Below, one piece after another: positions 1 to 64,000 of a DNA stretch of 64,000 nucleotides. How positions within the stretch are numbered: the first letter of the stretch is position 1; each line of letters begins with the position of its first letter. The translations under genes were made by a program, and so were the position numbers. Location of the stretch: the NCBI GenBank assembly GCA_048538215.1, contig JBLYPV010000001.1, forward strand, positions 11,495 through 75,494, written 5' to 3'. The stretch comes from Patescibacteria group bacterium. GTDB lineage: Bacteria > Patescibacteriota > Minisyncoccia > Phycocordibacterales > GCA-2747955. The notes beneath the pieces were generated by a model. It made no database searches and was not told the DNA's origin. It was given only the letters and a program-made list of their open reading frames with translations.

Positions 1-1842
1 ACTGCATGGCACTCCGCCAAGCTTATAGATCCTTTATCCAACGGTGCAGTCTTACCTATAGTGCACCTCAATGGATATAAAATATCAGGCCCCACTATCT
101 ATGGCCGTATGAGCAATCAAGAGCTTGAGCGCCTATTTCTTGGGTTAGGATATGATCCTATCTTTGTAGATTCATATACTGCAGATGATGTGCACCAGGA
201 TATGGCTCAGGCGATAGATAAGGCGGTATCTGCAATACATGATATTCAGCGTAGAGCACGGAAAGGGAATGAGGATGTACAGCCAATATGGCCAGTAATT
301 TTGATGCGTACTCCCAAGGGCTGGCACAGTATTGAAGAATTAGCGGGCAAAAAAATAGAGGATAATCATTATGCCCACCAAGTAATTTTTGAGAATCCTA
401 GAGTGAATACTTTCGAGCGTGATTTGCTTGAATCATGGCTCCGTGCATATAAATTTACAGAAATTTTTGATGGCCAATCATTTGATGCAGACATTAAATC
501 ATTAGTCCCATCTCCCGATCGAGCAATGGGTAATACTAAGTATGCTAAGGGCGGGGAAGCTGTATACAAAGCGCTTAATACTTCAGCTTTAGATGATTTA
601 GAGTACACCGCTACCTGCACCTTGTATGATGCTGAGTGCCCAGAGCAGAGTGCTATGCGCTTGGTAGGAATGTATTTGCGTGATATTTGTATTCGCAATC
701 AAGATGTACGCAATTTTCGTATGTTTTCACCGGATGAAACATACTCCAACAAGCTCGATGCGATATTTGAAGCAACTACTCGGGCTTTCATTTGGCCACT
801 TAAAGATTGGGATAATAATTTATCCCGTGATGGACGAGTAATTGAGATGCTTTCAGAGCATACGCTCCAGGGCTTGATGCAGGGCTATGTGCTCACAGGG
901 CGCCACGCTGTATTACCTACATATGAAGCGTTTGCACAGATTATCTCTAGTATGAGTGATCAGTATGCCAAATTTATCAAGGTGGCAAGGGAAGTCTCTT
1001 GGCGGGGTGCATTTCCTTCGCTCAATTACATCCTCTCCTCTTCTGGTTGGCGACAGGAGCATAATGGATTTTCTCATCAAAATCCTGGCTTTATTGATGG
1101 AATTCTTCAGCGCCAAGGTGATTTTACTAATGTCTACCTTCCACCTGATGCTAATGCAGCTCTTGTCTCAATCGATCAAATGATGAAAAGTGAGCAATCA
1201 ATTAATGTATTGGTTTGCGGTAAGCGAGAGCTTCCTTGTTGGCGTACGCTTGACGAAGCACGGGCAGATATGGAAGCAGGGATAGCAATCTGGGATTTTG
1301 CAAGTGATAATGATCCACATATGGTCTTTGCCGCCTGTGGCGATTACATTACCAAGGAGACTCTTGCAGCCATCAGTATCATTCGTACATATATTCCAAA
1401 TTTTCGAGTCCGTATGGTGAGCATCAATCATCTTACTCCACAAGGAGTAGGGGGCTATCATTGTAGTAAGCATATACATCTCGATGAGTATTTTACTACC
1501 GATAAGCCAGTCCTTATTAATTTTCATGGTTACCCACAGACAATCAAACAGATCCTCTTTGATTATGGTTATAACAATAAGCGCTTTACTATCTGTGGCT
1601 ATCGGGAGAGTGGATCAACTACTACGCCATTTGATATGATGGTACGAAATGGCACCGATCGATATCATTTAGTGATGCAGGCTCTTAAAGAGGCCTGGCT
1701 TGCTCAGTGTATTGCTCGCGAGGAGTATGATATTCTTCGTCATGAATTTGAAGCGAAGATTAGCAATTTTACTAAATACATTCTCATTCATGGGAATGAC
1801 CCTGAAGAAATAACAAATTGGCAATGGCATACACACTTATAA
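1..1842 (+). CDS. xfp: Xylulose-5-P/fructose-6-P phosphoketolase, C-terminal ~610 aa; the 5' end lies outside the window
   Basis: The frame is open from base 1 with no upstream stop. The translation (…LPIVHLNGYKISGPTIYGRMSNQELERLF…) matches the phosphoketolase family over its length. The ORF track gives 61..1842. Confidence 0.85.
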   Translation, partial: TAWHSAKLIDPLSNGAVLPIVHLNGYKISGPTIYGRMSNQELERLFLGLGYDPIFVDSYTADDVHQDMAQAIDKAVSAIHDIQRRARKGNEDVQPIWPVILMRTPKGWHSIEELAGKKIEDNHYAHQVIFENPRVNTFERDLLESWLRAYKFTEIFDGQSFDADIKSLVPSPDRAMGNTKYAKGGEAVYKALNTSALDDLEYTATCTLYDAECPEQSAMRLVGMYLRDICIRNQDVRNFRMFSPDETYSNKLDAIFEATTRAFIWPLKDWDNNLSRDGRVIEMLSEHTLQGLMQGYVLTGRHAVLPTYEAFAQIISSMSDQYAKFIKVAREVSWRGAFPSLNYILSSSGWRQEHNGFSHQNPGFIDGILQRQGDFTNVYLPPDANAALVSIDQMMKSEQSINVLVCGKRELPCWRTLDEARADMEAGIAIWDFASDNDPHMVFAACGDYITKETLAAISIIRTYIPNFRVRMVSINHLTPQGVGGYHCSKHIHLDEYFTTDKPVLINFHGYPQTIKQILFDYGYNNKRFTICGYRESGSTTTPFDMMVRNGTDRYHLVMQALKEAWLAQCIAREEYDILRHEFEAKISNFTKYILIHGNDPEEITNWQWHTHL

Positions 1843-2990
1843 TCAATCCTGGATCAAGCTCACGTAAATATGCATTAGCAGATGACGAAGCCCTTGTGTA
1901 TAGCGCTCATGCAGCCCTCGATGAAGCTGGCAAACTTGTATTAGAGATTAATACTGCAGGTAAACAAGAAAAAATAGAGATTCATAGTCTTGAAGATGCC
2001 CTTGGTCGGGTACTTGAAAGTGTTCTTTCTCGAAGTCTTGTGCCAGATTTGGCTCATATTCAATATGTTGTGTTCCGAATAGTCGCTCCTGGTAGTGCTT
2101 ATACGACACATCAATATATAGATGATTCATATATAGCCCAGCTTGCATCACACACTACTCGTGCTCCATTACATATCCCGCCACTTTATGAAGAGATTAT
2201 TGCCGTGCAAGATTTTTTCCCTGATGCACTTCTTTATGCTATATCTGATTCAGCTTTTCATACAACTATTACCGAACATCTTGCTCGTCTGAGTGTTGAT
2301 GCTCAAGATGCACAGAAGTATAATATTCGTCGCTTTGGCTATCATGGGATATCTGCTTCGTCGGTAGTCCGTCAATTACAAGCCAATAATCACACCACAG
2401 ATAGCACGGTCGTAGTGCATTTCGGTGGAGGAATTAGTATACATGCAATAGATGGAGGAGTGTCGGTCAATACTTCAATGGGCTATGATCCTTCAGGGGG
2501 GATGATGATGTCTTCACGAGGTGGTGATGTGAGTGCCGGTGCCATGCTCGCTTTGGCACAAGAAAAGAAGATGAGCCTTAGCGATGCTCAAGCATATCTA
2601 TACACTCAGTGTGGCTTTGAAGGCATAGTAGGAGAGCGCGACATGCGTCGAGTTTTGGAAAAATATGAAGCAGGAGATGCTGATGCTTTGCTTGTGATTG
2701 AAAAATTACGCTTTGAAATTCAATCACAGATTGCCGCCTACACATTCCAAATGGGTGGGATATCCCAGCTGGTACTTACCGGTACTGCATTCTATCGTAA
2801 TCCGATCTTGCGAGATTTAATGTTGAGAGGGCTTGAGTCGCAGGGATTTTTGATTGATGATGCACGCAACAATGCCCTTGAGGCTCAGCCGGGCACTATT
2901 AGCGCTCACCATAGCCAAGTAGCTATCCTAGTATTGCCTGCAGATGAAACAAATGAAATGCTAGCTCTTTTCCGCGAGAATGCCTTATAA
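1818..2990 (+). CDS. ackA: Acetate kinase
   Basis: N-terminus LIINPGSSSRKYAL and the HFGGGISIHAIDGGVSVNTSMGYDPSGG motif match the acetate/propionate kinase family. It overlaps the phosphoketolase 3' end by 25 nt, suggesting an xfp-ackA operon. Confidence 0.8.
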   Translation: MAMAYTLIINPGSSSRKYALADDEALVYSAHAALDEAGKLVLEINTAGKQEKIEIHSLEDALGRVLESVLSRSLVPDLAHIQYVVFRIVAPGSAYTTHQYIDDSYIAQLASHTTRAPLHIPPLYEEIIAVQDFFPDALLYAISDSAFHTTITEHLARLSVDAQDAQKYNIRRFGYHGISASSVVRQLQANNHTTDSTVVVHFGGGISIHAIDGGVSVNTSMGYDPSGGMMMSSRGGDVSAGAMLALAQEKKMSLSDAQAYLYTQCGFEGIVGERDMRRVLEKYEAGDADALLVIEKLRFEIQSQIAAYTFQMGGISQLVLTGTAFYRNPILRDLMLRGLESQGFLIDDARNNALEAQPGTISAHHSQVAILVLPADETNEMLALFRENAL

Positions 2991-3080
2991 TAATACAAAA
3001 GAGAAAAGGTATATAATAGGTACACATTGAGGACATATTAGCATATTGAAAATATCTAATAATAGGAGTATGGTTAGGTT

Positions 3081-3878
3081 ATGGAACGCCATATTCTACA
3101 CAATAGAAAAAAGCAAACAATTGTAGGTATTTTGTATACGCCCCAGTATCATCCTAGGGGTACGGCTATTATTTCTCCAGGATGGCGGAGTAATAAAGAT
3201 GAGGCGGTAGTGATAGCTATAAAAGAGGCCTTCATCCGTGCTCGGTTTCAGGTATTTGTATATGATGCCACTAATTCTCAAGGAGAGAGTGATGGTGACC
3301 CAGCTTTGTCTACTCACGGCTTACACTATGAAGATTTAGAAGACGTGGTGATGTGGGCGCGTGAACAAAAGTGGTTTATCTCACCACTTGTAGTCTCAGG
3401 ACACTCACGAGGAGCGTATGCAGCAGTACGATTTGTACAATCACATCCCACAAGAGTCCGATATCTGGTAGCGGTAGCACCGGTAGTATCAGGCCAACTC
3501 TCAGATAAAACATTTAAACAGAATGACCCTCTTGGCTACGCGCGCTGGAGCGAGCGCAAGCCAGAGATGCCTAATACTGATTATTCAGGAGTACGGCGAT
3601 TATGGTCGAAAATTCGTCGACGGGTTAATTATGATTTGCGTCCGCAGGCCCATCTCATACTTATCCCTACATTGCTTGTAGGTGGCAATCGAGACGTCCG
3701 TTGCCCACCGCGACATTTGCGTAAATTGCATCGTGCAATTGGAAGCCGTGACAAGACGCTTGAGATTATAGAAAAAGCGGTGCATCGATTTTCTACTCCA
3801 GAAAGTCAATCAGCTTTAAGTGATACCATCTATCGTTGGCTTAGCCAGCGATTAGATGCTAGAGATACCAAGCATTAA
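3081..3878 (+). CDS. Alpha/beta-fold serine hydrolase
   Basis: GHSRGA nucleophile-elbow motif (GxSxG) at a position typical of the alpha/beta hydrolase fold; 265 aa. Confidence 0.55.
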   Translation: MERHILHNRKKQTIVGILYTPQYHPRGTAIISPGWRSNKDEAVVIAIKEAFIRARFQVFVYDATNSQGESDGDPALSTHGLHYEDLEDVVMWAREQKWFISPLVVSGHSRGAYAAVRFVQSHPTRVRYLVAVAPVVSGQLSDKTFKQNDPLGYARWSERKPEMPNTDYSGVRRLWSKIRRRVNYDLRPQAHLILIPTLLVGGNRDVRCPPRHLRKLHRAIGSRDKTLEIIEKAVHRFSTPESQSALSDTIYRWLSQRLDARDTKH

Positions 3879-3910
3879 TGTCTTTGGTATGTGTACTATG
3901 TATATATAAA

Positions 3911-3940
3911 AGGCCCGGCGTGCTTGCACGCCGGGCCTCG
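3911..3940. terminator. Perfect GC-rich hairpin (ggcccggcgtgc ttgc acgccgggcc) between convergent genes
   Basis: 12-bp perfect stem seen directly. It is flanked by an A/T run and could terminate both 3081..3878(+) and 3943..4266(-). Confidence 0.55.
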
Positions 3941-3942
3941 GA

Positions 3943-4266
3943 CTACCCATCAAGTGGTGTGGGCATTATCGGCACGAGAGGCCTGGGTGCCTGGCTGATG
4001 CCGAGCCTGTGTAGAGCTTGCTCGGGCGTCCACCCGAGCCCGGCAAGCTCGAGGGCTTTTTTCGCCATTTCCTTGTAGCTCAAGAGCCCAAGCTCTGCCT
4101 CTACATATTGCTCGACCTCGCTCCAGGCGAGCTCAAGAGCCTGCTGTTGGTTTTCAGGGGTCGTTTTGACCTTCGCCCCATCAGCTTGGGGCGAAATCGA
4201 GCCTTGGTAGAGGTGGATTACTTCACCGGAGTCTTTCGTCACGGCACTTTCCTTTCTTTTGCACAA
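3943..4266 (-). CDS. Hypothetical protein, GC-rich composition. The real start is possibly the GTG near 4237.
   Basis: ORF on the minus strand in a locally GC-rich stretch. I judged it more protein-like than the overlapping plus ORF 4018..4311. No recognisable family. Confidence 0.3.
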   Translation of the reverse strand: MCKRKESAVTKDSGEVIHLYQGSISPQADGAKVKTTPENQQQALELAWSEVEQYVEAELGLLSYKEMAKKALELAGLGWTPEQALHRLGISQAPRPLVPIMPTPLDG

Positions 4267-4324
4267 TTAAGGCAAATTATATTTAATATAAATATTTTGT
4301 CAATTTCTTAAAAAATAGAGTATG

Positions 4325-4362
4325 GTAGAAGTTGTCCAAGCTTGGACAACTTCTACCATATT
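4325..4362. terminator. Perfect 16-bp-stem palindrome gtagaagttgtccaag/cttggacaacttctac
   Basis: Seen directly. It lies between 3943..4266(-) and 4433..4876(-). A second hairpin at ~4392-4425 (agcccacg…cgtgggct) is adjacent. Confidence 0.45.
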
Positions 4363-4432
4363 TGAATAGCTAAGTTTTATATACGAGAAAAGCCCACGAG
4401 GGGTGGGCTTTCCCGTGGGCTGGATTCATGAG

Positions 4433-4876
4433 TCAATCAATGTCTGGATCGAAGCGATTTGAGTATTCCCACATTTCTTCCCAATCTCCTCTTGGATCAT
4501 AACAAGGCAGATAGGGCTCGTGGTGCAACAAAATCAATTCGATTTCACAAAAGCAATCTGTAGGATGGTAGCTCAGGAGCTCTCCTATGCGATTGCAAAT
4601 TTCCATCACCCCTGATGCAAGGATGACATCAATACTTTTTTGAGGAATATTGAAGTGATAGCGAGCATGTGCATAAGCTGTCATAGTCAAAGCACGAATT
4701 GCTTCGCGTATTTCTCTACGCTTGGCTTCGCGCAAGCTGTATTGGAGACAGGCCTGCCAACAATCTATATCGGGTCCACAGAGGAATTCCCTAATGTATT
4801 GCATAGGCACTATTTGACCAGATCCTTGCCCTTCATAGGGTATATGCATAAAGATCATAATATCCTCCCGGACCAC
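4433..4876 (-). CDS. Hypothetical protein (147 aa)
   Basis: Clean ORF, Cys/His-containing, no family recognised. Confidence 0.4.
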   Translation of the reverse strand: MVREDIMIFMHIPYEGQGSGQIVPMQYIREFLCGPDIDCWQACLQYSLREAKRREIREAIRALTMTAYAHARYHFNIPQKSIDVILASGVMEICNRIGELLSYHPTDCFCEIELILLHHEPYLPCYDPRGDWEEMWEYSNRFDPDID

Positions 4877-5007
4877 TAGCGTTCTCTATAAGAGTACTAC
4901 GAGCTTTAAAAAGTGTCAAAAAATGTTATTTAGGGCAATAAGAAAATAAGTAGACAAAATAGAATATTTGTTATATACTATTTTTTAATCGTAAGAAGGA
5001 GACCAAT

Positions 5008-5157
5008 ATGAAAATTTTCAAATGGCTTGTAAGCGTCCTTCTTTGGGGGGATGCTAAAGATCCTGAAGAAGAGGAGCCGATCGAGCATTTCGAGGATATG
5101 CTCGAGAGGAAAAAAATTACTCCTCAGAACTTTCGCCAACATGAAGGCGAAATCTGA
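5008..5157 (+). CDS. Small protein (49 aa, MKIFKWLVSVLLWGDAKDPEEEEPIEHFEDMLERKKITPQNFRQHEGEI)
   Basis: Strong SD (aaggaga) 6 nt upstream of the ATG. A Rho-independent terminator follows at 5174-5202. It is below the ORF-track length cutoff. The antisense ORF 4978..5232 is probably spurious. Confidence 0.5.
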   Translation: MKIFKWLVSVLLWGDAKDPEEEEPIEHFEDMLERKKITPQNFRQHEGEI

Positions 5158-5173
5158 TGAGAGGAAGCAAGAT

Positions 5174-5202
5174 TGCGCGGTGGAAGCATCGCGCACTTTT
5201 TT
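5174..5202 (+). terminator. Rho-independent terminator (tgcgcg-loop-cgcgca + TTTTTT)
   Basis: GC stem followed by a T6 run, directly after the small ORF 5008..5157. Confidence 0.6.
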
Positions 5203-5524
5203 ATAGTAGAAATTGTCTGAGTCGGGGCACACCCTCCACCTGGCTTCGTTTATCTATCGGTTTGTCGACAGAGCCGGTTAATTATACCTACTGCTTTCGA
5301 TTCTCACGCAAGCAAAAGAGTTTGCTCGTTTCACTTCTACGAATACAAAAGGCACCACATTCGTAAAGTTTTCTCGTAAAGAAATCGGATGTTGCCGCGC
5401 CTTGGCATGACTAGCTCAGATGGGCTTGGTATGTAACCAATTTCTACGACCAAGTCGCTTACATATACTCTCACCAGGCTCGATTCTTAATTTATTGCAT
5501 AAATACAATCAACCACACTTTTTA

Positions 5525-5560
5525 CTTAAAACAAAAGTCGCTCTTTTGAGCGCTTTGTTT
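5525..5560. terminator. Long A/T-flanked palindromic hairpin (aaaacaaaagtcgctc tttt gagcgctttgtttt)
   Basis: ~16-bp stem, nearly perfect. It could act bidirectionally and separates two halves of the ncRNA-rich region. Confidence 0.45.
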
Positions 5561-5774
5561 TGGGGGAAGTAGGGGGAGTCGGTACCAGGTTGCAAAGCGT
5601 CGCTTGCGCTCGCTAAGCACCTCCTACCCGGCCTCGGCTTGCAAGGCACATGGCCGACCGAGTGCCTTGCATATGCCTCCGTCTTTCGATTCCCCACGCA
5701 GGCAAAGCAGTTTATCTGCTCCACTTTCACTAATAAAAATAGCCCCACTATCGTGGAGCTTATTTTTATACTAG

Positions 5775-6214
5775 TGGAAGTGGGGGGAATCGAACCCCCG
5801 TCCACATACGGATATCTCGTGCACATCTACGAATGCTAGTTTATTTATTATCTCAAGATAATTGAGAGCTTCACGCTAGTGTCTATAAAATAAACTAAAC
5901 GATACTAGAGCTAGTCGTAATTTATTTTATATAGAGATCACGACACTTCTCTATACTATCCTTCTTATCTCACAATAGAGGGGGAATGAAGGAATATTCA
6001 CCCGTTCTACCGCCAAGTACGCTCGGGAGTATAAATGCTCAACCGACGGCTTACGCCATTGCGTATACTGGAGCGAGAGAAGCGTATGGGCTAGCCATAG
6101 CTCCTTTCACTTTTGCGACTACGTTTGCACGTAAAAAGTATGGGCCTTTTACAGATCTGCCCAATCTACATCGCATACACGGATATGTTCGTATTGTCAA
6201 AGCCGGTCACTCCC
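5775..6214 (-). ncRNA. ssrA: tmRNA (SsrA), ~440 nt
   Basis: The minus-strand 3' end …GGACGGGGGUUCGAUUCCCCCCACUUCCA matches the canonical tmRNA TΨC arm and acceptor end (compare E. coli GGACGCGGGUUCAACUCCCGCCAGCUCCACCA). The 5' GGGAGUG pairs with the 3' CACUUCC to form the acceptor stem. An internal tag ORF starts at resume codon GCA (…GCA AAA GUG … UAC GCA AUG GCG UAA) and ends …VYAMA*. CCA is not encoded. It is antisense to the spurious ORF 5986..6225. Confidence 0.8.
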
Positions 6215-6527
6215 ATTTTGCCTAAATAGAGTATATCTAGGTAATAATAATTATACCAATTTAATGATTATAAGCAAGTATTTAGTATATGATATACTAT
6301 CGTCAATTGTGAAAACGGAGAGGGATAATGAAAAAGAAAAGGTTCCCAGGACTGACGTTGCCTGTTGTATTGTTTGGGCTATTTATTACATTGATAGCAC
6401 AATGCACAGCTTAGACGTCACATTTTTCTCACGCGGGCGACTGCGTGAGATTTTTTATTGACTTTTTCAAGATGAAGCATATAATGCCCGAAATTTACGC
6501 AAGTGAGACTTAAAAGGAGTATATCAG

Positions 6528-6680
6528 ATGCGGAAAATGTATGATCTTTTACAAAAAATAGATTGGGTGATGGCGCCAATATTCTTGATCATGGTGATGA
6601 TTATGCTCATCATGGTGATCGCCGTCTATAATCAAAACCAAATCGAGCAATCGGAGATGCACATTCCCTGGGCTGATTAA
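6528..6680 (+). CDS. Small membrane protein (50 aa, one TM helix)
   Basis: SD aaaggag upstream. A hydrophobic core (APIFLIMVMIMLIMVIAVY) is present. A GC hairpin with T-run terminator follows at 6694-6730. Confidence 0.45.
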   Translation: MRKMYDLLQKIDWVMAPIFLIMVMIMLIMVIAVYNQNQIEQSEMHIPWAD

Positions 6681-6693
6681 TCGCTATGTTTGA

Positions 6694-6730
6694 GTCCCGC
6701 GCCTCCGGCGCGGGAATTTCATTTGATTTT
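6694..6730 (+). terminator. Rho-independent terminator (tcccgcgcc tccg gcgcggga + T-rich)
   Basis: Seen directly. Confidence 0.6.
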
Positions 6731-6993
6731 TGATTTTTTGAATATATAATTCTTTAGCTCTAATGGATAGGGAGGAATAAATGAGCAATAATCATCTGAT
6801 CATCTTTGCGATATGGAATAGGGCATTTGGGTCTGCAATTTGGCAGACAATGCCAAAGGGTGTTTTGCCCGTGCCCATCCAGACGCGCCCGCCTTATGAA
6901 GATGAGGAAGTCATCTTTTAGGCGACACAGCTACTCGTACTCCTCGCGTGCTCTATGTATGCGGGGAGGCGGGTTTTCTTTTTGTTAAAAAAT

Positions 6994-8130
6994 ATGATTA
7001 GATATAGGGTAATGCTTAGTGCCAAGCGCTATATACACCATCTTGCTTCTAAGTCTAAAATTACTATCAATGGTAGCCAGCCTTATGATATCCAAGTATA
7101 TGATGATACAGCATATCGTGATATCTATCTATTAGGACGAGTGGGGGTAGGGGAAAGCTTTATGGCGAATAAATGGGATAGTGATGATTTAGTAGAATCA
7201 ATCTCACGTTTAATTTCAAGTGGAGTAGCAGATGAAATGCGCTCCCTGTCCACATTTTTCTTGGCTTGTAAGACCAAGCTTTTTAATCTGCAAAGTCGAA
7301 CACGAGCATTTGAGGTAGCTCGTGCACACTATGATTTTGGCAATGAGCTTTATGAGGTGATGCTCGATTCACGGATGGTATATACTTGCGCTGATTTTCA
7401 ATCAGTAGAGAGTGGGGATTTGGAATCTGCCCAAGAGGCGAAGCTTAAATCAATTTGTGATAAGCTCGATTTGAAGCCAGGCAAGCGCTTACTCGATGTG
7501 GGTTGTGGCTGGGGGAGCTTGATGAAATACGCCGCAGAACATTATGGGGTAGAATGTGTGGGAATCTCGGTATCTCGTGAGCAAACCCAGTGGGCGCATG
7601 ATTCTTTTGGTGATCTGCCGTGCACTATAGAAGTAGTAGATTATCGTGATTTTTATGACGATAGAGGGTTTGATTATATTTGCTCAATTGAGATGATAGA
7701 GGCGGTGGGGCAGAAAAATTTTCGTAGCTATTTTGAAAAATTATATTCTTTGCTTACAAGCGATGGAGCACTTTTGATCCAAGCGATAGTTTCAGATAGT
7801 AAACATGGTGGGGCTGATCCTTGGATAGATAAGTACATTTTCCCTAATGGTACTCTCCCGAGCCACTTGGAATTAGTTGGTGCTACCGAGGATTTGTTCT
7901 ACTGGGAATCGGTAGATAATATTGGTCCCTCCTATGAACACACGCTTTTAGAATGGTGGCGTAATTTAGAGTCAGGTTATTCTAAGCTTCAATTGGATGA
8001 TCCAGAAAAATACACTGATACCGTCTTACGGATGTTTAAATACTATCTCCATTCTTGTGCAGCTCTCTCACGCACTCGCCATATGCACACTTGGCAAATA
8101 GTATATACCCCAAAGCCCTCAAGTCAGTAA
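6994..8130 (+). CDS. cfa: Cyclopropane-fatty-acyl-phospholipid synthase (SAM-dependent methyltransferase)
   Basis: Aligns over its full length to Cfa from memory (ITINGS…, LQSRTRAFEVARAHYDFGNELYEVMLD, LLDVGCGWGSLMKYAAEHYG, DPWIDKYIFPNGTLPS, YYLHSCAALSRTRHMHTWQIV). The ORF track begins at 6955. I moved the start to the internal Met at 6994 from alignment to E. coli Cfa. Confidence 0.85.
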   Translation: MIRYRVMLSAKRYIHHLASKSKITINGSQPYDIQVYDDTAYRDIYLLGRVGVGESFMANKWDSDDLVESISRLISSGVADEMRSLSTFFLACKTKLFNLQSRTRAFEVARAHYDFGNELYEVMLDSRMVYTCADFQSVESGDLESAQEAKLKSICDKLDLKPGKRLLDVGCGWGSLMKYAAEHYGVECVGISVSREQTQWAHDSFGDLPCTIEVVDYRDFYDDRGFDYICSIEMIEAVGQKNFRSYFEKLYSLLTSDGALLIQAIVSDSKHGGADPWIDKYIFPNGTLPSHLELVGATEDLFYWESVDNIGPSYEHTLLEWWRNLESGYSKLQLDDPEKYTDTVLRMFKYYLHSCAALSRTRHMHTWQIVYTPKPSSQ

Positions 8131-8226
8131 TTTCCTATAATTAAGATATACTTTTTAATATATCTTTTTTAAATAATCATACAGTATACTACCTGCTGTC
8201 TTCGGTAAAATTTGTAAATAATAATG

Positions 8227-8775
8227 CTAAATAGACCCAGCGGGAAGCTCGATGACGTAGCGAGCTTCTTGGCTTGGAGTGAAAGTGGTATGATCCTTAT
8301 AGCTTTCTGGAGAAATATTTCGAGCAGTATCCACTACTACCCAATCAGCACTAAGCCAAATAATATCAATTGGAAAATGCATATCCTTCATCCAAATACC
8401 ATGATAGCCATTTTCGGGGAATATAAAGAGCATACCTTGTTGGGACGCTAAATGTTCACGACCACTCAATCCCTGTATTCGAGCATTTCGAGTGTGGGCT
8501 ACTTCCAAGGTATAGCTGATGTCTTTAATAATTGCCGTGGTAGTAGCAAGCTTGGTTTCAGCAATAAAGATATTATCCATTTGTACCACGAGAGGGTGCC
8601 CAGAATCATCACCATTCTTTCCAGTAATTGTTTGCTCATTGAGAGATACACCGTAGAGAATTAATGCAAAAATAAATATAGTAGATATGGTAGGGATAGC
8701 CCACAATAGGGCACGAGTACGCGCACCCGGCTCTTCCATTTCAGAATCAAAATCCATTGCCTTATTGTAGAGCAA
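8227..8775 (-). CDS. DUF192 (COG1430) family protein with N-terminal TM anchor
   Basis: The C-terminal half (MLFIFPENGYHGIWMKDMHFPIDIIWL…) resembles the DUF192 family. Confidence 0.5.
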   Translation of the reverse strand: MLYNKAMDFDSEMEEPGARTRALLWAIPTISTIFIFALILYGVSLNEQTITGKNGDDSGHPLVVQMDNIFIAETKLATTTAIIKDISYTLEVAHTRNARIQGLSGREHLASQQGMLFIFPENGYHGIWMKDMHFPIDIIWLSADWVVVDTARNISPESYKDHTTFTPSQEARYVIELPAGSI

Positions 8776-8783
8776 AAAAGAGT

Positions 8784-9245
8784 TTAACGGAAGCGCACTT
8801 TATGCTCACGAAGTACATCTCGCTCCTGATCTCGCTCTTTGATATCTTCGCGCTTGTCGTGCTTTTTCTTTCCACGCACGAGTGCTAGTTCGAGCTTAAT
8901 TTTGCCATTTGCACGACCAATGGCTTTGGGGACAAGAGTAATTCCTTTATTATGTACGGCTTTTTGAATCTCAATAATTTCTTTTTTGTTTAGCAAAAGT
9001 ATGCGATCACGACGAGGATTACTACTAGGAGAATTTGCCACCTGGTAAGGGGGGATATGGAATTCACGCAGGAGGATAGTATATCTACCCGCTTCTTCTT
9101 GCACGGTGATGTACGCCCCATCCATTGATGGGGTATTTGTTTGTAGAGATTTCGCTTCATCCCCAAGAAGGGAGATGCCCGCCATGTAAGTATCGAGCAC
9201 TTCATAGGAATGATGGAGCTTTTTGTTGCGAGCTACTACTTGCAT
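8784..9245 (-). CDS. smpB: SsrA-binding protein SmpB
   Basis: HSYEVLDTYMAGISLLGDEAKSL…NPRRDRILLLNKKEI…IKLELALVRGKKKHDKRE matches SmpB. It lies ~2.6 kb from the tmRNA. Confidence 0.85.
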   Translation of the reverse strand: MQVVARNKKLHHSYEVLDTYMAGISLLGDEAKSLQTNTPSMDGAYITVQEEAGRYTILLREFHIPPYQVANSPSSNPRRDRILLLNKKEIIEIQKAVHNKGITLVPKAIGRANGKIKLELALVRGKKKHDKREDIKERDQERDVLREHKVRFR

Positions 9246-9300
9246 AGATACATTATACCAATGATACGCTTATGGGCACAGAGGAGAGAAGTTTGGTATA

Positions 9301-11373
9301 ATGCGCGATATGTCAGATAAGCACAACAAGAAAAAAACCAATAAATCAAAATTTCCTAAGCTACCCAAGCTTCCAAGGGGGGGCTTGAAAGATGCAGAGA
9401 AAAATAAAAAACAAAGTAGTGACAAGAAGATGAAACAAAAAATGTTTTCACAGTTTTCTACCGCCCTACTTATTTTTATGTTGATTGTGGCACTATACGC
9501 AAGCTTTGCTAATGAAGCACCAAAATCCGAAGAGGTATCAATCTCCGATATTGCTCGGGCAGTTCAAGCAGAGGAAGTATCTAGTATTAAGGTAGTGCGC
9601 AGTGAAATTACTGCTACCTATAAAAATGGTGATATCCGTAAGGCTAAGCGAGAATCGGATGTGTCACTTTCTGAAAGCTTAAGCAATTTTGGTGTGACCC
9701 CCGAAAAGCTTAATATGATTAATATCACCGTAAGTGAGCCATCGGCTTTAGTACGGTTTTCTGAAAATCTTCTGCCCTATCTCTTTCCTTTGTTGCTACT
9801 TGGTTTGATTTTGTATTTTTTGTTTCGTTCTACGAAAGGTCAAGGAGGTGGGGCAATGCAAGCATTTACCTTCGGATCATCTCGAGCAAGATTTATTGAT
9901 CCAAGTGATGAAAAACAAAAGATTACCTTCGATGATGTGGCTGGGAGTGAAGAGGCAAAGCAAGATTTGCAAGAAATTGTAGAATTTCTCAAAAGACCTA
10001 AAAAATTTACTCAAATTGGAGCAGAGATACCCAAGGGTGCGCTTTTGATGGGAGAGCCCGGCACTGGTAAAACACTTTTGGCTCGTGCGGTAGCAGGTGA
10101 AGCAGGCGTACCATTTTATTCGGTATCTGCTTCTGAATTTGTTGAAATGTTTGTGGGGGTGGGAGCATCGCGCGTACGCGATATGTTTGCTCAAGCCAAA
10201 CGGAGCTCACCGGCAATTATTTTTATTGATGAGATTGATGCTATTGGGCGTGTGCGTGGAGGTGGTACTGGGGGTGGCAACGATGAACGCGAGCAAACAC
10301 TTAATCAAATTCTCGTCGAGATGGATGGCTTTGAGCGGAATGAAGCAGTGATTGTGCTGGCTGCCACTAATCGCCCTGAGGTGCTTGACCCAGCTCTCTT
10401 GCGTCCTGGTCGTTTTGATCGACGCATTACGATTGATTTACCCGATCGCAAGGCACGAAATGAAATCCTTGAAATTCACTCTGCTCGTAAGAAAATGGGG
10501 GAAGATGTAAACCTTGATGAGATTGCACGACGCACACCAGGTATGAGTGGCGCAGATTTATATTCAGTAATGAATGAGGCAGCTATTTTTGCTGCTCGTG
10601 ATAATCGCAAGCAAATTGCTCAATACGATATTATTCAAGGAGTGGAAAAGGTGGCAATGGGACCAGAGCGAAGATCTCGTCGTATTGGAACGGAAGAAAA
10701 AGAGCTTACTGCTTACCATGAAGTAGGACACGCTATTATTGCTACCGTGCTTGAACATGCCGATCCAGTGACGAAGGTTACCGTAATTCCACGAGGACGA
10801 GCTATGGGCTACGTGTATCAAACACCTGAAGAAGATCGCTATAGTGTGACGCATAAAGACTTTTTGGCAAAAATATCAGTAGCGCTTGCAGGATATGCTA
10901 GTGAGCGTAAGTATTTTGATGATGTTTCTACTGGGCCTAGTAATGATTTACAGCAAGCCACTGCTATGGCTCGTAATATGGTCACCCGCTATGGAATGTC
11001 TGATATTGCAGGTGTTTTGGCATGGGAGCGGGCTGCTACAGCTAATGATGCTTACGCACCTTCTCCTGAGCGTGAATATTCTCCAGACACTGCCAAGATA
11101 ATTGATGACGAGATAAAGAAGATTATGGATGAGCAGATGAAGGAGGTAGAAAATCTACTCGATATATATGAAGATGCACATCATAGTATCGCAAAGCAAC
11201 TCCTTGAGGCAGAAACATTCGACAGAGAAGAATTTGAAGAAATTGCTCGTGAAGCAGGAGTGCCTATAAAAAATCGTGCTATGCGTAAGCCACGAGGAAT
11301 TCTCAAGTACACCAATCCACCTCATCCTTCAGATATAAGCACATCACAAGACAGCACTAGTTTGGATGCATAA
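9301..11373 (+). CDS. ftsH: ATP-dependent zinc metalloprotease FtsH
   Basis: AAA+ Walker [23 protein letters not shown] and the HExxH zinc site ([10 protein letters not shown]) are present. An N-terminal TM region is present. The N-terminal tail is Lys-rich. Confidence 0.9.
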
Positions 11374-11393
11374 TTTAGTAGGGAATAGACATT

Positions 11394-11651
11394 ATGCAAA
11401 AAAATAAAATTACTGCATTGCAAAAATCAATTGGCTGGCTAGGCGCAATCTGTCTGGTATTGGCGTATGCGCTACTTACTTTTGAATTTGCTCAACAAAA
11501 AGGCTTGCTTTTCAATGGACTTCAATTTATTGGAGGAGTATCACTTGCGTATCGGGTATATTTAGATAAAAATTGGTCGAATCTCGCTCTCGAATTTTTC
11601 TTTGTAGCAGTTGCTGTGTATGCGGTGGTCCAAGCTCTACTTGCCAGCTAG
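11394..11651 (+). CDS. Small membrane protein (85 aa, 2-3 TM)
   Basis: Hydrophobic ORF immediately after ftsH. Confidence 0.4.
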   Translation: MQKNKITALQKSIGWLGAICLVLAYALLTFEFAQQKGLLFNGLQFIGGVSLAYRVYLDKNWSNLALEFFFVAVAVYAVVQALLAS

Positions 11652-11654
11652 ACT

Positions 11655-13211
11655 TTAGGCTCTCTTTTTAACATTTTTATGTTGTTGTTTTGCTAGATGA
11701 GATCGGATCTTACGCCGTGCCTCGGTACTTTTGGTAAATTCTAGCCATTTTGCTGAAGGAGAAGCGTGTGGTTTGGTAATTATTTCTACAATATCACCAT
11801 TACGAAGTGGTGTATCAAGGGAGACAAGCTTTCCTCCTATCTTTGCCCCAGCGGTATGGTGGCCAATCTCACTATGTACGAGATAGGCGAAGTCAATAGG
11901 GGTAGACCCTTGAGGTAAATCAATGACAGCCCCTACGGGGGTAAAGACAAAAATACGATGAGAGAAAAAATCTTCTTTCAATTTTTGTTCAAATTGCTCT
12001 GAATCGAGGGCCTCATCACTATTGGCAGCTAAGCTTGATAGCCAATCTGGAATAGTGGCATCATCATTTGCATCTCGTGCTTGACGATTGGAGATAAATC
12101 GATGCAATAGTTTGGCGACCCAGGATTGATCTTTAGAATCAATATTTGCTGGTAGGGATCCAGTAGCACTTTTATATCCCAAGTGTGAAGCTGCACCATA
12201 TTCTGCTCGATTATGCATTTCTTCAGTACGAATCTGAATTTCCACCAAGCCTCCATCGCCAGTAAAGATGGTGGTGTGAATTGATTGGTAGCCATTTGGC
12301 TTTTCGAAGGCGATGTAATCCTTGATCCGCCCAGGCATCGGTCGATAGTTTTGATGGATAATTCCCAGCACCTGGTAGCAGGCAGGCTTATCAGGTACGA
12401 TAATACGCAATGCAGCTATATCATATATTTTTTCGGTATCCCATTTTTTGCGTTCGAGTTTTTTGTAAAGAGAATACATACCTTTTACTCTTCGGCTTGT
12501 ATGAAAATCACGAATATGATTTTCTGCTAATTTACGCTTAATTGAACGATCAATTTTTTCGAGCTTTGCGAGCGTCTGCTTACTCCGCTCTTTCATTATT
12601 GCCCGTGTTTTCTTGTATGCCTCAGGATATACATAAGGGAATGCCAAATCTTCAAGTTGTCGAGAGAGAGTAGAGATACCTAATCGATAAGCTAGGGGAG
12701 CATAAATTTCAAGAGTCTCAATGGCAATACGCTCTCGCTTGTCTTCTCGTACTGAGTCAAGCGTTTGCATATTGTGCAGTCGGTCTGCTAGCTTGATGAT
12801 AATGACACGGATATCTTTTGCGCTCGCAATAAAGAATTTTCTCAATGATTCATTATGGCGACGCATACCTTGGTAACGTACTTTACCAAGCTTGGTCACT
12901 CCATCTACTAACTCAGCGATCTCTTTGCCAAATGTTTTTTCTACTGATTCCTCGCTTGCCATTCCATCTTCTACTGCATCATGCAAAAGTCCAGCGGCGA
13001 TTACCCGCTTACGCATTCCTAGGCTTGAGAGATTTTTGGCGGTCTCTACCAGGTGATAGAAGTATGGCTCTCCCGATTTTCTTTTTTGTCCCTCATGGGC
13101 AATTTCGGCAAATTCAAAAGCTCGCCTAATTAAAGCTTTTGCATCTTTATCAAAGGGCACGGGTGCCACATTGTAGATTTCTTCTAGTTTGGATTCCAAT
13201 TCTGGGGTCAT
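11655..13211 (-). CDS. rel: Short bifunctional (p)ppGpp synthetase/hydrolase Rel (HD + synthetase + TGS domains, no ACT domain)
   Basis: The HD motif (LLHDAVEDG), the synthetase region (YQSIHTTI…, RIKDYIAF) and a C-terminal TGS-like region (…PQGSTPIDFAYLVHSEIGHH…) are all present. The protein is only 518 aa. Confidence 0.85.
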   Translation of the reverse strand: MTPELESKLEEIYNVAPVPFDKDAKALIRRAFEFAEIAHEGQKRKSGEPYFYHLVETAKNLSSLGMRKRVIAAGLLHDAVEDGMASEESVEKTFGKEIAELVDGVTKLGKVRYQGMRRHNESLRKFFIASAKDIRVIIIKLADRLHNMQTLDSVREDKRERIAIETLEIYAPLAYRLGISTLSRQLEDLAFPYVYPEAYKKTRAIMKERSKQTLAKLEKIDRSIKRKLAENHIRDFHTSRRVKGMYSLYKKLERKKWDTEKIYDIAALRIIVPDKPACYQVLGIIHQNYRPMPGRIKDYIAFEKPNGYQSIHTTIFTGDGGLVEIQIRTEEMHNRAEYGAASHLGYKSATGSLPANIDSKDQSWVAKLLHRFISNRQARDANDDATIPDWLSSLAANSDEALDSEQFEQKLKEDFFSHRIFVFTPVGAVIDLPQGSTPIDFAYLVHSEIGHHTAGAKIGGKLVSLDTPLRNGDIVEIITKPHASPSAKWLEFTKSTEARRKIRSHLAKQQHKNVKKRA

Positions 13212-13332
13212 AGGTACAGTATATCACGGCAATATTGTATTATACTTGTATTTTTTGTAATTCAATCGTAGATATAAAATATAAAAGGAGGGGATTAGTT
13301 TGCTTGATAGGCATACAATAAATATGTAAAAA

Positions 13333-13362
13333 AAGCGTGGCACCCTAGGGGGTGCCACGCAG
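13333..13362 (-). terminator. Hairpin gcgtggcaccc taggg ggtgccacgc + T7 on the minus strand
   Basis: Lies immediately 3' of the minus-strand gene 13372..13782. Confidence 0.55.
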
Positions 13363-13371
13363 TCGGAACTC

Positions 13372-13782
13372 TCACCTGCTCAGCATAAATCGTATGACGA
13401 TGCCAGAGATGTTGGCAAAGACCAATACGAGGATGAGCCAAGATGAGAGGACGAATATTCGAATAAGTCCATCACCCCCCATCATCCATTCTGTAAAGTA
13501 TAAAAATGTGGGGAGGGGCATAATCTCAGCTATATCTCTATATATAGGGCCAATGCTCTCTTCATCCCCCGCTACTATATTTAAAATTATGCCAGATACC
13601 AAGGCTAAATGTATTAAGACAAATATGTTTTTTGCATTTTCTTGAGAAAGTAGCAAAGAGGGAAAAATAAAATTATCCCCTGCTGTTGCCAATACAAAAA
13701 TATAGGATATATACCCTGCAAAAGTAAGGCAGGCGATAGAGCGGAGCTGGCTCGTGGTCATTAGAGATCTCCTTTGACTCAA
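13372..13782 (-). CDS. Membrane protein (136 aa, multi-TM)
   Basis: Hydrophobic ORF. Confidence 0.4.
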   Translation of the reverse strand: MSQRRSLMTTSQLRSIACLTFAGYISYIFVLATAGDNFIFPSLLLSQENAKNIFVLIHLALVSGIILNIVAGDEESIGPIYRDIAEIMPLPTFLYFTEWMMGGDGLIRIFVLSSWLILVLVFANISGIVIRFMLSR

Positions 13783-13888
13783 GGCTCAATTAAGTAAAAC
13801 TATACTTATAAAAACAACTCTGTCAATAAATATATCTTTTGCACTATTCCTCTTACGAGGAAAGCTAATTTTTGCTATACTAAGCCTC

Positions 13889-14659
13889 ATGGCGATCATA
13901 GATGTCACAAGACCTGGAAGTAAAATAGAGCAGGGCAATCTCCATATTCTCACCAAATCACAACGTCGGCTTGAGGAGCTTTTTACTAGTATGGGGTTTC
14001 AAATTGCGCTTGGTCCTGAAGCTGAACACGAATTTTACAATTTTGATGCACTCAATGTACCAAAAGATCACCCTGCACGGGATATGCAAGACACTTTTTT
14101 TCTCTCCGATGTACCTGAGACAGTTTTGCGTACACATTGTACAGCAGTGGACATCCATTATATGGAGCATCACGAAGCCCCCCTCCGAGTACTTGCGCCT
14201 GGACGCGTATATCGTAATGAATCAATTGATGCTACACATGAAGCCCAATTTTATCAGCTTGATGGCTTGGTAGTTGGGAAAACTATTTCCTTGGCTAATC
14301 TTAAATATATTTTAGGATCGGTAGTGCGGGCTTTTCTTGAGGATGAGAGTATTAAAGTGCGCTTTCGTCCGGGCTATTTTCCTTTTGTAGAGCCGGGAGT
14401 GGAGCTTGATATTTCTTGTGTTCACTGTAAAACAACAATCAGCCGGGAGTGTAATGTATGTAAAGGTTCGGGATGGATTGAGCTACTGGGGGCAGGGATG
14501 CTTCATCCCAATGTACTTCGTGCAGTAGATATTGATCCGAAAAAATATTCAGCACTTGCTTTTGGTATAGGGCTTGAGCGTTTGGTAATGCTTAAATATG
14601 GGATCGAAGATATTCGTAATTTTTATGATGGCGAGATTCCATTTCTAAAGCAGTTTTAA
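13889..14659 (+). CDS. pheS: Phenylalanine--tRNA ligase alpha subunit (short form, catalytic core only)
   Basis: FTSMGFQIALGPEAEHEFYNFDALNVPKDHPARDMQDTFF matches the PheS core, and pheT lies directly downstream. The ~90-aa N-terminal coiled-coil of canonical PheS is absent. Confidence 0.85.
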   Translation: MAIIDVTRPGSKIEQGNLHILTKSQRRLEELFTSMGFQIALGPEAEHEFYNFDALNVPKDHPARDMQDTFFLSDVPETVLRTHCTAVDIHYMEHHEAPLRVLAPGRVYRNESIDATHEAQFYQLDGLVVGKTISLANLKYILGSVVRAFLEDESIKVRFRPGYFPFVEPGVELDISCVHCKTTISRECNVCKGSGWIELLGAGMLHPNVLRAVDIDPKKYSALAFGIGLERLVMLKYGIEDIRNFYDGEIPFLKQF

Positions 14660-14662
14660 TAT

Positions 14663-16633
14663 TTGATTATGAAGTTTTCTTATAATTGGCTACAAGAATA
14701 TATTAGTGACCCTCTACCACCAGTAGAGGAGCTTGCCAATGCTCTTGGTATGCATTCATTCGAGCTTGAGGGGGTAGAAGCACTCGAGAATGGTGATTAT
14801 CTTATCGATTGGGATATCTTGCCCAATAGGAGTAGTGATTGCCTCTGTTATGAAGGAGTAGCTCGGGAAATTGCTGCTGTCTGTGAGCTTAGATTTAAGC
14901 CCTACCTGCAAGATCTTCAAGAAGCTTCGGGAGTACAGAGAAGTGATGAGATGATTGATTTCTCTTTAGATACTGATCTAGTGCCTCGGGCCACCAAGCG
15001 CTATGTTGAAGGAATTACCATAGGGCCTTCACCTGATTGGCTTCGTGAGCGTTTGGAATCTATTGGACAGAAATCTATTAATAATGTAGTAGATATTACT
15101 AATTATGTAATGTTTGTCACTGGCCAGCCAGTGCACGCTTTTGATTATGATAAGTTGGCTGGGGGAGGCGAGGCTCGTCGGATGAGCATCCGCCATGCTC
15201 AAGATGGAGAAGTAGTGCATACGCTGGACGGTGGAGAATATACACTTGATACATCAATGCTTGTTGTAGCTGATGCGGAGAAGGCGCTCGACATCGCTGG
15301 TATCAAAGGGGGTAATAACAGCGGAGTAGATGAGAGTACTACACGAATAGTCCTTTCGGCTTGTAATTATGATTATGCGGTAATTAGGCAGACTTCAAGA
15401 AAATTAAAGCTCACTACTGATGCATCTAAGCGCTATGAAAATGAAGTGCCATTATGTAAGGCTGATAGGGCAATGGCTCTCTTGACCCACTTGCTTGAGT
15501 CGGAATGTGGGGCACGAGTAAGCCCAGACATTATTGATACTGCTCCACAAATTTCTAGCGAGGTAGCCCCAATTACTTTTACTTTAGATCATACGAATAA
15601 CCTATTAGGCCTCGAGCTTACAGCCGAGGAGGTAATTAGCTTACTTGCTCGTTTGGAGATACACACCACCTCCCCCCAAGACAGTGTACTGAGGGCTCTT
15701 GCTTTGCCCGAGCGTTTGGACCTTCGTATTGCTGAAGATATTATCGAAGAAATTGGGCGATTGTATGGCTATACAAATATTCCTGAGCTGGCAATCGAAG
15801 AAGGATTTCCTATACCAGAAATAAATATACTTAAACAATCCTGGTATTCAATAGGGGATACATTGGTCAATCTTGGATTTTATGAGGTATATAATCGTTC
15901 ACTTGTTGCAAGTGGTAGGGTGGCTCTTGCCAATGCCTTACACAGTGAAGCAGGAAATTTACGTGACAATTTGCACACCGCTCTCCTTGATCGAGTAGCT
16001 AGAAATAGTATCCATAGTGAAGAGCCAAAGCTTTTTGAGATTGGCAAAGTGTTTACAGGTATAAGTGATGATGGAGTAGATGAGCATTGGTCTTTTGCGG
16101 GCATTATGGGTCACCAAAAAATTAAAGACAAGCACAAGCAAGATATTTTTTTGCAAACCAAAGGGGTGCTTGAAACAGCTTTTCATACCATAGGAGTGCG
16201 TAATCTAAGCTGGGAAGAGGCAGGTGAGGAAGAGGTGATAGCGCTACTTCGCTGTGGTGATGATGAAATCGGCTTTGTTGGGGTAAATTACTGGGAAATT
16301 AATTTTGAAAAACTTATCAAATATATCGATAGAAGTGTTTCTTATGTGCCACCATCACGCTTTCCTAAAATTGACCGCGATGTCGCCGTATGGGTACCAC
16401 TTGATATTCGAGTGCGTGATGTACGGGCATTAATTGAAGGCTCGGGGCCAGAAAAATGTATCAGCACGACACTTTTTGATGTCTATGAAGATATTGATAA
16501 TAATCGTAAGTCAATTGGCTTCCGATTAGTTTTCCAGTGTTGGGATCAGACATTATCAGATGAATATGCTAATGAACAAATGCAAAAGGTGTACAAAGTA
16601 CTTCAGGCACAAGAGGGCTTTGAAATTCGATAA
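14663..16633 (+). CDS. pheT: Phenylalanine--tRNA ligase beta subunit (656 aa)
   Basis: Begins 4 nt after pheS. The B3/4 and B5 regions are recognisable. Confidence 0.8.
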   Translation: MIMKFSYNWLQEYISDPLPPVEELANALGMHSFELEGVEALENGDYLIDWDILPNRSSDCLCYEGVAREIAAVCELRFKPYLQDLQEASGVQRSDEMIDFSLDTDLVPRATKRYVEGITIGPSPDWLRERLESIGQKSINNVVDITNYVMFVTGQPVHAFDYDKLAGGGEARRMSIRHAQDGEVVHTLDGGEYTLDTSMLVVADAEKALDIAGIKGGNNSGVDESTTRIVLSACNYDYAVIRQTSRKLKLTTDASKRYENEVPLCKADRAMALLTHLLESECGARVSPDIIDTAPQISSEVAPITFTLDHTNNLLGLELTAEEVISLLARLEIHTTSPQDSVLRALALPERLDLRIAEDIIEEIGRLYGYTNIPELAIEEGFPIPEINILKQSWYSIGDTLVNLGFYEVYNRSLVASGRVALANALHSEAGNLRDNLHTALLDRVARNSIHSEEPKLFEIGKVFTGISDDGVDEHWSFAGIMGHQKIKDKHKQDIFLQTKGVLETAFHTIGVRNLSWEEAGEEEVIALLRCGDDEIGFVGVNYWEINFEKLIKYIDRSVSYVPPSRFPKIDRDVAVWVPLDIRVRDVRALIEGSGPEKCISTTLFDVYEDIDNNRKSIGFRLVFQCWDQTLSDEYANEQMQKVYKVLQAQEGFEIR

Positions 16634-16979
16634 GAAGTTTGACAATAGAGTATTAAGAGTGAAAGTGTAGGGTACACAAAAAGCCGTTCTATAAAAAGAC
16701 CGGCTTTTTGCATAGAATGACTTCACAAAATAAGAAAAGTCGATGTGGAAGTCGTTTTTCTAGAAAAATAACGAACGACCGCAGGCTATTATACTTGGAT
16801 AATATATGCCTGCAATTGTGGATTAATTAGACATAAAACCTAATAAAATACAACGAATGGGGGTAGTATTTAGTGTAAGGTGCAAATAAATACTACCTTA
16901 TTTGCTAGCTTGATTGAGCAAAGAGATATAAATGTGCTACAATTGCAGTCGTTAATTTATCAGTAATTATATATACACT

Positions 16980-17450
16980 ATGGAGGGAGAAGAACGAGTA
17001 TTATTGATCATCAAGCCCGATGCAATTCAGCGAGGCTTGATGGGGGAGATCGTGAGCCGTTTTGAGCGGAAGGGCTTTAAGATTATCGGGACTAAAATGG
17101 AAAGAATGGGTGATATTTTGCTTGATGAGCACTACGCTCATATTGCTAACAAGCCATTTTTTAAAGGGATTAAGGATTTTATGATGTCCGCCCCCGTTAT
17201 TTTGATGGCTGTTTCGGGTATTAACGGAGTGAAGGCTGCACGATTGATTACTGGGCCTACTGATGGCTCTATTGCTGATGCTGGTACTATTCGCGGAGAT
17301 ATGTCACTTTCAATTCAATCAAATTTGATTCATACTTCTGATTCTGTGGAAAATGGAAAAATAGAGGTAGATCGTTTCTTTAGCAAAGAAGAGCTGTTTG
17401 ATTACGAGCAACAAAGTGCTAAATACATCTACGCCGATAAGCATTTTTAG
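16980..17450 (+). CDS. ndk: Nucleoside diphosphate kinase
   Basis: ERVLLIIKPDAIQRGLMGEIVSRFERKGFKI…NLIHTSDS matches the Ndk family, including the catalytic His. Confidence 0.85.
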   Translation: MEGEERVLLIIKPDAIQRGLMGEIVSRFERKGFKIIGTKMERMGDILLDEHYAHIANKPFFKGIKDFMMSAPVILMAVSGINGVKAARLITGPTDGSIADAGTIRGDMSLSIQSNLIHTSDSVENGKIEVDRFFSKEELFDYEQQSAKYIYADKHF

Positions 17451-17627
17451 AATCATATATATCGTTTGGCTCTTTCTTAAAACGAGGTATAATGAAGACA
17501 TGGGGTTGGTCGATGAAAAACTAGCTACCCATGCAATAAAGGATGCTCTCGTTTGGCTATGCCGTGGTATGGTCTCCGAGCGGCAATTCCACCCTAGATT
17601 AATTCTAGGTTTTCATGCCAGCCCCCC

Positions 17628-17662
17628 TTTGAAAATCCTGTGCTTATAGCACGGGATTTTCT
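17628..17662 (+). terminator. 12-bp-stem hairpin (aaaatcctgtgc ttat agcacgggatttt) + T-run
   Basis: Seen directly. It closes a ~160-nt structured untranslated segment that begins after a TATAAT at 17488. Confidence 0.55.
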
Positions 17663-17724
17663 GTTAGAAGAATTGACAAGATGCATATATAGATTTAGTA
17701 GTTTGTTTTGGTATAGAGTATATA

Positions 17725-18171
17725 ATGTATCTAATGATTAGCATTCAACATATTTTATTCAAAAAACGCTATTTTGATCGGCGAGTATATGCATTTATTG
17801 TTGCTTTCTCAGCTATCATTGTATTTGATATATATGCCGTGGCTAATGTAATGTACTACCGATATGGATGGCTAGATAATCCGGTGCATTTAATAGCTGG
17901 ATGGATGCTTGGCTTAGCTCTATATTATCTAGTCTATGCAAATGTATATACAGCAAAATATTTTAATCAGAAGCTTGAGAGGGCACAGGTATTTAGTGTT
18001 GTGGTATTTTGGGTCCTCGTGGTTGCACTCACCTGGGAAGTAGTTGAATTCTTGTATGGCCGTACTTTTCTTAGCCCTAATTTTGCTTTAGATTTATTTC
18101 TTGATATTAGTATGACGAGTCTTGGAGCTCTTATGGCTTACCTAATGATCCGCTATTATAAAAAATTATAA
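17725..18171 (+). CDS. Membrane protein (148 aa, 4 TM)
   Basis: Hydrophobic ORF. Confidence 0.4.
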   Translation: MYLMISIQHILFKKRYFDRRVYAFIVAFSAIIVFDIYAVANVMYYRYGWLDNPVHLIAGWMLGLALYYLVYANVYTAKYFNQKLERAQVFSVVVFWVLVVALTWEVVEFLYGRTFLSPNFALDLFLDISMTSLGALMAYLMIRYYKKL

Positions 18172-18191
18172 TTGTGTAGCTTCTTTATATA

Positions 18192-18228
18192 CAAAAGCCC
18201 CGCGCCAAAGGCGCGGGGCTTTTGTATA
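18192..18228. terminator. Bidirectional terminator caaaagccccgcgcc aaa ggcgcggggcttttg
   Basis: Perfect 15-bp stem with A/T runs on both sides, between the convergent genes 17725..18171(+) and rpsA(-). Confidence 0.65.
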
Positions 18229-18249
18229 TTTAATAGACAGCACCACCAC

Positions 18250-19335
18250 CTAAGCCACCAAAGATAAAGTCATTTTTTCTTTAGCAGCGTCGAAAGCATT
18301 AATTTTGAAAGTGTATGCCATTCCCAGAGAAAGCTTTTCTCGTAATTGAGACATATTTTCAAAATCAGATATATGTACAAGACCAGCAACTCCTTCTTCT
18401 ACAGATACGAGGGCACCATGCTCATTATATCGGATAACAATGGCTTGTACTTCCATACCTTTTTCATATTTTTGCTCAGCTGATTTCCAAGGGCTGTCAC
18501 TTAATGCCTTGATAGAAAGAGATACTTTATCTGGAGTGACATCAATAATTTTTACCCGTACCTTTTCTCCAATTTGATAGAGAGTCTCTGGATTTTCTAC
18601 GAGTGACCAAGAAAGCTCACTGATGTGTACTAGTCCTTCAAGTCCTTCAGCAATTTTTACAAATACTCCAAATTCCACTGCGCCGGTGACTTCTCCATCC
18701 AAGATATCACCTATCTTGTATACCTCTGTAAGATCAGTATCAATAGCAGTACGACCCTCATATGAATCACCATGATTTGCCTTATGTCCCTTATCTTTTT
18801 TCTCACTAAAAATAAGCTTTTCTTCGGCAGGGTCTACACTAATAATTTGCACATCAAGCTTTTCTCCTACGAGCTTTTCAAGCTCCATCAAGATACGATT
18901 TTTATCACCCCCTGAAACTTTTGGATAATTTTCGTTTCCAAGCTGGCTTGCGGGCAGAAATCCAGTAATTCCTTGCCACTGGATCATAAGACCGCCCTTA
19001 TTGGCTTCTTTGACCACAAGTGAGAGTACAGTGCTATTTGTACGAGCATCTTCCGCTTCTTGCCAAATAGTAGCTTTGCGAGCCTCCTTAAGTGAAAGCT
19101 CTATGTATCCTTCATATCCCTCGGTTTCTATTACTTGAGCTATGATTGAATCTCCTACGGAGATTGTTTTGATAATATCTTTGATTGAGAGAAATTCACG
19201 CCCAAAGACGATGCCAGTCCCGTAAGGGGAAAGATCGATATACATTGAATTTTTATCAATGTCGATGACGGTGCCTTCTGCGTTTGCCCCTGCCACAAGT
19301 GGCAAAGTGGCTTCCTCAAAATAAGTATGAGTCAT
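18250..19335 (-). CDS. rpsA: 30S ribosomal protein S1 (4 S1 domains, 361 aa)
   Basis: Repeated S1-domain motifs (GxV…G.FV.I…GL.HISE). Confidence 0.8.
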   Translation of the reverse strand: MTHTYFEEATLPLVAGANAEGTVIDIDKNSMYIDLSPYGTGIVFGREFLSIKDIIKTISVGDSIIAQVIETEGYEGYIELSLKEARKATIWQEAEDARTNSTVLSLVVKEANKGGLMIQWQGITGFLPASQLGNENYPKVSGGDKNRILMELEKLVGEKLDVQIISVDPAEEKLIFSEKKDKGHKANHGDSYEGRTAIDTDLTEVYKIGDILDGEVTGAVEFGVFVKIAEGLEGLVHISELSWSLVENPETLYQIGEKVRVKIIDVTPDKVSLSIKALSDSPWKSAEQKYEKGMEVQAIVIRYNEHGALVSVEEGVAGLVHISDFENMSQLREKLSLGMAYTFKINAFDAAKEKMTLSLVA

Positions 19336-19667
19336 AGTAAAGTGAGTTATTCAAATAGGGTGCTCAGTATCCAGCGCTATACAAAGGTGGTACCTTTATA
19401 TTTTCAAATTCCATATACCGAGTGCTACCACTATCTGAGGGTTTATAAGATGGGGCAGGGTGCCCCAGGATTCCAACCTCTTTGCAAATTGTACAACTTT
19501 TTAAAAAAGTGGGTAAACAAGCTTGAGGTAAAGAATGCTCGAAATAATAGCACATAGATATAATTTTTCAATTGTTTAAGGGCATAGTTTTTAAGGATAG
19601 AAAGCTACGGTAAATCCCCAATTTTAAGGCTGATTTTCAAAGAGTAAAATGCTATAATAGGGCGGTT

Positions 19668-20309
19668 ATGGTGATACAACGACTAGGACAATACTGCACG
19701 AAATTACAGGTAGGAGACCAGGTGATTGGCATCAATTCACCTAGTAAAGACTCTATATTTAAGACGGTCCGTTTTGGCTCACAGGTGGCGCTACAATCTT
19801 TAGCGCACCCTGATTTTAATGGTACTGATAATTTACAAGGTAAGGCAGATAATGATTGTTATACGGTGCGTGGCCCCGGGGAGTATGAAATATCTGATAT
19901 ATTTATACATGCTTTTGCTACCAGATCATCTTATGGAGGTAGAGGAGATCAGATAAATACACTGTATTCGATTCTTTTTGACGGTATTAATATAGTGTAT
20001 ATTGGCCCACTTACTAATACTGATATTCCTGAAGAAGCTCAAGAAGATTTGTATCAAGCAGACATTATTTTTATCCCAATCGGTGGTGGAGATGTCTTGG
20101 GCTCTGAAGAAGCGTATAATTTTGTCAAAAAATTTTCACCTCGAGTGGTAATTCCTATAGGATATGATGAAAATAAGAATAAGGCGGATCTTAAGGCATT
20201 TACCGCACACTTTGGCGAACACGCACAAAGCGAAGACAAGCTTACCATTAAGAAGAAGGATGTAGAGCATGAACGAATGGATGTAGTAGTCTTAGCTGAG
20301 CAGAAATAA
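19668..20309 (+). CDS. MBL-fold-like protein (degenerate; no HxHxDH motif seen)
   Basis: The C-terminal half (DIIFIPIGGGDVLGSEEAYNFVKKFSPRVVIPIGY) resembles UPF0173/metallo-beta-lactamase-fold hydrolases. The metal-binding histidines are not evident. Confidence 0.3.
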   Translation: MVIQRLGQYCTKLQVGDQVIGINSPSKDSIFKTVRFGSQVALQSLAHPDFNGTDNLQGKADNDCYTVRGPGEYEISDIFIHAFATRSSYGGRGDQINTLYSILFDGINIVYIGPLTNTDIPEEAQEDLYQADIIFIPIGGGDVLGSEEAYNFVKKFSPRVVIPIGYDENKNKADLKAFTAHFGEHAQSEDKLTIKKKDVEHERMDVVVLAEQK

Positions 20310-20322
20310 TTAGAATTATCCT

Positions 20323-22785
20323 ATGGCGGAACATACAGACAATAATAAAAATAAACAAGCAGGGCATGACCGTATAATGCCCCAGAGTATTGTGGAGCAG
20401 ATGCGTAAATCTTACCTAGATTATGCGATGTCCGTAATCACATCTCGTGCCCTGCCTGATGTGCGTGATGGGCTCAAGCCAGTACACCGACGAATTATCT
20501 ATGTAATGCAGGAGATGAATCTCACTGCATCTTCTCGCTTCCGCAAATCTGCTGCTGTGGTGGGAGATGTGATGGGTAAATACCATCCACATGGAGACTC
20601 GGCAATTTACGATTCTATGGTGGGAATGGCGCAGGATTTTAACTACCGCTACCCACTTGTATGGGGGCAGGGAAATTTTGGATCAATTGATGGCGATAGC
20701 CCAGCTGCTATGCGTTATACCGAAGCTAAGATGACGCGTATTACCGCTGAATTGCTTGCTGATATCAACAAAAATACCGTTAATTATGCTGATAATTATG
20801 ATGGATCAAGGCAAGAGCCTACCGTGTTGCCCACGCGAGTGCCCAATATTCTTCTCAATGGGGGGCTTGGAATTGCAGTAGGAATGGCCACCAATATTCC
20901 ACCTCATAATCTGACGGAAGTATGTAATGCGCTTATTGAGGTGATTGATAATCCTGATGCTACCACTGAAATATTACTCGAATATATCACCGGCCCTGAT
21001 TATCCTACTGGTGGTATGATATTTGATGCACAGGCGATTCGTGAAGCTTATGAAACGGGTCGTGGAGGGGTCACCACTCGTGGACACGCAATAATTGAAG
21101 AGGGCAAGGGAGGTACCAATCAAATTATTGTAAGCTCTCTTCCATATCGAGTAAATAAGGCTACTTTTGTTGAAAAAATTGCTACTTTATTTAGAGATAA
21201 AAAACTTGAAGGGCTTAAGGATTTGCGTGATGAATCCACTAAGGATATTCGAGTAGTAATCGAGCTCAAACGAGGCGCACAGCCACAACGCATTCTCAAT
21301 GCCTTGTACAAAAATACTCAGCTTGAGGACAATTTTAATTTTAATATGGTGTGTTTGGTGGATGGAGTGCCACAGACTATGAATCTCAAAGGGATTTTGG
21401 GAGAATTCATCAAGCACCGTCAAGAGGTAGTCACGCGAGCTACACAATTTGATTTAGATAAAGCAGAGGCACGGGCACATATAGTAGAAGGACTTAAAGT
21501 GGCACTCGATCATATCGATGAGGTAATCAAGCTTATTCGTGCTTCTCGAGATACAAAAACAGCTCATGCTGGTTTGATGAAAAAATTTTCTTTTTCTCAT
21601 ATCCAAGCTACAGCAATTCTTGAAATGCGCTTACAAAAGCTTTCTGGTCTTGAGCGTAGTAAGGTTGAGGATGAACTCAAAGAGCTTAAGAAAACCATTA
21701 AGGATCTTAAGGCAATCCTTAAGGATCCACAAAAAGTGCTCGATATTATTAAAGAGCAAACAATCGCTATTCGAGATAAGTATGGCGATGAGCGTCGCAC
21801 ACAGGTAATTCCACAAGCTTTAGGCTCTCTCAGTGCTGAAGATCTAATCCCAGAAGAGGAATCCACACTCATTCTCACCTCTGGGGGCTACATCAAGCGT
21901 ACCAATCCTGATGAATTTAAGGCACAAAAACGTGGTGGTAAGGGCGTAGTAGATATGAATACCAAAGAGGAAGATGTAATTGCAGAGTTTATTACTGCTT
22001 CTACTCACGCCGATGTGTTATTTTTTTCTTCTTTAGGAAAAGTGTATGTTACAAAAATGTACGATTTGCCGGAAGGTAGGCGAGCTACACGAGGTAAGTA
22101 TATTGCTAATTTTTTGCCACTTGCAGAAGATGAGACGATTACATCCGTACTAGCTCTAGCAAAAGGCTTCAAAAAAGCAGAGGGGGCACTGATGATGGTC
22201 ACCCAAGACGGAACAATTAAAAAAACAGACATTAATGCTTTTGCTAATGTGAGATCAAATGGCATTATTGCAATTAATCTTAAAGACAATAACAAATTGG
22301 TAGATGCACGTGTAGTCAAAGCAGGGGATACAGTGTTGCTCGCAAGTCACAAAGGGCAAGCAATTCGTTTTAAAGAAGATGACATTCGAGCAATGGGCCG
22401 GACTGCTTCAGGAGTACGGGGGATGAAATTGTCGCAAGGTGATTACGTAGTATCAATGTCTGTTATTCCTAAAGAATGGGCGAATACCTCTCTTTTGATT
22501 CTTGGGGAGCATGGATACGGAAAAAAGACTGATGTACAGGATTATAAGATTCAGGGTCGAGGAGGCTCGGGGGTGAAAGCTATGAAGGTAACTTCCAAAA
22601 CAGGGCCAGTAGTGGGAGCTCTTCTGATAAGTGCTGAGCACCAGGAGGTGATTGCTATGAGTAGCAAATCGCAAGTAATACGCCTTTCGCTTGATGATAT
22701 TCCACTCCTCGGTCGGGATACTCAGGGGGTGCGTGTTATGCGACTAAAAACAGGTGACACCATAGCTAGCTTTGTACGGGTATAG
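20323..22785 (+). CDS. gyrA: DNA gyrase subunit A
   Basis: The [10 protein letters not shown] catalytic-Tyr region and QRFR-like motifs are present. C-terminal beta-pinwheel repeats are present. Confidence 0.92.
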
Positions 22786-22816
22786 AGGCTTGTGATATAA
22801 ATTTCTCATATCTATA

Positions 22817-23761
22817 TTACTCATCGCTCTCTACAGCCAATTTCTGTACAGGTAATGGATAATAGCTATCGATATCTTTTGCTACGTTTGCTCTTACTTT
22901 TTCATCTGGATTAGTGTGATGTACTTCGTAGTATAAGCCGAGCGCTGCCTCACGCGCTTGGGCTGGGTCATCGCTCACTAATTTACGCAGATACTCATCT
23001 GATCCGGGAGATTGTACTAGATCAGCCAAGACCATTAGTCGTTGGGCGTCGATACTAGTATCAGTGATAGTTTCTGGATTTTCATATAGTTTAGCTGCCC
23101 AATCCAAATACTCATTATCTAAATTAGCATTTTGTATATTATTTCGTTTGAGAATATCAAGGATGCGATTGATTGAGGTATGCACGGAGCTATCCTTTTT
23201 GCCCTCACTGTTATTAGCAGTTAGATATTGGTAATAGCCACGAGCCGAGCTTTTTGGATTGACTGCTTGTGGATTCCAATCGGATTCAATATCAATAAAT
23301 AAATCTAGTAGCTTATCAAGCTCTACAATAAATCTCTCGGAGTCTACACCGAGACGCTCAGCTTCTTGCTTGGCAATAAAATCAAATAAGTATAAAGGGT
23401 ACTTAAATTCGCTCATAGAGCGCCATTCTTCTGGGCGTATTTCTGCTCGAGGTGTATGGGAAGAGGGCTTCTCCACCTCTACTCGTATCTTCGTTTGTCG
23501 CCTTGGCTCAATATCGGAAGTATAACCTAAAGATGTTTGTCGCTCTTGTTGCTTGATGGATTCCTCGACACTTTCTTGCGTTTGGTATGGAGCTGAATCA
23601 TTATATGAGTAAGCTGGATTAAGATCATGAGAGATGGCGGTCGATATTCCTCCAATCACAGCTGTATTACCAAGTATAGCGGCTATCTTTGCTTTCCGTG
23701 AAAGAGCGCTTTGGGGATGTTGTTTTTCTACTTTTTTGTGAATACTAGGGATGCCTTCCAT
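22817..23761 (-). CDS. Membrane-anchored SLT-domain (lytic transglycosylase-like) protein
   Basis: IESDWNPQAVNPKSSARGYYQYL fits the SLT family-1 catalytic motif (ES…NP.A.S..GA.G..Q). One TM helix is present. It is a paralog of 23823..24611. Confidence 0.5.
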   Translation of the reverse strand: MEGIPSIHKKVEKQHPQSALSRKAKIAAILGNTAVIGGISTAISHDLNPAYSYNDSAPYQTQESVEESIKQQERQTSLGYTSDIEPRRQTKIRVEVEKPSSHTPRAEIRPEEWRSMSEFKYPLYLFDFIAKQEAERLGVDSERFIVELDKLLDLFIDIESDWNPQAVNPKSSARGYYQYLTANNSEGKKDSSVHTSINRILDILKRNNIQNANLDNEYLDWAAKLYENPETITDTSIDAQRLMVLADLVQSPGSDEYLRKLVSDDPAQAREAALGLYYEVHHTNPDEKVRANVAKDIDSYYPLPVQKLAVESDE

Positions 23762-23822
23762 CTATAAATTATAGCAAAAAATGATTAGAAATAAGCTTGC
23801 CAATATGGGGTAATGTTGATAT

Positions 23823-24611
23823 TTATCTCTGTGCTACTACCTGAGAGTGATGAGCAAAGTATTCTTGGTATACACGCTGAGTACGGCGAATGGTAAACTG
23901 ATCGGGATTAGTATGGTGATAGCGATAGTAGGCGGTAATTCCTGCTTCGTCATCTCCTGCTAAGAATTGGCGGAAGTAATCGGTGCCTCGTTCATAATCT
24001 TGCTCAATAATATTGATTATCATCAATACAGCCTGACGATTATAGGCTACATCATAGATGGCCTGAGGATTATAGTAGAGGTGCACACTCCAACGAGGAA
24101 TGGCGCCAATATCATAACGCCTATAGTAGTTGATGAGTCGATTATGGGCTGTTTGTATTGATTCGTCTTTAAATTGAAAGTATGACATTGCTCCAGATTG
24201 GTTGTACGCACGAGAATTCATCTCACTTTCAATTTGAGCTACCATATCAATATACGTATCGGTACGCTTTGCCCAAGCGTCACCTGTAATACGATGACGA
24301 GATACTTCATTAAGGATAATATTTCGCAGTGCTGGATCCCAATCTTCAGGAATAGTAACAGAAGCTCCATCTGATTGTGGATTGGTGGTATATGCCCAAG
24401 CAGAGGTGGGGGTATAGAGCAGAGTCGGGGCGATTAGTATTCCTAGAGCTAATATGCCTAAACAAACGCGTACACGCAAATAGCGCTTAATTTGGTGTAT
24501 TTTGTCTGCTTTTGAAGCAAGAGAAAAAAATCCAATATGCGGGCCATCTGGCCCCAGGGGTATCGGCACATCACCTGCATCAGGTGATGAGCTATGTGAC
24601 ACATGAGTCAT
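23823..24611 (-). CDS. Membrane-anchored SLT-domain (lytic transglycosylase-like) protein, paralog
   Basis: IESEMNSRAYNQSGAMSYFQF motif. It shares the C-terminal …YY..HHTNPD… region with the adjacent gene. Confidence 0.45.
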   Translation of the reverse strand: MTHVSHSSSPDAGDVPIPLGPDGPHIGFFSLASKADKIHQIKRYLRVRVCLGILALGILIAPTLLYTPTSAWAYTTNPQSDGASVTIPEDWDPALRNIILNEVSRHRITGDAWAKRTDTYIDMVAQIESEMNSRAYNQSGAMSYFQFKDESIQTAHNRLINYYRRYDIGAIPRWSVHLYYNPQAIYDVAYNRQAVLMIINIIEQDYERGTDYFRQFLAGDDEAGITAYYRYHHTNPDQFTIRRTQRVYQEYFAHHSQVVAQR

Positions 24612-24704
24612 AGTGAGTGCATTATATACACATTGACAAAAATGTCAATGTGTTATCAACATACTGATATTTGAGCTCTGCTGACTATGTGCTAGGCTCA
24701 ATGT

Positions 24705-25133
24705 ATGAAAAAAATGATGGCACTCCTTGTTGGCAATAAGCGGGATGTGTTTTGGGGAGTAGTAAACGCACTTATAGTGTCAAGTGTTGTGTATTGGATC
24801 AATTATGGTGAGTACGGCGTATTGGCGGCCACCATTAAGCAGGCAATATACGCTTTGTTTTTTGGCTCACATATGGTGAGAGTGGCTCGCTTTGTCTCTT
24901 CCTGGGCTTTATCACACTACTATATCCCTAATGCGCTCGCTGTGTGGATAGGGATTGGCTCGGCTTTTCTTTTAAACACTAGCGCTATTACTATTTTGCA
25001 TACAGTAAAGGGTACACCACACCCACTACATACTATTTTTGCTATTACAACTATGTCTTTGGTGGGGCTTAGTATTGTGGGGCATATAGAAGTTCGTCGT
25101 CTGCGGAGCACTAAGCACCAAATTGATTTATAG
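24705..25133 (+). CDS. Membrane protein (142 aa, 4 TM)
   Basis: Hydrophobic ORF. Confidence 0.4.
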   Translation: MKKMMALLVGNKRDVFWGVVNALIVSSVVYWINYGEYGVLAATIKQAIYALFFGSHMVRVARFVSSWALSHYYIPNALAVWIGIGSAFLLNTSAITILHTVKGTPHPLHTIFAITTMSLVGLSIVGHIEVRRLRSTKHQIDL

Positions 25134-25200
25134 GAGAGGACCCCACCTTCTTGGGTGACTTTTTATTTATATACGATAAATCTCTGCTATACTAGCGGAT

Positions 25201-26997
25201 ATGAAACAAGAGCATATTCGCAATTTTTCTATCATTGCCCATATTGATCATGGTAAATCGACTTTGTCCGACAGAATGCTTGATGAAACTCACACAGTAG
25301 AGGATAGAAAAATGCAAGATCAAATGCTTGATACTATGGAGCTTGAGCGAGAACGAGGTATTACTATCAAGATGCAACCAGTGAGGATGAAATATGAATA
25401 TGAAGATAATGAATATATTTTGAACCTGATTGATACGCCAGGCCATATTGATTTTTCTTATGAAGTCTCTCGTTCACTCAAAGCAGTGGAAGGAGCGGTG
25501 GTGCTCGTGGATGCTACCCAGGGCATACAAGCACAGACACTCACTACTCTTGAAATGGCACAAGAGGCTGGCTTGTGCATTATTCCAGCACTTTCCAAAA
25601 CAGATAGCCCACTTGCACGTATAGAAGAGGTAAAGGAAGAGCTTGCTTTATTGGTAGATTGTGAGCTTGAAGATATTATCGAGACATCGGGGAAAACAGG
25701 TGCTGGAGTAGCCCAATTGCTCGATCGAGTAGTAAAAGAAGTGCCACCACCTCGATCTACCTATACTCAAGCGGGAGATGTGCGAGCTTTGGTTTTTGAT
25801 TTTAAATACCATCCAAATAAGGGGATTGTGGTCTTTGTACGGATGCTCGACGGGGAGCTAGAAAAAGGGCAGGATATGATTTTCAAGGCAGTAGGAGAAA
25901 AATTTAATGCCCAAGAGGTAGGATTTTTTAGTCCAGAAGAGGTACCTACTAAGGTACTATATCCAGGCGAAATCGGCTATATTGTAACCGGTATTAAAAA
26001 GCCAGGTATTGCGAGCGTAGGGGATACAATCGTACGTAGTGCGAATCCACTTGAGGAATTTGGAGGCTATCGTACCCCACGCCCAGTGGTCTGGGCATCA
26101 ATCTATCCTGAGGATCAGGATGATTTTGAGCACCTAAAGGCATCGCTCTCTCGACTCAAACTTTCAGATAGCTCTCTTTCATATGACGAGGAGACTAGTG
26201 GCTCGCTTGGTCGAGGATTTCGCTGTGGCTTTTTGGGAATGTTGCACTTAGAGATCGTCACTGAGCGCTTGCGACGAGAGTTTGATCTCGCGCTTATTAT
26301 TACTCAGCCAAGTATTGAGTATCACATTACTCGGACAAATGGTGCTCAAGAGATTATCTACAATCCATCGCTCTTTCCTGATATGGGAGAGATAGCGAAT
26401 ATTGAGGAGCCATGGGTAGAGCTTAAGATTATTACTCCAGATGATTATACTGGAGTGGTCTCGCAACTTTTGTTTCATCATGAGGGGCAGATGAAATCAA
26501 GCTATACTATTGGAGATGGGAGGATTGAAATTGTTGGCGAGCTACCACTTCGTGAGCTTATGAGAGGATTTTTCGATGAGCTTAAATCACATACTTCTGG
26601 CTTTGCTTCGCTTTCATATGAGCCACTTGAATATCGTAAAGCTGAGGTAAGTCGTATGGATATTTTGATTGCCGATGAGGTCATCCCGGCCTTTGCCCGG
26701 GTGGTATCCAAGGCCCGGGCACAAGAGGAGGCTGAGCTTGTGGTCGAACGATTGTATGAAGTGATGCCACGGCAAAATTTTGTAATGAAAATACAGGCTC
26801 ATGCCTTGGGACGCATACTTTCATCTAAGACGATCAAGGCATTTCGAAAAGATGTTACGGCAAAGTTGTATGGTGGTGATGTAACACGAAAGCGTAAATT
26901 GCTTGAAAAGCAAAAGAAAGGAAAAAGTAAAATGAAAGCACAAGGAAAAGTAGACATTCCTCAAAACGTTTTTATGCATATGATGCGATCAAAGTAA
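25201..26997 (+). CDS. lepA: Elongation factor 4 (LepA)
   Basis: NFSIIAHIDHGKSTL, DTPGH and the LepA-specific C-terminal domain are present. Confidence 0.92.
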   Translation: MKQEHIRNFSIIAHIDHGKSTLSDRMLDETHTVEDRKMQDQMLDTMELERERGITIKMQPVRMKYEYEDNEYILNLIDTPGHIDFSYEVSRSLKAVEGAVVLVDATQGIQAQTLTTLEMAQEAGLCIIPALSKTDSPLARIEEVKEELALLVDCELEDIIETSGKTGAGVAQLLDRVVKEVPPPRSTYTQAGDVRALVFDFKYHPNKGIVVFVRMLDGELEKGQDMIFKAVGEKFNAQEVGFFSPEEVPTKVLYPGEIGYIVTGIKKPGIASVGDTIVRSANPLEEFGGYRTPRPVVWASIYPEDQDDFEHLKASLSRLKLSDSSLSYDEETSGSLGRGFRCGFLGMLHLEIVTERLRREFDLALIITQPSIEYHITRTNGAQEIIYNPSLFPDMGEIANIEEPWVELKIITPDDYTGVVSQLLFHHEGQMKSSYTIGDGRIEIVGELPLRELMRGFFDELKSHTSGFASLSYEPLEYRKAEVSRMDILIADEVIPAFARVVSKARAQEEAELVVERLYEVMPRQNFVMKIQAHALGRILSSKTIKAFRKDVTAKLYGGDVTRKRKLLEKQKKGKSKMKAQGKVDIPQNVFMHMMRSK

Positions 26998-27180
26998 TGC
27001 TCAATGCCTATTAGTAGAATAGGTATATCAAAGGCATAGCTGCCATTGAGAGTGCTACAAAAGAGCCCATCACGATCCAAAATATCCGTATCCATTTGCT
27101 TTGCTTTCCAAACATATTATAGCCCTATTGTACTATGCTTGGGGAAGGTATGCCAAGTGGGGTATAATACTATATGATAT

Positions 27181-27552
27181 ATGAGTAGGGCTACAATTAT
27201 TTGGTATAGAAATCTTAAGTACATCACAATTATTATTGTGATAATTGTAGGTATTATTATGCTTTTGATGGGGATTATAAACCTGTATGGCACTTATCAG
27301 GAAGCTTCTTCTCGCTATCATCAAGCTCAAATAGAACAAGAATTGTTGATCGATAGGAAAGAAGAGCTAGAAGAGCGCAATAATCTCCTTAATACTCCTA
27401 CAGGAAAGCGGGATTTTTTGGTAGAGCGAAAAGCTATGATCAGTAAAGGGGAAAGGGTACTTATTTTAGTGGAAGACGATCGCTTGGTTTCACAAGAGGG
27501 GAGTAATAAAGAAGTGGTGGATATACCATGGTGGCGATGGTGGGCTCGTTGA
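27181..27552 (+). CDS. FtsB/DivIC-like septum formation initiator (TM + coiled coil). The real start may be the internal Met (MLLMGIINLYG…).
   Basis: One TM helix is followed by a coiled coil (QAQIEQELLIDRKEELEERNNLLN). It converges on ftsA. Confidence 0.45.
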   Translation: MSRATIIWYRNLKYITIIIVIIVGIIMLLMGIINLYGTYQEASSRYHQAQIEQELLIDRKEELEERNNLLNTPTGKRDFLVERKAMISKGERVLILVEDDRLVSQEGSNKEVVDIPWWRWWAR

Positions 27553-27568
27553 TATGAATGCTATTTAT

Positions 27569-28714
27569 TTAGGCAAAATAAGCACGCATTTTTATCCATA
27601 TATTGCGTAGAATTTTTGTGAGGAAATTACGCTTTTGGACTCGCTCAAGCTCAAGAGCATTGATAGCCACTCCGTATACACTTGACCAAGCAATTTCTCG
27701 CTCATCTTGCTCTTTCCGATAAGCACGCACTACTGCTCGACGAGTAGGGATTTTGAGAGTATCTTTGGCAATCTGCTCAATTCCTTGTACGAGTGCTCCA
27801 CCACCGCAGAGAATTGCTCCGCCAGGCAAATTTCCTTTTTTATTAATATTTTTGAGCTGGACATTGATTTTACGAAAAAGTTCTTGACAGTTTTTATTTA
27901 TAATTTTATTGAGTCGAGCCAGAGTGAGTGATTCTGGTAGGGGCCCACCTTTTTTAATAAGCTCCGCTTCTGAGAGAGAAATTTGGAGCTCAAGAGCAAT
28001 GGCTTGGGTGAGGTCATCACTACCGCTGTCTAGATAGCCAATGTAAACTGGCTTATCCTGCTCGTAGACAATAAAAGAAGTGGTATCACTTCCAATGTCT
28101 ATTAATACACATCCCACTCTTCGATCAATAGTATTGAGTGAAACAATACTGGATCCTACCACCGCTGGGAAAAAATGGGCCACAGATACATCTAAGGTAT
28201 CGAGCACATCTTCGATTGCGTCCATATTTTGGCTTGCGTAATTGAAAAGCATTACAGAAACCTCCAATTTTTTACCCTGCATACCAATGGGCTCGGATAT
28301 GGTTTCTTTGCCGTCGAGCTTGTAGCCCAAGATAATTTTATCTATATTTCGTTCGTTGGTGCCTAAAGATCGATGAATTGATCGCCTGGTAGCATTTTCG
28401 ATGTCAACTTCTGTGACGTAGCCATTTCCATGACTTACCGCCACGGTAGACGATGCAATCTTTGTGCTAAGGGGGCTTCCTCCTGCGGTAATATGTAATT
28501 CCTCGATAGTTTGCCCTAATTGTTTTTCAGTAAGGCGAAGTGCCTTTTTTATCGCTATGGTTGCCTCAGACTTATTTGTGAGATAGCCCGCTCGGATTCC
28601 TTGGGATGACGCATCTGCACGGGCTTGTAAAACAATACGCCCGTCGGATACTTCACCAGCAACAACTCGGATGGTGTTACTTCCAATATCAATAGCGGCA
28701 ATGGGATGGGACAT
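27569..28714 (-). CDS. ftsA: Cell division protein FtsA (actin-like ATPase)
   Basis: N-terminal AAIDIGSNTIRVVAGE and overall ASKHA-fold similarity to FtsA/PilM. Confidence 0.7.
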   Translation of the reverse strand: MSHPIAAIDIGSNTIRVVAGEVSDGRIVLQARADASSQGIRAGYLTNKSEATIAIKKALRLTEKQLGQTIEELHITAGGSPLSTKIASSTVAVSHGNGYVTEVDIENATRRSIHRSLGTNERNIDKIILGYKLDGKETISEPIGMQGKKLEVSVMLFNYASQNMDAIEDVLDTLDVSVAHFFPAVVGSSIVSLNTIDRRVGCVLIDIGSDTTSFIVYEQDKPVYIGYLDSGSDDLTQAIALELQISLSEAELIKKGGPLPESLTLARLNKIINKNCQELFRKINVQLKNINKKGNLPGGAILCGGGALVQGIEQIAKDTLKIPTRRAVVRAYRKEQDEREIAWSSVYGVAINALELERVQKRNFLTKILRNIWIKMRAYFA

Positions 28715-28960
28715 ATCAATAGTAAAAAAGTTTATACGATAAATATCACAAGGCGATGCTTGTCACTCTGTGTAGGGCACTAATGCTTTTTCCATTGTAT
28801 CACTTATATACGATTGCTTCCAATTCGCCGATAGTGGAAAACAGCCAGCTTCTACAACAAAAAGAGAAGTATATAGCTAAGGCCTAGCTTGTAGTATTAT
28901 AGACAAAACTCTGCATTTTAGTACAGAGTTTTGTGTATATTTCCAATATATGTAGAGGAA

Positions 28961-29185
28961 TTATTTTATTTTTCCGAGCTTGCGTAGATGATCGCGCTCT
29001 ACTTGTTTGTTTATTCGTCGTAGTGCTTGTTGTTTACGCTTGAGATTTGAGGGCTCTCGTTCTTGAAATTTTAAGCTCTTGAGCTTTGAGACTACCCCTG
29101 AAGAACGAACCTGCATAGTAAAGCGCTTCAATACCTGAGTAGCATTTTCATTGTCTCGTTTGTGTATGTGTACATTTGTTGCCAT
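28961..29185 (-). CDS. rpsU: 30S ribosomal protein S21
   Basis: HKRDNENATQVLKRFTMQVRSSGVVSKLK…EREPSNLKRKQ parallels S21 ([44 protein letters not shown]). Confidence 0.65.
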   Translation of the reverse strand: MATNVHIHKRDNENATQVLKRFTMQVRSSGVVSKLKSLKFQEREPSNLKRKQQALRRINKQVERDHLRKLGKIK

Positions 29186-29229
29186 ATCAAGCGCAAGGAT
29201 ACCATAGTCATTGCTATTTGCAAGAGTCT

Positions 29230-30348
29230 TTAGATTACTTTCTTCATATAGCGGGCTAATTCAGCCACACTCACTTCGTCTTGGGCGCTTGTTTCCATAT
29301 TTCTCACAAGCACTTTACCGCGATTAGCCTCTTGTTGGCCAATAATCAAAGCGTATTGTGCTTTGTTGGCTACTGCCTCTTCGAGTTGTTGAGATATTTT
29401 ACTCTCATCAAGAGAGTGATAGATGGGGACACAGGCGGCCTTCATAGCTTCGAGGATATCAAGAGACTTCATACGAGCATTACTACCAATTTTTATTAAA
29501 TGAATACTTACATCTTTACGGCTTATTTGATTGGCCCTTGGTAGGCGTTTGAAATCCATGGAGAGCCCTACTGCAGAGATTTTGCGCTTGCGCGTGGTTT
29601 GCGAGGCGAGCTCATCATAGCGACCACCTCGAGCAAGAATCTGTGATTTCTTTTCTTTACCACTACGGCCCGAAATAGTAAAGATAAGCTTCGAGAAGTA
29701 ATTTTTATGCCCCATAAGAGAGTCATTGATTTGGTAAGCAAGCCCCGCACCTTCGAGGTACTCTAATACTTCTTTGAAATGAGATGAGCTTTCATCTGAA
29801 AGGAAGTAGATGGGCTTGGGAGCATCTTCATTAATTTCTTGCATATACTCTTTTGAAGAGCAAAATAATTGCATTACTTCATTCTGATTGATTTTTTTAC
29901 GCTCAGGAGCTTTCAAGATCTCTGATTTTTCTCTGTAGTAAGTAAGTAATTCTTTTTCAAATCGTTTAACTGATTCTTTGTCACCTATTGAATTGAGCTC
30001 TATGCAAAGGTCTTTATAGCCTTCTTCTTTAAGAATGGAGAGAGCTGTTTGAATTACCATTGCTTCAGCAAGAGCATTGTCTACACCAATGACATCCAAG
30101 CCCATAGTGTATGCTTTAGCAGAGGCGCCCTTTTCTTTTATTAAGGGCTTGTTGTAAAAAAGCATTGATTTTGGTATTTCACGCTTCAAGTCGTACGCTC
30201 GAGTATAGTACTTGAGTACTTTAAGCTTCTCTTCCTCGGCTCGCTCTCCAGAGGCCTTATTACCAGAGCTTTCTTTTATCTCAGCAAAATCGAAGCCATA
30301 ATGCATCGCTGTTTGCTCTGGGGTATAGCGTTGTTTTTTCTTATTCAT
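29230..30348 (-). CDS. hisS: Histidine--tRNA ligase (short, 372 aa)
   Basis: Class II motifs including motif 3 (GGRYD) and a C-terminal anticodon-binding domain. Confidence 0.85.
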   Translation of the reverse strand: MNKKKQRYTPEQTAMHYGFDFAEIKESSGNKASGERAEEEKLKVLKYYTRAYDLKREIPKSMLFYNKPLIKEKGASAKAYTMGLDVIGVDNALAEAMVIQTALSILKEEGYKDLCIELNSIGDKESVKRFEKELLTYYREKSEILKAPERKKINQNEVMQLFCSSKEYMQEINEDAPKPIYFLSDESSSHFKEVLEYLEGAGLAYQINDSLMGHKNYFSKLIFTISGRSGKEKKSQILARGGRYDELASQTTRKRKISAVGLSMDFKRLPRANQISRKDVSIHLIKIGSNARMKSLDILEAMKAACVPIYHSLDESKISQQLEEAVANKAQYALIIGQQEANRGKVLVRNMETSAQDEVSVAELARYMKKVI

Positions 30349-30371
30349 AATTAAAAGTGGATAGTGTTGTT

Positions 30372-30998
30372 TTATGTGTTTGATTGATCAGGTACAGCAT
30401 CACCCTGTCGGTATCGCCCTGGCATAAGATCAATCTTATTCAAAGGGAATAAACGGAGTACCGGCTCTCCGCGGATGTTGTCTATGTTAAGTGGCCCCCA
30501 TGATCGTGAATCGAAGCTATCAATCCGATTGTCACCCATCATAAAATATTCGTCATCATCAAGCTCCATAAGAGTAGTGCCTAGAGTGCGACTTGATGCG
30601 TAGGGCTCTTCGAGTAGTATTTCTTCATGATCCTCACTTTGTGCATACACATGACCATCATGGATGGAAATGGTTTCTCCGGGTAAGCCAATTACTCGTT
30701 TAATATAAAATTTATCTTCTTCTACAGGTGAGCGAAATACCAAAACATCACCACGATCAATTGACCCAAGCTTGTATTCAAATTTATTAATAATGAGATA
30801 GTGTCCGGTGGCATAAGTATCAGCCATTGAAACACCAGTTACAATGTAGGGCTCAGCCACAAAGTAGCGTATAGGAAGAACTACCAAGAGTACAATCAAG
30901 GCAAAGTCTAAAAGCTCGCGTGTCCAACTGCGAGGCTTGGGGGGTGTATTTTTGTCTTCTTCTGCCATAGGCTTTGAGCTTTGAGTACCGCGAAACAT
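30372..30998 (-). CDS. lepB: Signal peptidase I
   Basis: Catalytic Ser box (VTGVSMADTY), Lys box, GDNR…S.DSR. Confidence 0.85.
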   Translation of the reverse strand: MFRGTQSSKPMAEEDKNTPPKPRSWTRELLDFALIVLLVVLPIRYFVAEPYIVTGVSMADTYATGHYLIINKFEYKLGSIDRGDVLVFRSPVEEDKFYIKRVIGLPGETISIHDGHVYAQSEDHEEILLEEPYASSRTLGTTLMELDDDEYFMMGDNRIDSFDSRSWGPLNIDNIRGEPVLRLFPLNKIDLMPGRYRQGDAVPDQSNT

Positions 30999-31057
30999 TA
31001 GGCGGGATTATATCAGAAAAAGACCATATTGTATATGGTAGTTTTGATTTTTAATTT

Positions 31058-31663
31058 TTGGATTATACTGTAAGTATGTATTACATCATTGGCTTAGGTA
31101 ATCCCGGCAATCAATATCAATATACACCACACAATATTGGGAGAGAATTACTTGAAGAGCTTGTAAGGATGAGATATGGTGATAAACCTTGGAGATCAGA
31201 AAAACGCGCGCGAGTACTCAAAGATTCTATTGGGGAGCTGCCTGTAGAGTACATCCTTCCTGATACCTTTATGAATCGCTCGGGCGAGGTATTTCGTGAT
31301 AAAAAGATAGAAAATGCAGAGTTTGTAATTGTTATTTATGATGATATCAGCTTGCCTTTTGGCGAGATTCGTCTTTCAAAATCTCGTGGAGATGGGGGGC
31401 ACAATGGCATAAAATCTATCGAGGAATCACTCAAATCCCGGAGTTTTATCCGCTTTAGAGTGGGAGTAGCTCCTCGAGACATTTTTGGAAGATTACGAAT
31501 TCCACAAGGTGGAGTGCCTCGTACCAATTACTTGGTGGGCAAAAAGATGTCGGTCCGCAAGCGGGCACAGTATCAAGCGCTCGCACAAAGGATAGATACT
31601 TTTATTGAATATATCCTCAAGGAAGGATACGAGTATGCGGTAAGCAAACAGGGTGATTTATAA
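31058..31663 (+). CDS. pth: Peptidyl-tRNA hydrolase
   Basis: YIIGLGNPGNQYQYTPHNIG N-terminal signature. Confidence 0.85.
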   Translation: MDYTVSMYYIIGLGNPGNQYQYTPHNIGRELLEELVRMRYGDKPWRSEKRARVLKDSIGELPVEYILPDTFMNRSGEVFRDKKIENAEFVIVIYDDISLPFGEIRLSKSRGDGGHNGIKSIEESLKSRSFIRFRVGVAPRDIFGRLRIPQGGVPRTNYLVGKKMSVRKRAQYQALAQRIDTFIEYILKEGYEYAVSKQGDL

Positions 31664-31752
31664 AATAAGCAAGAAGAAATATTAAAATAGGGCATTGTTT
31701 CTGTCCCCAGGTAAGCTCTCGTATTTTCTCTTATGTCATTTATAATGAGTAT

Positions 31753-32295
31753 ATGCAATTCTCTAATCCTGATCAAATTCTTGCAAATGTAGGCATCTCT
31801 CCTGGGTCAGTAGTAGTAGATTTTGGGGCCGGAAGTGGATTCTATAGTATAGCAGCCGCACGACTCGTGGGCTCTGGTGGTCGAGTGTATGCTATCGATA
31901 TTCAACACGCCTTACTTGAGCGCCTCAAAGAAGCTGCACATAGTGAAGGGCTCTCTCAGCTTGATACGGTATGGGGGGACATCGAGACTTATGGCGGTAC
32001 TCGTCTGCGTGATGGTACTGCTGATGTGGTCATTTGTGCAAATATTCTTTTCCAGCTTGAAAATCGAAGGGCTGGGATAGATGAAGCCAAACGGCTCTTG
32101 CATCCAAGTGGTCGGATGCTTGTCATTGATTGGGATGATAGCCATTTTGGTATGGGCCCAGATCCATCACTAATCATTACTAGAGATGAGGCGGTGGAGC
32201 TATTGGAGTCACAAGGTTTAGTAGTCGAATCGGACACACCCGCAGGGGATCATCACTGGGGGCTTATCCTACGCCACGCACATAATACTGTATGA
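31753..32295 (+). CDS. Class I SAM-dependent methyltransferase (180 aa)
   Basis: Motif I VVDFGAGSGFYS and a Methyltransf_11-like layout. Confidence 0.6.
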   Translation: MQFSNPDQILANVGISPGSVVVDFGAGSGFYSIAAARLVGSGGRVYAIDIQHALLERLKEAAHSEGLSQLDTVWGDIETYGGTRLRDGTADVVICANILFQLENRRAGIDEAKRLLHPSGRMLVIDWDDSHFGMGPDPSLIITRDEAVELLESQGLVVESDTPAGDHHWGLILRHAHNTV

Positions 32296-33608
32296 ATACA
32301 AACAAACGATTTTCTATCTTCCAAATAGCTATGATAGCCATCTTTGGCTTACTTGCTCTTGCGGGAGTGGTAGCATTTGCCACCTATCGAGCTCCCGAGC
32401 CGGCTTCGATGATAGGTAAGGTGGATATTTGGGGCACCTATGATGCAGATATGTTTAATCGCTACTTACGAGAGCTCAAAGAGCAAGATGAATCGCTCAA
32501 GAAAGTATCCTATCGTGAGCTTGATCCCTCAGATTTTAGACAAGATGTATTAGAGGCAATGGCGAGTGGAAATTCTCCTGATTTACTTTTTATCCCTGAG
32601 TACGTCCTGTATCCATATCTCGACAAGATAGTGACCATCCCCTCAAGTTCGTATTCTCGTAGTGATTTTATTAATAATTTTGTAGATGCAAGTGAGATTT
32701 ATTTTCAAAATGATGGAATCGTGGGACTGCCATTAGCAGTGGATCCCTTGGTGGTCTATTGGAATAGAGATATCTTTGCTTCAGCTGGGGTGCCACGCCC
32801 GCCATCAAGCTGGACAGAATATTTTTCTCTCGCTCAAAAGCTTTCTCAGGTAGATGAGAGCTTGAGTATCAAGCAGTCGGCTATTGCTCTGGGAGAAAGT
32901 GATAATATCAATTATTTTCGTGAAATTATGGCTACTTTGATTCTTCAAATTGGTAACCCAATTATTAGCCGAGACGAAGATGGTAGATTGCGAGCACAGC
33001 TTGAGGGAGATCGTGATACAGAGTCGGCTCAAGCGGCTGTTCGATTCTTTACTGAGTTTTCAAATGCATCCAAGGCAGCCTACTCTTGGAATCGCTCTAT
33101 GCCTACAAGTAGAGATGCTTTTTTGGCAGGTGATTTGGCAATCTATCTAGCTCCTATCTCGGATATATTTTCTATACGTGTTGCTAATCCTAATCTTAAT
33201 TTTGCTATTGCTGAGATCCCATCAGTGGATACCACCATTTCTCGTCGCAAGGCAGTGTACGCTACTTTGTATGGATTTGTCATTCCGAAAGTATCAGACA
33301 ATAGAGGCGGGGCTTATCAAGCAGCTATAGCACTAACAAGTGATCAAGGAGTGCGTACATTTACCGGAATCACTGGTCTAGGCCCTGCTCGACGAGATCA
33401 AACAGCTGAAAGCTCGGAGGAGGCTTATCGTGATATTGTGAAGAGAGAAGCGCTCTATGCTCAGACCTTTCTCGATCCTCAGTATCAAAGTACCCAGCAA
33501 GTATTAGCCGATATGGTGGAGTATGTGACGAGTGGACAGCGATCAATCAGCAATGCCTTATATGTGTCCAACGCAGCCTTACGGACGGTAATTAATAATG
33601 CAAAGTAA
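32292..33608 (+). CDS. Membrane-anchored extracellular solute-binding protein (ABC-type, family 1)
   Basis: N-terminal TM anchor, then an SBP_bac_1-like core (…DLLFIPEYVLYPYLDKIV…AVDPLVVYWNRDIF…). No permease or ATPase gene is adjacent. Confidence 0.55.
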   Translation: MNTNKRFSIFQIAMIAIFGLLALAGVVAFATYRAPEPASMIGKVDIWGTYDADMFNRYLRELKEQDESLKKVSYRELDPSDFRQDVLEAMASGNSPDLLFIPEYVLYPYLDKIVTIPSSSYSRSDFINNFVDASEIYFQNDGIVGLPLAVDPLVVYWNRDIFASAGVPRPPSSWTEYFSLAQKLSQVDESLSIKQSAIALGESDNINYFREIMATLILQIGNPIISRDEDGRLRAQLEGDRDTESAQAAVRFFTEFSNASKAAYSWNRSMPTSRDAFLAGDLAIYLAPISDIFSIRVANPNLNFAIAEIPSVDTTISRRKAVYATLYGFVIPKVSDNRGGAYQAAIALTSDQGVRTFTGITGLGPARRDQTAESSEEAYRDIVKREALYAQTFLDPQYQSTQQVLADMVEYVTSGQRSISNALYVSNAALRTVINNAK

Positions 33609-35157
33609 TATGAAAATTATGAATAATCAAAAAATAGCAATTTTACACCATAATAAGTATTTATTTTTGATTAATAATTACTTATTATTATCTATAGCGC
33701 TTATGGTAATGGTATCTATCGTTGCGTTACCAAAAAGTTTATACGCAGATGTCTCTTCAGAAAATACTACGAATCAGGAGGTTGATTATCATGAGGTGGT
33801 TCCCGCATTAGATGATTACTTTTGGTCTTGGGATATTTTACCGAGTGAGGTTGATAAAGATGACCTGGATACATTTCTAGAAAATGGGATCTCTGGAGAT
33901 CAAATCGGAGTTGTCAAGAAACAATTATTGCCTATTAAGCCAGCTTCATATACGGGTACTCTAACGTCATATATGATGAGTCAGTGTTTATTAGAAAAGT
34001 CTCAATATCCCTCTGCTGGAAATTGTTATATAGCTTGCACAAGAACAGCAACTGATAGTGATTGGGTGTCTGGATCACAGTGCGAAGGGAAGTCTCCGAA
34101 AGGGTATTATTTTTTTTATGTTGAATCATTAGGATCAAGAGTCGTAGTAGAAGATACATTAATTGGACAGGCGGGAGCGAATCTTGCATCTTATATTATA
34201 GATAATGAAGTTGAGGCAAAATGTTTTAAAGACGATTTAAGTACTGGTAAAACTGCTCGTGAGCAATGCGAAGAAGCTATGGCTCCTTATAAAGACTGGA
34301 TTCCAGAAACTACAAATTCAATGAGTGATAATTTCGCTGGCACTGGTTGGGATTGGTTTGATAATCTCACTACAATTGTAAGACCATTTTCAAGCTCAGT
34401 TTCTTTTCGGTGTACTGAATTGGGCGAAGATAATTTTTTTAATAATTACGATGTTGGAGATTATTGCTTTAATTATGCAGCTAGAAATTCTGATGCACGT
34501 ATTGATATTAATGTGGGCACAGGAGATACCTGCTTTTATAGCGAAGATAGATGTATTCTTACAGTGGCGACTGCATATGCAGGACTAGTTATTGTAAATG
34601 AAGACGGAGAGGAAATCCCAGTTAACCGTACAATTAGAAATTCAGATTATTGTCGAGCAGATAAAGACGATGCAGGCAGGGAGGTATATTGTATGAATGA
34701 CAGGGGTATTCCTATCCAGAATGCAAATCCGATCAATGAAGCATTATACCAAGACCAGTATGAACAGTGGCAAGCTCAAGTGCAAGCACATACTGCTGCT
34801 GTGGACGCCTATGAGGCTGCTGGTACTCAAGCCTTAAAGGAAGCGGGAGCATTAGTGCCGTGTATGGGGACCGATTGTGGGTGGAAGGAGCTCATTGATT
34901 TAATTAATCGAATTATTCGCTTTATGATCACTATCGCAGCTGTATTGCTAGTGCTTATGATTATCTATGCAGGATTCCAGCTCGTAAGTGCTCGAGGAAA
35001 TGCAGCGGCTCTCACAAAAGCTAAAAGTGCTCTCTGGAAGGCGATTGCAGGCTTTGTTTTAGTGCTCACCGCCTGGCTGATTGTGAATGCGGTAGTGAGC
35101 TTGATTCTCAAAGATGAATTTAAAGATGATCCGAATGTGAATATCTTGAAGAATTAG
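33598..35157 (+). CDS. Large secreted Cys-rich protein (≥24 Cys) with a C-terminal two-helix TrbC/VirB2-like pilin module
   Basis: An N-terminal signal/TM is followed by a ~380-aa Cys-rich ectodomain. The last ~80 aa (IIRFMITIAAVLLVLMIIYAGFQLVSARGNAAALTKAKSALWKAIAGFVLVLTAWLIVNAVVSLIL) have the same helix-loop-helix layout as the six downstream small proteins. Confidence 0.6.
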   Translation: MQSNMKIMNNQKIAILHHNKYLFLINNYLLLSIALMVMVSIVALPKSLYADVSSENTTNQEVDYHEVVPALDDYFWSWDILPSEVDKDDLDTFLENGISGDQIGVVKKQLLPIKPASYTGTLTSYMMSQCLLEKSQYPSAGNCYIACTRTATDSDWVSGSQCEGKSPKGYYFFYVESLGSRVVVEDTLIGQAGANLASYIIDNEVEAKCFKDDLSTGKTAREQCEEAMAPYKDWIPETTNSMSDNFAGTGWDWFDNLTTIVRPFSSSVSFRCTELGEDNFFNNYDVGDYCFNYAARNSDARIDINVGTGDTCFYSEDRCILTVATAYAGLVIVNEDGEEIPVNRTIRNSDYCRADKDDAGREVYCMNDRGIPIQNANPINEALYQDQYEQWQAQVQAHTAAVDAYEAAGTQALKEAGALVPCMGTDCGWKELIDLINRIIRFMITIAAVLLVLMIIYAGFQLVSARGNAAALTKAKSALWKAIAGFVLVLTAWLIVNAVVSLILKDEFKDDPNVNILKN

Positions 35158-35211
35158 AGCTTTGTTGAAATCTCTATGACAGCTTTATAAAAGAGTGATA
35201 CACTACTAATT

Positions 35212-35583
35212 ATGAAATACTTATCCTTGCTCGTTAGTCGATCAAAATATACCGCCCTACTATTTTTCTTGTCTGTTGCTTTAGTGCATGCAGAAGGAGG
35301 AGACGGTACACTCATCAATCCTTTGGCTGGTGATATGACACTGATGCAATTTGTCACCTTTTTGGTGCGTGATGTTTTGGTAGGGATAATTGCTCCTATT
35401 GTACTCACCCTTGCGCTTCTTTATACTGGCTTTATGTTTATCTCCGCTCAAGGAAATCCTAGCAAACTCCAAGATGCTCAGCGTAATTTTGTTTATGTCA
35501 TCGTGGGAGGAATTTTACTTCTCGGAGCATATGTGATTCTTGCGGTGATTACCAATACGGTCGATCAGCTCACGGTAAATTAA
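35212..35583 (+). CDS. TrbC/VirB2-like pilin candidate 1 (Sec signal peptide + two hydrophobic helices)
   Basis: Signal peptide …ALVHA|EGG. The mature ~95 aa has two TM helices split by a short polar loop (YTGFMFISAQGNPSK) and a WG/GxxxG-rich helix 2. This is the VirB2/TrbC architecture. Confidence 0.55.
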   Translation: MKYLSLLVSRSKYTALLFFLSVALVHAEGGDGTLINPLAGDMTLMQFVTFLVRDVLVGIIAPIVLTLALLYTGFMFISAQGNPSKLQDAQRNFVYVIVGGILLLGAYVILAVITNTVDQLTVN

Positions 35584-35593
35584 TGATTATTGT

Positions 35594-35890
35594 ATGCGTA
35601 CATTATATTACTTCATACTTCTAACACTTCCTACTCTAGCTTTTGCTCAAACTTTCAAGAGCTTGGTAGATGATCTTGTTTTTATCATCAATGCCTCCAT
35701 CGGAATAATAGTGGCTTTGTCTGTAGCAGTATTTTTTTACGGGATGGCAATGTATGTGTTTCGTATGGGATCAGGATCTACTGAGGGTCATACAGGTGGC
35801 TATAATTTGATGATGTGGGGGATTTTGATTTTTTTCGTGATGGCCTCAGTGTGGGGGATTGTCAATTTGGTAGCTGGAAGCTTTTTCTAA
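35594..35890 (+). CDS. TrbC/VirB2-like pilin candidate 2
   Basis: Signal peptide …LAFA|QT. FFYGMAMYVFRMGSGS loop; LMMWG…SVWGIVNL in helix 2. Confidence 0.55.
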   Translation: MRTLYYFILLTLPTLAFAQTFKSLVDDLVFIINASIGIIVALSVAVFFYGMAMYVFRMGSGSTEGHTGGYNLMMWGILIFFVMASVWGIVNLVAGSFF

Positions 35891-35909
35891 AGAAATAGAT
35901 AATACTAGT

Positions 35910-36281
35910 ATGAAATATGCACCTAAAATTACTATCTATTCGATGCTCGTCCTCGGAGGCACTATACCTCACCTAGCCTATGGGTATAGAATAGACAATG
36001 TATATTCTTTGTTTATTCTTCTTGATTATCTGATAGTACTGGCAGTGCAAATTGCTTTTGCGCTGGCGGTGGTGGCTTTTTTCTATGGATTGGCTCTCTA
36101 TATTTTTAAGTCAGGCAATCATAGTGCTAATGCGCAGGGGATTCGACTTATGCTCTGGGGGGTCGTGGCACTTTTTGTGATGGTTTCAATTTGGGGGATA
36201 GTGATAATCCTACAAGATTCTTTTGGAGTGGATAATAGAGATACACCACGCTACCCCCAGCTACACATCAGGGGGCGCTAA
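35910..36281 (+). CDS. TrbC/VirB2-like pilin candidate 3
   Basis: Same architecture. FFYGLALYIFKSGNHS loop; LMLWGVVALFVMVSIWGIV. Confidence 0.55.
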   Translation: MKYAPKITIYSMLVLGGTIPHLAYGYRIDNVYSLFILLDYLIVLAVQIAFALAVVAFFYGLALYIFKSGNHSANAQGIRLMLWGVVALFVMVSIWGIVIILQDSFGVDNRDTPRYPQLHIRGR

Positions 36282-36415
36282 CTTTATCTAAAGGGACAAG
36301 ACGATGTGCATTTGTCCCAATGATACTTGTGGATAGCGCACTTCCACTTCAAGGAGAGCTTGGTATGATACAAATATACTTATAAATATAGTAGATAACA
36401 ATAAATGATAACAAT

Positions 36416-36772
36416 ATGAAACAAATAGTAATTTCAGGCCTTGCCTTAGCTCTACCTTTTCTTGCTTTAGCACAAAATGCTGAAGGGAAAGGCCTTGGTG
36501 GAGTACTTGATAGCATTGGAAAATTGCTCGATCTCGCCATCGGCCTCCTCTTTGCTCTCGCCGTCCTCGCCTTTTTCTACGGCTTGGCAATCTACATATT
36601 CAAATCAGGAAAAGAGAAGCAGGAAGGAATCAATATTATGGTAATGGGCACCATTGCACTTTTTGTAATGGCTTCTATTTACGGTATTATTGGATTGCTA
36701 CAGAATAGCTTTGAGGTGACAGGGAGTGAAGAAATAGGTCTCCCTGATCCTACTCTAGGAATAGGAAATTAA
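36416..36772 (+). CDS. TrbC/VirB2-like pilin candidate 4
   Basis: Signal peptide …LALA|QNA. Its core is identical at the DNA level over ~161 bp to candidate 5. Confidence 0.6.
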   Translation: MKQIVISGLALALPFLALAQNAEGKGLGGVLDSIGKLLDLAIGLLFALAVLAFFYGLAIYIFKSGKEKQEGINIMVMGTIALFVMASIYGIIGLLQNSFEVTGSEEIGLPDPTLGIGN

Positions 36773-36816
36773 TTACTTCTTTTAATTTTTAATAAAATAC
36801 GATAATATTCACATAT

Positions 36817-37164
36817 ATGAAATATACAACACTCGGAATTATAAGTTTGGTCGTTCCTTTTTTGGCTTTTGCTCAAGCTAACGGAAGTAGTAATCTTGAA
36901 GGGCTTCTCAAGAGTATAGGAGGATTACTTGATACTGCCATCGGCCTCCTCTTTGCTCTCGCCGTCCTCGCCTTTTTCTACGGCTTGGCAATCTACATAT
37001 TCAAATCAGGAAAAGACAAGCAGGAGGGAATCAATATTATGGTAATGGGCACCATTGCACTTTTTGTAATGGCTTCTATTTACGGTATTATTGGATTATT
37101 GCAAGATAGTTTTAATGTCAAAAAAGATGGTAGCGAAATTACGCTACCTAAAGCACCTAAGTAA
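36817..37164 (+). CDS. TrbC/VirB2-like pilin candidate 5
   Basis: Signal peptide …LAFA|QA. The core 36937-37097 is identical to 36536-36696 apart from one E/D change. Confidence 0.6.
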   Translation: MKYTTLGIISLVVPFLAFAQANGSSNLEGLLKSIGGLLDTAIGLLFALAVLAFFYGLAIYIFKSGKDKQEGINIMVMGTIALFVMASIYGIIGLLQDSFNVKKDGSEITLPKAPK

Positions 37165-37270
37165 ATAGTTAGAAAATCTTATTAGGGTATCATTATAGAT
37201 AAGATTTTATTTTATAAATTAAAATAAAGGATGTTCTTATGTGCCATTGAGATATCAGCAAATCATTTTT

Positions 37271-37615
37271 ATGAAATACCACACAGCATTTCTATTTTTC
37301 TTACCCGCGGTAGTTTTTGCTGATGCCATCACTATTGATCAAGGCGTGATTCAATTAATTAATAATTTTATAAACGCCATCATCAATCCAATGATTGTCT
37401 TATTGATAGCGGCGGCGCTCTTGCTATTTTTATGGGGGCTATTACGACTCATGATAGATCTATCAAATGGAGGAAAGGGAGAGGAGGGGAAGCGGCATAT
37501 GCTATGGGGGCTTGTGGGCTTGATTGTTATGATTAGTGTTTGGGGGATTATTAATCTCATCGCCAATTCAATCGGAGCAGAAGTATCACAAATAGACGCT
37601 TCTGATAATTTTTAG
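37271..37615 (+). CDS. TrbC/VirB2-like pilin candidate 6 (start probably at MKYHTAFL; the ORF track starts at 37241)
   Basis: Signal peptide …VVFA|DA. Two helices with a charged loop (SNGGKGEEGKRH); MLWGLVGLIVMISVWGIINL. Confidence 0.5.
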   Translation: MKYHTAFLFFLPAVVFADAITIDQGVIQLINNFINAIINPMIVLLIAAALLLFLWGLLRLMIDLSNGGKGEEGKRHMLWGLVGLIVMISVWGIINLIANSIGAEVSQIDASDNF

Positions 37616-37807
37616 CTTATTATTCTAGCTATTCATTTTATTCTGATGGTGTAGCTAAATAGCTCAAAATGGAGTTGCCTATACTACAATATGGTGAATA
37701 TGGCTATTGCCTGGGCTACTAATATTTTCTCAATACTGCTCCAGATTAAGGTTTTCCCCATAAAATAACTTGGTGGCTCTATCTAAGCAGGATATAATCA
37801 AGCTAAT

Positions 37808-38380
37808 ATGAAAAGTACCGGCATCGGAGCTTCATTTATTCCCAAGGAGGAAGTACGAGCAAAAGGATCACGCCACACCCCTCTCGCTTCTAATCTATTT
37901 TTATTGATTGGGATTGTGGTATTCCTTGCAGCTCTTTTGGCTTCACTTGGAATCTTTTTGTGGCACGGACAGCTCGAATCAGCCAATGCTCGTGCCCTGC
38001 AAACTCTTGAGAAAAACCGTGAGAATTACGGCATCTCTGCTATTGAGGAATTTATTGATATTAATAATCGTATTCAAGCTGCAGACCAAATTCTCTCCCA
38101 GCATATCTCTGTAGCTCCCATCTTTGCTATGCTGGAGCTTGATACCCTTACGGATATATATCTTCAAGATTTTAGCTTTACCACTGAGGGGAATGAGGTT
38201 TTGATATCTGCTCGAGGATTTGCCCCTACCTATGCTCATGTGGCTTTGCAGGCAGATCAGTATAGTGACAATAATCTTATTAAGGATTTAATTCTATCAG
38301 GGGTGAATCAGGCCCGAGAAGGTGGCATCCAATTTGATGTGAGCTTTGTGGTCGATCGAGATATTTTAATCGTAAATTAA
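37808..38380 (+). CDS. PilN-like bitopic membrane protein (TM + coiled coil + alpha/beta domain)
   Basis: A short cytoplasmic N-terminus and one TM (LFLLIGIVVFLAALLASLGIFLW) are followed by a periplasmic coiled coil. Its size and topology fit the PilN/GspL-periplasmic class. The assignment rests on architecture only. Confidence 0.4.
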   Translation: MKSTGIGASFIPKEEVRAKGSRHTPLASNLFLLIGIVVFLAALLASLGIFLWHGQLESANARALQTLEKNRENYGISAIEEFIDINNRIQAADQILSQHISVAPIFAMLELDTLTDIYLQDFSFTTEGNEVLISARGFAPTYAHVALQADQYSDNNLIKDLILSGVNQAREGGIQFDVSFVVDRDILIVN

Positions 38381-38386
38381 TATTAT

Positions 38387-38941
38387 ATGCAATTAATCGC
38401 TCCCATTATTCTCATACTTATCTCTGGCGGTCTCTTTGTGACTTGGATTGACCCTCAATACCAAGAAATCAAAGATCTACAGCTCGAAAAAGCTCGATAT
38501 GACGAAGCACTTGATCGAGTGGTAGAAATCCGTGAGGCACGAAATCAGATTCAATCACGCTACAATACAATTGAAGACCAAGATTTAGATCGACTGGGTA
38601 AGATGATACCTTCGCATATTGATAATATTCGTTTGATTCTTGATGTAAATAGTGTAGCCAATGCCCGGCAAATGACTATCCGTGATATTAGGATTAACCT
38701 TAATGAAGATAGTTCACCAGGAGCTAAAATATCTGTTGGCAACCAAGGCGCACACAAGAGTGTAGGCTTTCGTTTTACGGTAGTCACTACCTATGAAAAT
38801 TTCAAGAAATTTCTTGATGACTTAGCTCTTTCATTGCGTATTATCGATGTAGAATCGGTTGAGATTAGTAGTATTCAAGATGAAACCAGCTTTTATCGTT
38901 TCGATGTGGGTATCCGTACCTACTGGCTTCCCCAAGAGTAA
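38387..38941 (+). CDS. PilO-like bitopic membrane protein
   Basis: An N-terminal TM is followed by a coiled coil (QYQEIKDLQLEKARYDEALDRVVEIREARNQ) and a ferredoxin-like C-terminus. The assignment rests on architecture only. Confidence 0.4.
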   Translation: MQLIAPIILILISGGLFVTWIDPQYQEIKDLQLEKARYDEALDRVVEIREARNQIQSRYNTIEDQDLDRLGKMIPSHIDNIRLILDVNSVANARQMTIRDIRINLNEDSSPGAKISVGNQGAHKSVGFRFTVVTTYENFKKFLDDLALSLRIIDVESVEISSIQDETSFYRFDVGIRTYWLPQE

Positions 38942-38953
38942 TAAATACACATT

Positions 38954-39385
38954 ATGAATCAAATCAAACAACTCGTATCTCAATACAAAAATATCCTTAT
39001 CGGTGGGGTGGTGGTCGTTGGTGTGTTAGTTGGCTATAATATTTTTTATCTTACCCCTAAAAAAGAAGCTCAGCAGGCGGGGGCGATACGATCAGAAAAT
39101 CAAAACCTTATCTCTAGCGAGATTGGTCGCGAGATTGTGGCTACTCTTAATCGTCTTAAAAGCTTGAATATCGATCCAGATTTCTTTCTTGAAGAGCGAT
39201 TCCAGCGCTTAATGGATTTCTCTGTAGAAATCAAAGAGCAACCAGTGGGTAAAAATAATCCCTTTAGCCGGGTTAATTTAATTGGGAGTGCTCAAGCTGA
39301 AGTAGAGGGAGTGTCTGCACTTGAAGACGCAGTAGAAGTCAATCCTGATACAGATACGCCGGATCTTTCAGGTCCTGGTATCTAA
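38954..39385 (+). CDS. Small bitopic membrane protein of the pilus cluster (PilP-like?)
   Basis: N-terminal TM, a 143-aa acidic C-terminus. Confidence 0.3.
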   Translation: MNQIKQLVSQYKNILIGGVVVVGVLVGYNIFYLTPKKEAQQAGAIRSENQNLISSEIGREIVATLNRLKSLNIDPDFFLEERFQRLMDFSVEIKEQPVGKNNPFSRVNLIGSAQAEVEGVSALEDAVEVNPDTDTPDLSGPGI

Positions 39386-39439
39386 GGGGAGGATGAGAGC
39401 TTGTTGGCTATATGCCAAGATATAACTATATAATAAGAT

Positions 39440-41164
39440 ATGTCACTTGTTTCATACTTAGTACAAGAAAGAATAATAGATGAAATGGATGCTACGCGTA
39501 TCGAAGAAGATGCACAAACAAAAGGTAGCTCTATTGATGAGGCGGTAATTGATGCTGGGGTAGATCCAGATGTGCTTTTTACTGCTAAACAAAAATTTTT
39601 TTCTGACTACGAAGTACGTTATCAGGAGAGTAAGGATATGGTGCCACCAGAAGTGCTTGAATATGTGCCAGAAAATTCTGCTCGGCTCTATGGCTTTGTG
39701 CCTCTAGCAATACGCGATGGAGATATACTCGAAGTAGGTATTCTTGACCCAGATAATCTATCTGCCAAATCTGCTCTCGAATTTATCGCCGGGGCGGAAG
39801 GGATTTCTTATGAACTATATCTTATCTCTTATGATTATTATAGTTTTATTATTGAAAATTATTCAGGGCTTAAAGGTGAGGTACAAGAAGCACTGGGGGC
39901 ACTTGAAGCAGAACAGCAATCATATGCAGCTAAGGTTTCAAAAAGAAAAAATTACCAAGATATTGACGAAACAGAGCGAATTACTGAAGATGCTCCTATT
40001 ACCAAGATAGTATCTAATATTCTCAAGCATGCCGCTGAGACTCGTACCTCTGATGTACACATTGAGCCACTTAGTGGACAAACAGATGTTCGCTATCGTA
40101 TAGATGGCTTACTCCAAAAGGATCTCACTCTCCCTAAAAGTATTCATGAAGCTGTCATAGCTCGCATTAAAATACTTTCAAAGATTAAATTAGATGAGAA
40201 GCGTATTCCGCAAGATGGTCGTTTTTCAGCTAAATTACTAGGGCGAAAAATTGATTTTCGTGTTTCTACTTTTCCTACGTATTATGGAGAGAAATGTGTG
40301 ATGCGTTTGTTGGAATCAGATCGAGGGACACTTAATATTCATGAGCTGGGGCTCGTGGGTGAAAATGCAGAAAAAATGAAGCGAATCATTACAAAGCCCT
40401 ATGGAATTATTCTTGTTTGTGGCCCCACTGGATCGGGTAAAACTACTTCTCTATATTCATTCCTTGATGAGCTTGATAAGCAAACAGTAAATGTAGTGTC
40501 ACTCGAAAATCCAATTGAAATGAATATTGAGGGTGTATCACAATCACAAGTGCGTCCTGATATCGGCTATACTTTTGCCAATGGTTTGCGATCGGTCTTG
40601 CGTCAAGACCCCGACATTATTATGGTCGGTGAAATTCGTGATACCGAGACAGCTCAATTGGCTATCCAAGCAGCGCTTACTGGGCATCTTGTTTTTTCTA
40701 CCATTCACACCAACACAGCATCCGATGTAGTGCAACGATTAGTTGATATGGGGGTAGAGCAGTATTTGATAGGACCAACTATCGTAGCAGCAATTGGGCA
40801 ACGATTGGTGCGTACCATTGCCCCCAACTCAGGCAAAGAAGTACCAATGAGCCCAGCGGTACGAGAGATGATTCGGCATCAAATTTCTGATTTACCAAAA
40901 GAGGTACAAGCACAATTTACCTCTCAAGATACAATGTATGAGGCTGTGCCAAGCGATGCCTATCCCACAGGAGAGAGTGGACGAATTGGCGTATTTGAAA
41001 TTCTCGAAATGAATCCAGAGCTCGAACGCTTGGTGCTCAAAGATCCAAGTAGTCGGGCTATATATGATGAAGCTCGCAAGCACGGCTTCATCACTTTTAA
41101 AGAAGACGCTATTCTCAAGGCCTTGGAGGGTAGGATTACTTTTGAACAAGTAATGAAACTATAA
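39440..41164 (+). CDS. pilB: Type IV pilus/T2SS assembly ATPase (PilB/GspE family) with an N-terminal GspE_N domain
   Basis: Walker A (VCGPTGSGKTTS), Asp box, His box, Walker B (DIIMVGEIRD), and the N-terminal T2SSE_N-like domain. Confidence 0.85.
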   Translation: MSLVSYLVQERIIDEMDATRIEEDAQTKGSSIDEAVIDAGVDPDVLFTAKQKFFSDYEVRYQESKDMVPPEVLEYVPENSARLYGFVPLAIRDGDILEVGILDPDNLSAKSALEFIAGAEGISYELYLISYDYYSFIIENYSGLKGEVQEALGALEAEQQSYAAKVSKRKNYQDIDETERITEDAPITKIVSNILKHAAETRTSDVHIEPLSGQTDVRYRIDGLLQKDLTLPKSIHEAVIARIKILSKIKLDEKRIPQDGRFSAKLLGRKIDFRVSTFPTYYGEKCVMRLLESDRGTLNIHELGLVGENAEKMKRIITKPYGIILVCGPTGSGKTTSLYSFLDELDKQTVNVVSLENPIEMNIEGVSQSQVRPDIGYTFANGLRSVLRQDPDIIMVGEIRDTETAQLAIQAALTGHLVFSTIHTNTASDVVQRLVDMGVEQYLIGPTIVAAIGQRLVRTIAPNSGKEVPMSPAVREMIRHQISDLPKEVQAQFTSQDTMYEAVPSDAYPTGESGRIGVFEILEMNPELERLVLKDPSSRAIYDEARKHGFITFKEDAILKALEGRITFEQVMKL

Positions 41165-41330
41165 AATCTAGGCATCCTGTCTAATTTTCGATTACGTACA
41201 AATTTACCACTAAGAAGTATACTAGAGTATTAGTTTGCGAGCTACCACCTCACTAGTCACTAGTTTTACCAGCTCGTCTGTCCCCAATATTTTTCTTTAT
41301 TAATTATCACTTCTCTATTACAATACAATT

Positions 41331-42389
41331 ATGGACATGAAAGAAGAGTTGAAAAAATTAATTCAAATTGTCGTCTCAGAAGAGGCATCAGATCTTCATC
41401 TTTCGGAAGGGCGCTATCCTACTATTCGAGTATCTGGAGCGCTCATACCGATTACTAAAAGCCGAGAATTATCTGAAGAAGATTTATCTATACTTTTGAA
41501 TTTAATACTCACCCCTGATCAGCGCGAACGATTTATTGCTAATAAAGAGATGGATTTTGCTTTTGAAGCGGGGGGAGTACGCTTTCGTGGCAATGCTTAC
41601 TATCAACAAGGAGATGTCTCTATCGCCTTACGACAAATTAATAATAAAGTAAGCTCTCTTGAAGAGCTTGGATTGCCTAGCATACTCGAAACATTTGCAA
41701 AAAAAGAACAAGGATTTTTCTTAGTGGTAGGGCCTACTGGGCATGGCAAATCTACTACGCTCGCTACTTTAATTGATATTATCAATCAGAGTCGTACAGA
41801 ACACATCGTGACAATTGAAGACCCAGTTGAATTTTTGTTTGAACAAAAGCAGTCTATTATAGATCAACGAGAAGTAGGATTTGATACAAGGAATTTTTCA
41901 GCAGCACTCAGAAGTGCATTCCGACAAGATATTGATGTTTTGATGATAGGAGAGATGCGTGGCCCAGAGACAATGGAGACGGCCATTACCGCTGCTGAGA
42001 CGGGGCACTTAGTATTCTCCACTCTCCATACTAATACCGCTTCACAGACAATCGATCGTATTATCGATACCTTTAGCGGGGATAAGCAAAAACAAATCCG
42101 TACTCAGCTCTCGAGCTCGCTTATGGGAATTTTTTCTCAACGACTCATTCCTTCGGTATCAGGAGGGCGGGTACCTGCCTACGAGCTTTTGATCAATACT
42201 CCTGCTGTTTCCAATTTGATTCGAGAAGGAAGAATTCATGAGATTGATTCTTTTATTGAGACATCTTCACAACACGGTATGATTTCTCTCAATCGGTCGC
42301 TTGCTACCCTTGTGCGTGAGGGGGAGATTTCAGTAGAAGATGCATATCGTTATTCTCCTCAGAGTAAGAATCTAGATCGCTTGCTCTAA
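41331..42389 (+). CDS. pilT: Twitching-motility/retraction ATPase (PilT family)
   Basis: 352 aa. Walker A (VVGPTGHGKSTT), DVLMIGEMRG, GHLVFSTLHTNTA. Confidence 0.8.
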   Translation: MDMKEELKKLIQIVVSEEASDLHLSEGRYPTIRVSGALIPITKSRELSEEDLSILLNLILTPDQRERFIANKEMDFAFEAGGVRFRGNAYYQQGDVSIALRQINNKVSSLEELGLPSILETFAKKEQGFFLVVGPTGHGKSTTLATLIDIINQSRTEHIVTIEDPVEFLFEQKQSIIDQREVGFDTRNFSAALRSAFRQDIDVLMIGEMRGPETMETAITAAETGHLVFSTLHTNTASQTIDRIIDTFSGDKQKQIRTQLSSSLMGIFSQRLIPSVSGGRVPAYELLINTPAVSNLIREGRIHEIDSFIETSSQHGMISLNRSLATLVREGEISVEDAYRYSPQSKNLDRLL

Positions 42390-42401
42390 ATACATATATC
42401 T

Positions 42402-43238
42402 ATGCTTATTACCAAACAAGACGGTAGCCAAGAGGAGTTTGATCCTCATAAGCTTGATGAATCACTCTTGCGTGCGGGCACAAGCAAGGAAGCTCGAGAA
42501 GAGATTATTGAGCGTATCACAGATGAGATTGAAGAGGGTATGAGCACCACGGTCATTTATCGGAAGGCGTATAAATTACTTGAAAAATATGAAAAACGGC
42601 CAGAGGTAACCTTTCGTTATTCTTTGCGTCGAGCAATTGCTGATTTTGGCCCCTCAGGTTTTCCTTTTGAAAAATTTATAGGCGAAGTATACCGCCTTGA
42701 GGGTTATCAAGTAGAGGTAGGAAAAAAAATTAAGGGCAGATGTGCTACTCACGAGCTAGATATTGTGGGGCACAAAGAAGGTGAGATTTTTACCGCTGAG
42801 CTCAAATTTCATAATAAGCAATCAATCCGTACCGATCTGCAGACCACACTCTATATGCGAGCTCGTTTCGATGACCTTATCGCTATAAATTACTATAAAG
42901 ACACAACTCCACGCTTGGCTATTATTACCAATACTAAATTTACCTCAAGTGCTATTAATTATGGTGAATGTATGGGTATTGAGCTTATTGGGTGGAATTT
43001 TCCTCGCAGAGAGGGGAATCTACATGATGTAATTATGAAAAGTGGTATTCATCCACTAACTTGCTTATCATCACTTAGCAAAAGCCAAAAAAGATATTTC
43101 CTTGAAAAAGGATTAGTGCTTTGCCGTGAATTAGTAGAGAATGACATGCAAGCTCTTCGTGAGGCACGGGGGATTGTGCCGGAATCAAAATTGGGAAAAA
43201 TACGAGAAGAAATAGAGCTTATTCAACAGGCAGTATAG
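42402..43238 (+). CDS. ATP-cone domain fused to a restriction-endonuclease-like (Mrr_cat/PD-(D/E)xK) domain
   Basis: N-terminal ITKQDGSQEEFDPHKLDESLLRAG…EEIIERITDEIE matches the ATP-cone (NrdR/RNR N-terminal) pattern. The central FEKFIGEVYRLEGYQVEV…HELDIVGHKEGEIFTAELKF resembles the Mrr-type endonuclease core. Confidence 0.5.
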   Translation: MLITKQDGSQEEFDPHKLDESLLRAGTSKEAREEIIERITDEIEEGMSTTVIYRKAYKLLEKYEKRPEVTFRYSLRRAIADFGPSGFPFEKFIGEVYRLEGYQVEVGKKIKGRCATHELDIVGHKEGEIFTAELKFHNKQSIRTDLQTTLYMRARFDDLIAINYYKDTTPRLAIITNTKFTSSAINYGECMGIELIGWNFPRREGNLHDVIMKSGIHPLTCLSSLSKSQKRYFLEKGLVLCRELVENDMQALREARGIVPESKLGKIREEIELIQQAV

Positions 43239-43320
43239 TATTGACATATTTGCTATCCTTTACATAGTATAGTATATTGCTTGTTAATAGTGGTTTGAGT
43301 CATCACGAAGGGATGAAGGA

Positions 43321-43662
43321 ATGAACATTTTCTTTGTAACAGTAGGGCTTGTGGGCTATCTTACAATTGGCTTTTTCGTCGCCGGGGCTGTCACAGTCCA
43401 AAACAGGGCCTACAATCATAAAGATCGGCCCAAACAGAGCCCAGTCTGGGTGTACCTCGTGTACACATTGATCGTGGCTCTTTGGGTTCTGCGGGTATTT
43501 GCATGGCCCGTGGTCGCCCTGGTCGTTCCATGGTACATGATGAAAAATGCCTGGAACCACCCAGTTTGGTGCTTGAAAGGGTGCCCCTTTCACAAGACCT
43601 TCTTGTCGAATATGATGACAAGAAGGGTGGAGGGCAGAAGCCCTCATGAGCAGAGGTGCTAA
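43321..43662 (+). CDS. Small membrane protein (113 aa, 3-4 TM, Trp/Pro-rich)
   Basis: Hydrophobic ORF followed by a terminator at 43679-43706. Confidence 0.4.
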   Translation: MNIFFVTVGLVGYLTIGFFVAGAVTVQNRAYNHKDRPKQSPVWVYLVYTLIVALWVLRVFAWPVVALVVPWYMMKNAWNHPVWCLKGCPFHKTFLSNMMTRRVEGRSPHEQRC

Positions 43663-43678
43663 GCTATGCATTAGAAAG

Positions 43679-43706
43679 GAGGCGACCCGCACGGGTCGCC
43701 TTTTTC
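43679..43706 (+). terminator. Rho-independent terminator aggcgacccg cac gggtcgcct + T5
   Basis: Seen directly. It is followed by an extended -10 (TGcTACAAT, ~43721-43729) about 9 nt before the frr ATG. Confidence 0.6.
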
Positions 43707-43738
43707 TCTTGTCTTTTCTTTATGCTACAATACTTTTT

Positions 43739-44287
43739 ATGAACGCACAGCAGACATTTAAGGACAAGCTCGACGCAGTAGCTCTTTGGCTTCAAAAAGA
43801 GTATCAAACAATTCGTACCGGCCAAGCAAGCCCTGCTATTTTAGATGGCATTACGGTAGAGGCTTATGGGGTGAAAACACCACTTGCACAAATAGCGGCT
43901 GTTTCTATAGAGGGGACACAATCATTATTAGTGAGTCCTTATGATAAGAATCAAATTAAGCAATTAGAGAAAGCTTTCTATGAGGCCGACCTCGGTCTTT
44001 CTATTGTATCGGGTGAAGCGGGGGTGCGGGTGATTTTTCCTAATCTCACTGCGGAACGACGAGTGATGCTTATTAAGCTTGCTCGTGAAAAGCTTGAGAA
44101 AGCACGAGTATCTGTCCGTCAAGAGCGTGACAGCTATTGGAGCGATATTCAATCTCAGCACAAAGAGGGAGAGATTTCTGAGGATGAAAAGTTTAGCAAA
44201 AAGGAAGAAATGGAGGAGCTTGTAAAGGGGAGTAATGATAGGCTTGATCAATTATTTAAAAATAAAGAGTCTGAAATAAAAGGCTAG
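43739..44287 (+). CDS. frr: Ribosome recycling factor
   Basis: MNAQQTFKDKLDAV…LQKEYQTIRTGQASPAILDGITVEAYG matches RRF. The ORF-track start at 43646 is replaced by the Met at 43739, placed by RRF alignment. An extended -10 (TGcTACAAT) ~9 nt upstream means the transcript is leaderless or nearly so. Confidence 0.8.
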   Translation: MNAQQTFKDKLDAVALWLQKEYQTIRTGQASPAILDGITVEAYGVKTPLAQIAAVSIEGTQSLLVSPYDKNQIKQLEKAFYEADLGLSIVSGEAGVRVIFPNLTAERRVMLIKLAREKLEKARVSVRQERDSYWSDIQSQHKEGEISEDEKFSKKEEMEELVKGSNDRLDQLFKNKESEIKG

Positions 44288-44336
44288 GGATATTATTGCC
44301 AAAAACGGACTCTTATAAATAAAACATTAATATACT

Positions 44337-45434
44337 ATGGATATAGCTATAGGCTTCATTATTGCAATCATAGTGCTTGTATTTGTGCATGAGCTTGGAC
44401 ACTTTCTCTTTGCCAAGTGGGTGGGATGTCGAGTGGATGAATTTTCTGTAGGCTTTCCTCCAGCTCTTTTTTCTCGCACACTTGGGGAGACAAGATATAC
44501 CCTTGGGGCTATTCCCATTGGAGGCTATGTCAAGATTTGGGGAGAAAATGGTAGCGAAGAGGTACAAGAAGACCCAGATAATCCACGCGCCTTATATAAT
44601 CGCCCTCGTTGGGCACAGGCTCTTGTCTTGTTTGGAGGAATTTTATTTAATGTAATTCTAGCGTGGCTTTTATTTAGTATACTTTTTGCTACTGGCATTG
44701 AGGCAAACAGCGAGCGATTTCCAGATGAGCGATTAGCTAATCCAAAAGTGCAAATCACAGGTATTATCGAGGGCTATCCAGCAGCATCTTCTACCTTGAG
44801 TGTAGCAAGTACCATTAATGCAATATATGCAGAAAATGGTGATAGCTTGAGCCCTATTGAGGGGTATCAAGCCGTGCAAGCATTTATTGCCTCACATCCT
44901 CATCAAGTACTTAGTATTACTACTACCAATCAAGCAGGGGAAGTCCTGCAAACATCACTGTCCCCTAAGAGCGAAGGAGGGCGCGCTTTGATTGGTGTAG
45001 AGCTTGCTACCGTAGGCACTATTACTTTGCCCTGGTATCAGGCATTATATGAAGGAGCTAGACTTACCGTAGACCTTACTATAGCCATTTTTAGTTTCTT
45101 AGGAGATTTTCTTGCTGGGCTTTTTACGGGGAGTACTCAGGCAGATAGTATTGCAGGCCCAGTAGGGATTGCTCATTTTGCTGGTGATTCATTTTCGGCT
45201 GGAGCAGGAGAGTTTGCTTGGTTTATAGCCATTCTTTCACTTAACTTGGCGATTTTTAATCTTCTCCCTATTCCAGCCCTTGATGGTGGGCGCTTGGTAC
45301 TTGTGGCGATTGAGTCCGTTATTCGGCGGCCACTTAATCCGCGATGGGCACTATACCTTAATGCAGGTGGGTTTATTTTTTTGATTGGATTGATGGCCTT
45401 GGTGACCATCTTTGATATTTATAAATTATTTTAA
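44337..45434 (+). CDS. rseP: Site-2 protease (RseP/M50 family zinc metalloprotease) with PDZ domain
   Basis: HELGHFLFAK zinc site in TM1, a central PDZ-like segment, a C-terminal LDGG motif. Confidence 0.8.
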   Translation: MDIAIGFIIAIIVLVFVHELGHFLFAKWVGCRVDEFSVGFPPALFSRTLGETRYTLGAIPIGGYVKIWGENGSEEVQEDPDNPRALYNRPRWAQALVLFGGILFNVILAWLLFSILFATGIEANSERFPDERLANPKVQITGIIEGYPAASSTLSVASTINAIYAENGDSLSPIEGYQAVQAFIASHPHQVLSITTTNQAGEVLQTSLSPKSEGGRALIGVELATVGTITLPWYQALYEGARLTVDLTIAIFSFLGDFLAGLFTGSTQADSIAGPVGIAHFAGDSFSAGAGEFAWFIAILSLNLAIFNLLPIPALDGGRLVLVAIESVIRRPLNPRWALYLNAGGFIFLIGLMALVTIFDIYKLF

Positions 45435-45476
45435 AGCCCTCCACTTAGGGACCCGGTCCCTAAGTGGAGGGCTTTG
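45435..45476 (+). terminator. 19-bp perfect-stem hairpin agccctccacttagggacc / ggtccctaagtggagggct
   Basis: Seen directly after the rseP stop, upstream of infA. Confidence 0.55.
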
Positions 45477-45523
45477 GGCTTGCATTACCTTATCCGTATG
45501 ATACAATCCCGACACTGTTTTTT

Positions 45524-45736
45524 ATGACAAAACAACAAGGAGATGTAAGTGTAGGAGTAGTAATCGAGGCCTTGCCCAATACTATGTTTCGACTCAAGAT
45601 GGAAGAAGGTAATGAACATATTGCCTATCTTGGGGGGAAGATGAAGTTGCACCGTATACGAGTGCTTGTGGGTGACAAAGTAGAAGTCCAAATGGATCCA
45701 TATGGAGGCAAGGGCCGAATTGTAAAGCGCCTCTAA
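45524..45736 (+). CDS. infA: Translation initiation factor IF-1
   Basis: MTKQQGDVSVGVVIEALPNTMFRLKMEEGNEHIAYLGGKMKLHRIRVLVGDKVEVQMDPYGGKGRIVKRL. The start is placed at the conserved Met rather than the ORF-track start at 45464. Confidence 0.85.
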   Translation: MTKQQGDVSVGVVIEALPNTMFRLKMEEGNEHIAYLGGKMKLHRIRVLVGDKVEVQMDPYGGKGRIVKRL

Positions 45737-45748
45737 ACATATACGCGT

Positions 45749-45874
45749 ATGAAAGTAAAATCATCTATCAAAAAGATATGTAAAGATTGTAAAATTGTAC
45801 GACGCAATGGGCGACTTTATAATATCTGCTCAAATCCGCAGAATGGACAACGGCATAAGCAACGCCAAGGTTAG
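45749..45874 (+). CDS. rpmJ: 50S ribosomal protein L36
   Basis: [41 protein letters not shown] (41 aa, CxxC…C…H zinc ribbon). It is below the ORF-track cutoff and in the canonical infA-rpmJ-rpsM position. Confidence 0.85.
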
Positions 45875-45903
45875 GATCTTAATAAGATAAATAGTATTAG
45901 AAT

Positions 45904-46284
45904 ATGCGAATCGCAGGAATCACCATCCCAGAAGATAAAAGACTCGAGATAGCTCTCACGGCTGTTTTTGGTGTAGGACGGCCTCAAGCTCGTCGTATTT
46001 TGGATGAATGTTCTATTGATGCTAGTGTGCGTGCAAATGATCTGAGTGATGAGCAAGAGCTTGCTATTCGAGAAGCAGTAGAACACTTGACCATTGAGGG
46101 AGATTTGCGTCGTGAGCGAAGCGCTAATATCAAACGATTGATTGATATTCAGTCATACCGAGGAATGCGACATTCTCGTAAGCTTCCTACTCGTGGTCAA
46201 AATACTAAAACAAATTCTCGCACTATGCGTGGTAATACACGTGCCACTGCTGGAAGTGGTCGAGTTAAAGTCAGTAAGACTTAG
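45904..46284 (+). CDS. rpsM: 30S ribosomal protein S13
   Basis: MRIAGITIPEDKRLEIALTAVFGVGRPQARRIL… canonical S13. Confidence 0.92.
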   Translation: MRIAGITIPEDKRLEIALTAVFGVGRPQARRILDECSIDASVRANDLSDEQELAIREAVEHLTIEGDLRRERSANIKRLIDIQSYRGMRHSRKLPTRGQNTKTNSRTMRGNTRATAGSGRVKVSKT

Positions 46285-46314
46285 TAATTATAAATATATC
46301 GTATAGATTGAGTT

Positions 46315-46749
46315 ATGGGTAAAAAACGAATTGCCAGTAAGGGTGGAGATAATAAAAACAATGCACTACGGTCAAGAGCTCTTTCTCGTGGAGGAAAAAG
46401 AAAGCTCGCAAGTGGGATTTTGCATATAGAATCTACTTATAATAATACACGTGTTTCTCTCACCGATATAGAAGGTAATATGTTTTTTACCTCGTCTGCA
46501 GGCGCTCTGGGCTTTAAGGGGGCGAAAAAGGGCACACCTTTTGCTGCAGCTAAGGTAGGAGAGCTTATTGGTGAGCAAGCCTTGACTGCCGGGGTGCAAG
46601 AGGTACGAGTAATTGTCAAAGGGGTGGGTGCAGGGCGTGACTCTGCTGTGCGTGCGTTTATTGGTAAAGGGATTGCTATCATTTCTATTATTGATCGAAC
46701 TCCTGTGCCTCATGGTGGGGTAACCCGGCGTAAGCCACGCCGAGTATAG
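46315..46749 (+). CDS. rpsK: 30S ribosomal protein S11
   Basis: GILHIESTYNNTRVSLTDIEGN…SSAG matches S11. Confidence 0.92.
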   Translation: MGKKRIASKGGDNKNNALRSRALSRGGKRKLASGILHIESTYNNTRVSLTDIEGNMFFTSSAGALGFKGAKKGTPFAAAKVGELIGEQALTAGVQEVRVIVKGVGAGRDSAVRAFIGKGIAIISIIDRTPVPHGGVTRRKPRRV

Positions 46750-46778
46750 GGGCGTAAAGTAATAATAATATATCTAGT

Positions 46779-47384
46779 ATGTTAAAAATCGGACCACAAT
46801 ATAAAATAGCTCGACGATTAGGACCAATCTTCGAAAAGACTCAGACACAGAAGTTTGCTACTCGACTCCAACAACGAGAGCAGAGAGCTGGCCGTCGTCG
46901 AGGTCGACAGCCATCAGCATATGCTCTGGAGCTTTTAGAAAAGCAAAAATTACGCTTCAGCTATGGCCTTAAGGAGAAGCATCTAGCTAATTATGTAGAA
47001 AAGGCTCTCAATGCTCATGATGCTACCGATAAGACGCTTTTTGCTTTACTCGAGCGCCGTCTTGATTCAATCGTGTATCGTGCTGGCTTTGCTGCTACCC
47101 GTCGTCAGGCTCGTCAGCTTGTCTCACATGGACATTTTCTTCACAATGGTCGTCGTGTCACCGTGCCATCTATTCAAGTGCAGGTAGGTGATACTATTGA
47201 GGTAAGACAGGGAAGTAAGAGTAGCCCCCTCTTTAGTGACCTAGCTGGGCGCTTGAATGATCACAAAAACCCTGCTTGGATTACTAGCAAGTTACAAGAA
47301 CTACAAATCGAGGTGGTCGATAATCCGAGCACTACCATCTATGAGTTTGATTACAAAAAGATCATTGAGTACTATACCCGATAG
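46779..47384 (+). CDS. rpsD: 30S ribosomal protein S4
   Basis: S4 N-terminal and S4-domain (RLDSIVYRAGFAATRRQARQLVSHGHF). Confidence 0.9.
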   Translation: MLKIGPQYKIARRLGPIFEKTQTQKFATRLQQREQRAGRRRGRQPSAYALELLEKQKLRFSYGLKEKHLANYVEKALNAHDATDKTLFALLERRLDSIVYRAGFAATRRQARQLVSHGHFLHNGRRVTVPSIQVQVGDTIEVRQGSKSSPLFSDLAGRLNDHKNPAWITSKLQELQIEVVDNPSTTIYEFDYKKIIEYYTR

Positions 47385-47432
47385 TACTCAGCTGACTATA
47401 ATTTAATTAGTAATATACCTAACAACGCGCGT

Positions 47433-48116
47433 ATGAGTAACATCACCCTACCAACAAAGCCACAACAAATTTCAAACGATGGATTTAAAGCACAATTTGT
47501 CATAGAAAATTTATATCCTGGATATGGGCACACCTTTGGAAATTCTCTTCGTCGAATTATCCTTTCTTCAATCCCTGGGGTAGCAGTCACCTCGGTGCAA
47601 ATTGATGGGATAGATCATGAATACTCTACCATCGATGGAGTAAAAGAAGATGTTGTGACTATTTTAATGAACCTTAAGCGAGTCGTTTTTCGCCTGGAAG
47701 GTGATGAGGAGATAGAGTGTACCCTTAAAGTACAAGGAGATAAGCGATATACTGCTCAGGATATTACTGCTCCATCACAAGTGGAAATTATTAATCCTGA
47801 TACACCAATTTGTACCGTCAATGACAAGAAAGCGTCATTTAATATCACTTTTGTAATAAAAAAGGGTATTGGATATGTAGCTAAAGAGGATTTGTATGAG
47901 GGCAAGCTTCCTGTAGGGCTCTTGGTAATGGATACCTCATTTACGCCCATTCGGAGAGTAACTTACGAGGTGGAAAATATGCGTGTAGGAGATCGTACTG
48001 ATTTCAATAAGATTATTATGTATCTTGAGACAGATGGCACCCTTACCCCACAAGAGGCGATGGATCAGTCAATTTCAATTATGCACGAACAAATTAGCGC
48101 TATGATTGATGCGTAA
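47433..48116 (+). CDS. rpoA: DNA-directed RNA polymerase alpha subunit, N-terminal domain only (227 aa; no alpha-CTD)
   Basis: YPGYGHTFGNSLRRIILSSIPGVAVTSVQIDG… matches the alpha-NTD. The ORF stops at 48116 and rplQ starts at 48150, leaving no room for the ~85-aa CTD. Confidence 0.85.
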   Translation: MSNITLPTKPQQISNDGFKAQFVIENLYPGYGHTFGNSLRRIILSSIPGVAVTSVQIDGIDHEYSTIDGVKEDVVTILMNLKRVVFRLEGDEEIECTLKVQGDKRYTAQDITAPSQVEIINPDTPICTVNDKKASFNITFVIKKGIGYVAKEDLYEGKLPVGLLVMDTSFTPIRRVTYEVENMRVGDRTDFNKIIMYLETDGTLTPQEAMDQSISIMHEQISAMIDA

Positions 48117-48149
48117 ATGAGGCAGATCTAATGTAATAAGAAGAATACC

Positions 48150-48515
48150 ATGCGACACCACAACACTAACAGAAAATTCGGACGCGAAAGAAATTCACGC
48201 AAGGCACTTATGCGATCTTTGGCTATTGCTCTTCTTGAGCGTGGGCAGATAGAGACTACCGAAGCAAAGGCCAAAGAGCTACGGCCATTTGTAGAGAAGC
48301 TCATTACCAAGGGCCGTGAAGATACTTTGGCTAATCGTCGGCATTTATTGTCGGTACTTGGCTCGGGAGGAGCTCCTGCGGTACAAAAAATTATGGAAGA
48401 ATACGCAAAGGAATATCAGGATCGCCCTGGTGGATATTTGCGTGTTGTTAAAACACGAGAGCGAATCGGTTCAGATGGTGCACAAATGGCAACTATTGAA
48501 TTTGTGGGCAAGTAA
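48150..48515 (+). CDS. rplQ: 50S ribosomal protein L17
   Basis: MRHHNTNRKFGRERNSRKALMRSLAIALLERGQIETTEAKAKELRPFVEKLIT canonical L17. Confidence 0.9.
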   Translation: MRHHNTNRKFGRERNSRKALMRSLAIALLERGQIETTEAKAKELRPFVEKLITKGREDTLANRRHLLSVLGSGGAPAVQKIMEEYAKEYQDRPGGYLRVVKTRERIGSDGAQMATIEFVGK

Positions 48516-48545
48516 TGTATACTAGCGCGAGTATAAATTGATACT

Positions 48546-48911
48546 ATGACAGTACAAGAAGATATAATCACATACGAAATAGATGCACAAGGAAGACGAC
48601 TTGGGCATATAGCTAGTGAAATAGCAGTCTTACTGATGGGTAAAAATATCCCAGGATATCGAGCTAATGCAGTTAGCCGTGTGCATGTAGTAGTGAGCAA
48701 CGCATCACTTATGGATATTAGCCAAACAAAAAAAGATACAAAAATCTACGACCGCTATACATTCTATCCGGGAGGACGCAAAGAGGAGAATATGCAAAAA
48801 GTGATTACTGATAAGGGATATGGTGAAGTGCTTGCTCGTGCGGTCAGGGGGATGCTTCCAAAAAATAAATTGCAATCTGAGCGTATGAAAAAGCTCACTA
48901 TTAATGAATAA
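48546..48911 (+). CDS. rplM: 50S ribosomal protein L13
   Basis: LGHIASEIAVLLMGKN…YRYTFYPGG matches L13. Confidence 0.85.
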   Translation: MTVQEDIITYEIDAQGRRLGHIASEIAVLLMGKNIPGYRANAVSRVHVVVSNASLMDISQTKKDTKIYDRYTFYPGGRKEENMQKVITDKGYGEVLARAVRGMLPKNKLQSERMKKLTINE

Positions 48912-49398
48912 TTATATGGCAGATCAAGTACACCGAAATATCACCAAAAAAAGAAAGGGGCAAGTGCTCTCTCGAGTGCGAGAACTAATCAAGGCAAGAG
49001 CTCCAAAAGGAGAGTATATAGAAGCGATTGGTCGTCGTAAGACTGCTACTGCTCGAGTACGACTTGTACCTGCGAAAGAAAATACCATGGTGGTCAATGG
49101 TCTCGATGCAAAAGAGTATTTTAAAACAGATCGTTTGACAAAAATTGCACGAGAAGCTCTCGATGATACAGAAGTGGGGGGCACATATAGTGCAAGTGTT
49201 TTTGTACGGGGAAGCGGTATGAATGCTCAAGCAGAAGCGATTCGGCTCGGAGTAGCCCGTGCAATGGTGCAAGAAAATGAAGATACTCGCTCTTATCTTA
49301 AGCACAAAGGCTGGCTCAAACGAGATCCACGAAGTGTTGAGCGTAAGAAATTTGGATTACTCAAGGCACGCAAGGCACCTACTTGGGTCAAGCGATAA
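48904..49398 (+). CDS. rpsI: 30S ribosomal protein S9 with a ~30-aa basic N-terminal extension
   Basis: From YIEAIGRRKTATARVRLVPA… to the C-terminal …KKFGLLKARKAPTWVKR it matches S9. The first ~30 residues have no counterpart in E. coli S9. Confidence 0.85.
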   Translation: MNNYMADQVHRNITKKRKGQVLSRVRELIKARAPKGEYIEAIGRRKTATARVRLVPAKENTMVVNGLDAKEYFKTDRLTKIAREALDDTEVGGTYSASVFVRGSGMNAQAEAIRLGVARAMVQENEDTRSYLKHKGWLKRDPRSVERKKFGLLKARKAPTWVKR

Positions 49399-49408
49399 AT
49401 CTATATTT

Positions 49409-49452
49409 GATATAAAGAAAAAAGTAGTATTTAGTGTCAGCTGACACTAAAT
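49409..49452. terminator. Perfect 18-bp palindromic hairpin gtagtatttagtgtcagc/gctgacactaaatactac flanked by A/T runs
   Basis: Lies immediately after rpsI. Its stem shares the gtagtatttagtg…taaatactac arms with the hairpin at 16868-16905. Confidence 0.65.
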
Positions 49453-49544
49453 ACTACTTTTTTCTTTGTGCAAAAAATTATTTTAAGAAGTATTACAAGT
49501 AACAACTAGTCGAAATGAAAACTACCTTTTGGTAGTTTTCTTTG

Positions 49545-49618
49545 TGCGAATGCCAGGATTCGAACCTGGGACCTCATCATTATCAGTGATGCGCTCTAAC
49601 CAACTGAGCTACACTCGC
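49545..49618 (-). tRNA. tRNA-Ile (anticodon GAU)
   Basis: Minus-strand read GCGAGUGUAGCUCAGUUGGUUAGAGCGCAUCACUGAUAAUGAUGAGGUCCCAGGUUCGAAUCCUGGCAUUCGCA gives a cloverleaf with a 7-bp acceptor stem, D-loop GUUGGUUAG, anticodon loop CUGAUAA and a T-loop UUCGAAU. CCA is not encoded. The hairpin at 49516-49540 downstream on the minus strand is a likely terminator. Confidence 0.85.
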
Positions 49619-49781
49619 AAGTGAGGAACTAAAGCCAAGCGAAGCTTGGATTTATATTCCGAACGCCACGAGTGCAAGATCCCTCTTACACTCGCAAGTG
49701 AGCACCAGTATAGCAAAAAAATACTTGCAATCAATAGTATCAATAGGCAGTATTCATACACACTCTGGTATAATAATTTCT

Positions 49782-51167
49782 ATGACGCAAGGCGAATCCT
49801 GGTATACCCCCCATATTAAGGGTAAGAAAATTCTCAAAATGGGTCTCGGGCCACTTGGGCGATCATACGGTGACATTATATTCTTGGCACAAAATGGCGC
49901 TGAACTTATCGTCACTGATTTACGAGATGGTGATGATGTGCAAGACTCGGTAAAGCGGATTAAGTCTGAGCTTACTGCAGTAGAATGTAAGCGGATTAAT
50001 TGGGTTTTGGGAAGGCATCGTAAAAAAGATTTTCAAACAGCTGATATTGTTTTGCGTGCTCCTAATGCGCCTTATGATAGCCCCTACATTGAAGCAGTCC
50101 ACAGTAAGGGAAAAGTGGCCTATTCTTCGGCAGCGTGGCTTTGTGAGCTTGTTCGCAAGCAATTTGGTGATGAAGTAATCACCATTGGCGTTACGGGCAG
50201 TAAGGGCAAATCTACAGTCACTGGAGCAATTGAATTTATGCTCAAACAATCAGATAGGCGATTTCATTTAGCAGGCAATGTGCGAGGAATTGCTAATCTT
50301 CCTGTTTTGGCGAAAGTAAAAAGGGGAGACATTATTCTTATGGAGCTCGATTCTTGGCAGTTACAAGGATTTGGTGACGCACATATTTCACCTGATATCG
50401 CTGTATTTACTAATTTTTTCCCTGACCATATGGATTACTACAAAGGGTCAATGAAGCGCTATTTTAAAGATAAGGCAAATATTTTTCGCTATCAAAAACA
50501 CCCATGTGTTTTTGCCTCAAGGCAAGCAAAAGGACAAATTAAAGAGTATGGTCGTAGTAATGATATTGAGCGGATACGGAGTGTGACCAAGCAATCATTA
50601 CCAGATGACTGGAATTTTGCTCTCTTTGGTGATCATAATTTACGCAATTTGGCTTTAGTGTATGCGGTAGGGCAATATTTAGAGCTTGATGAAGCAGTTG
50701 TTAAAAAGGGAGTGGAGCATTTTGGTGGTGTGCCAGGGCGTATGGAATACTTGGGAAAGTATGCCGGTAGGGAATTTTGGAATGATAATAATTCCACTAA
50801 TCCAATATCGACTGCTCTTTCGCTTGAGGCACTTTCTAATCATTATGCTAAGCGTCTTATCTGGTGGGGAGGTGGGGCAGATAAAAAATCTGAGTATGAT
50901 GAATTAGCTCGTATGGTAAAAAAATATAGTAAATTACAAATTCTTTTTCCAGGCAGTGGCACTGATATATTGATAGACAAGCTGTATGCTGATGAATACC
51001 ATCGAGCTGACAGTATTCAAGAAGCACTTGAGATTATTAAGAAAGAAAGCAGGCGAGGTGATGTAATACTTTTTTCTCCAGGCTGCGCCTCATTCGGTAT
51101 GTTTGCTAATGAGTATGATAGAAATGATCAAGTGGTTCGAGCAATTAGAAATTTTGACAAGAAGTAG
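49782..51167 (+). CDS. murD: UDP-N-acetylmuramoyl-L-alanine--D-glutamate ligase (Mur ligase family). The ORF-track start at 49698 is less likely.
   Basis: Mur ligase P-loop GVTGSKGKSTV. The N-terminal Rossmann-like domain and its position next to murC favour MurD. I chose the start at MTQGESWY… because 49698 overlaps a tRNA-flanking repeat. Confidence 0.65.
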   Translation: MTQGESWYTPHIKGKKILKMGLGPLGRSYGDIIFLAQNGAELIVTDLRDGDDVQDSVKRIKSELTAVECKRINWVLGRHRKKDFQTADIVLRAPNAPYDSPYIEAVHSKGKVAYSSAAWLCELVRKQFGDEVITIGVTGSKGKSTVTGAIEFMLKQSDRRFHLAGNVRGIANLPVLAKVKRGDIILMELDSWQLQGFGDAHISPDIAVFTNFFPDHMDYYKGSMKRYFKDKANIFRYQKHPCVFASRQAKGQIKEYGRSNDIERIRSVTKQSLPDDWNFALFGDHNLRNLALVYAVGQYLELDEAVVKKGVEHFGGVPGRMEYLGKYAGREFWNDNNSTNPISTALSLEALSNHYAKRLIWWGGGADKKSEYDELARMVKKYSKLQILFPGSGTDILIDKLYADEYHRADSIQEALEIIKKESRRGDVILFSPGCASFGMFANEYDRNDQVVRAIRNFDKK

Positions 51168-51179
51168 TAGAATAAAAGT

Positions 51180-52487
51180 ATGAAGTCAGTATATCTTGTA
51201 GGCATAGCTGGGGCAGGAATGTCGGGATTAGCCCGGTACTTTCATCACCATAAATATGCGGTCTATGGTACGGATACTCAATTAGGAGAAAAGAGTAAAG
51301 TATTAGAAAAAGAAATTAGAGCTACTATCGCAGCAAATCATAGTGGGGATAATATCCCCAGCCATTGTGAGCTTGTTATCCATACACCTGCTGTGGATAA
51401 ATCAAATCCAGAGCTTCAGTATGCTCGTGAGCACAATATTCCCGTTTATTCTTATCCTGAATATTTAGGCATTATTTCCAAGCAGTATACTACTATTGCA
51501 GTAGCTGGTACTAATGGCAAGACCACCACTACGGCGATGATCGCTACGGTACTTGATGAGCTGGGGCTCGATCCTACAGTAATTGTGGGAGGAGAAATGC
51601 CACGATTCGGCTCGAATTTTAGGGCTGGTAAAGGCAAGTATTTTGTAGTCGAAGCATGTGAATACAAAGAATCTTTTCTTCATCTCTCTCCTGATATTTT
51701 AGTGCTCACGAATGTTACTCCAGACCATCTAGATTATTTTGGTAGCACGGAAGCTTATTATGAAGTATTTCGATCTCTTATAGATCGCATATCAAAGAAG
51801 GGGACACTGGTCGCTAATTTTAGTGATACACATCTAGATACGCTATTCCAACGAGCGCACGCTCGTGGAATAAATATTATTAATTACGCTCCTTATACCT
51901 TTAATGATTGGCATCTCTCAATTCCTGGCTCTTATAATGTGAGTAATGCTGCAGCTGCTTTGGCAGGGAGTATTCAGCTGGGGCTTGATGCAGGCAAAGT
52001 ACAGAAAATAATCGAAAAAGATTTTCAGGCTCCGCGTCGTCGATTTGAATATTTGGGTACGACTACAACGGGGGCAGCTATCTATGACGATTATGCTCAT
52101 AATCCAGAAGCAATTGAGCTTCTGATTGAGGGGATAAGAGATCGATACGATCGAGAGAAAATTGTGATGGTATTCCAACCGCATTTGTATTCACGCACCC
52201 AGGATTTTTTTGACGAATTCGCACAAGCACTCAAGGAAGTAGATACACTATATCTCTTACCTATTTATGGCGCCCGTGAGCAATCACAAGATTTTAATGT
52301 CTCTTCCGAGAAACTTGCGCAAGCGATTCGTGATACGGGAAGAGATGTCGAAGTATTTTTTTGTGAGGATATACCCACCTGCATTACGCGCATCGAAGAA
52401 GCTGGATATAGTAAAGAAAATATCCTTATTTGTACTGGAGCTGGAGAGGCAAACAAGGTGGGTAATGCTCTGGCACAGAGAGAATAA
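51180..52487 (+). CDS. murC: UDP-N-acetylmuramate--L-alanine ligase
   Basis: IAVAGTNGKTTTTAMIATVL P-loop, and the MurC-type N-terminus (VYLVGIAGAGMSGLA). Confidence 0.85.
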   Translation: MKSVYLVGIAGAGMSGLARYFHHHKYAVYGTDTQLGEKSKVLEKEIRATIAANHSGDNIPSHCELVIHTPAVDKSNPELQYAREHNIPVYSYPEYLGIISKQYTTIAVAGTNGKTTTTAMIATVLDELGLDPTVIVGGEMPRFGSNFRAGKGKYFVVEACEYKESFLHLSPDILVLTNVTPDHLDYFGSTEAYYEVFRSLIDRISKKGTLVANFSDTHLDTLFQRAHARGINIINYAPYTFNDWHLSIPGSYNVSNAAAALAGSIQLGLDAGKVQKIIEKDFQAPRRRFEYLGTTTTGAAIYDDYAHNPEAIELLIEGIRDRYDREKIVMVFQPHLYSRTQDFFDEFAQALKEVDTLYLLPIYGAREQSQDFNVSSEKLAQAIRDTGRDVEVFFCEDIPTCITRIEEAGYSKENILICTGAGEANKVGNALAQRE

Positions 52488-52492
52488 TATTT

Positions 52493-53101
52493 ATGGATGA
52501 TAGAGAGATATTAGAGGAAGTAGCACGCATTAAATACCTTTATAAAATGAAGGGGGTATTTCGCTATGGCCAAGATCGTGACCCTTGGCAACGAGCTGAA
52601 TCAAATGCAGAACACTTGTATGGGATGATGATCTTAGTAAATTATTTTCTCCCTCTTGAAGATCAAGAAGCTAAGCTTGATCGACAAAGGATTTTTGATC
52701 TAATTCTCGTGCATGATATTGATGAGATAGAAAATGGTGATATTATCAGCTACAAAAAAACAGAAAAAGATAGGGAACAAGAGCGATTGGCTTTACAAGT
52801 CGCTCTAGAAAAAGTACCGAGTAATCTAGCAATTGATATTAAAGCGCTTTCGAATGAATATGAAGCACAAGATACTCCCGAAGCACGATTTACCAAGGCG
52901 ATTGACAAAATAGAGCCTCTATTTGAAGTATTTGATAAGTATGGCAAGCACATAATGGTCGCAAATAAAACTACTTACGAGCAGGCGATGCAGGACAAAG
53001 AAGAGTATTTAGAAAATTATCCTGTGATGATGAAGTATTTACACGTTTTGGCTCAAGAGATGCGCTCACGAGGCTATTTTTATGACAAGAGTAATACATA
53101 A
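52493..53101 (+). CDS. HD-domain phosphohydrolase (YfbR-like 5'-deoxynucleotidase family)
   Basis: H…HD metal motif (LILVHDIDEIENGD) in a ~200-aa HD_3-type protein. Confidence 0.6.
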   Translation: MDDREILEEVARIKYLYKMKGVFRYGQDRDPWQRAESNAEHLYGMMILVNYFLPLEDQEAKLDRQRIFDLILVHDIDEIENGDIISYKKTEKDREQERLALQVALEKVPSNLAIDIKALSNEYEAQDTPEARFTKAIDKIEPLFEVFDKYGKHIMVANKTTYEQAMQDKEEYLENYPVMMKYLHVLAQEMRSRGYFYDKSNT

Positions 53102-53426
53102 ACAATTTGGGCCAAGCTTTGCCGAGCGGGTATTGCAAGGGGCGCTTGCGATACCTTTTGGGAGAGTATGCACCTATGGACACTTGGCACGCCAAGCTGG
53201 GGGTAGTGGGCAGGCAGCACGGAGCGTGAGCGCCATTTTGGCAAAATATGAACAGAAAAATTCTGATCTAGATATTCCCTGGCATCGAATAGTGTATGCT
53301 GATGGAAGAGTGTGGCTTGGAGAGAAAGAAAAGATACGTCGTAAGCAGTATAAGGCAGAGGGAATTGAGATAGATAAAAAAGGAAAGATTATTAATTTTT
53401 ATGATATTTTATTTACTTTTGATTGA
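53082..53426 (+). CDS. Alkyltransferase-like (ATL) protein, an MGMT DNA-binding domain with Trp in place of the acceptor Cys
   Basis: …DIPWHRIVYADGRV… carries the PWHR motif where O6-alkylguanine transferases have PCHR. The helix-turn-helix region (FGRVCTYGHLARQAG) is present. Confidence 0.7.
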   Translation: MTRVIHKQFGPSFAERVLQGALAIPFGRVCTYGHLARQAGGSGQAARSVSAILAKYEQKNSDLDIPWHRIVYADGRVWLGEKEKIRRKQYKAEGIEIDKKGKIINFYDILFTFD

Positions 53427-53476
53427 GAAGTGATATAGTATTTTTTAATCGCACTTAAAAAAGAAGAGGTGATATT

Positions 53477-54133
53477 ATGTTTCATAGACATAGTCTGCCA
53501 GACAGAGCTACTGTCTTGAGTACAGTGGAAAGTTTGCGTAATTTATATGCTCTTAGGCGAGTTGTTCGTTGGGGGAATAATCGTCTTGAATCTGTCAGGA
53601 TTGAGTCAGTAACAGAGCACACATTCAATACTTCACCATTAGCAGACCTTTTTTATCATCTTGATCCGGAGGTACAAGGGATTGATTTGGGACGAGTGCA
53701 TACCTTGCTTCGGTATCATGATTTTGCTGAAGTTGGAGCAGAGGGGGACATCCCACAAACAAAAAAGAATGATGCTCTTGAGCTCTCGTCTCTTGATGAG
53801 CTAGAAAGAATTATGGCTAATCATCCCCTACCGCTTCGCAAGTATATTAGAGAGGCAGTAGAAGAATTTGATAAAGCAGAAAGCAGAGAAGCACAATTTG
53901 CCTTAGCCTGTGACAAGCTAGAACCAAGTTTTGAGCTTTATTTTCATGGGGTCGAACGAGTGCTCCCACCTATGTCGCGGTGTATACCAGAAAATGCATG
54001 GCATGGTTGGACAAGTACCGCTCGTATTCGTGCAACAGGAAAATTTCCAGTGATGCATCATTATGGAAACATTCTTGCCCAGGAAATTGAGAAAAAAATA
54101 GAAGCTTATCGCCGGTCTTTTGCAGTAGAGTAG
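53477..54133 (+). CDS. HD-domain phosphohydrolase, paralog of 52493..53101
   Basis: LLRYHDFAEVGAEGD HD motif and a similar size. It flanks the ATL gene on the other side. Confidence 0.55.
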   Translation: MFHRHSLPDRATVLSTVESLRNLYALRRVVRWGNNRLESVRIESVTEHTFNTSPLADLFYHLDPEVQGIDLGRVHTLLRYHDFAEVGAEGDIPQTKKNDALELSSLDELERIMANHPLPLRKYIREAVEEFDKAESREAQFALACDKLEPSFELYFHGVERVLPPMSRCIPENAWHGWTSTARIRATGKFPVMHHYGNILAQEIEKKIEAYRRSFAVE

Positions 54134-54290
54134 CCCCAGCCGCTCTATAGCTGAAGAAGATCATTAATGTGCACGTAAAGTTGTCGCCCGGGGTTTGTTT
54201 AGAATTCCGGGCGTTTTTTGATATATTTTCTCGATGTATTAATTTTTAATGTATTAATCCTATAATCAATATTTTATTTTTCGTAAATTC

Positions 54291-54330
54291 AATTCTTCAC
54301 TAGTGCACGGCCGTGCACTAGTGAAGAATT
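54291..54330. promoter_or_regulatory. 40-bp perfect palindrome aattcttcactagtgcacgg|ccgtgcactagtgaagaatt
   Basis: Seen directly. The core cactagtgcacggccgtgcactagtg is repeated exactly at 54944-54969. It overlaps the annotated 5' end of the downstream regulator ORF. Confidence 0.7.
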
Positions 54331-54335
54331 ATGTT

Positions 54336-54917
54336 ATGGTTGAATATATGGAATCAAGACGTATACAAGAAATAAAATTGGAACGGCTAGGAGACCGAGC
54401 ACTAGCACTTCTGAGTGTATTTATAAAAGGTTCTCTAATAGCCTCAGCAGAAGTTGCAGATTTTGCATTTGAAGTGTTTCGATATAAATCAATGAATGAG
54501 GTAGTGTATCCATCCGAAGTTAAGGCTATTACTGATAGATTAAAACGATCTGGGCTCATAAGTGGGAATGATAAATCTGGCTATAAGATTACTAAGCGTG
54601 GACATTGGGAGCTTGCTCGTCATCGCTATAAAGATAATCCTGAAAATCATATTCCAGAAAAATGGGATAGAAAATGGCGAGTAGTAATATTTGATGTTCC
54701 CGAAATGGCACATAAATATCGTGATATTTTACGTCGGGCAATAGCTGGATATGGGATGTATCAGCTTCAGCAAAGCGTGTGGGTATATCCATATCGATGC
54801 GAAGAATTTATTCGTTCGATCAAAGAGGATATTGGATTTAAATCAGAAGTATTATATATGTTGGTAGATAAAATAGACCATCAAAAAGAATTAGAACGAG
54901 AATTTAATTTACTATAG
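54336..54917 (+). CDS. PaaX-like transcriptional regulator (wHTH N-domain + WDxKW middle domain). The start is at 54336 or 54348.
   Basis: N-terminal winged-helix-like region. The WDRKWRVVIFDVPEMAHKYRDILRRAIAGYGMYQLQQSVWVYP segment parallels the PaaX WDGKWLLLL…QGFG… middle domain, recalled from memory. The ORF-track start at 54303 lies inside the palindrome and is unlikely. Confidence 0.5.
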   Translation: MVEYMESRRIQEIKLERLGDRALALLSVFIKGSLIASAEVADFAFEVFRYKSMNEVVYPSEVKAITDRLKRSGLISGNDKSGYKITKRGHWELARHRYKDNPENHIPEKWDRKWRVVIFDVPEMAHKYRDILRRAIAGYGMYQLQQSVWVYPYRCEEFIRSIKEDIGFKSEVLYMLVDKIDHQKELEREFNLL

Positions 54918-54939
54918 GGACGGAGGCAAAATAAAATAT

Positions 54940-54973
54940 TCCCCACTAGTGCACGGCCGTGCACTAGTGGGGA
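54940..54973. promoter_or_regulatory. Second copy of the palindrome (tccccactagtgcacggccgtgcactagtgggga)
   Basis: The 26-bp core is identical to that at 54291-54330. The outer arms differ (ttcttc/gaagaa versus cccc/gggg) but stay self-complementary. Confidence 0.7.
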
Positions 54974-55084
54974 GGGTGTCTTAGGGGTGATTGTGAGTGA
55001 TTATATAGGAGTTAGGCTTATAAATATTATGATTCTTTGGGGAGATTTTGATATACTGGATATATAGTATTAAGAGCAGATGAT

Positions 55085-55972
55085 ATGGAATTAAACCTTC
55101 GTAGTAAAAAAGAAATTCAATTGGATATTGATGCAGTCGAGGCTCAAATGGGCAGCCCAGATTTTTGGGCTGAGCCTAGTCGAGCACAAGAGGTAATCGC
55201 CCAACTTGAAGGACTTAAGGCAGAGCTTGAGACGGGTGACAGATATGGAGTGGGGCCTGCTAGCGTATCTATCTATGCAGGAGCAGGGGGAGAAGATAGT
55301 GAAGATTTTGTACGAATTCTCTCACAGATGTATCAGGGATTTGCCGACAAAGAGGGCTATAAAATAGATTTTCTTGATGAAGCTTCTAACGATACCAATG
55401 GCTATAAGCGAATTGCTTTCAAAATCAGTGGCTTAGGGGCATATGGCAAGCTCAAGGGGGAAGACGGAGTGCATCGCTTGGTACGCAAAAGTCCTTTTAA
55501 TGCTAAATCAAAGCGACATACTTCGTTTGCACTTGTAGATATTGATCCAGAGATTAAAGCGCAAGAATTCTCTCTTGATGAATCAGAGCTTGAAATAAGC
55601 TATACCAAATCGGGTGGGGCTGGCGGACAAAATGTAAACAAGCGTGAGACCGCTGTGCGTATTACACATCCCAAAACAGGTATTTCTGCGCATGTATCAT
55701 CTGAACGTTCTCAGCATCAGAACAAAGAGCTTGCTCTCGAGCTTATTCGTGCCAAGCTTTATAAAAAGCATCTTGGGGATGAAGAAAAGCGACTGCTCGG
55801 CCATACACCAGAAGAACAAATTCGTATTGAATGGGGTAATCAGATCAGAAGCTATATCTTTGATCCTTATCAGATGATTAAGGATCATCGGCTTGGCATA
55901 GATGTGCATCAGATTGATAAAGTATTAGGTGGTGATTTGCATTATTTTTATCAAGCCATCAAGCAAGAATAA
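55085..55972 (+). CDS. prfB: Peptide chain release factor 2 (compact, 295 aa, no programmed frameshift)
   Basis: SPF tripeptide (LVRKSPFNAK), GGQ (SGGAGGQNVNKRETAVRITH). It aligns to E. coli RF2 but lacks ~25 N-terminal aa and ~45 aa of domain 1. There is no CUU UGA site upstream. Confidence 0.8.
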   Translation: MELNLRSKKEIQLDIDAVEAQMGSPDFWAEPSRAQEVIAQLEGLKAELETGDRYGVGPASVSIYAGAGGEDSEDFVRILSQMYQGFADKEGYKIDFLDEASNDTNGYKRIAFKISGLGAYGKLKGEDGVHRLVRKSPFNAKSKRHTSFALVDIDPEIKAQEFSLDESELEISYTKSGGAGGQNVNKRETAVRITHPKTGISAHVSSERSQHQNKELALELIRAKLYKKHLGDEEKRLLGHTPEEQIRIEWGNQIRSYIFDPYQMIKDHRLGIDVHQIDKVLGGDLHYFYQAIKQE

Positions 55973-56027
55973 TGTGAACAACATCGTAGAGCAGAGCTAA
56001 TTCTGTCTGGTATAATGATGAAGTTGT

Positions 56028-56711
56028 ATGATTTATCTTGATAATGTATCCATTCAATATCGAGCCGGAGATGTCGGACTTCAAGATGTCACCCTCTCTA
56101 TTTCTCAAGGAGAATTTGTCACCGTTATTGGACATAGCGGTGCGGGTAAAACATCTTTGATTAAGGTATTGCTCGCTGAGACGCATCCAAGCTCTGGTAA
56201 GGTATTTTTTGATTCACTTGATTTGGCCACTATTAAGCCAAGCCGACTCAATCAATTTCGTCGCAGAATTGGTGTAGTCTTCCAGGAATTTCGATTACTT
56301 TCAAATAAGACGGTGTATGAAAATGTGGCCTTTGCTATGCAAGCGGCAGGTAAAAGTGATGCGGAGATTGCTGAGGATGTACCTTACGTTTTGCGCTTAG
56401 TGGGCTTATCTGAGAAGGCTACACGATTTCCTCAAGATCTTTCAGGTGGGCAAAAACAGCGAGTCGCAATTGCACGAGCCATTGTCAATCAGCCGGATGT
56501 AGTGATTGCAGATGAGCCTACCGGAAACCTCGATGCGGAAAATACCATTGAGATTATCAATATCTTGCGTAAGATCAACGAGCTTGGGACTACAGTAATT
56601 CTCACTACTCACGATGAATCAATTCTCAAATATGTTGACAAGCGTATCCTCACTATGGATCACGGTAAGATTATCAAAGACGAGCAAAAGGAGAGTGCGT
56701 CACTCAAATAA
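56028..56711 (+). CDS. ftsE: Cell division ABC transporter ATP-binding protein FtsE
   Basis: Walker A GHSGAGKTSL, signature LSGGQKQRVAIARA, Walker B VVIADEPTGNLD. Paired with ftsX. Confidence 0.8.
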   Translation: MIYLDNVSIQYRAGDVGLQDVTLSISQGEFVTVIGHSGAGKTSLIKVLLAETHPSSGKVFFDSLDLATIKPSRLNQFRRRIGVVFQEFRLLSNKTVYENVAFAMQAAGKSDAEIAEDVPYVLRLVGLSEKATRFPQDLSGGQKQRVAIARAIVNQPDVVIADEPTGNLDAENTIEIINILRKINELGTTVILTTHDESILKYVDKRILTMDHGKIIKDEQKESASLK

Positions 56712-56726
56712 ATTAATCAATAGTAT

Positions 56727-57644
56727 ATGTTTACCAATCTCAAGCGCATCATTAAGTCAGGCACCGTTGGTTTTTACCGCAATGTGTCGGTGTCAATTTC
56801 TGCAATTTTAATTATTGCTATCGCTTTATTCACCTTCGCTTCACTTTATATGGGTAGCAAGGTTTTGAGTGCAAGTATTACTCAGCTTGAACAGAAAGTA
56901 GACATCAATGTATATTTTACCCCAGATGCACCAGAGCAAAGTATTCAAGCTATCAAGCGTCAGCTTGAGCGTATCAATCAAGTAAGCTCTGTTGAATATA
57001 TTACTCGTGATGAAGCCCTGGAGCGATTTAAGGCAAGTAACGCTCATAATCAAGAAATCCTTGATTCGCTTGAGGTATTGGAAGATAATCCTCTTGGTGC
57101 GAGCTTTAATATCAGTGCCAAGCAAATTAGCCAATATGGTGAAATTGCGAGCTTCCTCGATGAAGTACAAGTGCAAGATGAATTTGTGGGCTTGATTGAT
57201 ACGGTTAATTATAATCAAAACAAAAAAGCAATTGACAAAATCCGCACCCTCATTGATTACGCTCAGCAATTTGGAGTGGTGCTCGTGATTGTGCTCTCAC
57301 TACTTTCGGTAATTATTGTATACAATACTATCCGTCTCACCATCTATACTGTACGAGAAGAAGTGTCAGTAATGCGCTTGGTAGGTGCAAGTAAATTTTT
57401 TGCTCGTGGACCTTTTGTAATCGAGGGGGTATTTTACGGCATTATGGGAGCAGTCTTAGCCCTTGCGGTCATCGCTCCTGCCTTATACTACGCAGCTCCA
57501 TATCTTGGTCAGGTATTTGTACTTAATATTTTTGATCTTTTCCTTGACGACTTTTGGCTTATTTTTGGCTCTATGCTCGCTATTGGAGTATTTCTCGGGC
57601 TATTATCATCTGTACTAGCTATTCGGCGCTATCTCGATATTTAA
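56727..57644 (+). CDS. ftsX: Cell division permease-like protein FtsX
   Basis: N-terminal TM, large extracytoplasmic loop, C-terminal three TM helices. Immediately downstream of ftsE. Confidence 0.75.
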   Translation: MFTNLKRIIKSGTVGFYRNVSVSISAILIIAIALFTFASLYMGSKVLSASITQLEQKVDINVYFTPDAPEQSIQAIKRQLERINQVSSVEYITRDEALERFKASNAHNQEILDSLEVLEDNPLGASFNISAKQISQYGEIASFLDEVQVQDEFVGLIDTVNYNQNKKAIDKIRTLIDYAQQFGVVLVIVLSLLSVIIVYNTIRLTIYTVREEVSVMRLVGASKFFARGPFVIEGVFYGIMGAVLALAVIAPALYYAAPYLGQVFVLNIFDLFLDDFWLIFGSMLAIGVFLGLLSSVLAIRRYLDI

Positions 57645-57656
57645 TTCCACCTGTGT

Positions 57657-59366
57657 ATGACAGATTCTTCAAGGCAATCATCTAAACAAACCAAGCATAA
57701 TACAAAATATATTTTTGTTGTAGGTGGGGTGATGTCTGGGGTGGGTAAGGGGGTGGCCAGCTCGAGCCTGGGTAAGATTCTCCAATTTCATGGCTTGAAC
57801 GTTTCAGCAATTAAGATTGATCCTTATGTCAACGTAGATGCCGGCACCATGAATCCAACCGAGCATGGAGAGGTCTTTGTGCTGGATGATGGCTATGAGA
57901 CGGATCAAGATATGGGTAATTATGAACGCTTTCTTAATAAATCACTTACGAGCGATAGCTATATGACCACAGGGAGTGTGTATCAAAAAGTAATTGCTGA
58001 TGAACGGGCTCTTAAATATAAAGGTAAATGTGTGGATGTGGTGCCTCATGTCCCACTTTCAATTATTGAACAAATCAAGAGGGCCGCTCGGCTTGAGCAG
58101 GCAGATGTTATGCTTGTAGAGATTGGGGGGACTCTCGGTGAATATCAAAATATTCTTTTTCTGGAGGCTGCGAGAATGATGAAGAATGAGTTTCCCCAGG
58201 ATGTCGCCTACATACTCGTTTCTTATCTACCATCACCACAAAAAGTGGGAGAAATGAAGACAAAGCCCACTCAATATGCAGTGCGTACTATGGCACAATC
58301 TGGCTTGATACCAGATATTATTATTGGGCGTTCGGAGGTGCCTATGGATGCTAAGCGAAAAGAAAAGATTGCTTTTTCTTGCTCAATTAATCCAAAAGAT
58401 GTGATATCCGCACCTGATATCGATAGTATCTATGATGTGCCAGAGAATTTTATGAAAGAGGGTTTGGATGATCGGATTATGGAAAAGCTTGGTATTAAGA
58501 AGACACAATTTCGTACTAATAATAAAGCGATTGACGCATGGAATGATTTTGTAAAGAAAAGCAAAAATGGCTCACAGATTGTAAAAATTGCTATTGTAGG
58601 CAAGTATTTTGATACTGGAGATTTTGTACTTTCTGATGCGTATTTATCAGTAATAGAGGCACTCAAATTTTCTGCATATAAAGTAGGAGTGAAGCCGGAA
58701 CTACACTGGATTAATTCTAAGCATTTTGAAGGCGCTAAGCCAGAAAAGGATGTGGCGGTACTCGCCCATTTTGATGGGGTGCTCGTGCCGGGTGGCTTTG
58801 GACAGACGGGGATTGAGGGAAAAATTAAAGCTATACAATATGCTCGAGAACAAAAAATACCATATTTTGGTATTTGCTATGGGATGCAACTTGCCGCTAT
58901 CGAATATGCACGAAATAAATGTGGTATAAAGGATGCTACCACCTATGAGCTTGATCCCAATCCAGACAATCCCAATTTAGTAGTGACTATTTTGCCGGAA
59001 CAACTTGATAAGATGGAAGCAGGTGACTTTGGAGGTAGTATGCGATTGGGGGCTTATCCTGCAAATATCGTGGAAGGATCGCTCGCAGCTAATTTATACG
59101 GGGATACTAGTGTTAGCGAGCGTCATCGCCATCGCTATGAGCTTAATCCAGATTTTGAGAGCATACTTACCAAAGCAGGAATGCGTGTATCAGGACGGTC
59201 TCCCGATGGACGCTTGCCAGAAATTATTGAGCTAGACAGGAAAGAGCATCCATTTTTTATAGGAGTGCAGTTTCACCCCGAGCTCAAAGCACGACCGCTT
59301 GATCCGCATCCGATTTTTACAGGCTTTGTCAAAGCATGTGCCAAAGGAAAAACTAATACAAAATAA
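57657..59366 (+). CDS. pyrG: CTP synthase
   Basis: N-terminal synthetase domain (KYIFVVGGVMSGVGKG) and a C-terminal glutamine amidotransferase (GICYGMQ, HPE). Confidence 0.92.
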   Translation: MTDSSRQSSKQTKHNTKYIFVVGGVMSGVGKGVASSSLGKILQFHGLNVSAIKIDPYVNVDAGTMNPTEHGEVFVLDDGYETDQDMGNYERFLNKSLTSDSYMTTGSVYQKVIADERALKYKGKCVDVVPHVPLSIIEQIKRAARLEQADVMLVEIGGTLGEYQNILFLEAARMMKNEFPQDVAYILVSYLPSPQKVGEMKTKPTQYAVRTMAQSGLIPDIIIGRSEVPMDAKRKEKIAFSCSINPKDVISAPDIDSIYDVPENFMKEGLDDRIMEKLGIKKTQFRTNNKAIDAWNDFVKKSKNGSQIVKIAIVGKYFDTGDFVLSDAYLSVIEALKFSAYKVGVKPELHWINSKHFEGAKPEKDVAVLAHFDGVLVPGGFGQTGIEGKIKAIQYAREQKIPYFGICYGMQLAAIEYARNKCGIKDATTYELDPNPDNPNLVVTILPEQLDKMEAGDFGGSMRLGAYPANIVEGSLAANLYGDTSVSERHRHRYELNPDFESILTKAGMRVSGRSPDGRLPEIIELDRKEHPFFIGVQFHPELKARPLDPHPIFTGFVKACAKGKTNTK

Positions 59367-59369
59367 TAT

Positions 59370-59528
59370 ATGTCGCAACTTATTGTCGGACTCTCACTTA
59401 TTATCCTCGGCTCACTTACTATGCTAGAGCATATTGGTGTAATAGAGATTATTGTTGGCTGGCGGTATATATCATCACTATTGGTGATAATCCTAGGAGT
59501 GTATCTCCTTATTCGTGCTAAAAAATAA
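59370..59528 (+). CDS. Small membrane protein (52 aa, 2 TM)
   Basis: MSQLIVGLSLIILGSLTMLEHIGVIEIIVGWRYISSLLVIILGVYLLIRAKK. It begins 4 nt after pyrG and is followed by the terminator at 59533-59566. Confidence 0.4.
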   Translation: MSQLIVGLSLIILGSLTMLEHIGVIEIIVGWRYISSLLVIILGVYLLIRAKK

Positions 59529-59532
59529 AAAT

Positions 59533-59566
59533 AAAGCTCGCTGGAATAGCGAGCTTTATTTTTATG
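59533..59566. terminator. Bidirectional terminator aaagctcgct ggaata gcgagcttt + T-run
   Basis: Seen directly between pyrG/small ORF (+) and the META-domain genes (-). Confidence 0.6.
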
Positions 59567-59587
59567 TAGTAGAGAATTGGTATTTTT

Positions 59588-60031
59588 TTAATACACACTA
59601 AATCTCATCAAAGCGCCAGTATTCGTATGTAATTCTAAATCTCCAGATTCATTTATTTGATAGCTAGCTATATTTTGAATATCATCAAGATAGATTTTTT
59701 CGAGAGTTTTTCCGCTGCAAGCCATTTCGGTCACCCCCAATTGTCCAATAGTAATATGAGTGTCATTAAGCTCGAATGAGCCAAAAGCAGTATTGCAATC
59801 AGTCCCCGTAGAGAATTGTCCATCAGCTAAAAAACGGACAAGAAAATCTTCGGGATTATGAGGAGCTCGGGTGTCTCCATTGCTATAGCTTGTTTGCTCC
59901 CACTGCCAGGAATGTGAAGTAAGAGGGTGATTGCTATTGGGATGTGAGATATCAATATATCCAGCTCCCTGGGCATACCACATACCCATACCTAAGATAA
60001 CAAAAATTCCCAAAATACTTAGCGCTTTCAT
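59588..60031 (-). CDS. Secreted META-domain (HslJ-like, DUF306) protein
   Basis: Signal peptide, then …FLADGQFSTGTDCNTAFGSFELNDTHITIGQLGVTEMACSG…, which resembles the META/HslJ domain. Confidence 0.5.
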   Translation of the reverse strand: MKALSILGIFVILGMGMWYAQGAGYIDISHPNSNHPLTSHSWQWEQTSYSNGDTRAPHNPEDFLVRFLADGQFSTGTDCNTAFGSFELNDTHITIGQLGVTEMACSGKTLEKIYLDDIQNIASYQINESGDLELHTNTGALMRFSVY

Positions 60032-60079
60032 ATACTATAGGGCTATTAGCTAATAAATAATAAAGGCAGAAATAAATTA

Positions 60080-60547
60080 TTATATTTCTGTTACAGGAGC
60101 AAAGTACATAATGGTACCATCGGCTGTTTCAAGCTCGAGTAGGCCTTCTGCATTAATGCGAGCATTATTTACTTGATTAAGATCGTCCAAGTATACTCGC
60201 TCTTGGATATCGCCAGCACAGGCCATTAAGGTAACAGCCATAGGGCCAAAGGTAATAGTTTCTCCATCAAGGGTGTATGAGCCGGAAGCGGTATTACAAT
60301 CAGTACCAGTAGAGAATTGCCCATCGGCAGTGAATCTTGATTCGAATAATTCAGGATGCTCTGAGATGACCTCATCTCCATTTTGGTAGACTGTGCTATC
60401 CCACTGCCAGCTCGTGTCTGCAAGACTTGGCCCTGTTTGATTGCTAAAGATGCCGATCTGATTTGTATAGGCATACCAGGTGCCAGCTCCTAAAGCGATT
60501 AGTAATACTAAAACTATAATTTTTTTCATATAGAAGTATTGTAGCAT
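60080..60547 (-). CDS. Secreted META-domain protein, tandem paralog
   Basis: …FTADGQFSTGTDCNTASGSYTLDGETITFGPMAVTLMACAG…. Highly similar to the neighbouring gene. Confidence 0.5.
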   Translation of the reverse strand: MLQYFYMKKIIVLVLLIALGAGTWYAYTNQIGIFSNQTGPSLADTSWQWDSTVYQNGDEVISEHPELFESRFTADGQFSTGTDCNTASGSYTLDGETITFGPMAVTLMACAGDIQERVYLDDLNQVNNARINAEGLLELETADGTIMYFAPVTEI

Positions 60548-60636
60548 TAATTTTACTCAACTTATACTCATAAAATATCGTATAATTAGCTAACTGGCTG
60601 GGTAGGTGGGCTTTTTGGATACAATAAAAAACTCTC

Positions 60637-60688
60637 CTTAGGAGAGGTGATTCGAGGGCTTCGGATGAGCCCTCGAATCGATGATTTA
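60637..60688 (-). terminator. Tandem hairpins (ttcgagggct…agccctcgaa, then ctctcc taa ggagag + T6) on the minus strand
   Basis: Lies immediately 3' of the minus-strand gene 60689..61417. Confidence 0.6.
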
Positions 60689-61417
60689 TCAACTTGGATG
60701 GAAGAGTAATCGAGCTTCTGCCCGAAATCCCTCGCCGGGCTTGAGTGATTTTTGCTCACCTTGTTTTCGCCCAGGATGCAGAAGCATCACCGCTAGGTAG
60801 CGTGCGATGTCTGTGGAGAATATTGCCCAGCACTCCCAATTGCTGGCATTCTCCACCTTGGTGACGCCACTTGCTGTACCAAGCTCAAGATACGCACTTG
60901 CTGTGGGCCAAAGCTCAGGAGGAGCGGACTCCTTGATGTCTGTCCAATCAATTAGGGCGCCTTTTTCATCCCGGAGGGTGAAATTTTGCCCATAAGTGGC
61001 GAGGTAGAATATCATAGCGAAATTGAGCGGTAGGGGATTTTCTTCATTGCCCTCATCTTTGTGCAAGATGGAGAAGCTATGCTCAAGCTCCTGCATATTC
61101 CCGTGAGCGGACTCACGAATTTGCTGGCAGAAGAGGGCAGGCCAATTCCACCTTTGATGAAAGGTAAATGAGCTGATCTCTCCCTGATCGCCCCGGCGAA
61201 AATTTGTGTGATCGGTGGGGCGAAGCTTTCGACTGCTCTCGTAGAGAGCAGTATCGAGGAGCTCCCCAGGGCTTGCTTCCCGCACGATGGGGTAGCAGAT
61301 GAGGCTCCCACCGTGCTTCCTCTCGTTATCGAGAGGATAGAGAATGGGCACGCCGGTGTGGCTCGTCCAGAGAGTGATCCGTCCGTTGGTCGGATCGATA
61401 TGATGATTAGTGCTCAT
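60689..61417 (-). CDS. Aldose-1-epimerase-fold-like protein (weak assignment). Noticeably higher GC than its surroundings.
   Basis: KHGGSLICYP… loosely resembles the HGG(I/V)P.C.PWFG region of D-hexose-6-phosphate mutarotases. Its codon usage is GC-rich (~50%+) against a ~40% background. Confidence 0.3.
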   Translation of the reverse strand: MSTNHHIDPTNGRITLWTSHTGVPILYPLDNERKHGGSLICYPIVREASPGELLDTALYESSRKLRPTDHTNFRRGDQGEISSFTFHQRWNWPALFCQQIRESAHGNMQELEHSFSILHKDEGNEENPLPLNFAMIFYLATYGQNFTLRDEKGALIDWTDIKESAPPELWPTASAYLELGTASGVTKVENASNWECWAIFSTDIARYLAVMLLHPGRKQGEQKSLKPGEGFRAEARLLFHPS

Positions 61418-61592
61418 CTGGCACTCCTCTTTTCTAATGTGCGATTTGACTGTAATGATACAATTATTTAATGAATAGTCAAGGTATTCGTAATATCAGA
61501 TTTATTTTAATCAAAGCTGTATTATACACATATAGTAATTTATATTAAAATTACATAGAAAAGTAGTAATTTTTTGATACAATGTTTGACAT

Positions 61593-61795
61593 TGCCAGAT
61601 GCGTCTTGTGGTAATGGCAATGGTTCTGGTCCCAAGCTTGAATCTAGCATCTAGGTACACGAACCGTCTCTCGAGAATGATACAATTTATATATTGCCAG
61701 ATCGTCTAATGGTAGGACGACCGGTTCTGGTCCCAAGCTTGAATCTAGCATCTAGGTACACGAACCGTCTCTCGAGAATGATACAATTTATATAT
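61593..61795 (+). repeat. Two tandem ~101-bp decayed copies of the tRNA-Gln unit (the 5' half is tRNA-like; the 3' half has diverged)
   Basis: Copy 2 (61695-61795) shares the first 39 nt exactly with the intact tRNA (tgccagatcgtctaatggtaggacgaccggttctggtcc). Copy 1 (61593-61694) is further degraded in the D-arm. Copies 1 and 2 share an identical tail. Each unit keeps the upstream gatacaat motif. Confidence 0.7.
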
Positions 61796-61866
61796 TGCCA
61801 GATCGTCTAATGGTAGGACGACCGGTTCTGGTCCGGTTAATCTAGGTTCGAGTCCTAGTCTGGCAG
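61796..61866 (+). tRNA. tRNA-Gln (anticodon CUG)
   Basis: UGCCAGA U CGUC UAAUGGUAG GACG ACCGG UUCUGGU CCGGU UAAU CUAGG UUCGAGU CCUAG UCUGGCA G. All stems pair, the anticodon loop is UUCUGGU, and CCA is not encoded. Confidence 0.8.
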
Positions 61867-62038
61867 CAAAAATAATATCATTGCATGAGTTTGTAAATGG
61901 CTCCCGTCTGGTAGCTTGTAGCAAAGCAAAAACACTCTAGTGAGTGTTTTTGCTTTGGAGATGTTGACCTTTGCCAACATCTCAGTGCTTATAACTTGAT
62001 CATTCTCTAATCAGATAAGCCCTCTATAATTTAGAGTA

Positions 62039-62191
62039 TTATCTTTTCTTTTTTGTAGCGGTCTTTTTGGCCTTAGATGATGCTCCAGTTGCAACACTTT
62101 TGGTCTTTGAAGCGGGCTTTTTATTTCTTGAAACACTAGGAGATTTTTTTGCCACCTTCTTAGATGCTTGCTTTGTATTTGCCATTTCCAT
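62039..62191 (-). CDS. Lys/Ala/Ser-rich small basic protein (50 aa), weakly supported
   Basis: MEMANTKQASKKVAKKSPSVSRNKKPASKTKSVATGASSKAKKTATKKKR. Its composition is histone-H1/Hc1-like. No clear SD is present. It is below the ORF-track cutoff. Confidence 0.3.
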   Translation of the reverse strand: MEMANTKQASKKVAKKSPSVSRNKKPASKTKSVATGASSKAKKTATKKKR

Positions 62192-62399
62192 GCAATTACT
62201 TTAATAATCACGACGCATGGTCGCTTAGACTGAATATACACTTTTTATTTTTTAATTCTATCTACTTTAATAACAATTTTTTGTAATCAAATAAATTATA
62301 TAGTGATGACAAAGTGGGCTTAAAATTTGATATAAAGAGCACTAATTTTGTTTTGAAGCAATCTAATTAGCGTACCTTACATAAATATATATTCGTAGT

Positions 62400-62580
62400 A
62401 TGAACAAAGATACCGTACAAATTAGAATTGATCGCAAGACTAAACAAGAGGCACGAAAAATCTTGGATCAATTAGGGATGATATGTCTATTGCAGTAAAG
62501 TCGTTTGTAAATAATGAGGGTATCGTCAGGAGATCCCCTTGGATCTCAAAACAAAAATGGATTTACTTTGGAGTAAGAAT
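62400..62580 (+). pseudogene. DinJ/RelB-like antitoxin remnant (frameshifted)
   Basis: MNKDTVQIRIDRKTKQEARKILDQLGM matches the DinJ N-terminus, then stops after 32 aa. The continuation (MSIAVKSFVNNEGI…) is in another frame. Confidence 0.5.
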
Positions 62581-62671
62581 GAGCCTTGCTGGAAGAAGTT
62601 GTAGATGGTAAAAAATGGAGAAAGGATTTGTGATATATAGATGCTCTTATGGCAGATGTAAATAATTAGAT

Positions 62672-62948
62672 ATGAAATATCAAGTGGTACGAACTGCTCG
62701 TTTTAAGAAAGCTTTTAAGCGCATTAAACAAATACAAGGATTGAAGGAAGAAATTTTTTAGAGGTTGCTACTACTCTTGGATCAGGAGAAAAACTAAGCT
62801 CACAGTATAGGGACCATAAACTTAATGCTAATTTCAAAAATTTAGAGAGTGCCCTCTAGTGCCAGATGTATTGTTGATTTATGAAATTGATGGAGAGATA
62901 TTGATCTCTACTCTTATTAATATTGGTGATCATAATCAGGTATCCTAA
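62672..62948 (+). pseudogene. YafQ/RelE-family toxin remnant (two frameshifts)
   Basis: Three frame segments (MKYQVVRTARFKKAFKRIKQ…EEIF; EVATTLGSGEKLSSQYRDHKLNANFKN; RECPLVPDVLLIYEIDGEILISTLINIGDHNQVS) together reconstruct a ~92-aa YafQ-like protein. Confidence 0.5.
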
Positions 62949-63056
62949 GGCCCATTAAAGTATTAGAGAGTGGTCTTATTATCTCTTGCCCTGTTCGCCA
63001 TCGAAGGGCTATTGGGGCAGGTATTACAAATAAAAATGTTATATAATAAATTTGTT

Positions 63057-63278
63057 ATGAGTGATAACAAAGACAAAAGAGGGAAGCCCGATAGCTATCT
63101 AATTAGCTTCAAGCAGAAGTATGAAGTTGATTATGCCGTCAAACAGCTACAGAAGCAGTTTGAAAATAAAACCAAAGAGCAAGTAACAAAAGCTCTAACA
63201 GATGCTGCTAAAACAGTAGACCCAAGTAGGGGGCGGGAAAGAATTATGAAGGAGGCTCGCAAGAATTTGCGCACATAG
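63057..63278 (+). CDS. DUF3606-like small protein
   Basis: MSDNKDKRGKPDSYLISFKQKYEVDYAVKQL…VTKALTDAAKTVDPSRGRERIMKEARKNL resembles the DUF3606 pattern (…DR.RI…EDYEV.YW.KK.GVS…L..AV..VG…). A TATAAT precedes it. The ORF-track start at 62970 is replaced by the Met at 63057, with a TATAAT 13 nt upstream. Confidence 0.4.
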   Translation: MSDNKDKRGKPDSYLISFKQKYEVDYAVKQLQKQFENKTKEQVTKALTDAAKTVDPSRGRERIMKEARKNLRT

Positions 63279-63334
63279 CTATCGATAAATAAAGCTATAA
63301 CAAAAAAATACTTGCTTATAGTATAATAGGTACT

Positions 63335-63862
63335 ATGAAAGTATCACATTTTATTTTTGGAATCGGAATATCGCTATGGGCTATTCCGATGGCGTTTTCT
63401 TCAGATGTTTTTTTGCATATCATTGTTGCCTCTGCGCAAGATTATGAATGCAACATTTACTCCACTAATGCCGTAGGATGTGAAGCATATGCAGATATCA
63501 AGTACAACTGTCTTTTTCCGGATGAATTAAATGAAATACGCACTGCTGAAGCAAAGACGGGGGCATATACCTATCCAGATTTTTGCTTGGTTACCTGCGC
63601 TGAACAAAGCGGAATTCCTCAAGGATGCAGAGCTGGAAGAGTAGGTATCGCTCAAGTAGGTGTAGCAGAAGTAGACATAGTTGTCTCGGAAGATAGAGCT
63701 CTGCCTCAGGTTGATCCAGAGGAGAAAACTATTATAGAAAATGCTTATCAAGGAGCTAAGCTCGCACTTGATAGATTTTGGAAATGGCTTAAGAGGGTGA
63801 GTGCTGGCGATACATTTGAATTGGAGCCCATGAGTACTCCTGTTGCTGGCGTGCGGGGCTAG
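63335..63862 (+). CDS. Secreted Cys-containing hypothetical protein (175 aa)
   Basis: Signal peptide (MKVSHFIFGIGISLWAIPMAFS), 8 Cys, no family recognised. Confidence 0.4.
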   Translation: MKVSHFIFGIGISLWAIPMAFSSDVFLHIIVASAQDYECNIYSTNAVGCEAYADIKYNCLFPDELNEIRTAEAKTGAYTYPDFCLVTCAEQSGIPQGCRAGRVGIAQVGVAEVDIVVSEDRALPQVDPEEKTIIENAYQGAKLALDRFWKWLKRVSAGDTFELEPMSTPVAGVRG

Positions 63863-64000
63863 ATTTAGATCCTCGTTTGAAATCGAGAATAAAGAGTATA
63901 TTTTTTTCTTCAGTAATCCACATTTACATATATACCCTATGGGGGTATACTAGGTATATGAAAGTAGGAATCAAAAAGCAGGTAAGTAATCGTATCAATC

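Follow-up and report, generated by a model that had tools for sequence, protein, structure and literature searches.

Background

Both the tandem pilin gene array and a protein design with a conserved core and variable ends are already known. A survey of the Patescibacteria (Microb Genom 2025, PMC12102498) described 441 VirB2-like arrays of 2-11 genes each, in which the amino acid identity between members of one array is 25% on average and 54% at most. According to the same survey, 1,948 assemblies contain both a pilin gene and virB4, and in 1,135 of them the two are located near each other; its authors suggested that the arrays help in adapting to different hosts; a search of the text of PMC12102498 returned no mention of gene conversion. 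VirB2-like arrays are enriched in the Patescibacteria and, in the sole species tested, Southlakia epibionticum, the pilin series in the type IV secretion cluster is essential, namely for growth on the host (Cell 2023, PMC10633639). Anaplasma phagocytophilum and A. marginale possess many tandem VirB2 paralogs, which combine a signal peptide with two hydrophobic helices that are conserved, their diversity being concentrated in two hypervariable regions, of which the first is close to the mature N terminus and the second close to the C terminus (BMC Genomics 2012, PMC3556328).

Gene conversion between tandem paralogs is a textbook process, of which the locus described here appears to be a tidy, modest example. 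The textbook case of concerted evolution by gene conversion between bacterial paralogs is that of tufA and tufB in Salmonella and E. coli. A different arrangement is found in the pilE/pilS system of Neisseria, in msp2 of Anaplasma and in vlsE of Borrelia, where a single expression site is accompanied by many silent, truncated donors and where it is the variable segments that move.

The locus was found in a stretch of 64 kb (the window), in which two neighbouring genes of a pilin array, denoted d1 and d2, very probably record a recent partial gene conversion between old tandem VirB2-like paralogs. The array resembles the other Patescibacteria arrays (PF18895/PF04956) in that it consists of tandem genes for small proteins with a Sec signal and two hydrophobic helices, the paralogs being strongly diverged overall. 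It differs from them in the identity of d1 and d2, which amounts to 72% overall and 98% in the core against the maximum of 54% in the survey, and in its position, which is away from virB4 and beside PilO, PilB and PilT. The core-conserved, ends-variable design is shared with the VirB2 families of Anaplasma, but these belong to diderm intracellular pathogens with a complete VirB/D4 system, whereas the host of the window is a member of the Patescibacteria and no T4SS machinery is encoded in the 64 kb; the window locus, moreover, documents a specific, datable conversion tract at the level of the DNA.

As for tufA and tufB, the likeness lies in a non-reciprocal exchange, near-identical silent sites, sharp boundaries and an identity within the genome that exceeds the identity to the orthologues. 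The tuf genes, however, were converted over almost their full length and are far apart, while in d1 and d2 only 161 bp, making up the structural core, are concerned, at a distance of 401 bp. The cassette systems have in common with d1 and d2 that gene conversion acts on surface genes with conserved and variable segments; they differ in that d1 and d2 are two complete genes, that no silent copies are seen in the 64 kb, and that it is the conserved segment that was copied. What the window locus adds is a pair of paralogs that, with 72% identity, lies above the maximum of the survey, together with a clear conversion tract.

The pilin array and its genomic context

The array comprises six small tandem genes and one larger fusion protein, and sits between a methyltransferase/solute-binding-protein pair and a set of type IV pilus genes. 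The first array gene (33598-35157, + strand) encodes a protein of 519 aa, in which a large ectodomain containing Cys precedes a T4SS_pilin domain at the C-terminal end (residues 434-499) that scores 36.3 bits against PF18895 (T4SS_pilin), above the curated cut-off of 26.6 bits. It is followed, on the same strand, by the paralogs a (35212-35583; 123 aa), b (35594-35890; 98 aa) and c (35910-36281; 123 aa; P0009), by d1 and d2, and finally by f (37241-37615), the product of which is 124 aa long if translation begins at a GTG codon, and 114 aa long if it begins at the ATG at 37271. Paralog a is TrbC/VirB2-like, with scores of 25.2 bits for PF04956 and 23.6 bits for PF18895, both just sub-threshold; b was recognized by the family profile built in this study (E=8e-24); c reaches 23.8 bits for PF18895, and f, with 34.7 bits, is above the cut-off. 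Paralog b also matches the NCBIfam model NF045849 (pilin-like conjugal transfer protein) weakly, and weak matches to this pilin-like conjugal transfer protein were obtained from several array members. Within the array, c is the nearest relative of d1 and d2 (about 52% amino acid identity over the core).

The type IV pilus genes near the array encode PilO (38387-38941), PilB (39440-41164) and PilT (41331-42389). No gene for VirB4, VirB6 or another T4SS component was found in the 64 kb, for which all ORFs of more than 500 aa and the neighbours of the array were scanned.

The loci most closely related to the window are L003 (JGI 3300038982), L004 and L005. Of these, L003 is the closest: the solute-binding protein encoded beside its array is 73% identical in amino acids to that of the window, and its d protein 66%. 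Its counterpart of paralog a is 72% identical to that of the window, and the syntenic counterpart of the 519-aa protein has 431 aa. In both loci the small-pilin array is preceded by the same module of a methyltransferase, an SBP_bac_8 protein and a large protein that carries a pilin domain at its C terminus (window 31753-35157; L003 2-3136). In the locus L001 (2374-4638), of a distant genome, the methyltransferase and the solute-binding protein are followed by a far smaller pilin-like gene of 146 aa. The window gene for the solute-binding protein extends into the start of the gene that follows it, and no VirB4 is found nearby.

The proteins encoded by d1 and d2

The gene d1 (36416-36772, + strand) encodes a protein of 118 aa, P0001, with a 100% identical NCBI entry (ACKKL4_00235), and its tandem paralog d2 (36817-37164, + strand) a protein of 115 aa, P0002 (ACKKL4_00240). 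Both are annotated as hypothetical in a Patescibacteria metagenome-assembled genome, on a contig of 622,806 bp. The two proteins start with similar signal peptides, MKQIVISGLALALPFLALAQ and MKYTTLGIISLVVPFLAFAQ, and follow the VirB2/TrbC-like layout of a Sec-type signal peptide and two hydrophobic helices with a short, charged loop between them; in d1 the order is signal peptide (approximately residues 1-20), N tail, two-helix hairpin and C tail. Their own PF18895 scores (21.9 bits for d1 and 16.8 bits for d2) are below the cut-off of 26.6 bits; a precomputed match to this family is present on the orthologue P0003 and on most of the homologues. The best match in the PDB of a family profile of 30 members was the pilin filament of pKM101 TraM (8cw4; E=0.0012). 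The AlphaFold2 model of d1 is a helical hairpin with helices at residues 27-62 and 66-99 and a mean pLDDT of 81.5; the pLDDT is 86-94 over residues 31-100, and the C-terminal tail is of low confidence. A Foldseek search of the PDB with this hairpin, which is a simple fold, gave no significant match.

The preliminary description of this DNA had called d1 and d2 pilins, a designation that is correct only in the sense of a VirB2/TrbC-like (PF18895) T4SS pilin. The G/F(M)xxxE motif of the prepilin peptidase is absent from both sequences, the predicted d1 fold is a two-helix hairpin in which a globular domain is absent, and none of the Pfam matches is to a T4P pilin family; on these grounds we ruled out that d1 and d2 are type IV pilus pilins. 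Judged by their sequence and the predicted fold, they are most plausibly type IV secretion pilins of the PF18895 type. A scan for promoters and terminators gave no more sites than were found in shuffled sequence and is thus uninformative as to a co-transcription of d1 and d2.

A probable conversion tract between d1 and d2

The two genes contain a direct repeat, 36536-36696 in d1 and 36937-37097 in d2 (both on the + strand), in which 159 of the 161 nt are identical and which comprises codons 41-94 of either gene. The copies are offset by 401 nt and occupy the same register inside two complete tandem genes. The repeat had been reported as identical but for one nucleotide; it exists, but with two differences, namely 36616 G/37017 C, which changes GAG into GAC (Glu to Asp), and 36625 A/37026 G, which is silent (GAA/GAG). 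The longest exact runs within the tract are consequently 80 and 71 nt. When the 67 differences between d1 and d2 were shuffled over the 303 aligned coding positions, a stretch of 161 nt with at most two differences was obtained in 0 of 20,000 trials.

Within the 64 kb, the tract is confined to these two genes. Its leading 60 nt occur there exactly twice, whereas no occurrence is expected from 100 shuffles, even when 3 mismatches are allowed, and a third copy of the core was not found on either strand by self-BLAST of the 64-kb window. In a protein homology search, only d1, d2 and c were matched within the contig of the source genome. A scan of genome contigs yielded two loci only, both distant, and a scan of metagenomes yielded 20 loci, all with at most 57% identity; the part of L003 that would continue its second d-like gene was not retrieved. 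The core is absent from viral contigs, and there was consequently no hint of a phage origin.

Outside the tract, d1 and d2 are clearly different. The alignment is gap-free and in the same register through codon 101, but the identity falls to 53% of the nucleotides and 45% of the amino acids in the N flank (40 codons) and to 58% of the nucleotides in the C flank. The description of the flanks as unrelated, with swapped ends, was thus mistaken, as they are diverged homologues. By the method of NG86, dS and dN are 0.056 and 0.008 in the core and 1.94 and 0.56 in the N flank; in the C flank dN is 0.20 and dS is too saturated to compute. Among the codons that specify the same amino acid in both genes, 13 of 23 differ in the flanks and 2 of 53 in the core. 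Since the silent sites of the flanks are saturated, d1 and d2 are old paralogs and not recent duplicates.

The ends of the tract are abrupt, and silent differences abut on both of them. At the 5' edge, Leu-Leu-Asp is encoded by TTG CTC GAT in d1 and by TTA CTT GAT in d2; at the 3' edge, Leu-Leu-Gln is encoded by TTG CTA CAG and TTA TTG CAA, respectively. Because these silent differences lie amid conserved protein, the boundaries are those of a DNA segment and not of a protein segment, and selection at the level of the protein cannot explain the tract. A silent-site identity far above that of the flanking homologous sequence, in combination with abrupt ends, is the pattern that characterizes gene conversion.

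On the protein, the tract corresponds to residues 41-94, in which the hydrophobic part of helix 1 is followed by the loop KSGKEKQEG and by helix 2, itself hydrophobic; the signal peptide, a mature N tail of about 20 residues and a C tail of about 22 residues are outside it. Two earlier statements are borne out by this: that d1 and d2 are adjacent paralogs (they are in tandem and 72% identical in amino acids), and that the membrane core is conserved while the ends vary, since the tract corresponds to both helices and the loop and the tails are diverged. In the solved pili of the F type and the VirB2 type, the loop points toward the lumen, and the N and C termini are found at the outer surface. 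Should d1 and d2 have this topology, the packing core would be what the conversion made uniform, while the exposed surface would have kept its differences.

Comparison with orthologous loci

The cores of the orthologous d genes in L003, L004 and L005 are 74-80% identical to those of the window at the protein level and 68-74% at the nucleotide level. At third positions their identity to the window is 37-53%, compared with 94% between the cores of d1 and d2. The low third-position identity between orthologues means that the core is, as far as its sequence conservation indicates, free of constraint at the nucleotide level. Within the genome, d1 and d2 share 98% of the nucleotides of the core, against the 68-74% shared with the orthologues, and their flank identity of 53-58%, in tails that are short, is comparable to or below the flank identity to the orthologues.

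The gene order is b-c-d-f in L004 and L005, with a single d gene directly followed on its 3' side by the f orthologue, and b-c-d1-d2-f in the window. In L003 another gene begins after d, the first 32 residues of which are d-like, before the contig ends. Of the 63 nt that encode the signal peptide of this fragment, 36-38 agree with d1 and d2 and 18-27 with the other paralogs, and the C tail of d1, of only some 20 residues, is 64% identical to that of L003 d and 53% identical to that of d2. As L003 already begins a second d-like gene, the duplication probably predates the split between the lineages of the window and L003, a dating that is not firm, given that it depends on a fragment of 32 aa and on short tails.

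Three tandem d-type copies each are found in L015 (4974-6997) and L022 (4995-6369), of a more distant lineage, with differing N and C tails and with core proteins that are almost invariant. These appear to be independent amplifications in another lineage. The identity of their cores at third positions is just 63-75%, so that the conservation of the core is there mostly due to purifying selection, and the d1/d2 pair of the window differs in kind from these tandem copies.

Alternative explanations

The contrast between core and flanks bears directly on the possibility of a recent tandem duplication of the whole gene, after which the tails would have diverged very fast under positive selection while the core remained unchanged. 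That L004 and L005 have a single d gene indicates that a duplication did happen in the lineage of the window, and dN in the N flank is high (0.56). Positive selection on the protein, however, leaves silent sites unchanged, while those of the flanks are saturated (dS is 1.94 in the N flank and beyond computation in the C flank, and 0.056 in the core); where residues beside the tract are conserved, their codons differ, and L003, the closest relative, seems already to have a second d-like gene. The dS contrast largely refutes a recent duplication, which we consider improbable. The initial proposal of gene conversion or duplication can accordingly be narrowed down to its first half: recent conversion best explains the core, and duplication is at odds with a flank dS of about 1.9 where the core has 0.056. 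An error of assembly or polishing, by which one gene or its strain variants were falsely duplicated or similar paralogs were homogenised through mis-mapped reads, deserves attention in view of the metagenomic origin of the genome and of the tendency of repeats in this family to break short-read assemblies (L008 starts in a shared core, and L003 ends just inside its next d-like gene). Such an artefact is unlikely at d1 and d2, to about the same degree as the duplication. Neither copy is disrupted or out of frame, the two have diverged from each other in signal peptide, tails and upstream region, and the contig that carries them is 622,806 bp long. Two mismatches persist, leaving exact repeats of 80 and 71 nt, which we judge to be shorter than ordinary reads and large assembler k-mers, and polishing erases differences only where the copies are already nearly identical.

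The conserved core between variable ends could also suggest programmed antigenic or host-range variation of the pilE/pilS kind, in which the core would be the homology anchor for ends drawn from silent donors; for the VirB2 paralog arrays of Anaplasma, a role as antigenically variable surface organelle has indeed been proposed (PMC3556328). Both copies are, however, full-length genes with a start codon and a signal peptide, neither strand of the 64 kb contains an additional core, and the sole matches on the contig in the protein search were d1, d2 and c. Above all, the event homogenised the conserved part and did not exchange the variable parts. Cassette-type variation, as put forward in the preliminary description, is on these grounds highly improbable: two complete genes had their conserved part homogenised, a third copy is lacking in the 64 kb, and the scan for silent cassettes that had been recommended returned none within that range. 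The least probable of the alternatives is that the identity of the core is held by selection on the nucleotide sequence, for example because it contains an RNA or DNA element or is overlapped by another gene. It could be argued from the very unusual codon bias of helix 1 (15 of 20 codons ending in C), which is conserved in the orthologues; but it is the composition that is conserved and not the sequence, as the orthologous cores differ at 47-63% of third positions, and an antisense ORF at 36288-36590 overlaps d1 only, without a listed counterpart opposite d2.

The GC-rich codons of helix 1

The shared segment had been described as GC-rich, which applies to its first 20 codons (helix 1), where 16 of the 20 third positions are G or C and 15 are C, against a mean GC3 of 0.34 in the window. 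The remaining 101 nt of the core have 36% GC, and the core as a whole 43% compared with 41% for the window. Stretches of 20 codons with a GC3 of at least 16/20 are present in only three genes of the window; the sole such gene besides d1 and d2 is located at 60689-61417 on the - strand. In the d orthologues, GC3 over helix 1 is 0.75 (L003), 0.85 (L005) and 0.60 (L004), so that the C-ending bias is kept though the sequence itself has diverged. The bias is located at 36536-36595 and 36937-36996 in the window, at 4467-4526 in L003, and at the equivalent sites in L004 and L005.

As the bias is shown by single-copy orthologues too, it is no mark of conversion, and the suggestion that the GC-rich codons signal the event does not hold. 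A foreign origin and GC-biased conversion were both rejected as its cause on the same orthologue evidence. From the comparison of these genes, the C-ending bias is a conserved property of helix 1 of the d genes, not a trace of conversion or of foreign DNA.

A scenario for the origin of the shared core

Partial gene conversion, the reading that we favour, would have started from d1 and d2 as old tandem paralogs that encode VirB2/TrbC-like subunits of a T4SS-type pilin array of the Patescibacteria. Non-reciprocal homologous recombination would then have copied about 161 bp from one gene to the other, 401 bp away, whereby the divergence across both membrane/packing helices and the intervening loop was wiped out. 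The two point differences may have arisen afterwards, or the exchange may have taken place in two separate patches, 80 and 71 bp long. Conversion would have spared the signal peptides as well as the N and C tails, which are still strongly diverged. Exchange of the RecA type or template switching between close direct repeats is the presumable mechanism.

Selection may tolerate or favour such homogenisation of the core, since both subunits must presumably fit the same filament or membrane machinery, and the tails may be kept different for their function at the surface. A predicted side effect is that the direct repeat of 161 bp could act as a substrate for further conversion. Unequal crossing-over at the repeat would moreover be expected to delete or amplify copies and to yield hybrid combinations of N tail and C tail.

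Segmental sharing in other pilin loci

The sharing of a segment between neighbouring pilin genes was also observed elsewhere. In L001, which belongs to the Paceibacterota, a segment of 109 nt is shared at 97% identity (4190-4298 and 4643-4751) by two neighbouring pilin-like genes that differ in type. It spans the region of the start codon and the signal peptide and, to judge from the sequence, seems to reflect a segmental conversion that occurred independently in a different lineage. The contig L008 opens with at least 39 nt (1-39) that are 100% identical to the end of helix 2 of its downstream d-type gene (317-355) and that are followed by a different C tail. The locus L009 (340-520) is otherwise identical to L008 but has a different upstream gene, which points to a tandem copy that is present in some strains and absent from others, and to a break of the assembly at the repeat. 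The cases of L001 and L008 mean that segmental sharing among neighbouring pilin genes recurs, and it breaks short-read assemblies. The concern that shared cores may collapse in assembly is thus reasonable in general, as L008 breaks inside one. Since shared cores confuse or break short-read assemblies, the published array counts and identity figures may be biased.

As the pair d1/d2 indicates, sequence is still being exchanged between the paralogs of such an array, and only within the structural hairpin. There is thus a concrete reason to suppose that the subunits, for all the differences in their exposed tails, have an assembly context in common. A wider proposal would be that homogenisation limited to the core is a recurrent, selected way in which the Patescibacteria run their VirB2-like pilin arrays, but we consider this rather doubtful. 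If it were true, several subunits would, through conversion, retain packing and membrane helices that can replace one another, and so be able to co-assemble on one machine, while the exposed tails diversify for different host surfaces; the direct repeats would drive changes in copy number and shuffling of the tails within populations. One picture would then accommodate the recurrence in L001 and L008, the triplicated genes of L015 and L022 with their invariant cores, and the conserved C-ending bias of helix 1.

Other features of the window

At 61575-61867, the 5' part of a tRNA-Gln(CTG) gene, about 41 nt through the anticodon loop, is present in three tandem copies, each with a spacer of about 62 nt. 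The repeat unit is about 103 nt long (61575-61733 and 61678-61834 are 92% identical), and only the last copy extends to a complete tRNA (61796-61867). A tmRNA gene (Rfam RF00023, 87 bits) is located at 5772-6214 on the - strand.

Follow-up and report, generated by a model that had tools for sequence, protein, structure and literature searches.

The 278-aa protein analyzed here belongs, by sequence, to the AF1548 family, as a further member of a family that has already been catalogued and whose function has so far only been predicted. We favor, with a probability of about 0.5, the reading that it would act as an ATP/dATP-gated nuclease feeding nucleic-acid turnover and nucleotide salvage, by analogy with other cone-regulated and sensor-coupled enzymes, rather than as an accessory of the pilus machinery encoded next to it. 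The enzyme would be cytoplasmic and comprise three domains: an N-terminal ATP-cone, a PD-(D/E)xK nuclease and a C-terminal helix-hairpin-helix (HhH)-like nucleic-acid-binding domain.

The gene lies in a 64,000-nt stretch of a Patescibacteria contig (the window), which is otherwise composed of housekeeping genes. An open reading frame (ORF) call on the window gives an ATG start and coordinates (Table 1) exactly as they were given by the sequence-only reading that preceded this analysis. The product is identical to NCBI MFW0870889.1, labelled 'ATP cone domain-containing protein'. That reading had also placed the gene 13 bp after pilT; close adjacency holds, but the true gap is 12 nt, the figure of 13 reflecting stop-to-start arithmetic. 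The pilT-like ORF ends with TAA, followed by the 12 intergenic bases ATACATATATCT and then the ATG of the nuclease-fusion gene. A terminator scan found no terminator between the two genes, and they are probably co-transcribed in the window genome, with the hairpin beyond the small membrane-protein ORF probably forming the 3' end of the transcription unit. A promoter scan around the locus did not exceed chance (13 sites found versus 11.2 expected), and hence a promoter-like site within pilT (42256–42283) is no evidence of independent transcription. A scan of 41100–43800 against Rfam returned nothing close to any gathering score.

Table 1. Features of the nuclease-fusion gene and its immediate surroundings (window coordinates)
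Feature	Position	Strand	Description or basis
Whole gene	42402..43238	+	ATP-cone / PD-(D/E)xK nuclease / AF1548-like C-terminal domain protein, 278 aa
ATP-cone domain, residues 1-80	42402..42641	+	PF03477, model secondary structure, NrdR superposition, conservation
Linker and first catalytic helix, motif (L/F)GPSGFPFE	42642..42671	+	Invariant residues; motif ends in E90, predicted metal ligand
PD-(D/E)xK core, Mrr_cat/AF1548-type, residues 86-200	42657..43001	+	Profiles, 1Y88 match, conservation, fold
Predicted catalytic residues D120; E133; K135	42759-42761; 42798-42800; 42804-42806	+	Conservation
C-terminal helical domain, AF1548-like_C, residues 203-278	43008..43235	+	PF22357 in homologs, 1Y88 match, domain model
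pilT-like T2SSE ATPase (context)	41331..42389	+	Same strand, 12 nt upstream of the nuclease-fusion gene
Small conserved membrane-protein ORF (context)	43321-43662	+	Followed by terminator-like hairpin
Strong terminator-like hairpin (context)	43676-43705		3' of the membrane-protein ORF

As judged from sequence and model, the N-terminal domain is an ATP-cone and thus, by family, a predicted sensor of adenine nucleotides. Pfam profile PF03477 matches residues 1–48 above its curated cutoff (27.9 versus 25.8 bits, E = 3.5e-6), and homologs match the same profile over positions 1–81. In the AlphaFold model of the protein (pLDDT 91.7, pTM 0.84), the cone consists of a β-hairpin and four helices and superposes on the ATP-cones of E. 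coli NrdR over 81 residues with an rmsd of 1.8 Å; structure comparison of the model also recovered the cone folds of NrdD, NrdA, human RRM1 and NrdB. The cone signature VxKxDG..E.F...K; G..T..I is present. K5, G8 and K17 are invariant in the family alignment, E11, F13, G46, T49 and I52 are conserved at ≥90%, and G26 and Y73 are conserved in addition; the combination K5/G8/E11/F13/K17/T49 is kept family-wide, archaeal members included. The signature residues presumably correspond to K9/E15/K21 of NrdA. The cone had earlier been described as NrdR-type. Its assignment as an ATP-cone stands, but similarity to NrdR and ribonucleotide reductase (RNR) cones is marginal at the sequence level (E 0.02–0.2), the NrdR model TIGR00244 reaches 14.9 bits where 124.65 are required, and because both types match weakly the domain is not separable into one or the other. 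An NrdR-like repressor was ruled out: the protein has no Zn-ribbon and starts with the cone, the catalytic residues of its nuclease are invariant, and nrd genes are unlinked, none having been noted near any Patescibacteria, non-CPR or archaeal locus examined.

The central domain was recognized previously as a PD-(D/E)xK, Mrr-like core, and profile and fold searches confirm both it and the cone. The protein matches the structure of AF1548 of A. fulgidus (PDB 1Y88), found with E = 1.1e-23 from the single sequence, 2.5e-45 with a profile, and by Foldseek with E = 1.3e-11 and a TM score of 0.75 normalized to the target. For Pfam Mrr_cat (PF04471), the protein itself falls below the cutoff (15.4 versus 21 bits), while four of five homologs scanned score 26–39 bits, above it, and P0050 scores 20.7. 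In the model, a helix (88–99) is followed by three strands (103–111, 116–125 and 128–135), giving an alpha-beta-beta-beta arrangement, and structure comparison retrieved NucS/EndoMS, Can2, McrC and XisH, with the nuclease domains of Can2, Card1 and Cdn1 among the best fold matches. E90, D120, E133 and K135 are invariant in an alignment of 48 sequences. Also invariant in the core are H117, E118, H137 and TNTKF (176–180), as are G83, P84, G86, F89 and E90 of the linker and first helix, which are conserved in archaea as well. Judged by these residues and the model, the nuclease is predicted to be catalytically intact and Mg2+-dependent, in line with the in silico nuclease prediction for AF1548, which names catalytic D/E/K residues (PMC1821046). 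A conserved cluster, C114/C190/C241/H117/H137, was also seen.

A third domain, AF1548-like_C (PF22357), overlooked in the sequence-only reading, occupies residues ∼203–278. PF22357 is detected in homologs and does not match the 278-aa sequence itself at E ≤ 1; the C-terminal profile matches 1Y88 residues 129–197 with E = 9e-18, and the domain was modelled with a pLDDT of 87.5. P218, T220, L222 and E270 are invariant. Weak matches to the N-terminal domain of RAD51/RadA, Y-family polymerases and BAF, together with a Pfam HHH_5 match on homolog P0167, suggest that the domain is probably (HhH)2-like and binds nucleic acid.

The fusion had been thought uncommon, and this does not hold. Homolog searches returned 1,309 matches at 90% clustering, or 1,825, 1,176 and 616 clusters at 50% identity for E ≤ 1e-3, 1e-10 and 1e-30, all ∼270–300 aa and full length. 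A genome scan used the linker/helix motif (L/F)GPSGFPFE as its pattern, and at least 598 species-representative genomes carry the fusion. It occurs in Patescibacteria, Archaea (free-living ones too), Bacteroidota and Chlamydiota, with the three-domain architecture fixed across Archaea, Patescibacteria and other bacteria; members of the non-CPR sister group are 34–39% identical to the protein, and two homologs are plasmid-borne. Full-length Archaeoglobus proteins (265 aa), near-identical to AF1548, have all three domains including the cone. The cone is missing both from the chain in 1Y88, of 199 aa, and from AF_1548 as first annotated, at 174 aa; these represent a truncated member, and an overly short first gene model is the probable cause. 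The regulatory domain has therefore never been seen in a structure. The family is functionally uncharacterized, as the sequence-only reading had it. Our literature search found no biochemistry on the AF1548 family, only the structural-genomics entry 1Y88 and an in silico prediction (PMC1821046), and no description of a fusion of an ATP-cone with an Mrr-type or other endonuclease, or of an operon joining AMP phosphorylase to a β-CASP enzyme.

One of the closest known systems is AF1548 itself, which is homologous over the nuclease core and C-terminal domain (∼27% identity) and shares the D/ExK residues; it differs in its archaeal host and in that its solved chain lacks the cone. NrdR and the RNRs share the ATP-cone fold and its K-x-D-G...E-x-F...K signature. 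They differ in having a Zn-ribbon (NrdR) or the RNR barrel, neither of which is present here, where the output would be a nuclease. To our knowledge, mechanistic studies of ATP-cones are limited to these two groups. By analogy, the logic expected to be shared is that ATP/dATP occupancy switches the attached module through oligomerization, since in ATP-cones generally the ATP/dATP ratio switches activity (PMC4390871). For a ligand sensor coupled to a PD-(D/E)xK effector, the nearest proven working model, again by analogy, is provided by Can2, Card1 and Cdn1 of type III CRISPR and CBASS, which have the same layout of N-terminal nucleotide sensor and C-terminal nuclease. Their sensor is a CARF domain for cyclic oligoadenylates and they reside in defence loci, whereas the AF1548 family has an ATP-cone and lies in the core genome or in metabolic operons, where CRISPR and CBASS genes are absent. 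Mrr type IV restriction endonucleases have an Mrr_cat-type core in common with the family (above the Pfam cutoff in homologs) but differ in their Mrr_N winged-helix DNA-recognition domain and defence-island context. Neither is found here, and gene order is vertically conserved.

What Patescibacteria conserve is where the gene sits: in the chromosomal core, ahead of infA-rpsM-rpoA. The window genome has it upstream of frr-infA-rpsM-rpoA, and in 34 of 80 Patescibacteria loci infA-rpsM-rpsK-rpsD-rpoA follow on the same strand at a distance of 4–10 kb. The conserved order runs leuS-sigma-like-x-mnmA-mnmA-nuclease fusion-...-alaS, and in the main Patescibacteria group genes of DNA-repair type follow downstream. 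Across 77 CPR loci, a Cas4-like PDDEXK_1 nuclease is found near the gene in 39, UDG in 25 and an MGMT-type DNA-binding protein in 17; a YfbR-like HD_3 5'-deoxynucleotidase is near it in 10. This order may reflect vertical inheritance without functional signal.

Outside the CPR, the gene has different company. Of 72 non-CPR loci, 44 have a β-CASP RNase gene at +1/+2, often accompanied by AMP phosphorylase and PRPP synthase, and by tblastn a β-CASP RNase is beside the gene in 35 of 57. The β-CASP-linked loci fall into 17 clusters at 70% identity, with a GC content of 29–48%, and the order nuclease fusion-β-CASP-AMP phosphorylase-PRPP synthase occurs on two unrelated plasmids. Searches identified the partners as a β-CASP enzyme (versus TTHA0252, E = 3e-79) of the RNA type with an RMMBL domain, an AMP phosphorylase (versus T. 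kodakarensis 4GA5, E = 1e-104) and a PRPP synthase (versus the archaeal enzyme). Around these operons are tandem Usp, HSP20, PFK, lactate-type dehydrogenase, phosphoketolase and acetate kinase genes. No two of the three archaeal loci share a context: in an Altiarchaeote, a tRNase Z-like MBL-fold hydrolase (not β-CASP) and AMP phosphorylase directly upstream of the gene; in Ferroglobus, a HicA toxin plus a transposase close by; and in Geoglobus, a separate Hjc 2 kb away. AMP phosphorylase, R15P isomerase and form III RuBisCO make up a nucleoside pathway for which there is published evidence in CPR (PMC5113843). A nuclease is not known to be part of it. Non-CPR relatives share an operon with an AMP phosphorylase homolog and with PRPP synthase, but pathway genes are not adjacent in the window or in the sampled Patescibacteria loci, and the β-CASP/AMP-phosphorylase operon is absent from the window and from 80 Patescibacteria loci. 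Because the operon is found in the non-CPR sister group rather than in Patescibacteria, the salvage role is one transferred across the family. The general idea that a nucleotide-sensing nuclease is tied to salvage, put forward in the sequence-only reading, thus gains from these operons, while its particular form, import by the pilus, does not. Two observations weigh against salvage: the repair-type genes next to it in the main Patescibacteria group would suit a role in repair just as well, and the archaeal contexts differ from locus to locus.

In the import proposal, T4P/ComEC takes up DNA and the nuclease degrades it, with the nucleotide pool as regulator. This proposal is consistent with the 12-nt gap and the missing terminator, with a cytoplasmic location suited to a nucleotide sensor, with the DNA binding suggested by the HhH-like domain, and with an order, pilB-pilT-nuclease fusion, that is kept in seven sampled relatives down to 49% identity. 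A wider survey argues against it. With the window PilT and PilB as tblastn queries (E ≤ 1e-5 and 1e-8), neither was found within 10 kb in any of 80 other Patescibacteria loci, from species representatives, or of 80 non-CPR loci, from metagenomes; both are likewise absent over that distance in the three archaeal loci. This rejects a family-wide linkage to the pilus machine, an outcome that the sequence-only reading had named beforehand as counting against its proposal. Linkage is restricted to one nested clade and lost in its sister group, and even there one or two unrelated genes intervene after pilT in L083 and L088. In this clade the neighbours of the gene include frr and translation genes, and since frr is linked as tightly as pilT, on the other side, the adjacency looks like inherited gene order. 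In the favored reading, pilT in front of the gene reflects a lineage-specific order and not a family-wide functional partnership. The occurrence of the same fusion in free-living archaea also counts against a pilus accessory, and the premise that DNA uptake feeds nucleotide-auxotrophic bacteria is weakened by the cultivated Saccharibacterium S. epibionticum, which can do without comEC and whose com system, the authors of that study conclude, is not needed to acquire nucleotides (PMC10633639). Overall, we regard a pilus accessory as quite improbable. A role in DNA repair or recombination, as an ATP-licensed structure- or damage-specific endonuclease acting with the adjoining base-excision and end-processing genes of most Patescibacteria, is unlikely to a lesser degree. 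The neighbours in the 77 loci argue for it, as do the resemblance of the core fold to NucS/EndoMS and of the C-terminal domain to the RAD51/RadA HhH module, and the retention of the gene in reduced genomes. Against this, the repair-type neighbours are confined to one bacterial group and possibly represent inherited order. In non-CPR relatives the company of the gene is instead an RNase together with enzymes of nucleotide catabolism, no repair nuclease is known to carry an ATP/dATP cone, and Geoglobus has its separate Hjc, an observation that also bears on a reading of the protein as a Holliday-junction resolvase.

Degradation of RNA, including ribosomes, during starvation or dormancy would give the non-CPR operons another meaning: RNA would be cut when ATP falls, and the β-CASP enzyme, as a 5'-3' RNase, and AMP phosphorylase would pass ribose phosphates on for energy. 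The RNA-type partner, the surrounding stress and fermentation genes, and the frr and translation genes flanking the gene in the pilT-linked clade all point this way, and some PD-(D/E)xK effectors of the Can2/Card1 family cut RNA. Ribonucleotides, moreover, are the substrates of AMP phosphorylase (PMC5113843). Set against this, an HhH-like domain with a PD-(D/E)xK core is more typical of DNA enzymes and the stress-island context occurs only outside Patescibacteria; we hold this account to be very unlikely. Anti-phage defence, the alternative offered in the sequence-only reading, went unsupported and seems to us the least probable. Here, an Mrr-like type IV restriction or abortive-infection nuclease would be triggered by a phage-induced change in dATP/ATP, and the Mrr_cat-like core with its weak resemblance to the ZorD nuclease domain, the two plasmid-borne homologs and the HicA toxin and transposase of the Ferroglobus locus would suit it. 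But no PADLOC system matched, the single PADLOC domain match being a weak one to the ZorD nuclease domain (E = 0.0036), and neither PHROGs nor the phage collection held homologs. Gene order and position in the core genome are conserved in Patescibacteria, unlike the sporadic pattern of defence islands, the protein carries an ATP-cone where Mrr has its N-terminal domain for DNA recognition, and the plasmid copies sit in metabolic operons. A known defence system was accordingly rejected.

In the favored reading, that of a gated nuclease feeding turnover and salvage, ATP or dATP would compete for the cone and thereby alter the oligomeric state or access to the active site, as in RNRs and NrdR. 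Cleavage of nucleic acid would be tied in this way to the adenylate/deoxyadenylate pool. The enzyme would form the entry step of intracellular nucleic-acid turnover, yielding (d)NMPs for salvage or catabolism, and in relatives its products may pass to the β-CASP exonuclease, AMP phosphorylase and PRPP synthase, or to the YfbR-like 5'-deoxynucleotidase. A broader proposal, which we advance only tentatively and think rather doubtful, is that the AF1548 family constitutes an unrecognized class of ATP/dATP-gated nucleases and the missing entry step of a pathway from nucleic acid to nucleotides and ribose phosphate. This pathway would run from the nuclease through the β-CASP exonuclease and AMP phosphorylase to PRPP or a pentose-bisphosphate route, and would be common to Archaea, Patescibacteria and Bacteroidota.

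Patescibacteria lack de novo nucleotide synthesis, and how they obtain and ration nucleotides is the question on which these results bear. A predicted nuclease with the type of ATP/dATP sensor that controls ribonucleotide reductase, present in hundreds of reduced genomes and linked elsewhere to AMP phosphorylase, is a concrete candidate for the regulated consumption of nucleic acid. Under the broader proposal, nucleotide-auxotrophic members would use it to adjust their consumption of nucleic acid, whether acquired or their own, to the adenylate pool. For structural biology, the family's only solved structure, 1Y88, is one without the regulatory domain. If the favored reading is true, ATP-cone regulation would extend from dNTP synthesis, in RNR and NrdR, to the breakdown of nucleic acids.

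The gene under study (T) is a real forward-strand ORF with the coordinates that a sequence-only reading had assigned to it, and its product is listed at NCBI as MFW0870889.1, 'ATP cone domain-containing protein'. The N-terminal part scores higher than the curated cutoff for Pfam ATP-cone, and in a confident AlphaFold model built from 48 homologs (pLDDT 91.7, pTM 0.84), residues 1-81 superpose on the ATP-cones of NrdR and RNR with an rmsd of 1.8 Å (Foldseek). The PD-(D/E)xK core, for which the central Pfam Mrr_cat match lies below cutoff, is borne out by similarity to Archaeoglobus fulgidus AF1548 (PDB 1Y88; E=1.1e-23, or 2.5e-45 with a family profile) and by Foldseek matches of model residues ~85-278 to 1Y88 and other PD-(D/E)xK nucleases, namely NucS/EndoMS, the nuclease domains of Can2/Card1/Cdn1, McrC and XisH. 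Nuclease residues E90, D120, E133 and K135 are invariant in the family alignment, as are K5, G8 and K17 of the cone, with E11, F13 and T49 nearly so; archaeal members keep both sets. Since the cone stands at its very start, the protein is cytoplasmic.

Both domains of the sequence-only reading are therefore present; what it overlooked is a third, residues ~203-278, equivalent to 1Y88 residues 129-197 and to the domain that Pfam recognises in homologs as AF1548-like_C. Modelled by itself (pLDDT 87.5), this domain appears to resemble HhH-type DNA-binding modules (the RAD51/RadA N-terminal domain, Y-family polymerase thumbs and BAF), through fold matches that are weak and none individually significant. 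One homolog has a Pfam HHH_5 match besides ATP-cone and Mrr_cat. The alignment also shows nearly invariant C114, C190 and C241 and invariant H117 and H137, all outside the canonical catalytic set; these five residues might form a metal site.

Far from being uncommon, as had been supposed, the fusion is very common. A word-indexed search returned 1,309 homologous proteins, and an HMM run exhaustively against 1.84 billion representatives gave 1,825, 1,176 and 616 clusters at 50% identity (E<=1e-3, 1e-10 and 1e-30, respectively). The best 150 HMM hits are nearly all full-length matches and almost all 264-335 aa long, with one of 403 aa; homologs are encoded in at least 598 species-representative genomes. 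With AF1548 as query, ATP-cone + Mrr_cat + AF1548_C proved the standard architecture in Archaeoglobus, Ferroglobus, Geoglobus, Hadesarchaea, Bathyarchaeia, Altiarchaeota and Methanomassiliicoccales. Full-length homologs are plasmid-borne in Pontibacter (Bacteroidota) and Criblamydia (Chlamydiota); none was found in phages. The arrangement of sensor, nuclease and binding domain, its signatures intact, is fixed across two domains of life. Near-identical Archaeoglobus proteins carry the cone and are 265 aa long, against 199 aa for the 1Y88 chain and 174 aa for the AF_1548 gene model as first annotated; the family's sole structure therefore lacks the regulatory domain. The A. fulgidus AF_1548 gene model (given as 174-187 aa) is, like the chain, without a cone, likely through a mis-called start or a strain-specific truncation; the clusters concerned are P0121 and P0389-P0396. 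T is an ordinary representative of its family, which is large and already catalogued under a Pfam architecture, NCBI names and one truncated PDB entry.

Coordinates of T and of other features in the window
Feature	Position	Strand	Remark
Phosphoketolase gene adjoining acetate kinase gene	61-2990		Window start
RelA/SpoT homolog	11655-13211	-	HD_4 + RelA_SpoT + TGS
Tandem PF18895 'T4SS_pilin'/TrbC(VirB2)-like genes	33598-37615		Six or seven genes; one product 519 aa
pilT-size T2SSE ATPase ORF	41331-42389	+	352 aa; upstream of T
T	42402-43238	+	Start ATG; 278 aa
Conserved ORF	starts 43321	+	113 aa; hydrophobic in two stretches; takes up most of the T-frr gap, which is unusually long
Interval with long ORFs also on the opposite strand	43321-43705		GC up to 0.50-0.55
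frr ORF as listed	43646-44287		
Terminator-like strong hairpin	43676-43705		13-bp stem + T-run; 3' of the 113-aa ORF

The genes of the window are housekeeping throughout (gyrA, pheST, ftsH, relA/spoT, lepA, mur ligases, prfB, ftsEX, pyrG). Twelve bases, not the 13 previously counted, separate the pilT stop from the ATG of T, and a local scan found no terminator between them; T is likely co-transcribed with pilT in this organism, which says little about function. The pilT-like ORF is preceded by a PilB-type ATPase gene (574 aa, MshEN domain), with a PilO homolog and several PF18895 genes also upstream. The tandem PF18895 genes sit directly 5' of the PilO-, PilB- and PilT-type genes, an arrangement kept in relatives (L084, L085, L089). 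VirB2-like pilins next to T4P-type ATPases are an odd pairing, and no canonical prepilin, PilC or PilD was noted in this cluster. On the other side of T, relative L083 carries a homolog of the 113-aa ORF at the corresponding position (44% identity). The start of the listed frr ORF was probably placed too far upstream: the RRF domain begins at residue 49, Met32 lies at 43739, RRFs of relatives have 181 aa and the terminator-like hairpin falls inside the extension.

All window proteins were searched against 80 species-level Patescibacteria loci at 39-50% identity, each taken with as much as 10 kb of sequence on either side. Family-wide pilus linkage is not supported: PilT and PilB had no match in any of these loci or in any of 80 non-CPR metagenome loci, and pilus genes are absent at all three archaeal loci, where T lies in three contexts (CorA; an amino-acid permease-Usp fusion; AMP phosphorylase). 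Neighbor clustering gave the conserved Patescibacteria order leuS, a sigma-70-r4/HARE-HTH protein, a membrane protein, mnmA, mnmA, T, (unknown), MgtC, a PDDEXK_1 Cas4-like nuclease, an MGMT-type DNA-binding protein, UDG or HD_3, and farther 3' alaS, two unknowns and infA. In 34/80 loci T is followed, at 4-10 kb and in the same orientation, by the run infA-rpsM-rpsK-rpsD-rpoA-rplQ, and a YfbR-like HD_3 5'-deoxynucleotidase is near T in 10/77. Closer relatives (49-78% identity) have the order pilO-x-pilB-pilT-T-frr-(rseP)-infA, with one or two unrelated genes between pilT and T in L083 and L088; in several loci a small gene separates T from frr. Neighbor joining groups the pilT-linked sequences in a single nested clade that contains no unlinked locus, and in the sister lineage the order is gatC-T-HSP20-alaS-frr. 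Given this single clade and the absence of pilT from the other loci surveyed, the pilT-T adjacency is a single lineage-specific rearrangement, inherited along with an equally tight T-frr adjacency. What the Patescibacteria members have in common is a chromosomal-core position of T.

Mg2+-related membrane proteins recur next to T: MgtC in 26/77 Patescibacteria loci, MgtC+DUF4010 in non-CPR operons, and in Ferroglobus a CorA gene that overlaps the start of the T homolog. A link to Mg2+/ATP homeostasis is possible. RelA/SpoT homologs lie 2.5-4.2 kb downstream of T in four other Patescibacteria loci (L001, L019, L067, L073) and 8.5 kb upstream in L013.

Outside Patescibacteria, the T homolog of both plasmids heads the same four-gene block, in which it is followed by genes for an MBL-fold hydrolase, a 'thymidine phosphorylase family protein' and a ribose-phosphate pyrophosphokinase. 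The MBL protein is a beta-CASP/RMMBL ribonuclease whose nearest match is T. thermophilus TTHA0252 (E=3e-79); the phosphorylase most resembles T. kodakarensis AMP phosphorylase (4GA5, E=1e-104), and the kinase archaeal PRPP synthase. At an Altiarchaeota locus, genes for a tRNase Z-like MBL-fold hydrolase and for the same phosphorylase immediately precede T, and in a Bacteroidota MAG the phosphorylase is 8 kb downstream. A metagenome scan guided by the Criblamydia and Pontibacter proteins yielded the 80 non-CPR loci. In 44/72 loci with a downstream gene, a beta-CASP gene in the orientation of T occupies position +1 or +2; by tblastn, it is found there in 35 of the 57 with at least 1.5 kb of downstream sequence; AMP phosphorylase and PRPP synthase then follow in ~14. 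The beta-CASP-linked loci fall into 17 clusters at 70% identity and span 29-48% GC, so the signal is not redundancy. Neither the fusion's function nor this operon was described in the literature searched, which bears out the earlier statement that the fusion is functionally uncharacterised.

Around the operons are tandem Usp genes, HSP20, MgtC+DUF4010 and an AAA_28/dNK-like kinase (Pfam), and, by eye only, putative phosphofructokinase, 2-hydroxyacid dehydrogenase and P-type ATPase genes. Genes for phosphoketolase, glycogen phosphorylase and acetate kinase border the Criblamydia block. These surroundings look like a stress or fermentation island. The conserved operon (L094 1972-6597, L095 7001-11608, and L096-L175) is carried by Bacteroidota- and Chlamydiota-type contigs with phosphoketolase, acetate kinase and PFK nearby; the phosphoketolase-acetate kinase pair that flanks the Criblamydia operon also opens our window.

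T homologs thus occur in core-genome or metabolic contexts, and the role best supported by the comparative evidence is regulated nucleic-acid turnover feeding nucleotide salvage or catabolism. CPR bacteria are documented to possess the AMP-phosphorylase nucleoside pathway (PMC5113843). ATP and dATP would compete for the cone, whose occupancy would switch the nuclease via oligomerisation, the working mode of every studied ATP-cone (PMC4390871). CARF-gated PD-(D/E)xK effectors, which are among the Foldseek matches, offer a parallel design. As to substrate, the HhH-like domain and the fold favor DNA; the RNA-type beta-CASP partner and AMP phosphorylase favor RNA.

The strongest rival is a DNA-repair nuclease, to which the Cas4-like, MGMT and UDG neighbors in Patescibacteria point. 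A nuclease coupled to a pilus and acting on imported DNA is a weak candidate. Its premise is further weakened by S. epibionticum, which can do without comEC and does not need it to acquire nucleotides (PMC10633639). The case for a defence nuclease, the alternative offered earlier, is likewise weak. The idea of a nucleotide-sensing salvage nuclease survives in the broader form of turnover and salvage, shorn of its coupling to the pilus. T itself is ordinary; its family is a good experimental target.

Follow-up and report, generated by a model that had tools for sequence, protein, structure and literature searches.

A minimal PaaX-like gene of Patescibacteria is bracketed by two palindromes that are predicted to serve as operators of its own product

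Patescibacteria (CPR bacteria) have tiny genomes, and to our knowledge almost nothing is known about how their genes are regulated. Several described systems are relevant to the locus presented here. Dual-operator repressors that act by looping the DNA are represented by lac O1/O2, gal OE/OI and the deo operators. In insertion sequences, the transposase binds the terminal repeats and a promoter is found in the left end, and Cas2 works as a dimer that lies along a stretch of duplex DNA. The closest described system is PaaX. E. coli PaaX binds TGATTC(N27)GAATCA, a site of 39 bp, and, by hindering RNA polymerase, it represses Px, the promoter of its own gene; the C-terminal domain of the protein has been linked to phenylacetyl-CoA binding (review, PMC9493321). 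The locus compared with these systems here consists of a PaaX-like gene with a palindrome on either side. We consider it reasonably probable that the two palindromes are double-stranded DNA operators of the protein encoded between them, and that this protein represses its own gene through PaaX-type sites.

The analysis was performed on a window of 64 kb, by which is meant the whole stretch of DNA that was analysed. The features of the region within it are given below.

54185 to 54213, + strand: intrinsic terminator of the upstream HD-domain gene, with a GC stem and a T-run
54291 to 54330, no strand: upstream palindrome, AATTCTTCACTAGTGCACGG followed by CCGTGCACTAGTGAAGAATT, 40 bp and perfect, with 20-nt arms and no spacer (repeat finder); candidate operator
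54298 to 54323, no strand: first copy of the 26-mer core, exact match
54324 to 54329, + strand: AAGAAT, hexamer resembling a -10 box, within the right outer arm and 6 nt ahead of the ATG; putative promoter element
54336 to 54917, + strand: PaaX-like gene, 193 aa, encoding a winged helix-turn-helix and PaaX_M (Cas2-like), without the PaaX C-terminal domain
54940 to 54973, no strand: downstream palindrome, TCCCCACTAGTGCACGG followed by CCGTGCACTAGTGGGGA, 34 bp and perfect, with 17-nt arms (repeat finder); candidate second operator
54944 to 54969, no strand: second copy of the 26-mer core, exact match
55052 to 55057, + strand: TATACT within GATATACT; likely prfB -10 box, about 79 nt past the second palindrome

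The 26-mer CACTAGTGCACGGCCGTGCACTAGTG was found in two exact copies in the 64-kb window. The original prediction had also reported two copies, but it placed the first at 54296-54321, which is 2 nt off the true position, 54298-54323; the perfect palindromes of 40 and 34 bp that it described around the 26-mer were confirmed by the repeat finder. The upstream palindrome spans -45 to -6 relative to the ATG, with 5 nt separating its end from the start codon. The downstream palindrome begins 22 nt past the stop codon, and 111 nt lie between its end and the prfB ATG (55085); in the 40-bp frame of the family this copy occupies 54937-54976. Allowing up to 3 mismatches revealed no further copies of CACTAGTGCACGGCCGTGCACTAGTG in the 64-kb window, dinucleotide shuffles gave 0 matches, and in a looser scan of the whole window the nearest other match had 8/26 mismatches. 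The half-sites of the 26-mer were likewise found nowhere else in the 64 kb than at the two flanks of the PaaX-like gene, and the core CACGGCCGTG was confined to the two palindromes. A scan of a genome-contig collection, which did not include the source genome, with AGTGCACGGCCGTGCACT returned 5 chance matches, all from unrelated taxa.

These scans bear on whether the palindromes could be generic dispersed repeats of the REP type, or chance palindromes unrelated to the gene. The window does contain other long perfect palindromes, at 4321-4360, 49415-49466 and 45433-45475; however, these have no sequence in common with the 26-mer palindromes, whose core and half-sites are restricted to the two flanks of the gene. 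Moreover, relatives carry their own version of the element at the same two positions, two per locus, and we regard a dispersed or chance origin as highly improbable.

The 193-aa protein encoded between the palindromes was identical to NCBI ACKKL4_00365, which lies on a 622,806-bp contig of a Patescibacteria MAG. The annotation places its start at the ATG at 54336 and thus outside the upstream palindrome, in which there is a GTG at 54303. The PaaX-like identity first proposed for the gene was borne out by a Pfam match to PaaX_M ("PaaX central Cas2-like domain", PF20803) with E=3.6e-19 over residues 109-185, a domain that was present in all homologues. No Pfam match to PaaX_C was found in the protein, which stops at residue 193, directly after the Cas2-like domain. 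An AlphaFold2 model of moderate confidence (mean pLDDT 69.5) presented a winged helix at residues 19-85, formed by three helices and a two-strand wing, followed by a linker helix and then by a β-α-β-β-α-β domain at residues 114-177, which has the ferredoxin-like Cas2 fold. The Foldseek matches of the model were all weak and included Rv0674 (3kfw), E. coli PaaX (8a39), winged helices of the MarR/DtxR type and the Cas2 structures 5zyf, 8ia4 and 3exc. A search of the PDB with the C-terminal domain as a single sequence gave 0 matches and a 12-sequence profile gave marginal matches only, and the profile of the 59-sequence family matched E. coli PaaX (8a39) with E=4.7e-4, in an alignment that extends from the recognition helix through WDxKW.

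The family to which the protein belongs forms 953 clusters when grouped at 50% identity (E<=1e-30). Its members have about 180-200 aa, and nearly all of the 150 best listed matches fall within 170-260 aa. The mean pairwise difference across the family was 69% in the N-terminal half and 46% in the C-terminal half. The Cas2-type motifs V(V/I)FD(I/V) and RLQxSVW are kept in the family. Residue D120, which aligns with the VVYDV motif of SSO8090, was invariant in the 59 sequences; at the same position E. coli PaaX has LLLSE and Rv0674 has IVTS. The retention of this Asp of the Cas2 catalytic type hints that the protein may have a role beyond repression.

The genes neighbouring the locus in the window are murC, HD-domain genes, an MGMT-like gene, prfB, ftsE, ftsX and pyrG. 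The terminator of the upstream HD-domain gene indicates that the genome has ordinary terminators, which are unlike the palindromes in look. The closest homologues of the protein, which are 69%, 56% and 50% identical to it, lie in the same neighbourhood, the order in close relatives being murD-murC, HD-domain and MGMT-like genes, the PaaX-like gene, in some cases an HD-domain gene, and prfB-ftsE-ftsX-pyrG. The PaaX-like genes of these three homologues (L001-L003) are each bracketed by two palindromes. The centre of the palindromes is common to the close relatives, namely CACGGCCGTG, or AAACGGTCGTG in L001, and the arms vary by genome. A homologue of 41% identity was located in an unrelated context, beside ATP synthase genes and a methylase gene, and it displayed the same bracketed layout, with the downstream copy overlapping the end of the ORF. 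No paa genes were found near the PaaX-like gene, either among the window neighbours or in the unrelated contexts of relatives, and no cas1 or other cas genes occurred among the called genes of the window region and of L001-L007.

A metagenome scan with an alignment of 12 proteins was performed to survey the family, and it returned more than 591 relatives, from which 80 loci were kept, 79 of them unique. At each locus, the most palindromic 40-mer was located before the start and after the stop, blind to any similarity between the two. The two flanking palindromes were at least 22/40 identical in 60 of the 79 loci (76%), compared with 10.7% for mismatched loci, and at least 28/40 identical in 54 of the 79 (68%), compared with 1.6%. 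The median identity between copies was 32/40 within a locus and 16/40 between loci. Six loci (L027, L028, L038, L045, L050 and L080) fell below the score threshold, yet the core of the element was seen in both of their flanks. A lineage-specific 40-bp element is therefore found at the start codon and again just past the stop in 60/79 related loci. No third copy was found at any locus within the 3.5-12 kb inspected around the relatives, except at L021, which has three sites, two of them upstream. As this layout holds in differing genomic contexts, the association of the element is with the gene and not with its neighbours. The sites exist, pair with the gene across the family, track the lineage of the gene and have symmetry of the double-stranded DNA type.

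The site-gene-site architecture is thus a family-wide one, and it is apparently undescribed. A search of the accessible literature found no description of a gene bracketed in this way and no paper joining PaaX with Cas2, Patescibacteria or the candidate phyla radiation. In those parts of the literature on PaaX-like or Cas2-like winged-helix proteins that were accessible, no report was judged relevant.

The anatomy of the element was computed on the 60 unique loci, with both copies included. A C at position 3 to the left of the centre and a G at position 3 to the right were invariant in both copies of all loci (60/60), and the centre of the element reads C-[G/T]-R-Y-[C/A]-G, with the axis of symmetry between R and Y. 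Among the 120 centres, 37 were CTATAG, 26 CGGTCG, 17 CGGCCG, 15 CGACCG and 12 CGATCG, and the chimeric centres CGA-TAG and CTA-TCG were also found. At the central step, the non-complementary combinations G-T and A-C were about as common as G-C and A-T. Given these combinations and the chimeric centres, the two half-sites vary independently of each other, as would be expected for a symmetric dimer that reads duplex DNA.

The complementarity of the arms was only 46-73% at positions 5-9 and reached 75-100% at positions 10-19. Mismatches of the G·T and A·C types were similar in number, 42 v 48 in the upstream copies and 51 v 53 in the downstream copies, and the majority of mismatches belonged to neither type (154 in upstream and 141 in downstream copies). 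Double changes between the two copies of a locus were compensated in 33 of 115 cases, where about one-third would be expected by chance. The original prediction had described the outer arms of the window palindromes as different in sequence and compensatory. The arms do differ, but compensation does not extend beyond 2 bp: the truly compensated pairs between the window copies are those at positions 14 and 15 from the centre (T-A to C-G), positions 16-17 are common to both copies, and positions 18-20 are unpaired in the downstream one. Across the family, compensation is at the level of chance.

These data are pertinent to a different explanation, in which the palindromes would fold into stem-loops in the RNA, one at either end (5' and 3') of the mRNA, acting as a stabiliser, as a terminator or insulator, or as a protein-bound translational switch. 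The RNA folds of the window copies are very stable (-31.7 and -30.7 kcal/mol, with z-scores of -10.4 and -4.9), both copies are perfect palindromes with two compensated pairs between them, the downstream copy would fall in the 3' UTR, and the palindrome at 49415-49466 is another long and perfect one in a terminator-like setting. However, a stem whose positions 5-9 are so often unpaired, whose mismatches are mostly of neither wobble-related type and whose double changes are compensated at the chance level is not what a conserved hairpin would present. G·T wobble was no commoner than A·C, which shows that there is no preference for either strand. Furthermore, T-runs were not enriched past the downstream copies across the family; in the window, this copy is followed on the + strand by GGGTGTC, and a terminator scanner called it on the minus strand only. 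The upstream copy holds a likely -10 box and abuts the ATG, and it may therefore escape transcription altogether. An Rfam search of the region returned nothing above threshold. We consider RNA stem-loops an unlikely explanation, and the terminator or insulator hairpin that had been suggested for the pair was not supported, owing to the unpaired middle, the lack of a G·U bias and the missing T-tract across the family.

The features of the element would instead fit a symmetric protein dimer on duplex DNA, not a conserved RNA or single-strand hairpin. Perfect 20/20 palindromes were observed in 11 of about 150 elements, where about 0.6 would be expected from the pairing at each position, and compensated changes between copies were seen in the window, L003, L039 and L066. 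This excess of perfect palindromes, together with the compensated changes, is not required by a plain read-out of the sequence. The divergence of the outer arms tracked that of the winged-helix region (partial rank correlation 0.27, vs 0.10 for the Cas2-like region), and the divergence of the core showed the reverse (0.16 with the Cas2-like region vs 0.09 with the winged-helix region). As support for a binding mode in which the winged helices would contact the arms and the Cas2-like region the core, this co-divergence is suggestive only.

The positions of the sites relative to the gene point in the direction of autoregulation. The upstream element reaches or overlaps the ATG in 25/60 loci. In the 19 loci that have the ATG at positions 18-20 of the right arm, TAnnnT was looked at in positions 6-11, 6 nt before the ATG, and such a -10-like box was present in 12/19 upstream copies vs 4/19 downstream copies. 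In L001, L002 and L003, the hexamers at the same distance from the ATG are TAAGGT, TACTAT and TAATAT. With a -10-like box lying within the right arm, the core promoter is covered by the upstream element. The transcript of the PaaX-like gene may be leaderless, which is a weak suggestion since 19/46 genes of this genome have TAnnnT just before the ATG and 4/46 have a strong Shine-Dalgarno sequence.

In most loci, the start of the downstream element falls within -33 to about +30 nt of the stop codon, and the element sometimes encodes the C-terminus of the protein. The centre-to-centre distance was 571-733 bp in all loci but one (398 bp), and no helical phasing of these distances was detected across the loci. 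The original prediction had also offered control of the downstream gene prfB as a function of the second palindrome. What follows the PaaX-like gene in the relatives is an HD-domain gene or an unrelated one, and 26 of 53 loci have a convergent nearest neighbour on the downstream side; the downstream site is hence not generally a promoter operator, and the presence of prfB is incidental. In the window, about 79 nt separate the end of the site from the likely -10 box of prfB, whose GATATACT motif was found upstream of the downstream gene in L001 and L094 as well. Control of prfB by the downstream site was rejected on these grounds, as downstream genes differ and are convergent in about half of the loci.

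An operator pair for autoregulation, which was one of the functions originally suggested, is the best-supported reading, given the conserved layout and a size and geometry like those of the E. coli PaaX operator; it is the 39-bp operator of E. coli PaaX and the repression of its own promoter that make this the best reading of the palindromes. The encoded protein would be a minimal repressor of the PaaX type, made of an N-terminal winged helix and a Cas2-like dimerisation domain. One dimer would span the roughly 40 bp of a palindrome, with the Cas2-like dimer over the conserved centre and the two winged helices reaching out to positions 10-19, where they would read the outer arms specific to each lineage. 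The Cas2-like dimer is placed over the centre by analogy with the Cas2 dimer along duplex DNA, and the E. coli PaaX site, similar in overall size and outer-arm geometry, would explain why the operator is so long. Since the upstream site lies over the putative core promoter and extends to the start codon, protein bound there would silence transcription of its own gene. For the downstream site, the most likely role would be to join the upstream one by looping out the gene of about 630 bp; alternatively, bound protein could be a roadblock to convergent or read-through transcription and so protect the gene. Binding at the sites, autorepression and the role of the downstream copy are all predictions.

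A further explanation is that site, gene and site together make up a small cassette, about 0.68 kb in length and selfish or mobile, whose protein recognises, and perhaps cuts or recombines, its terminal palindromes. It was examined with relatives gathered by using prfB as a handle. In L093, L096 and L097, whose prfB products are 72-76% identical to that of the window, the murC...prfB synteny is kept and both the gene and the family-type palindromes are absent. The gene and the palindromes are thus missing together in the empty-site test that had been proposed with the original prediction, and these three empty syntenic loci indicate that gain or loss affects the gene and its sites as one unit. 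In the closer relatives L094 (83%) and L095 (78%), a palindrome forms the very start of the contig and is followed by HD-prfB; L094 starts with the window's own core, AGTGCACGGCCGTGCACTAGTG, and L095 with its own variant.

Several additional observations would agree with such a cassette. The sites bracket the ORF tightly, from the ATG to within -33 to about +30 nt of the stop. An HD-domain gene stands between the palindrome and prfB in L002-L003 and in L094-L095, and in the window and L001 prfB directly follows the downstream palindrome and a different HD paralogue lies upstream of the cassette; overall, the HD-domain genes beside the cassette fall into three paralogue groups whose order relative to it varies by genome. 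L025 and L049 match each other in opposite flanks, the right one of L025 and the left one of L049, some cassettes are 73-77% identical at the nucleotide level without any flank in common, and L094 combines a palindrome of the window type with a prfB that is nearer to that of L001. The invariance of D120 in the family, together with its absence from true PaaX, can be counted here too.

On the other hand, no target-site duplications were found, the longest word common to the outer flanks being distributed as in mismatched loci. The 64-kb window contains one copy and no paralogue, and the number of sites at the other loci is always two, apart from the three of L021. Genomes in which protein identity is as low as 50-69% still have the murC...prfB order in common. 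Of the cassette pairs with 75-86% nucleotide identity, most are syntenic on one side or both, a few are syntenic on neither, and in one pair a neighbour is found on the opposite side. No transposase or recombinase fold was detected in the 193-aa protein by Pfam or Foldseek. The mobile cassette that had been listed among the original possibilities is consequently upheld as far as presence and absence as a unit are concerned, but not with regard to target-site duplications; no extra copies were seen over the 64 kb, and synteny is largely kept, alongside some shuffling of neighbours. Mobility makes a weak case, it is not the best reading of the locus, and we judge it improbable that the architecture is that of a mobile cassette. 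A related and rather doubtful proposal is that the locus is an autonomous DNA element and not a cellular regulator, in which the protein, with its Cas2 metal-binding Asp, would act enzymatically on the flanking palindromes by nicking, by recombination or in the gain and loss of the cassette. If true, this would constitute a previously unrecognised Cas2-derived selfish module and a possible evolutionary link among Cas2, palindromic repeats and PaaX-type regulators.

Under the preferred reading, that of an operator pair, the sequence data alone provide a predicted binding site, a predicted target (the gene itself) and a binding geometry for each member of the family. The Cas2 signature residues that are kept here and absent from canonical PaaX bear on the way in which the Cas2 fold came to be used in binding DNA. 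A puzzle is presented by the two strong sites around the protein's own gene, with no others found in the 64-kb window or in the 3.5-12 kb around the relatives. A regulator for which the sole target found over that same extent is itself would be an odd one.

Comparison with known systems places the locus among several of them. With insertion sequences, it has in common the compact site-ORF-site arrangement, with the left site on the promoter and the right site at or over the stop; in contrast to them, each end is itself a palindrome and the position is largely syntenic. A CRISPR array differs in that only two repeats are present here, with a gene between them. Cas2 and VapD have the β-α-β-β-α-β fold and the motifs [FY]D[IV] and RxQxS[VA][FW] in common with the protein, whereas in the 193-aa protein the Cas2-like domain is fused to a winged helix. 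With the looping repressors of lac, gal and deo, too, an operator at the promoter is paired with a similar one located hundreds of bp downstream. The loop proposed here would, however, enclose the gene of the repressor itself and nothing else, no helical phasing was detected, and we know of no oligomerisation of this protein beyond the dimer.

The closest parallel is with PaaX of E. coli and Pseudomonas (Pa, Pz, Px), which likewise has an N-terminal winged helix followed by PaaX_M. The E. coli PaaX operator and the candidate operator described here are both long and symmetric, with 39 and 40 bp, and their likeness is one of geometry. The protein described here has 193 aa vs 316 aa for PaaX and lacks the C-terminal domain, and it keeps the Cas2-type Asp and RLQxSVW, which PaaX lacks. 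Without that domain and without a paa context, the protein is best described as PaaX-like in mechanism and not as a PaaX orthologue. Compared with that of PaaX, the candidate operator has a conserved palindromic centre, and its two copies bracket the gene itself.

The 26-mer shared as an identical core by the two palindromes on either side of the PaaX-like gene (window 54298-54323 in the first copy) consists of nested short palindromes, namely ACTAGT, GTGCAC, GGCC, GTGCAC and ACTAGT, which are also classical restriction-site sequences. Two of the related metagenome contigs start exactly within the palindrome (L094, positions 1-22; L095, positions 1-26), as is expected if a two-copy repeat breaks assemblies. 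L094 carries a core of the window type, yet its prfB is 91% identical to that of L001, a relative that keeps the PaaX-like gene in the murC-prfB neighbourhood, versus 83% to that of the window.

In one subfamily of the relatives, L004 and the TTACCTAAC class (L043, L044, L051, L058, L070, L071 and L077), the downstream element (6574-6613 in L004) lies within the 3' end of the ORF. Measured from where the stop codon ends, it starts 33 nt upstream, and it encodes the extra C-terminal tail (..LPNSNGRKS). Locus L021 contained three elements, two upstream and 70 bp apart (1356-1395 and 1426-1465) and a third downstream (2015-2054).

Between murC and prfB are YfbR-like HD-domain genes of three paralogue groups, clustered with a gene for an MGMT-like DNA-binding domain, both in the window (52493-54133) and in the related loci L001, L002, L003 and L093-L097; the number and order of these genes vary among the related genomes. 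The release-factor gene beside the PaaX-like gene (55085-55972) is one unbroken ORF of 295 aa. Its product is short and RF2-like, is annotated merely as 'PCRF domain-containing', and matched only the second half of the Pfam PCRF model (positions 91-194 of 194).

Start sites were examined in the 46 window ORFs of at least 150 aa, with GGAG, GAGG or AGGA taken as a strong Shine-Dalgarno motif. Only four of the 46 genes had such a motif, and 19 presented a TAnnnT box 5-8 nt 5' of the ATG. Non-SD or leaderless initiation may be common in the source genome.

Other long palindromes and hairpins were observed in the window. A spacer-free perfect palindrome of 40 bp at 4321-4360, TATGGTAGAAGTTGTCCAAG followed directly by CTTGGACAACTTCTACCATA, separates two ORFs on the minus strand, at 3943-4266 and at 4433-4876. 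This palindrome has no sequence relationship to the PaaX-like element and is not followed by a T-tract. A hairpin at 45433-45475, with GC-rich arms of 21 nt each (AAAGCCCTCCACTTAGGGACC g GGTCCCTAAGTGGAGGGCTTT), is located between the gene for an RseP-like protease and infA. Directly after rpsI and ahead of a minus-strand tRNA, a perfect palindrome of 52 bp (49415-49466) has an A-run on one side and a T-run on the other, and with its loop-free, AT-rich and unusually long stem it looks like a bidirectional terminator.

Follow-up and report, generated by a model that had tools for sequence, protein, structure and literature searches.

The question raised by this locus is how one tRNA-Gln(CUG) gene came to lie behind two truncated copies of itself, and whether those copies serve any purpose. 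In the window, i.e., the whole stretch of 64,000 nucleotides analysed here, which comes from a Patescibacteria (CPR) genome, three head-to-tail tRNA-Gln units are found on the same strand at positions 61593–61867, with spacings of 102 and 101 bp, in agreement with the three units of about 101 bp described in the initial annotation. The history that we favour, and hold to be fairly probable, is that two successive small tandem duplications gave rise to two non-functional, truncated copies, which are followed by the one functional gene. The array lies within a 620-bp intergenic gap between a 242-aa ORF (60689–61417, minus strand) and a lysine-rich ORF (62039–62191, minus strand), and the window also carries a tRNA-Ile gene (ARAGORN and Rfam) and the gene run prfB-ftsE-ftsX-pyrG. 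At 5772–6214 on the minus strand Rfam recognises a full-length tmRNA (87 bits), on which ARAGORN, although it also searches for tmRNA, is silent.

The order of elements in the array is P1, A1-B-T, A2-B-T and A2-B-C, the last A2-B-C being tRNA-Gln(CUG). A1 occupies 61593–61621 and is followed by the 11-nt B block GGTTCTGGTCC at 61622–61632 and by the tail T at 61633–61694. In copy 2, A2 spans 61695–61722, and after the next B block the second T runs from 61734 to 61795. Each unit opens with TGCCAGAT, at 61593, 61695, and 61796, as judged from sequence reading and alignment. The B block covers the CUG-containing anticodon loop, together with the last two stem pairs and the first two 3'-strand bases; it recurs at 61622, 61723, and 61824 with 11 of 11 positions identical in all three units. 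It is the most conserved element of the array, and the D-arm and anticodon-stem positions beside it differ in copy 1. From 61622 to 61834 (plus strand), Tandem Repeats Finder (TRF) reports a perfect tandem repeat with 2.1 copies of a 101-bp unit (100% identity, score 426), so that 213 bp are perfectly repeated within limits set by the B block GGTTCTGGTCC. Since this array is the sole substantial tandem repeat in 64 kb, it is far beyond what chance would give.

Only the third unit forms a cloverleaf, as the initial annotation had noted, and ARAGORN (with introns on or off) and Rfam agree on this point. Copy 3, at 61796–61867 on the plus strand, is identified as tRNA-Gln(ctg) by ARAGORN and scores 59.4 bits against a gathering score of 29 in Rfam; its fold has a z-score of −2.7 relative to shuffled sequences, and CCA is not encoded. 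It is identical at 71 of 72 positions to a Saccharibacteria gene (L003), and with near-identical genes present in seven Patescibacteria MAGs it qualifies as a canonical tRNA gene. The cloverleaf persists in the predicted fold of the whole array transcript. The trailer at 61868–61889 (plus strand) is partly complementary to the leader at 61771–61790, with a marginal p value of 0.023 in the duplex test, and the predicted pairing of the two would lengthen the acceptor stem of a long precursor. Farther downstream, a perfect 16-bp hairpin at 61922–61957 (inverted repeat I4) is likely to be the terminator of the tRNA transcription unit; in relatives, a hairpin is likewise found directly 3' of the tRNA. 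Just before this hairpin, at 61906–61915 on the plus strand, GTCTGGTAGC resembles GTCTGGCAGC of the gene and could be a remnant of a tRNA 3' end, a weak similarity that is not significant alone (p about 0.05). A nested model, with a gene split by an insertion, was considered from this remnant and not used, given a p value of only about 0.05.

Copies 1 and 2 do not behave as tRNAs. Neither is called by Rfam at E ≤ 10, nor by ARAGORN with introns allowed, and extreme relaxation of ARAGORN gives only spurious non-Gln calls on them. The pseudo-copies fold no better than shuffles and fall outside the canonical definition of a tRNA gene. The check with ARAGORN suggested in the initial annotation returns a single tRNA, and neither upstream copy emerges as a bona fide or intron-containing one; the Rfam search at E ≤ 10 together with the intron-permitting ARAGORN run rules out intron-containing or otherwise unusual tRNAs. 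The pseudo-copies are unable to fold as tRNAs, and most likely they serve no function of their own.

The two pseudo-copies differ strikingly in how they relate to the gene. The 5' half of copy 2 (61695–61733, plus strand; TRF and alignment) is identical to the functional gene over 39 of 39 nucleotides and diverges thereafter, and its 62-nt tail is identical at all 62 positions to that of copy 1; both identities had been seen in the initial annotation. The perfect 101-bp duplication (61622–61834, 100% identity) accounts for both: copy 2 is a chimera made of the 5' part of the real gene and the tail of copy 1, and thus a recent recombinant and not a decaying gene. The progressive decay of the two upstream copies proposed in the initial annotation can therefore not apply to copy 2, which shows no decay in a duplication that is still 100% identical. 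The accompanying view that the identity pattern reflects rearrangement and not slow drift is borne out by the discordant matches among the units.

Copy 1 (61593–61632, plus strand) is recognised by alignment as a degenerate tRNA-Gln 5' half, is not called as a tRNA, and spans the acceptor 5' strand through the anticodon loop plus two nucleotides. Compared with the real gene, it carries nine substitutions and an inserted G, all located between the acceptor strand and the anticodon loop; A1 and A2 are only about 70% alike. Pairing is lost in both the D-stem and the anticodon stem, and the fold is similar to that of shuffles (z = −0.6). A perfect 8-bp inverted repeat is present at 61590–61622 (plus strand; P = 0.0034 against shuffles), with the arms CATTGCCA at 61590–61597 and TGGCAATG at 61615–61622; no such repeat is found in copy 2. 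The 3' arm largely coincides with an 8-nt block (61614–61621) that differs from the real gene at six of its eight positions, and the majority of the substitutions in copy 1 lie in or beside TGGCAATG. This suggests that the block changed in a single event of template-switch type rather than through many point mutations, and with such a signature the divergence of copy 1 would not be simple drift.

The origin of the tail is more difficult to trace. Tail 1 (61633–61694, plus strand) can be divided into a tRNA-like part (nt 1–24), a part without a source (nt 25–45), and the motif TGATACAAT at nt 46–54, which constitutes P2; the identical tail 2 (61734–61795, plus strand; TRF and sequence identity) carries P3 at 61779–61787. 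When anchored directly after the B block, behind GGTCC, nt 1–24 of the tail (CAAGCTTGAATCTAGCATCTAGGT) align with tRNA positions 40–58 (GGTTAATCTAGGTTCGAGT), with p = 0.002 against shuffles and p = 0.0006 against random genomic segments. A BLAST comparison of unit 1 with unit 3 is continuous from TGATACAAT to tRNA position 57 (72.5% identity, E = 2e-8), and MAFFT places the start of the tail in the same register. The first 24 nt thus probably represent the variable loop and T-arm in degenerate form, altered by small insertions and a 7-nt ATCTAG slip, and not foreign DNA put in their place. In the initial annotation the tail was taken for a replaced 3' half; since its first 24 nt still align with tRNA positions 40–58, this is probably not the case, and the anchored alignment (p = 0.002), the BLAST match of 72.5%, and the MAFFT register all describe at least that part of it as a degenerate 3' half instead.

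For the tail as a whole, comparison with the 3' half plus trailer is not significant in local or global tests (p = 0.16–0.4). Nt 25–45 show no detectable homology to either the 3' end of the tRNA or the DNA preceding P1, and no match to this segment is found in the window, the fetched loci, phages, plasmids, viral contigs, or JGI metagenomes. An exact 31-mer of the tail is absent from viral contigs, a 23-mer is absent from JGI metagenomes, and short-word BLAST of the tail against the window and all fetched loci returns only chance 9–12-mers. The search of phage and plasmid sequences advised in the initial annotation yields no match outside the tRNA part; distant BLAST matches to phages and plasmids are confined to that part, an absence that is not proof of native origin. 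The tail was also considered as a known RNA family or structured RNA, and this was rejected on chance-level Rfam matches and a fold z-score of about 0.

Based on these identities, a two-step history can be proposed. In an older step, a segment reaching from the −10 element into the tRNA body would have been duplicated in tandem, leaving an upstream pseudo-copy that corresponds to copy 1 and its tail. Copy 1 could have originated by duplication of a whole unit that subsequently eroded, or by a duplication that ended inside the tRNA. A few events would then have altered it, namely the inserted G, the hairpin-forming 8-nt block, small insertions, and the 7-nt slip in the T-arm. In the recent step, unequal crossover or replication slippage between the B blocks GGTTCTGGTCC of the pseudo-copy and the real gene would have duplicated exactly 101 bp, converting the locus to A1-B-T-A2-B-T-A2-B-C with a chimeric copy 2; as a crossover within B, this would join A1-B-T and A2-B-C on misaligned sister molecules. 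A single crossover in the 11-mer predicts that copy 2 matches the gene at 39 of 39 positions and the tail at 62 of 62, with copy 1 deviating at 10 positions. One such crossover or slippage event is the simplest cause of copy 2, and the perfect 101-bp repeat is the footprint of the latest duplication.

Some observations fit the two duplications less well. Nt 25–45 of the tail are without detectable homology, which leaves the first step the less certain of the two. An anticodon block preserved at 11 of 11 positions is somewhat unexpected in a pseudo-copy that is about 70% identical, and the exact copy number rests on a single assembly. No genome is close enough to show an intermediate state, as the neighbouring ORF is an orphan and the PyrG relatives are at most 81% identical. 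Furthermore, relatives and other metagenomic contigs also have partial copies of tRNA-Gln close to the gene, which hints that a process more specific than random slippage may operate there.

A −10-like motif, TGATACAAT, precedes each unit, at 61575, 61678, and 61779. This part of the initial annotation stands, but the gap of 9–10 nt given there is slightly off, as it measures 9 nt in copy 1 and 8 nt in each of the other two copies. According to the promoter scan, P1 (61556–61583, plus strand) comprises TAGAAA, a 16-nt spacer, and TACAAT with a TG extension, and no other site combines a −35 with a −10 element; P2 and P3 are extended −10 elements only, and P3 is the promoter-like site nearest the real gene. 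Four relatives (L011, L012, L014, and L136) have TGGAAA, a 16-nt spacer, and TATAAT with TG upstream of their tRNA-Gln, in the same layout as P1, and P1 is probably the ancestral promoter of the locus. A scan of the array reveals no terminator-like site between the units. Judged from these signals, the pseudo-copies most likely lie within a long leader transcribed from P1, and P2 and P3 may act as extra transcription starts. Transcription of the pseudo-copies is a plausible prediction, in which case processing by RNase P would free the single true cloverleaf of its leader.

The comparison with related genomes, also advised in the initial annotation, shows that the array is not shared: near pyrG, relatives carry either one gene, on the opposite strand, or no gene. 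In seven Patescibacteria MAGs that share the 5' half, the gene is single and normal and is not accompanied by a 5'-half pseudo-copy; one of these MAGs is L007, which has a repeat of the 3' end downstream. Identity to the nearest PyrG relatives is 74–81%. In L011, L012, L014, and L136, one tRNA-Gln(CUG) gene is located 2–5 kb downstream of pyrG, on the opposite strand relative to the window; it differs in sequence from the window's gene, is preceded by a conserved 50–110-nt leader, and is the one intact gene in each case, with no 5'-half pseudo-copy. The closer relatives L009 and L010, as well as L137, have no tRNA-Gln nearby. Because the relatives examined carry either a single gene without a pseudo-copy or none nearby, the array is specific to the lineage of the window.

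The promoter and leader of tRNA-Gln in these four relatives are found on the minus strand at 13763–13900 (L011), 15035–15172 (L014), 7786–7923 (L136), and 15811–15948 (L012). They share the promoter CTGGAAAAAA...TGATATAAT and the leader GTACAAAAC...TGGCGTATT, and L011 and L014 have about 57 extra nucleotides resembling an internal duplication of the leader (TGGCGTATTGTCAGTACA and TGGCGCGATACTTTGTACA). The array was also compared with this long leader as a possible homologue and the idea was discarded, as the similarity is not significant and no relative's leader resembles a unit of the window.

As for the neighbouring genes, the interval from pyrG to the array encodes, in the window, a pair of side-by-side META-domain paralogues (59588–60031 and 60080–60547, minus strand), where the relatives have genes for DsbB-like and metallo-beta-lactamase-fold proteins. 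The presence of different genes downstream of pyrG in the relatives indicates that the region is rearranged. For the 242-aa ORF at 60689–61417 (minus strand), a search of 5.8 billion clustered proteins returns only the ORF itself, and it has no Pfam domain; the bin that holds it (60001–62000) has a GC fraction of 0.44, above neighbouring bins. Downstream of the tRNA, the GC fraction at 62001–64000 is 0.36, compared with about 0.41 elsewhere. This segment contains small ORFs of 50 aa (lysine-rich), 102 aa (with FIMAH below threshold), and 175 aa, none with a significant family match, and beyond the end of the window, L015 shows genes for a CsoR-like repressor and a DUF305 protein.

Partial copies of tRNA-Gln are not restricted to this locus. 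A metagenome scan for two anticodon blocks 70–100 nt apart returned at least 120 loci, most of which resemble coding repeats, judged by multiple closely spaced matches. A called tRNA-Gln is present in five of the matches listed, of which four are genuine tRNA-Gln loci accompanied by partial copies and the fifth (L061) is a 33-bp tandem repeat. At least four other contigs (L022, L024, L025, and L063) thus contain partial copies beside an intact tRNA-Gln(CUG) gene, and together with the window at least five loci, from different assemblies and several clearly different organisms, combine an intact gene with partial copies. L022 (JGI contig Ga0172375_10016378, 3527–3760, minus strand) holds an unrelated tRNA-Gln(CUG) with the acceptor sequence TGGGGAT. 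Its layout is as in the window, with a 5' half ending just after GGTCCA, a tail of about 55 nt with GGTATAAT, and an intact gene; the D-loop of its pseudo-copy carries an inserted perfect palindromic hairpin, TTCGCCGTACGGCGAA.

The loci in L024 (Ga0210057_1002768) and L025 (Ga0302286_10023964, 1000–1350) are nested: the intact gene lies between 5' and 3' fragments of a second copy, which are interrupted by inserts of about 90 nt, and its leader and trailer contain strong inverted repeats, roughly 20 nt long, on either side of it (p < 0.003 and p = 0.007, respectively). By sequence, this looks like a gene split by a cassette carrying a replacement gene; Rfam finds nothing besides the tRNA in L024 and L025. 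In L063 (Ga0136558_1002661, 1497–1670), tRNA-Gln(CUG) comes immediately after pyrG and in the same orientation, and an 88%-identical copy of tRNA positions 13–73, about 40 nt after the gene, represents a duplication of the 3' part. The leader and trailer of the intact gene are complementary also here (p = 0.013), so that leader/trailer complementarity is seen in the window, L024, L025, and L063 (p from <0.003 to 0.023), compared with none of 10 single-copy loci. In addition, three Patescibacteria genomes have direct repeats of the tRNA-Gln 3' end (16–24 nt, 92–100% identity) located 150–670 nt downstream, at 381–404 in L007, at about 15425–15447 in L012, and at about 14280–14295 in L014. These att-like scars are separated from the gene by very little DNA. 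Taken further, tRNA-Gln(CUG) would be a recurrent target of small-scale recombination that duplicates, splits, and rebuilds the gene at the anticodon stem-loop, with the array in the window as one of its products. We regard this as an unlikely account of the array; candidate processes behind it are miniature cassettes in which inverted repeats enclose an intact tRNA-Gln, or illegitimate recombination that incoming DNA undergoes where homology anchors it.

The anticodon stem-loop is a classic crossover site for integrases, and the break between tRNA-like and other sequence falls there. The array might accordingly be the scar of integration and excision by an element with a promoter and a 5' half, inserted perhaps twice in tandem and later mostly deleted to leave the 62-nt remnants. 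Formally, A1-B-T, A2-B-T, and A2-B-C correspond to the attL-attP-attR of a tandem integration, and with the 3'-end repeats in L007, L012, and L014 and the 3'-part copy in L063, the gene seems to be a recombination hot spot, to which the weak possible 3'-end remnant at 61906–61915 could be added. However, a partial tRNA copy left by integration is normally the 3' part, and the element encodes an integrase, whereas the duplicated parts in the window are 5' halves with a promoter (positions 1–40 and a degenerate stretch to about 57), and only 62 nt, of which a third are still tRNA-like, separate the copies. No integrase is found by Pfam among the ORFs examined at 59.4–63.9 kb or among the genes of L015 (to about 64.9 kb); in the former interval the two META domains are above the cut-off, LiaF-TM and FIMAH are below threshold, and the remaining ORFs are without matches. 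Searches of phages, plasmids, viral contigs, and JGI metagenomes do not return the tail, and tRNA-Gln halves of the kind expected in a phage attP were not found in viral contigs. An origin by integration also needs several ad hoc deletions, whereas one crossover explains copy 2. The repeated site-specific integration and excision suggested in the initial annotation is difficult to reconcile with 5' halves placed 62 nt apart, the lack of an integrase in the genes searched, and a tail without matches, and we consider it improbable.

Assemblers can misjudge the copy number of a 101-bp repeat with 100% identity, and the source of the sequence is a metagenome-assembled genome, so fewer units could exist in reality if the assembler had traversed the repeat cycle too often or merged strain variants. 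An independently built contig argues against this. Logan contig L001 (SRR35023069) corresponds exactly to 60676–61651 of the window and stops at 61651, which equals 61621 + 30 and requires A2-B-tail in the reads. A locus with two units shares 11 nt only and has no repeated 31-mer, and hence no branch in a graph with k = 31; the 31-mer starting at 61622 gains two predecessors, and L001 its end, only if A1-B-T and A2-B-T are both present in the reads. The contig that holds the window is 622,806 bp long, which furthermore suggests a long-read or curated assembly. For the right-hand branch, the Logan contig reached through the 175-aa protein starts at 62668, too far away, and the 50-aa and 102-aa products are unrecorded. 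At least three units thus exist in at least part of the population, and the array is unlikely to be an invention of the assembler. This check does not depend on the assembler, although the MAG may derive from the same run; we give an inflated copy number little weight. A similarly low probability is assigned to an array kept because it is useful, with three −10 elements raising the expression of tRNA-Gln(CUG), or with a half-tRNA leader or leader–trailer helix controlling processing. In favour of a use, TGATACAAT is perfect in all three units despite the changed body of copy 1, the units are not separated by terminator-like sites, and the leader–trailer helix is predicted (p = 0.023). On the other hand, copies 2 and 3 arose too recently for their conservation to be informative, a −35 element is missing from P2 and P3, the pseudo-copies have no significant structure, and all relatives examined lack the array; the motifs TGNTANAAT are also not enriched in the window (20 observed against 17 expected). 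The two tandem duplications remain the reading that we prefer.

The best analogue known to us is found in plastids. Pseudogene arrays of trnF(GAA) occur in the trnL-trnF spacers of Brassicaceae, Solanaceae, and Asteraceae (PMC3786074; Koch et al. 2005, cited there), in which between one and seven partial copies immediately precede the functional gene, conservation is highest in the anticodon domain, and promoter motifs are duplicated as well (PMC3786074). As for trnF, the partial copies in the window are head-to-tail and directly 5' of a single functional gene, with units of tens of bp, an anticodon domain that is the best-kept part, and promoter motifs copied along. The trnF copies are regarded as non-functional by-products of duplication, as we do here. 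In contrast to trnF, which is located in plastid genomes, the array belongs to a free-living bacterial genome, and the Solanaceae copies usually lack acceptor-stem residues, whereas those in the window keep the 5' acceptor strand. Variation in copy number among relatives is documented for plastid trnF. By this analogy, the array would be a set of tandem partial tRNA pseudogenes of a known kind, in a streamlined bacterial genome.

Two other systems share fewer features. As for partial tRNAs derived from integration, a truncated copy lies near a complete one and the break is in the anticodon stem-loop region, and such fragments are known to confuse annotation (PMC9897764). In the published integrations, the partial and complete tRNA copies are located at opposite ends of an element of about 9–23 kb (PMC9897764), unlike the copies in the window, which are 62 nt apart and head-to-tail with no element between them. 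The split tRNAs of Nanoarchaeum equitans (PMC2237900) resemble the array in that a 5' half with its own promoter-like element forms a separate unit. Unlike in N. equitans, there is no separate 3'-half gene in the window beyond the weak 10-mer and no complementary joining sequence, the break is at 40/41 and not at 37/38, and a complete gene is present. With a break after position 40, no 3' half apart from that 10-mer, and a complete gene, a Nanoarchaeum-type split tRNA gene is rejected for the window. To our knowledge, bacteria do not possess the archaeal splicing endonuclease.

With two tandem duplications as the preferred history, the locus provides a clean snapshot of how an identity of 11 nt can mediate a duplication of 101 bp in a streamlined genome of about 0.6 Mb, and it also shows a probable template-switch event. 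For annotation, the upstream units should be marked as pseudo or partial tRNA-Gln and not as genes, and the locus should not be read as the boundary of a prophage or island. If partial copies prove to be systematic in Patescibacteria, they would point to a specific recombination process at tRNA-Gln, which would be worth a proper survey.
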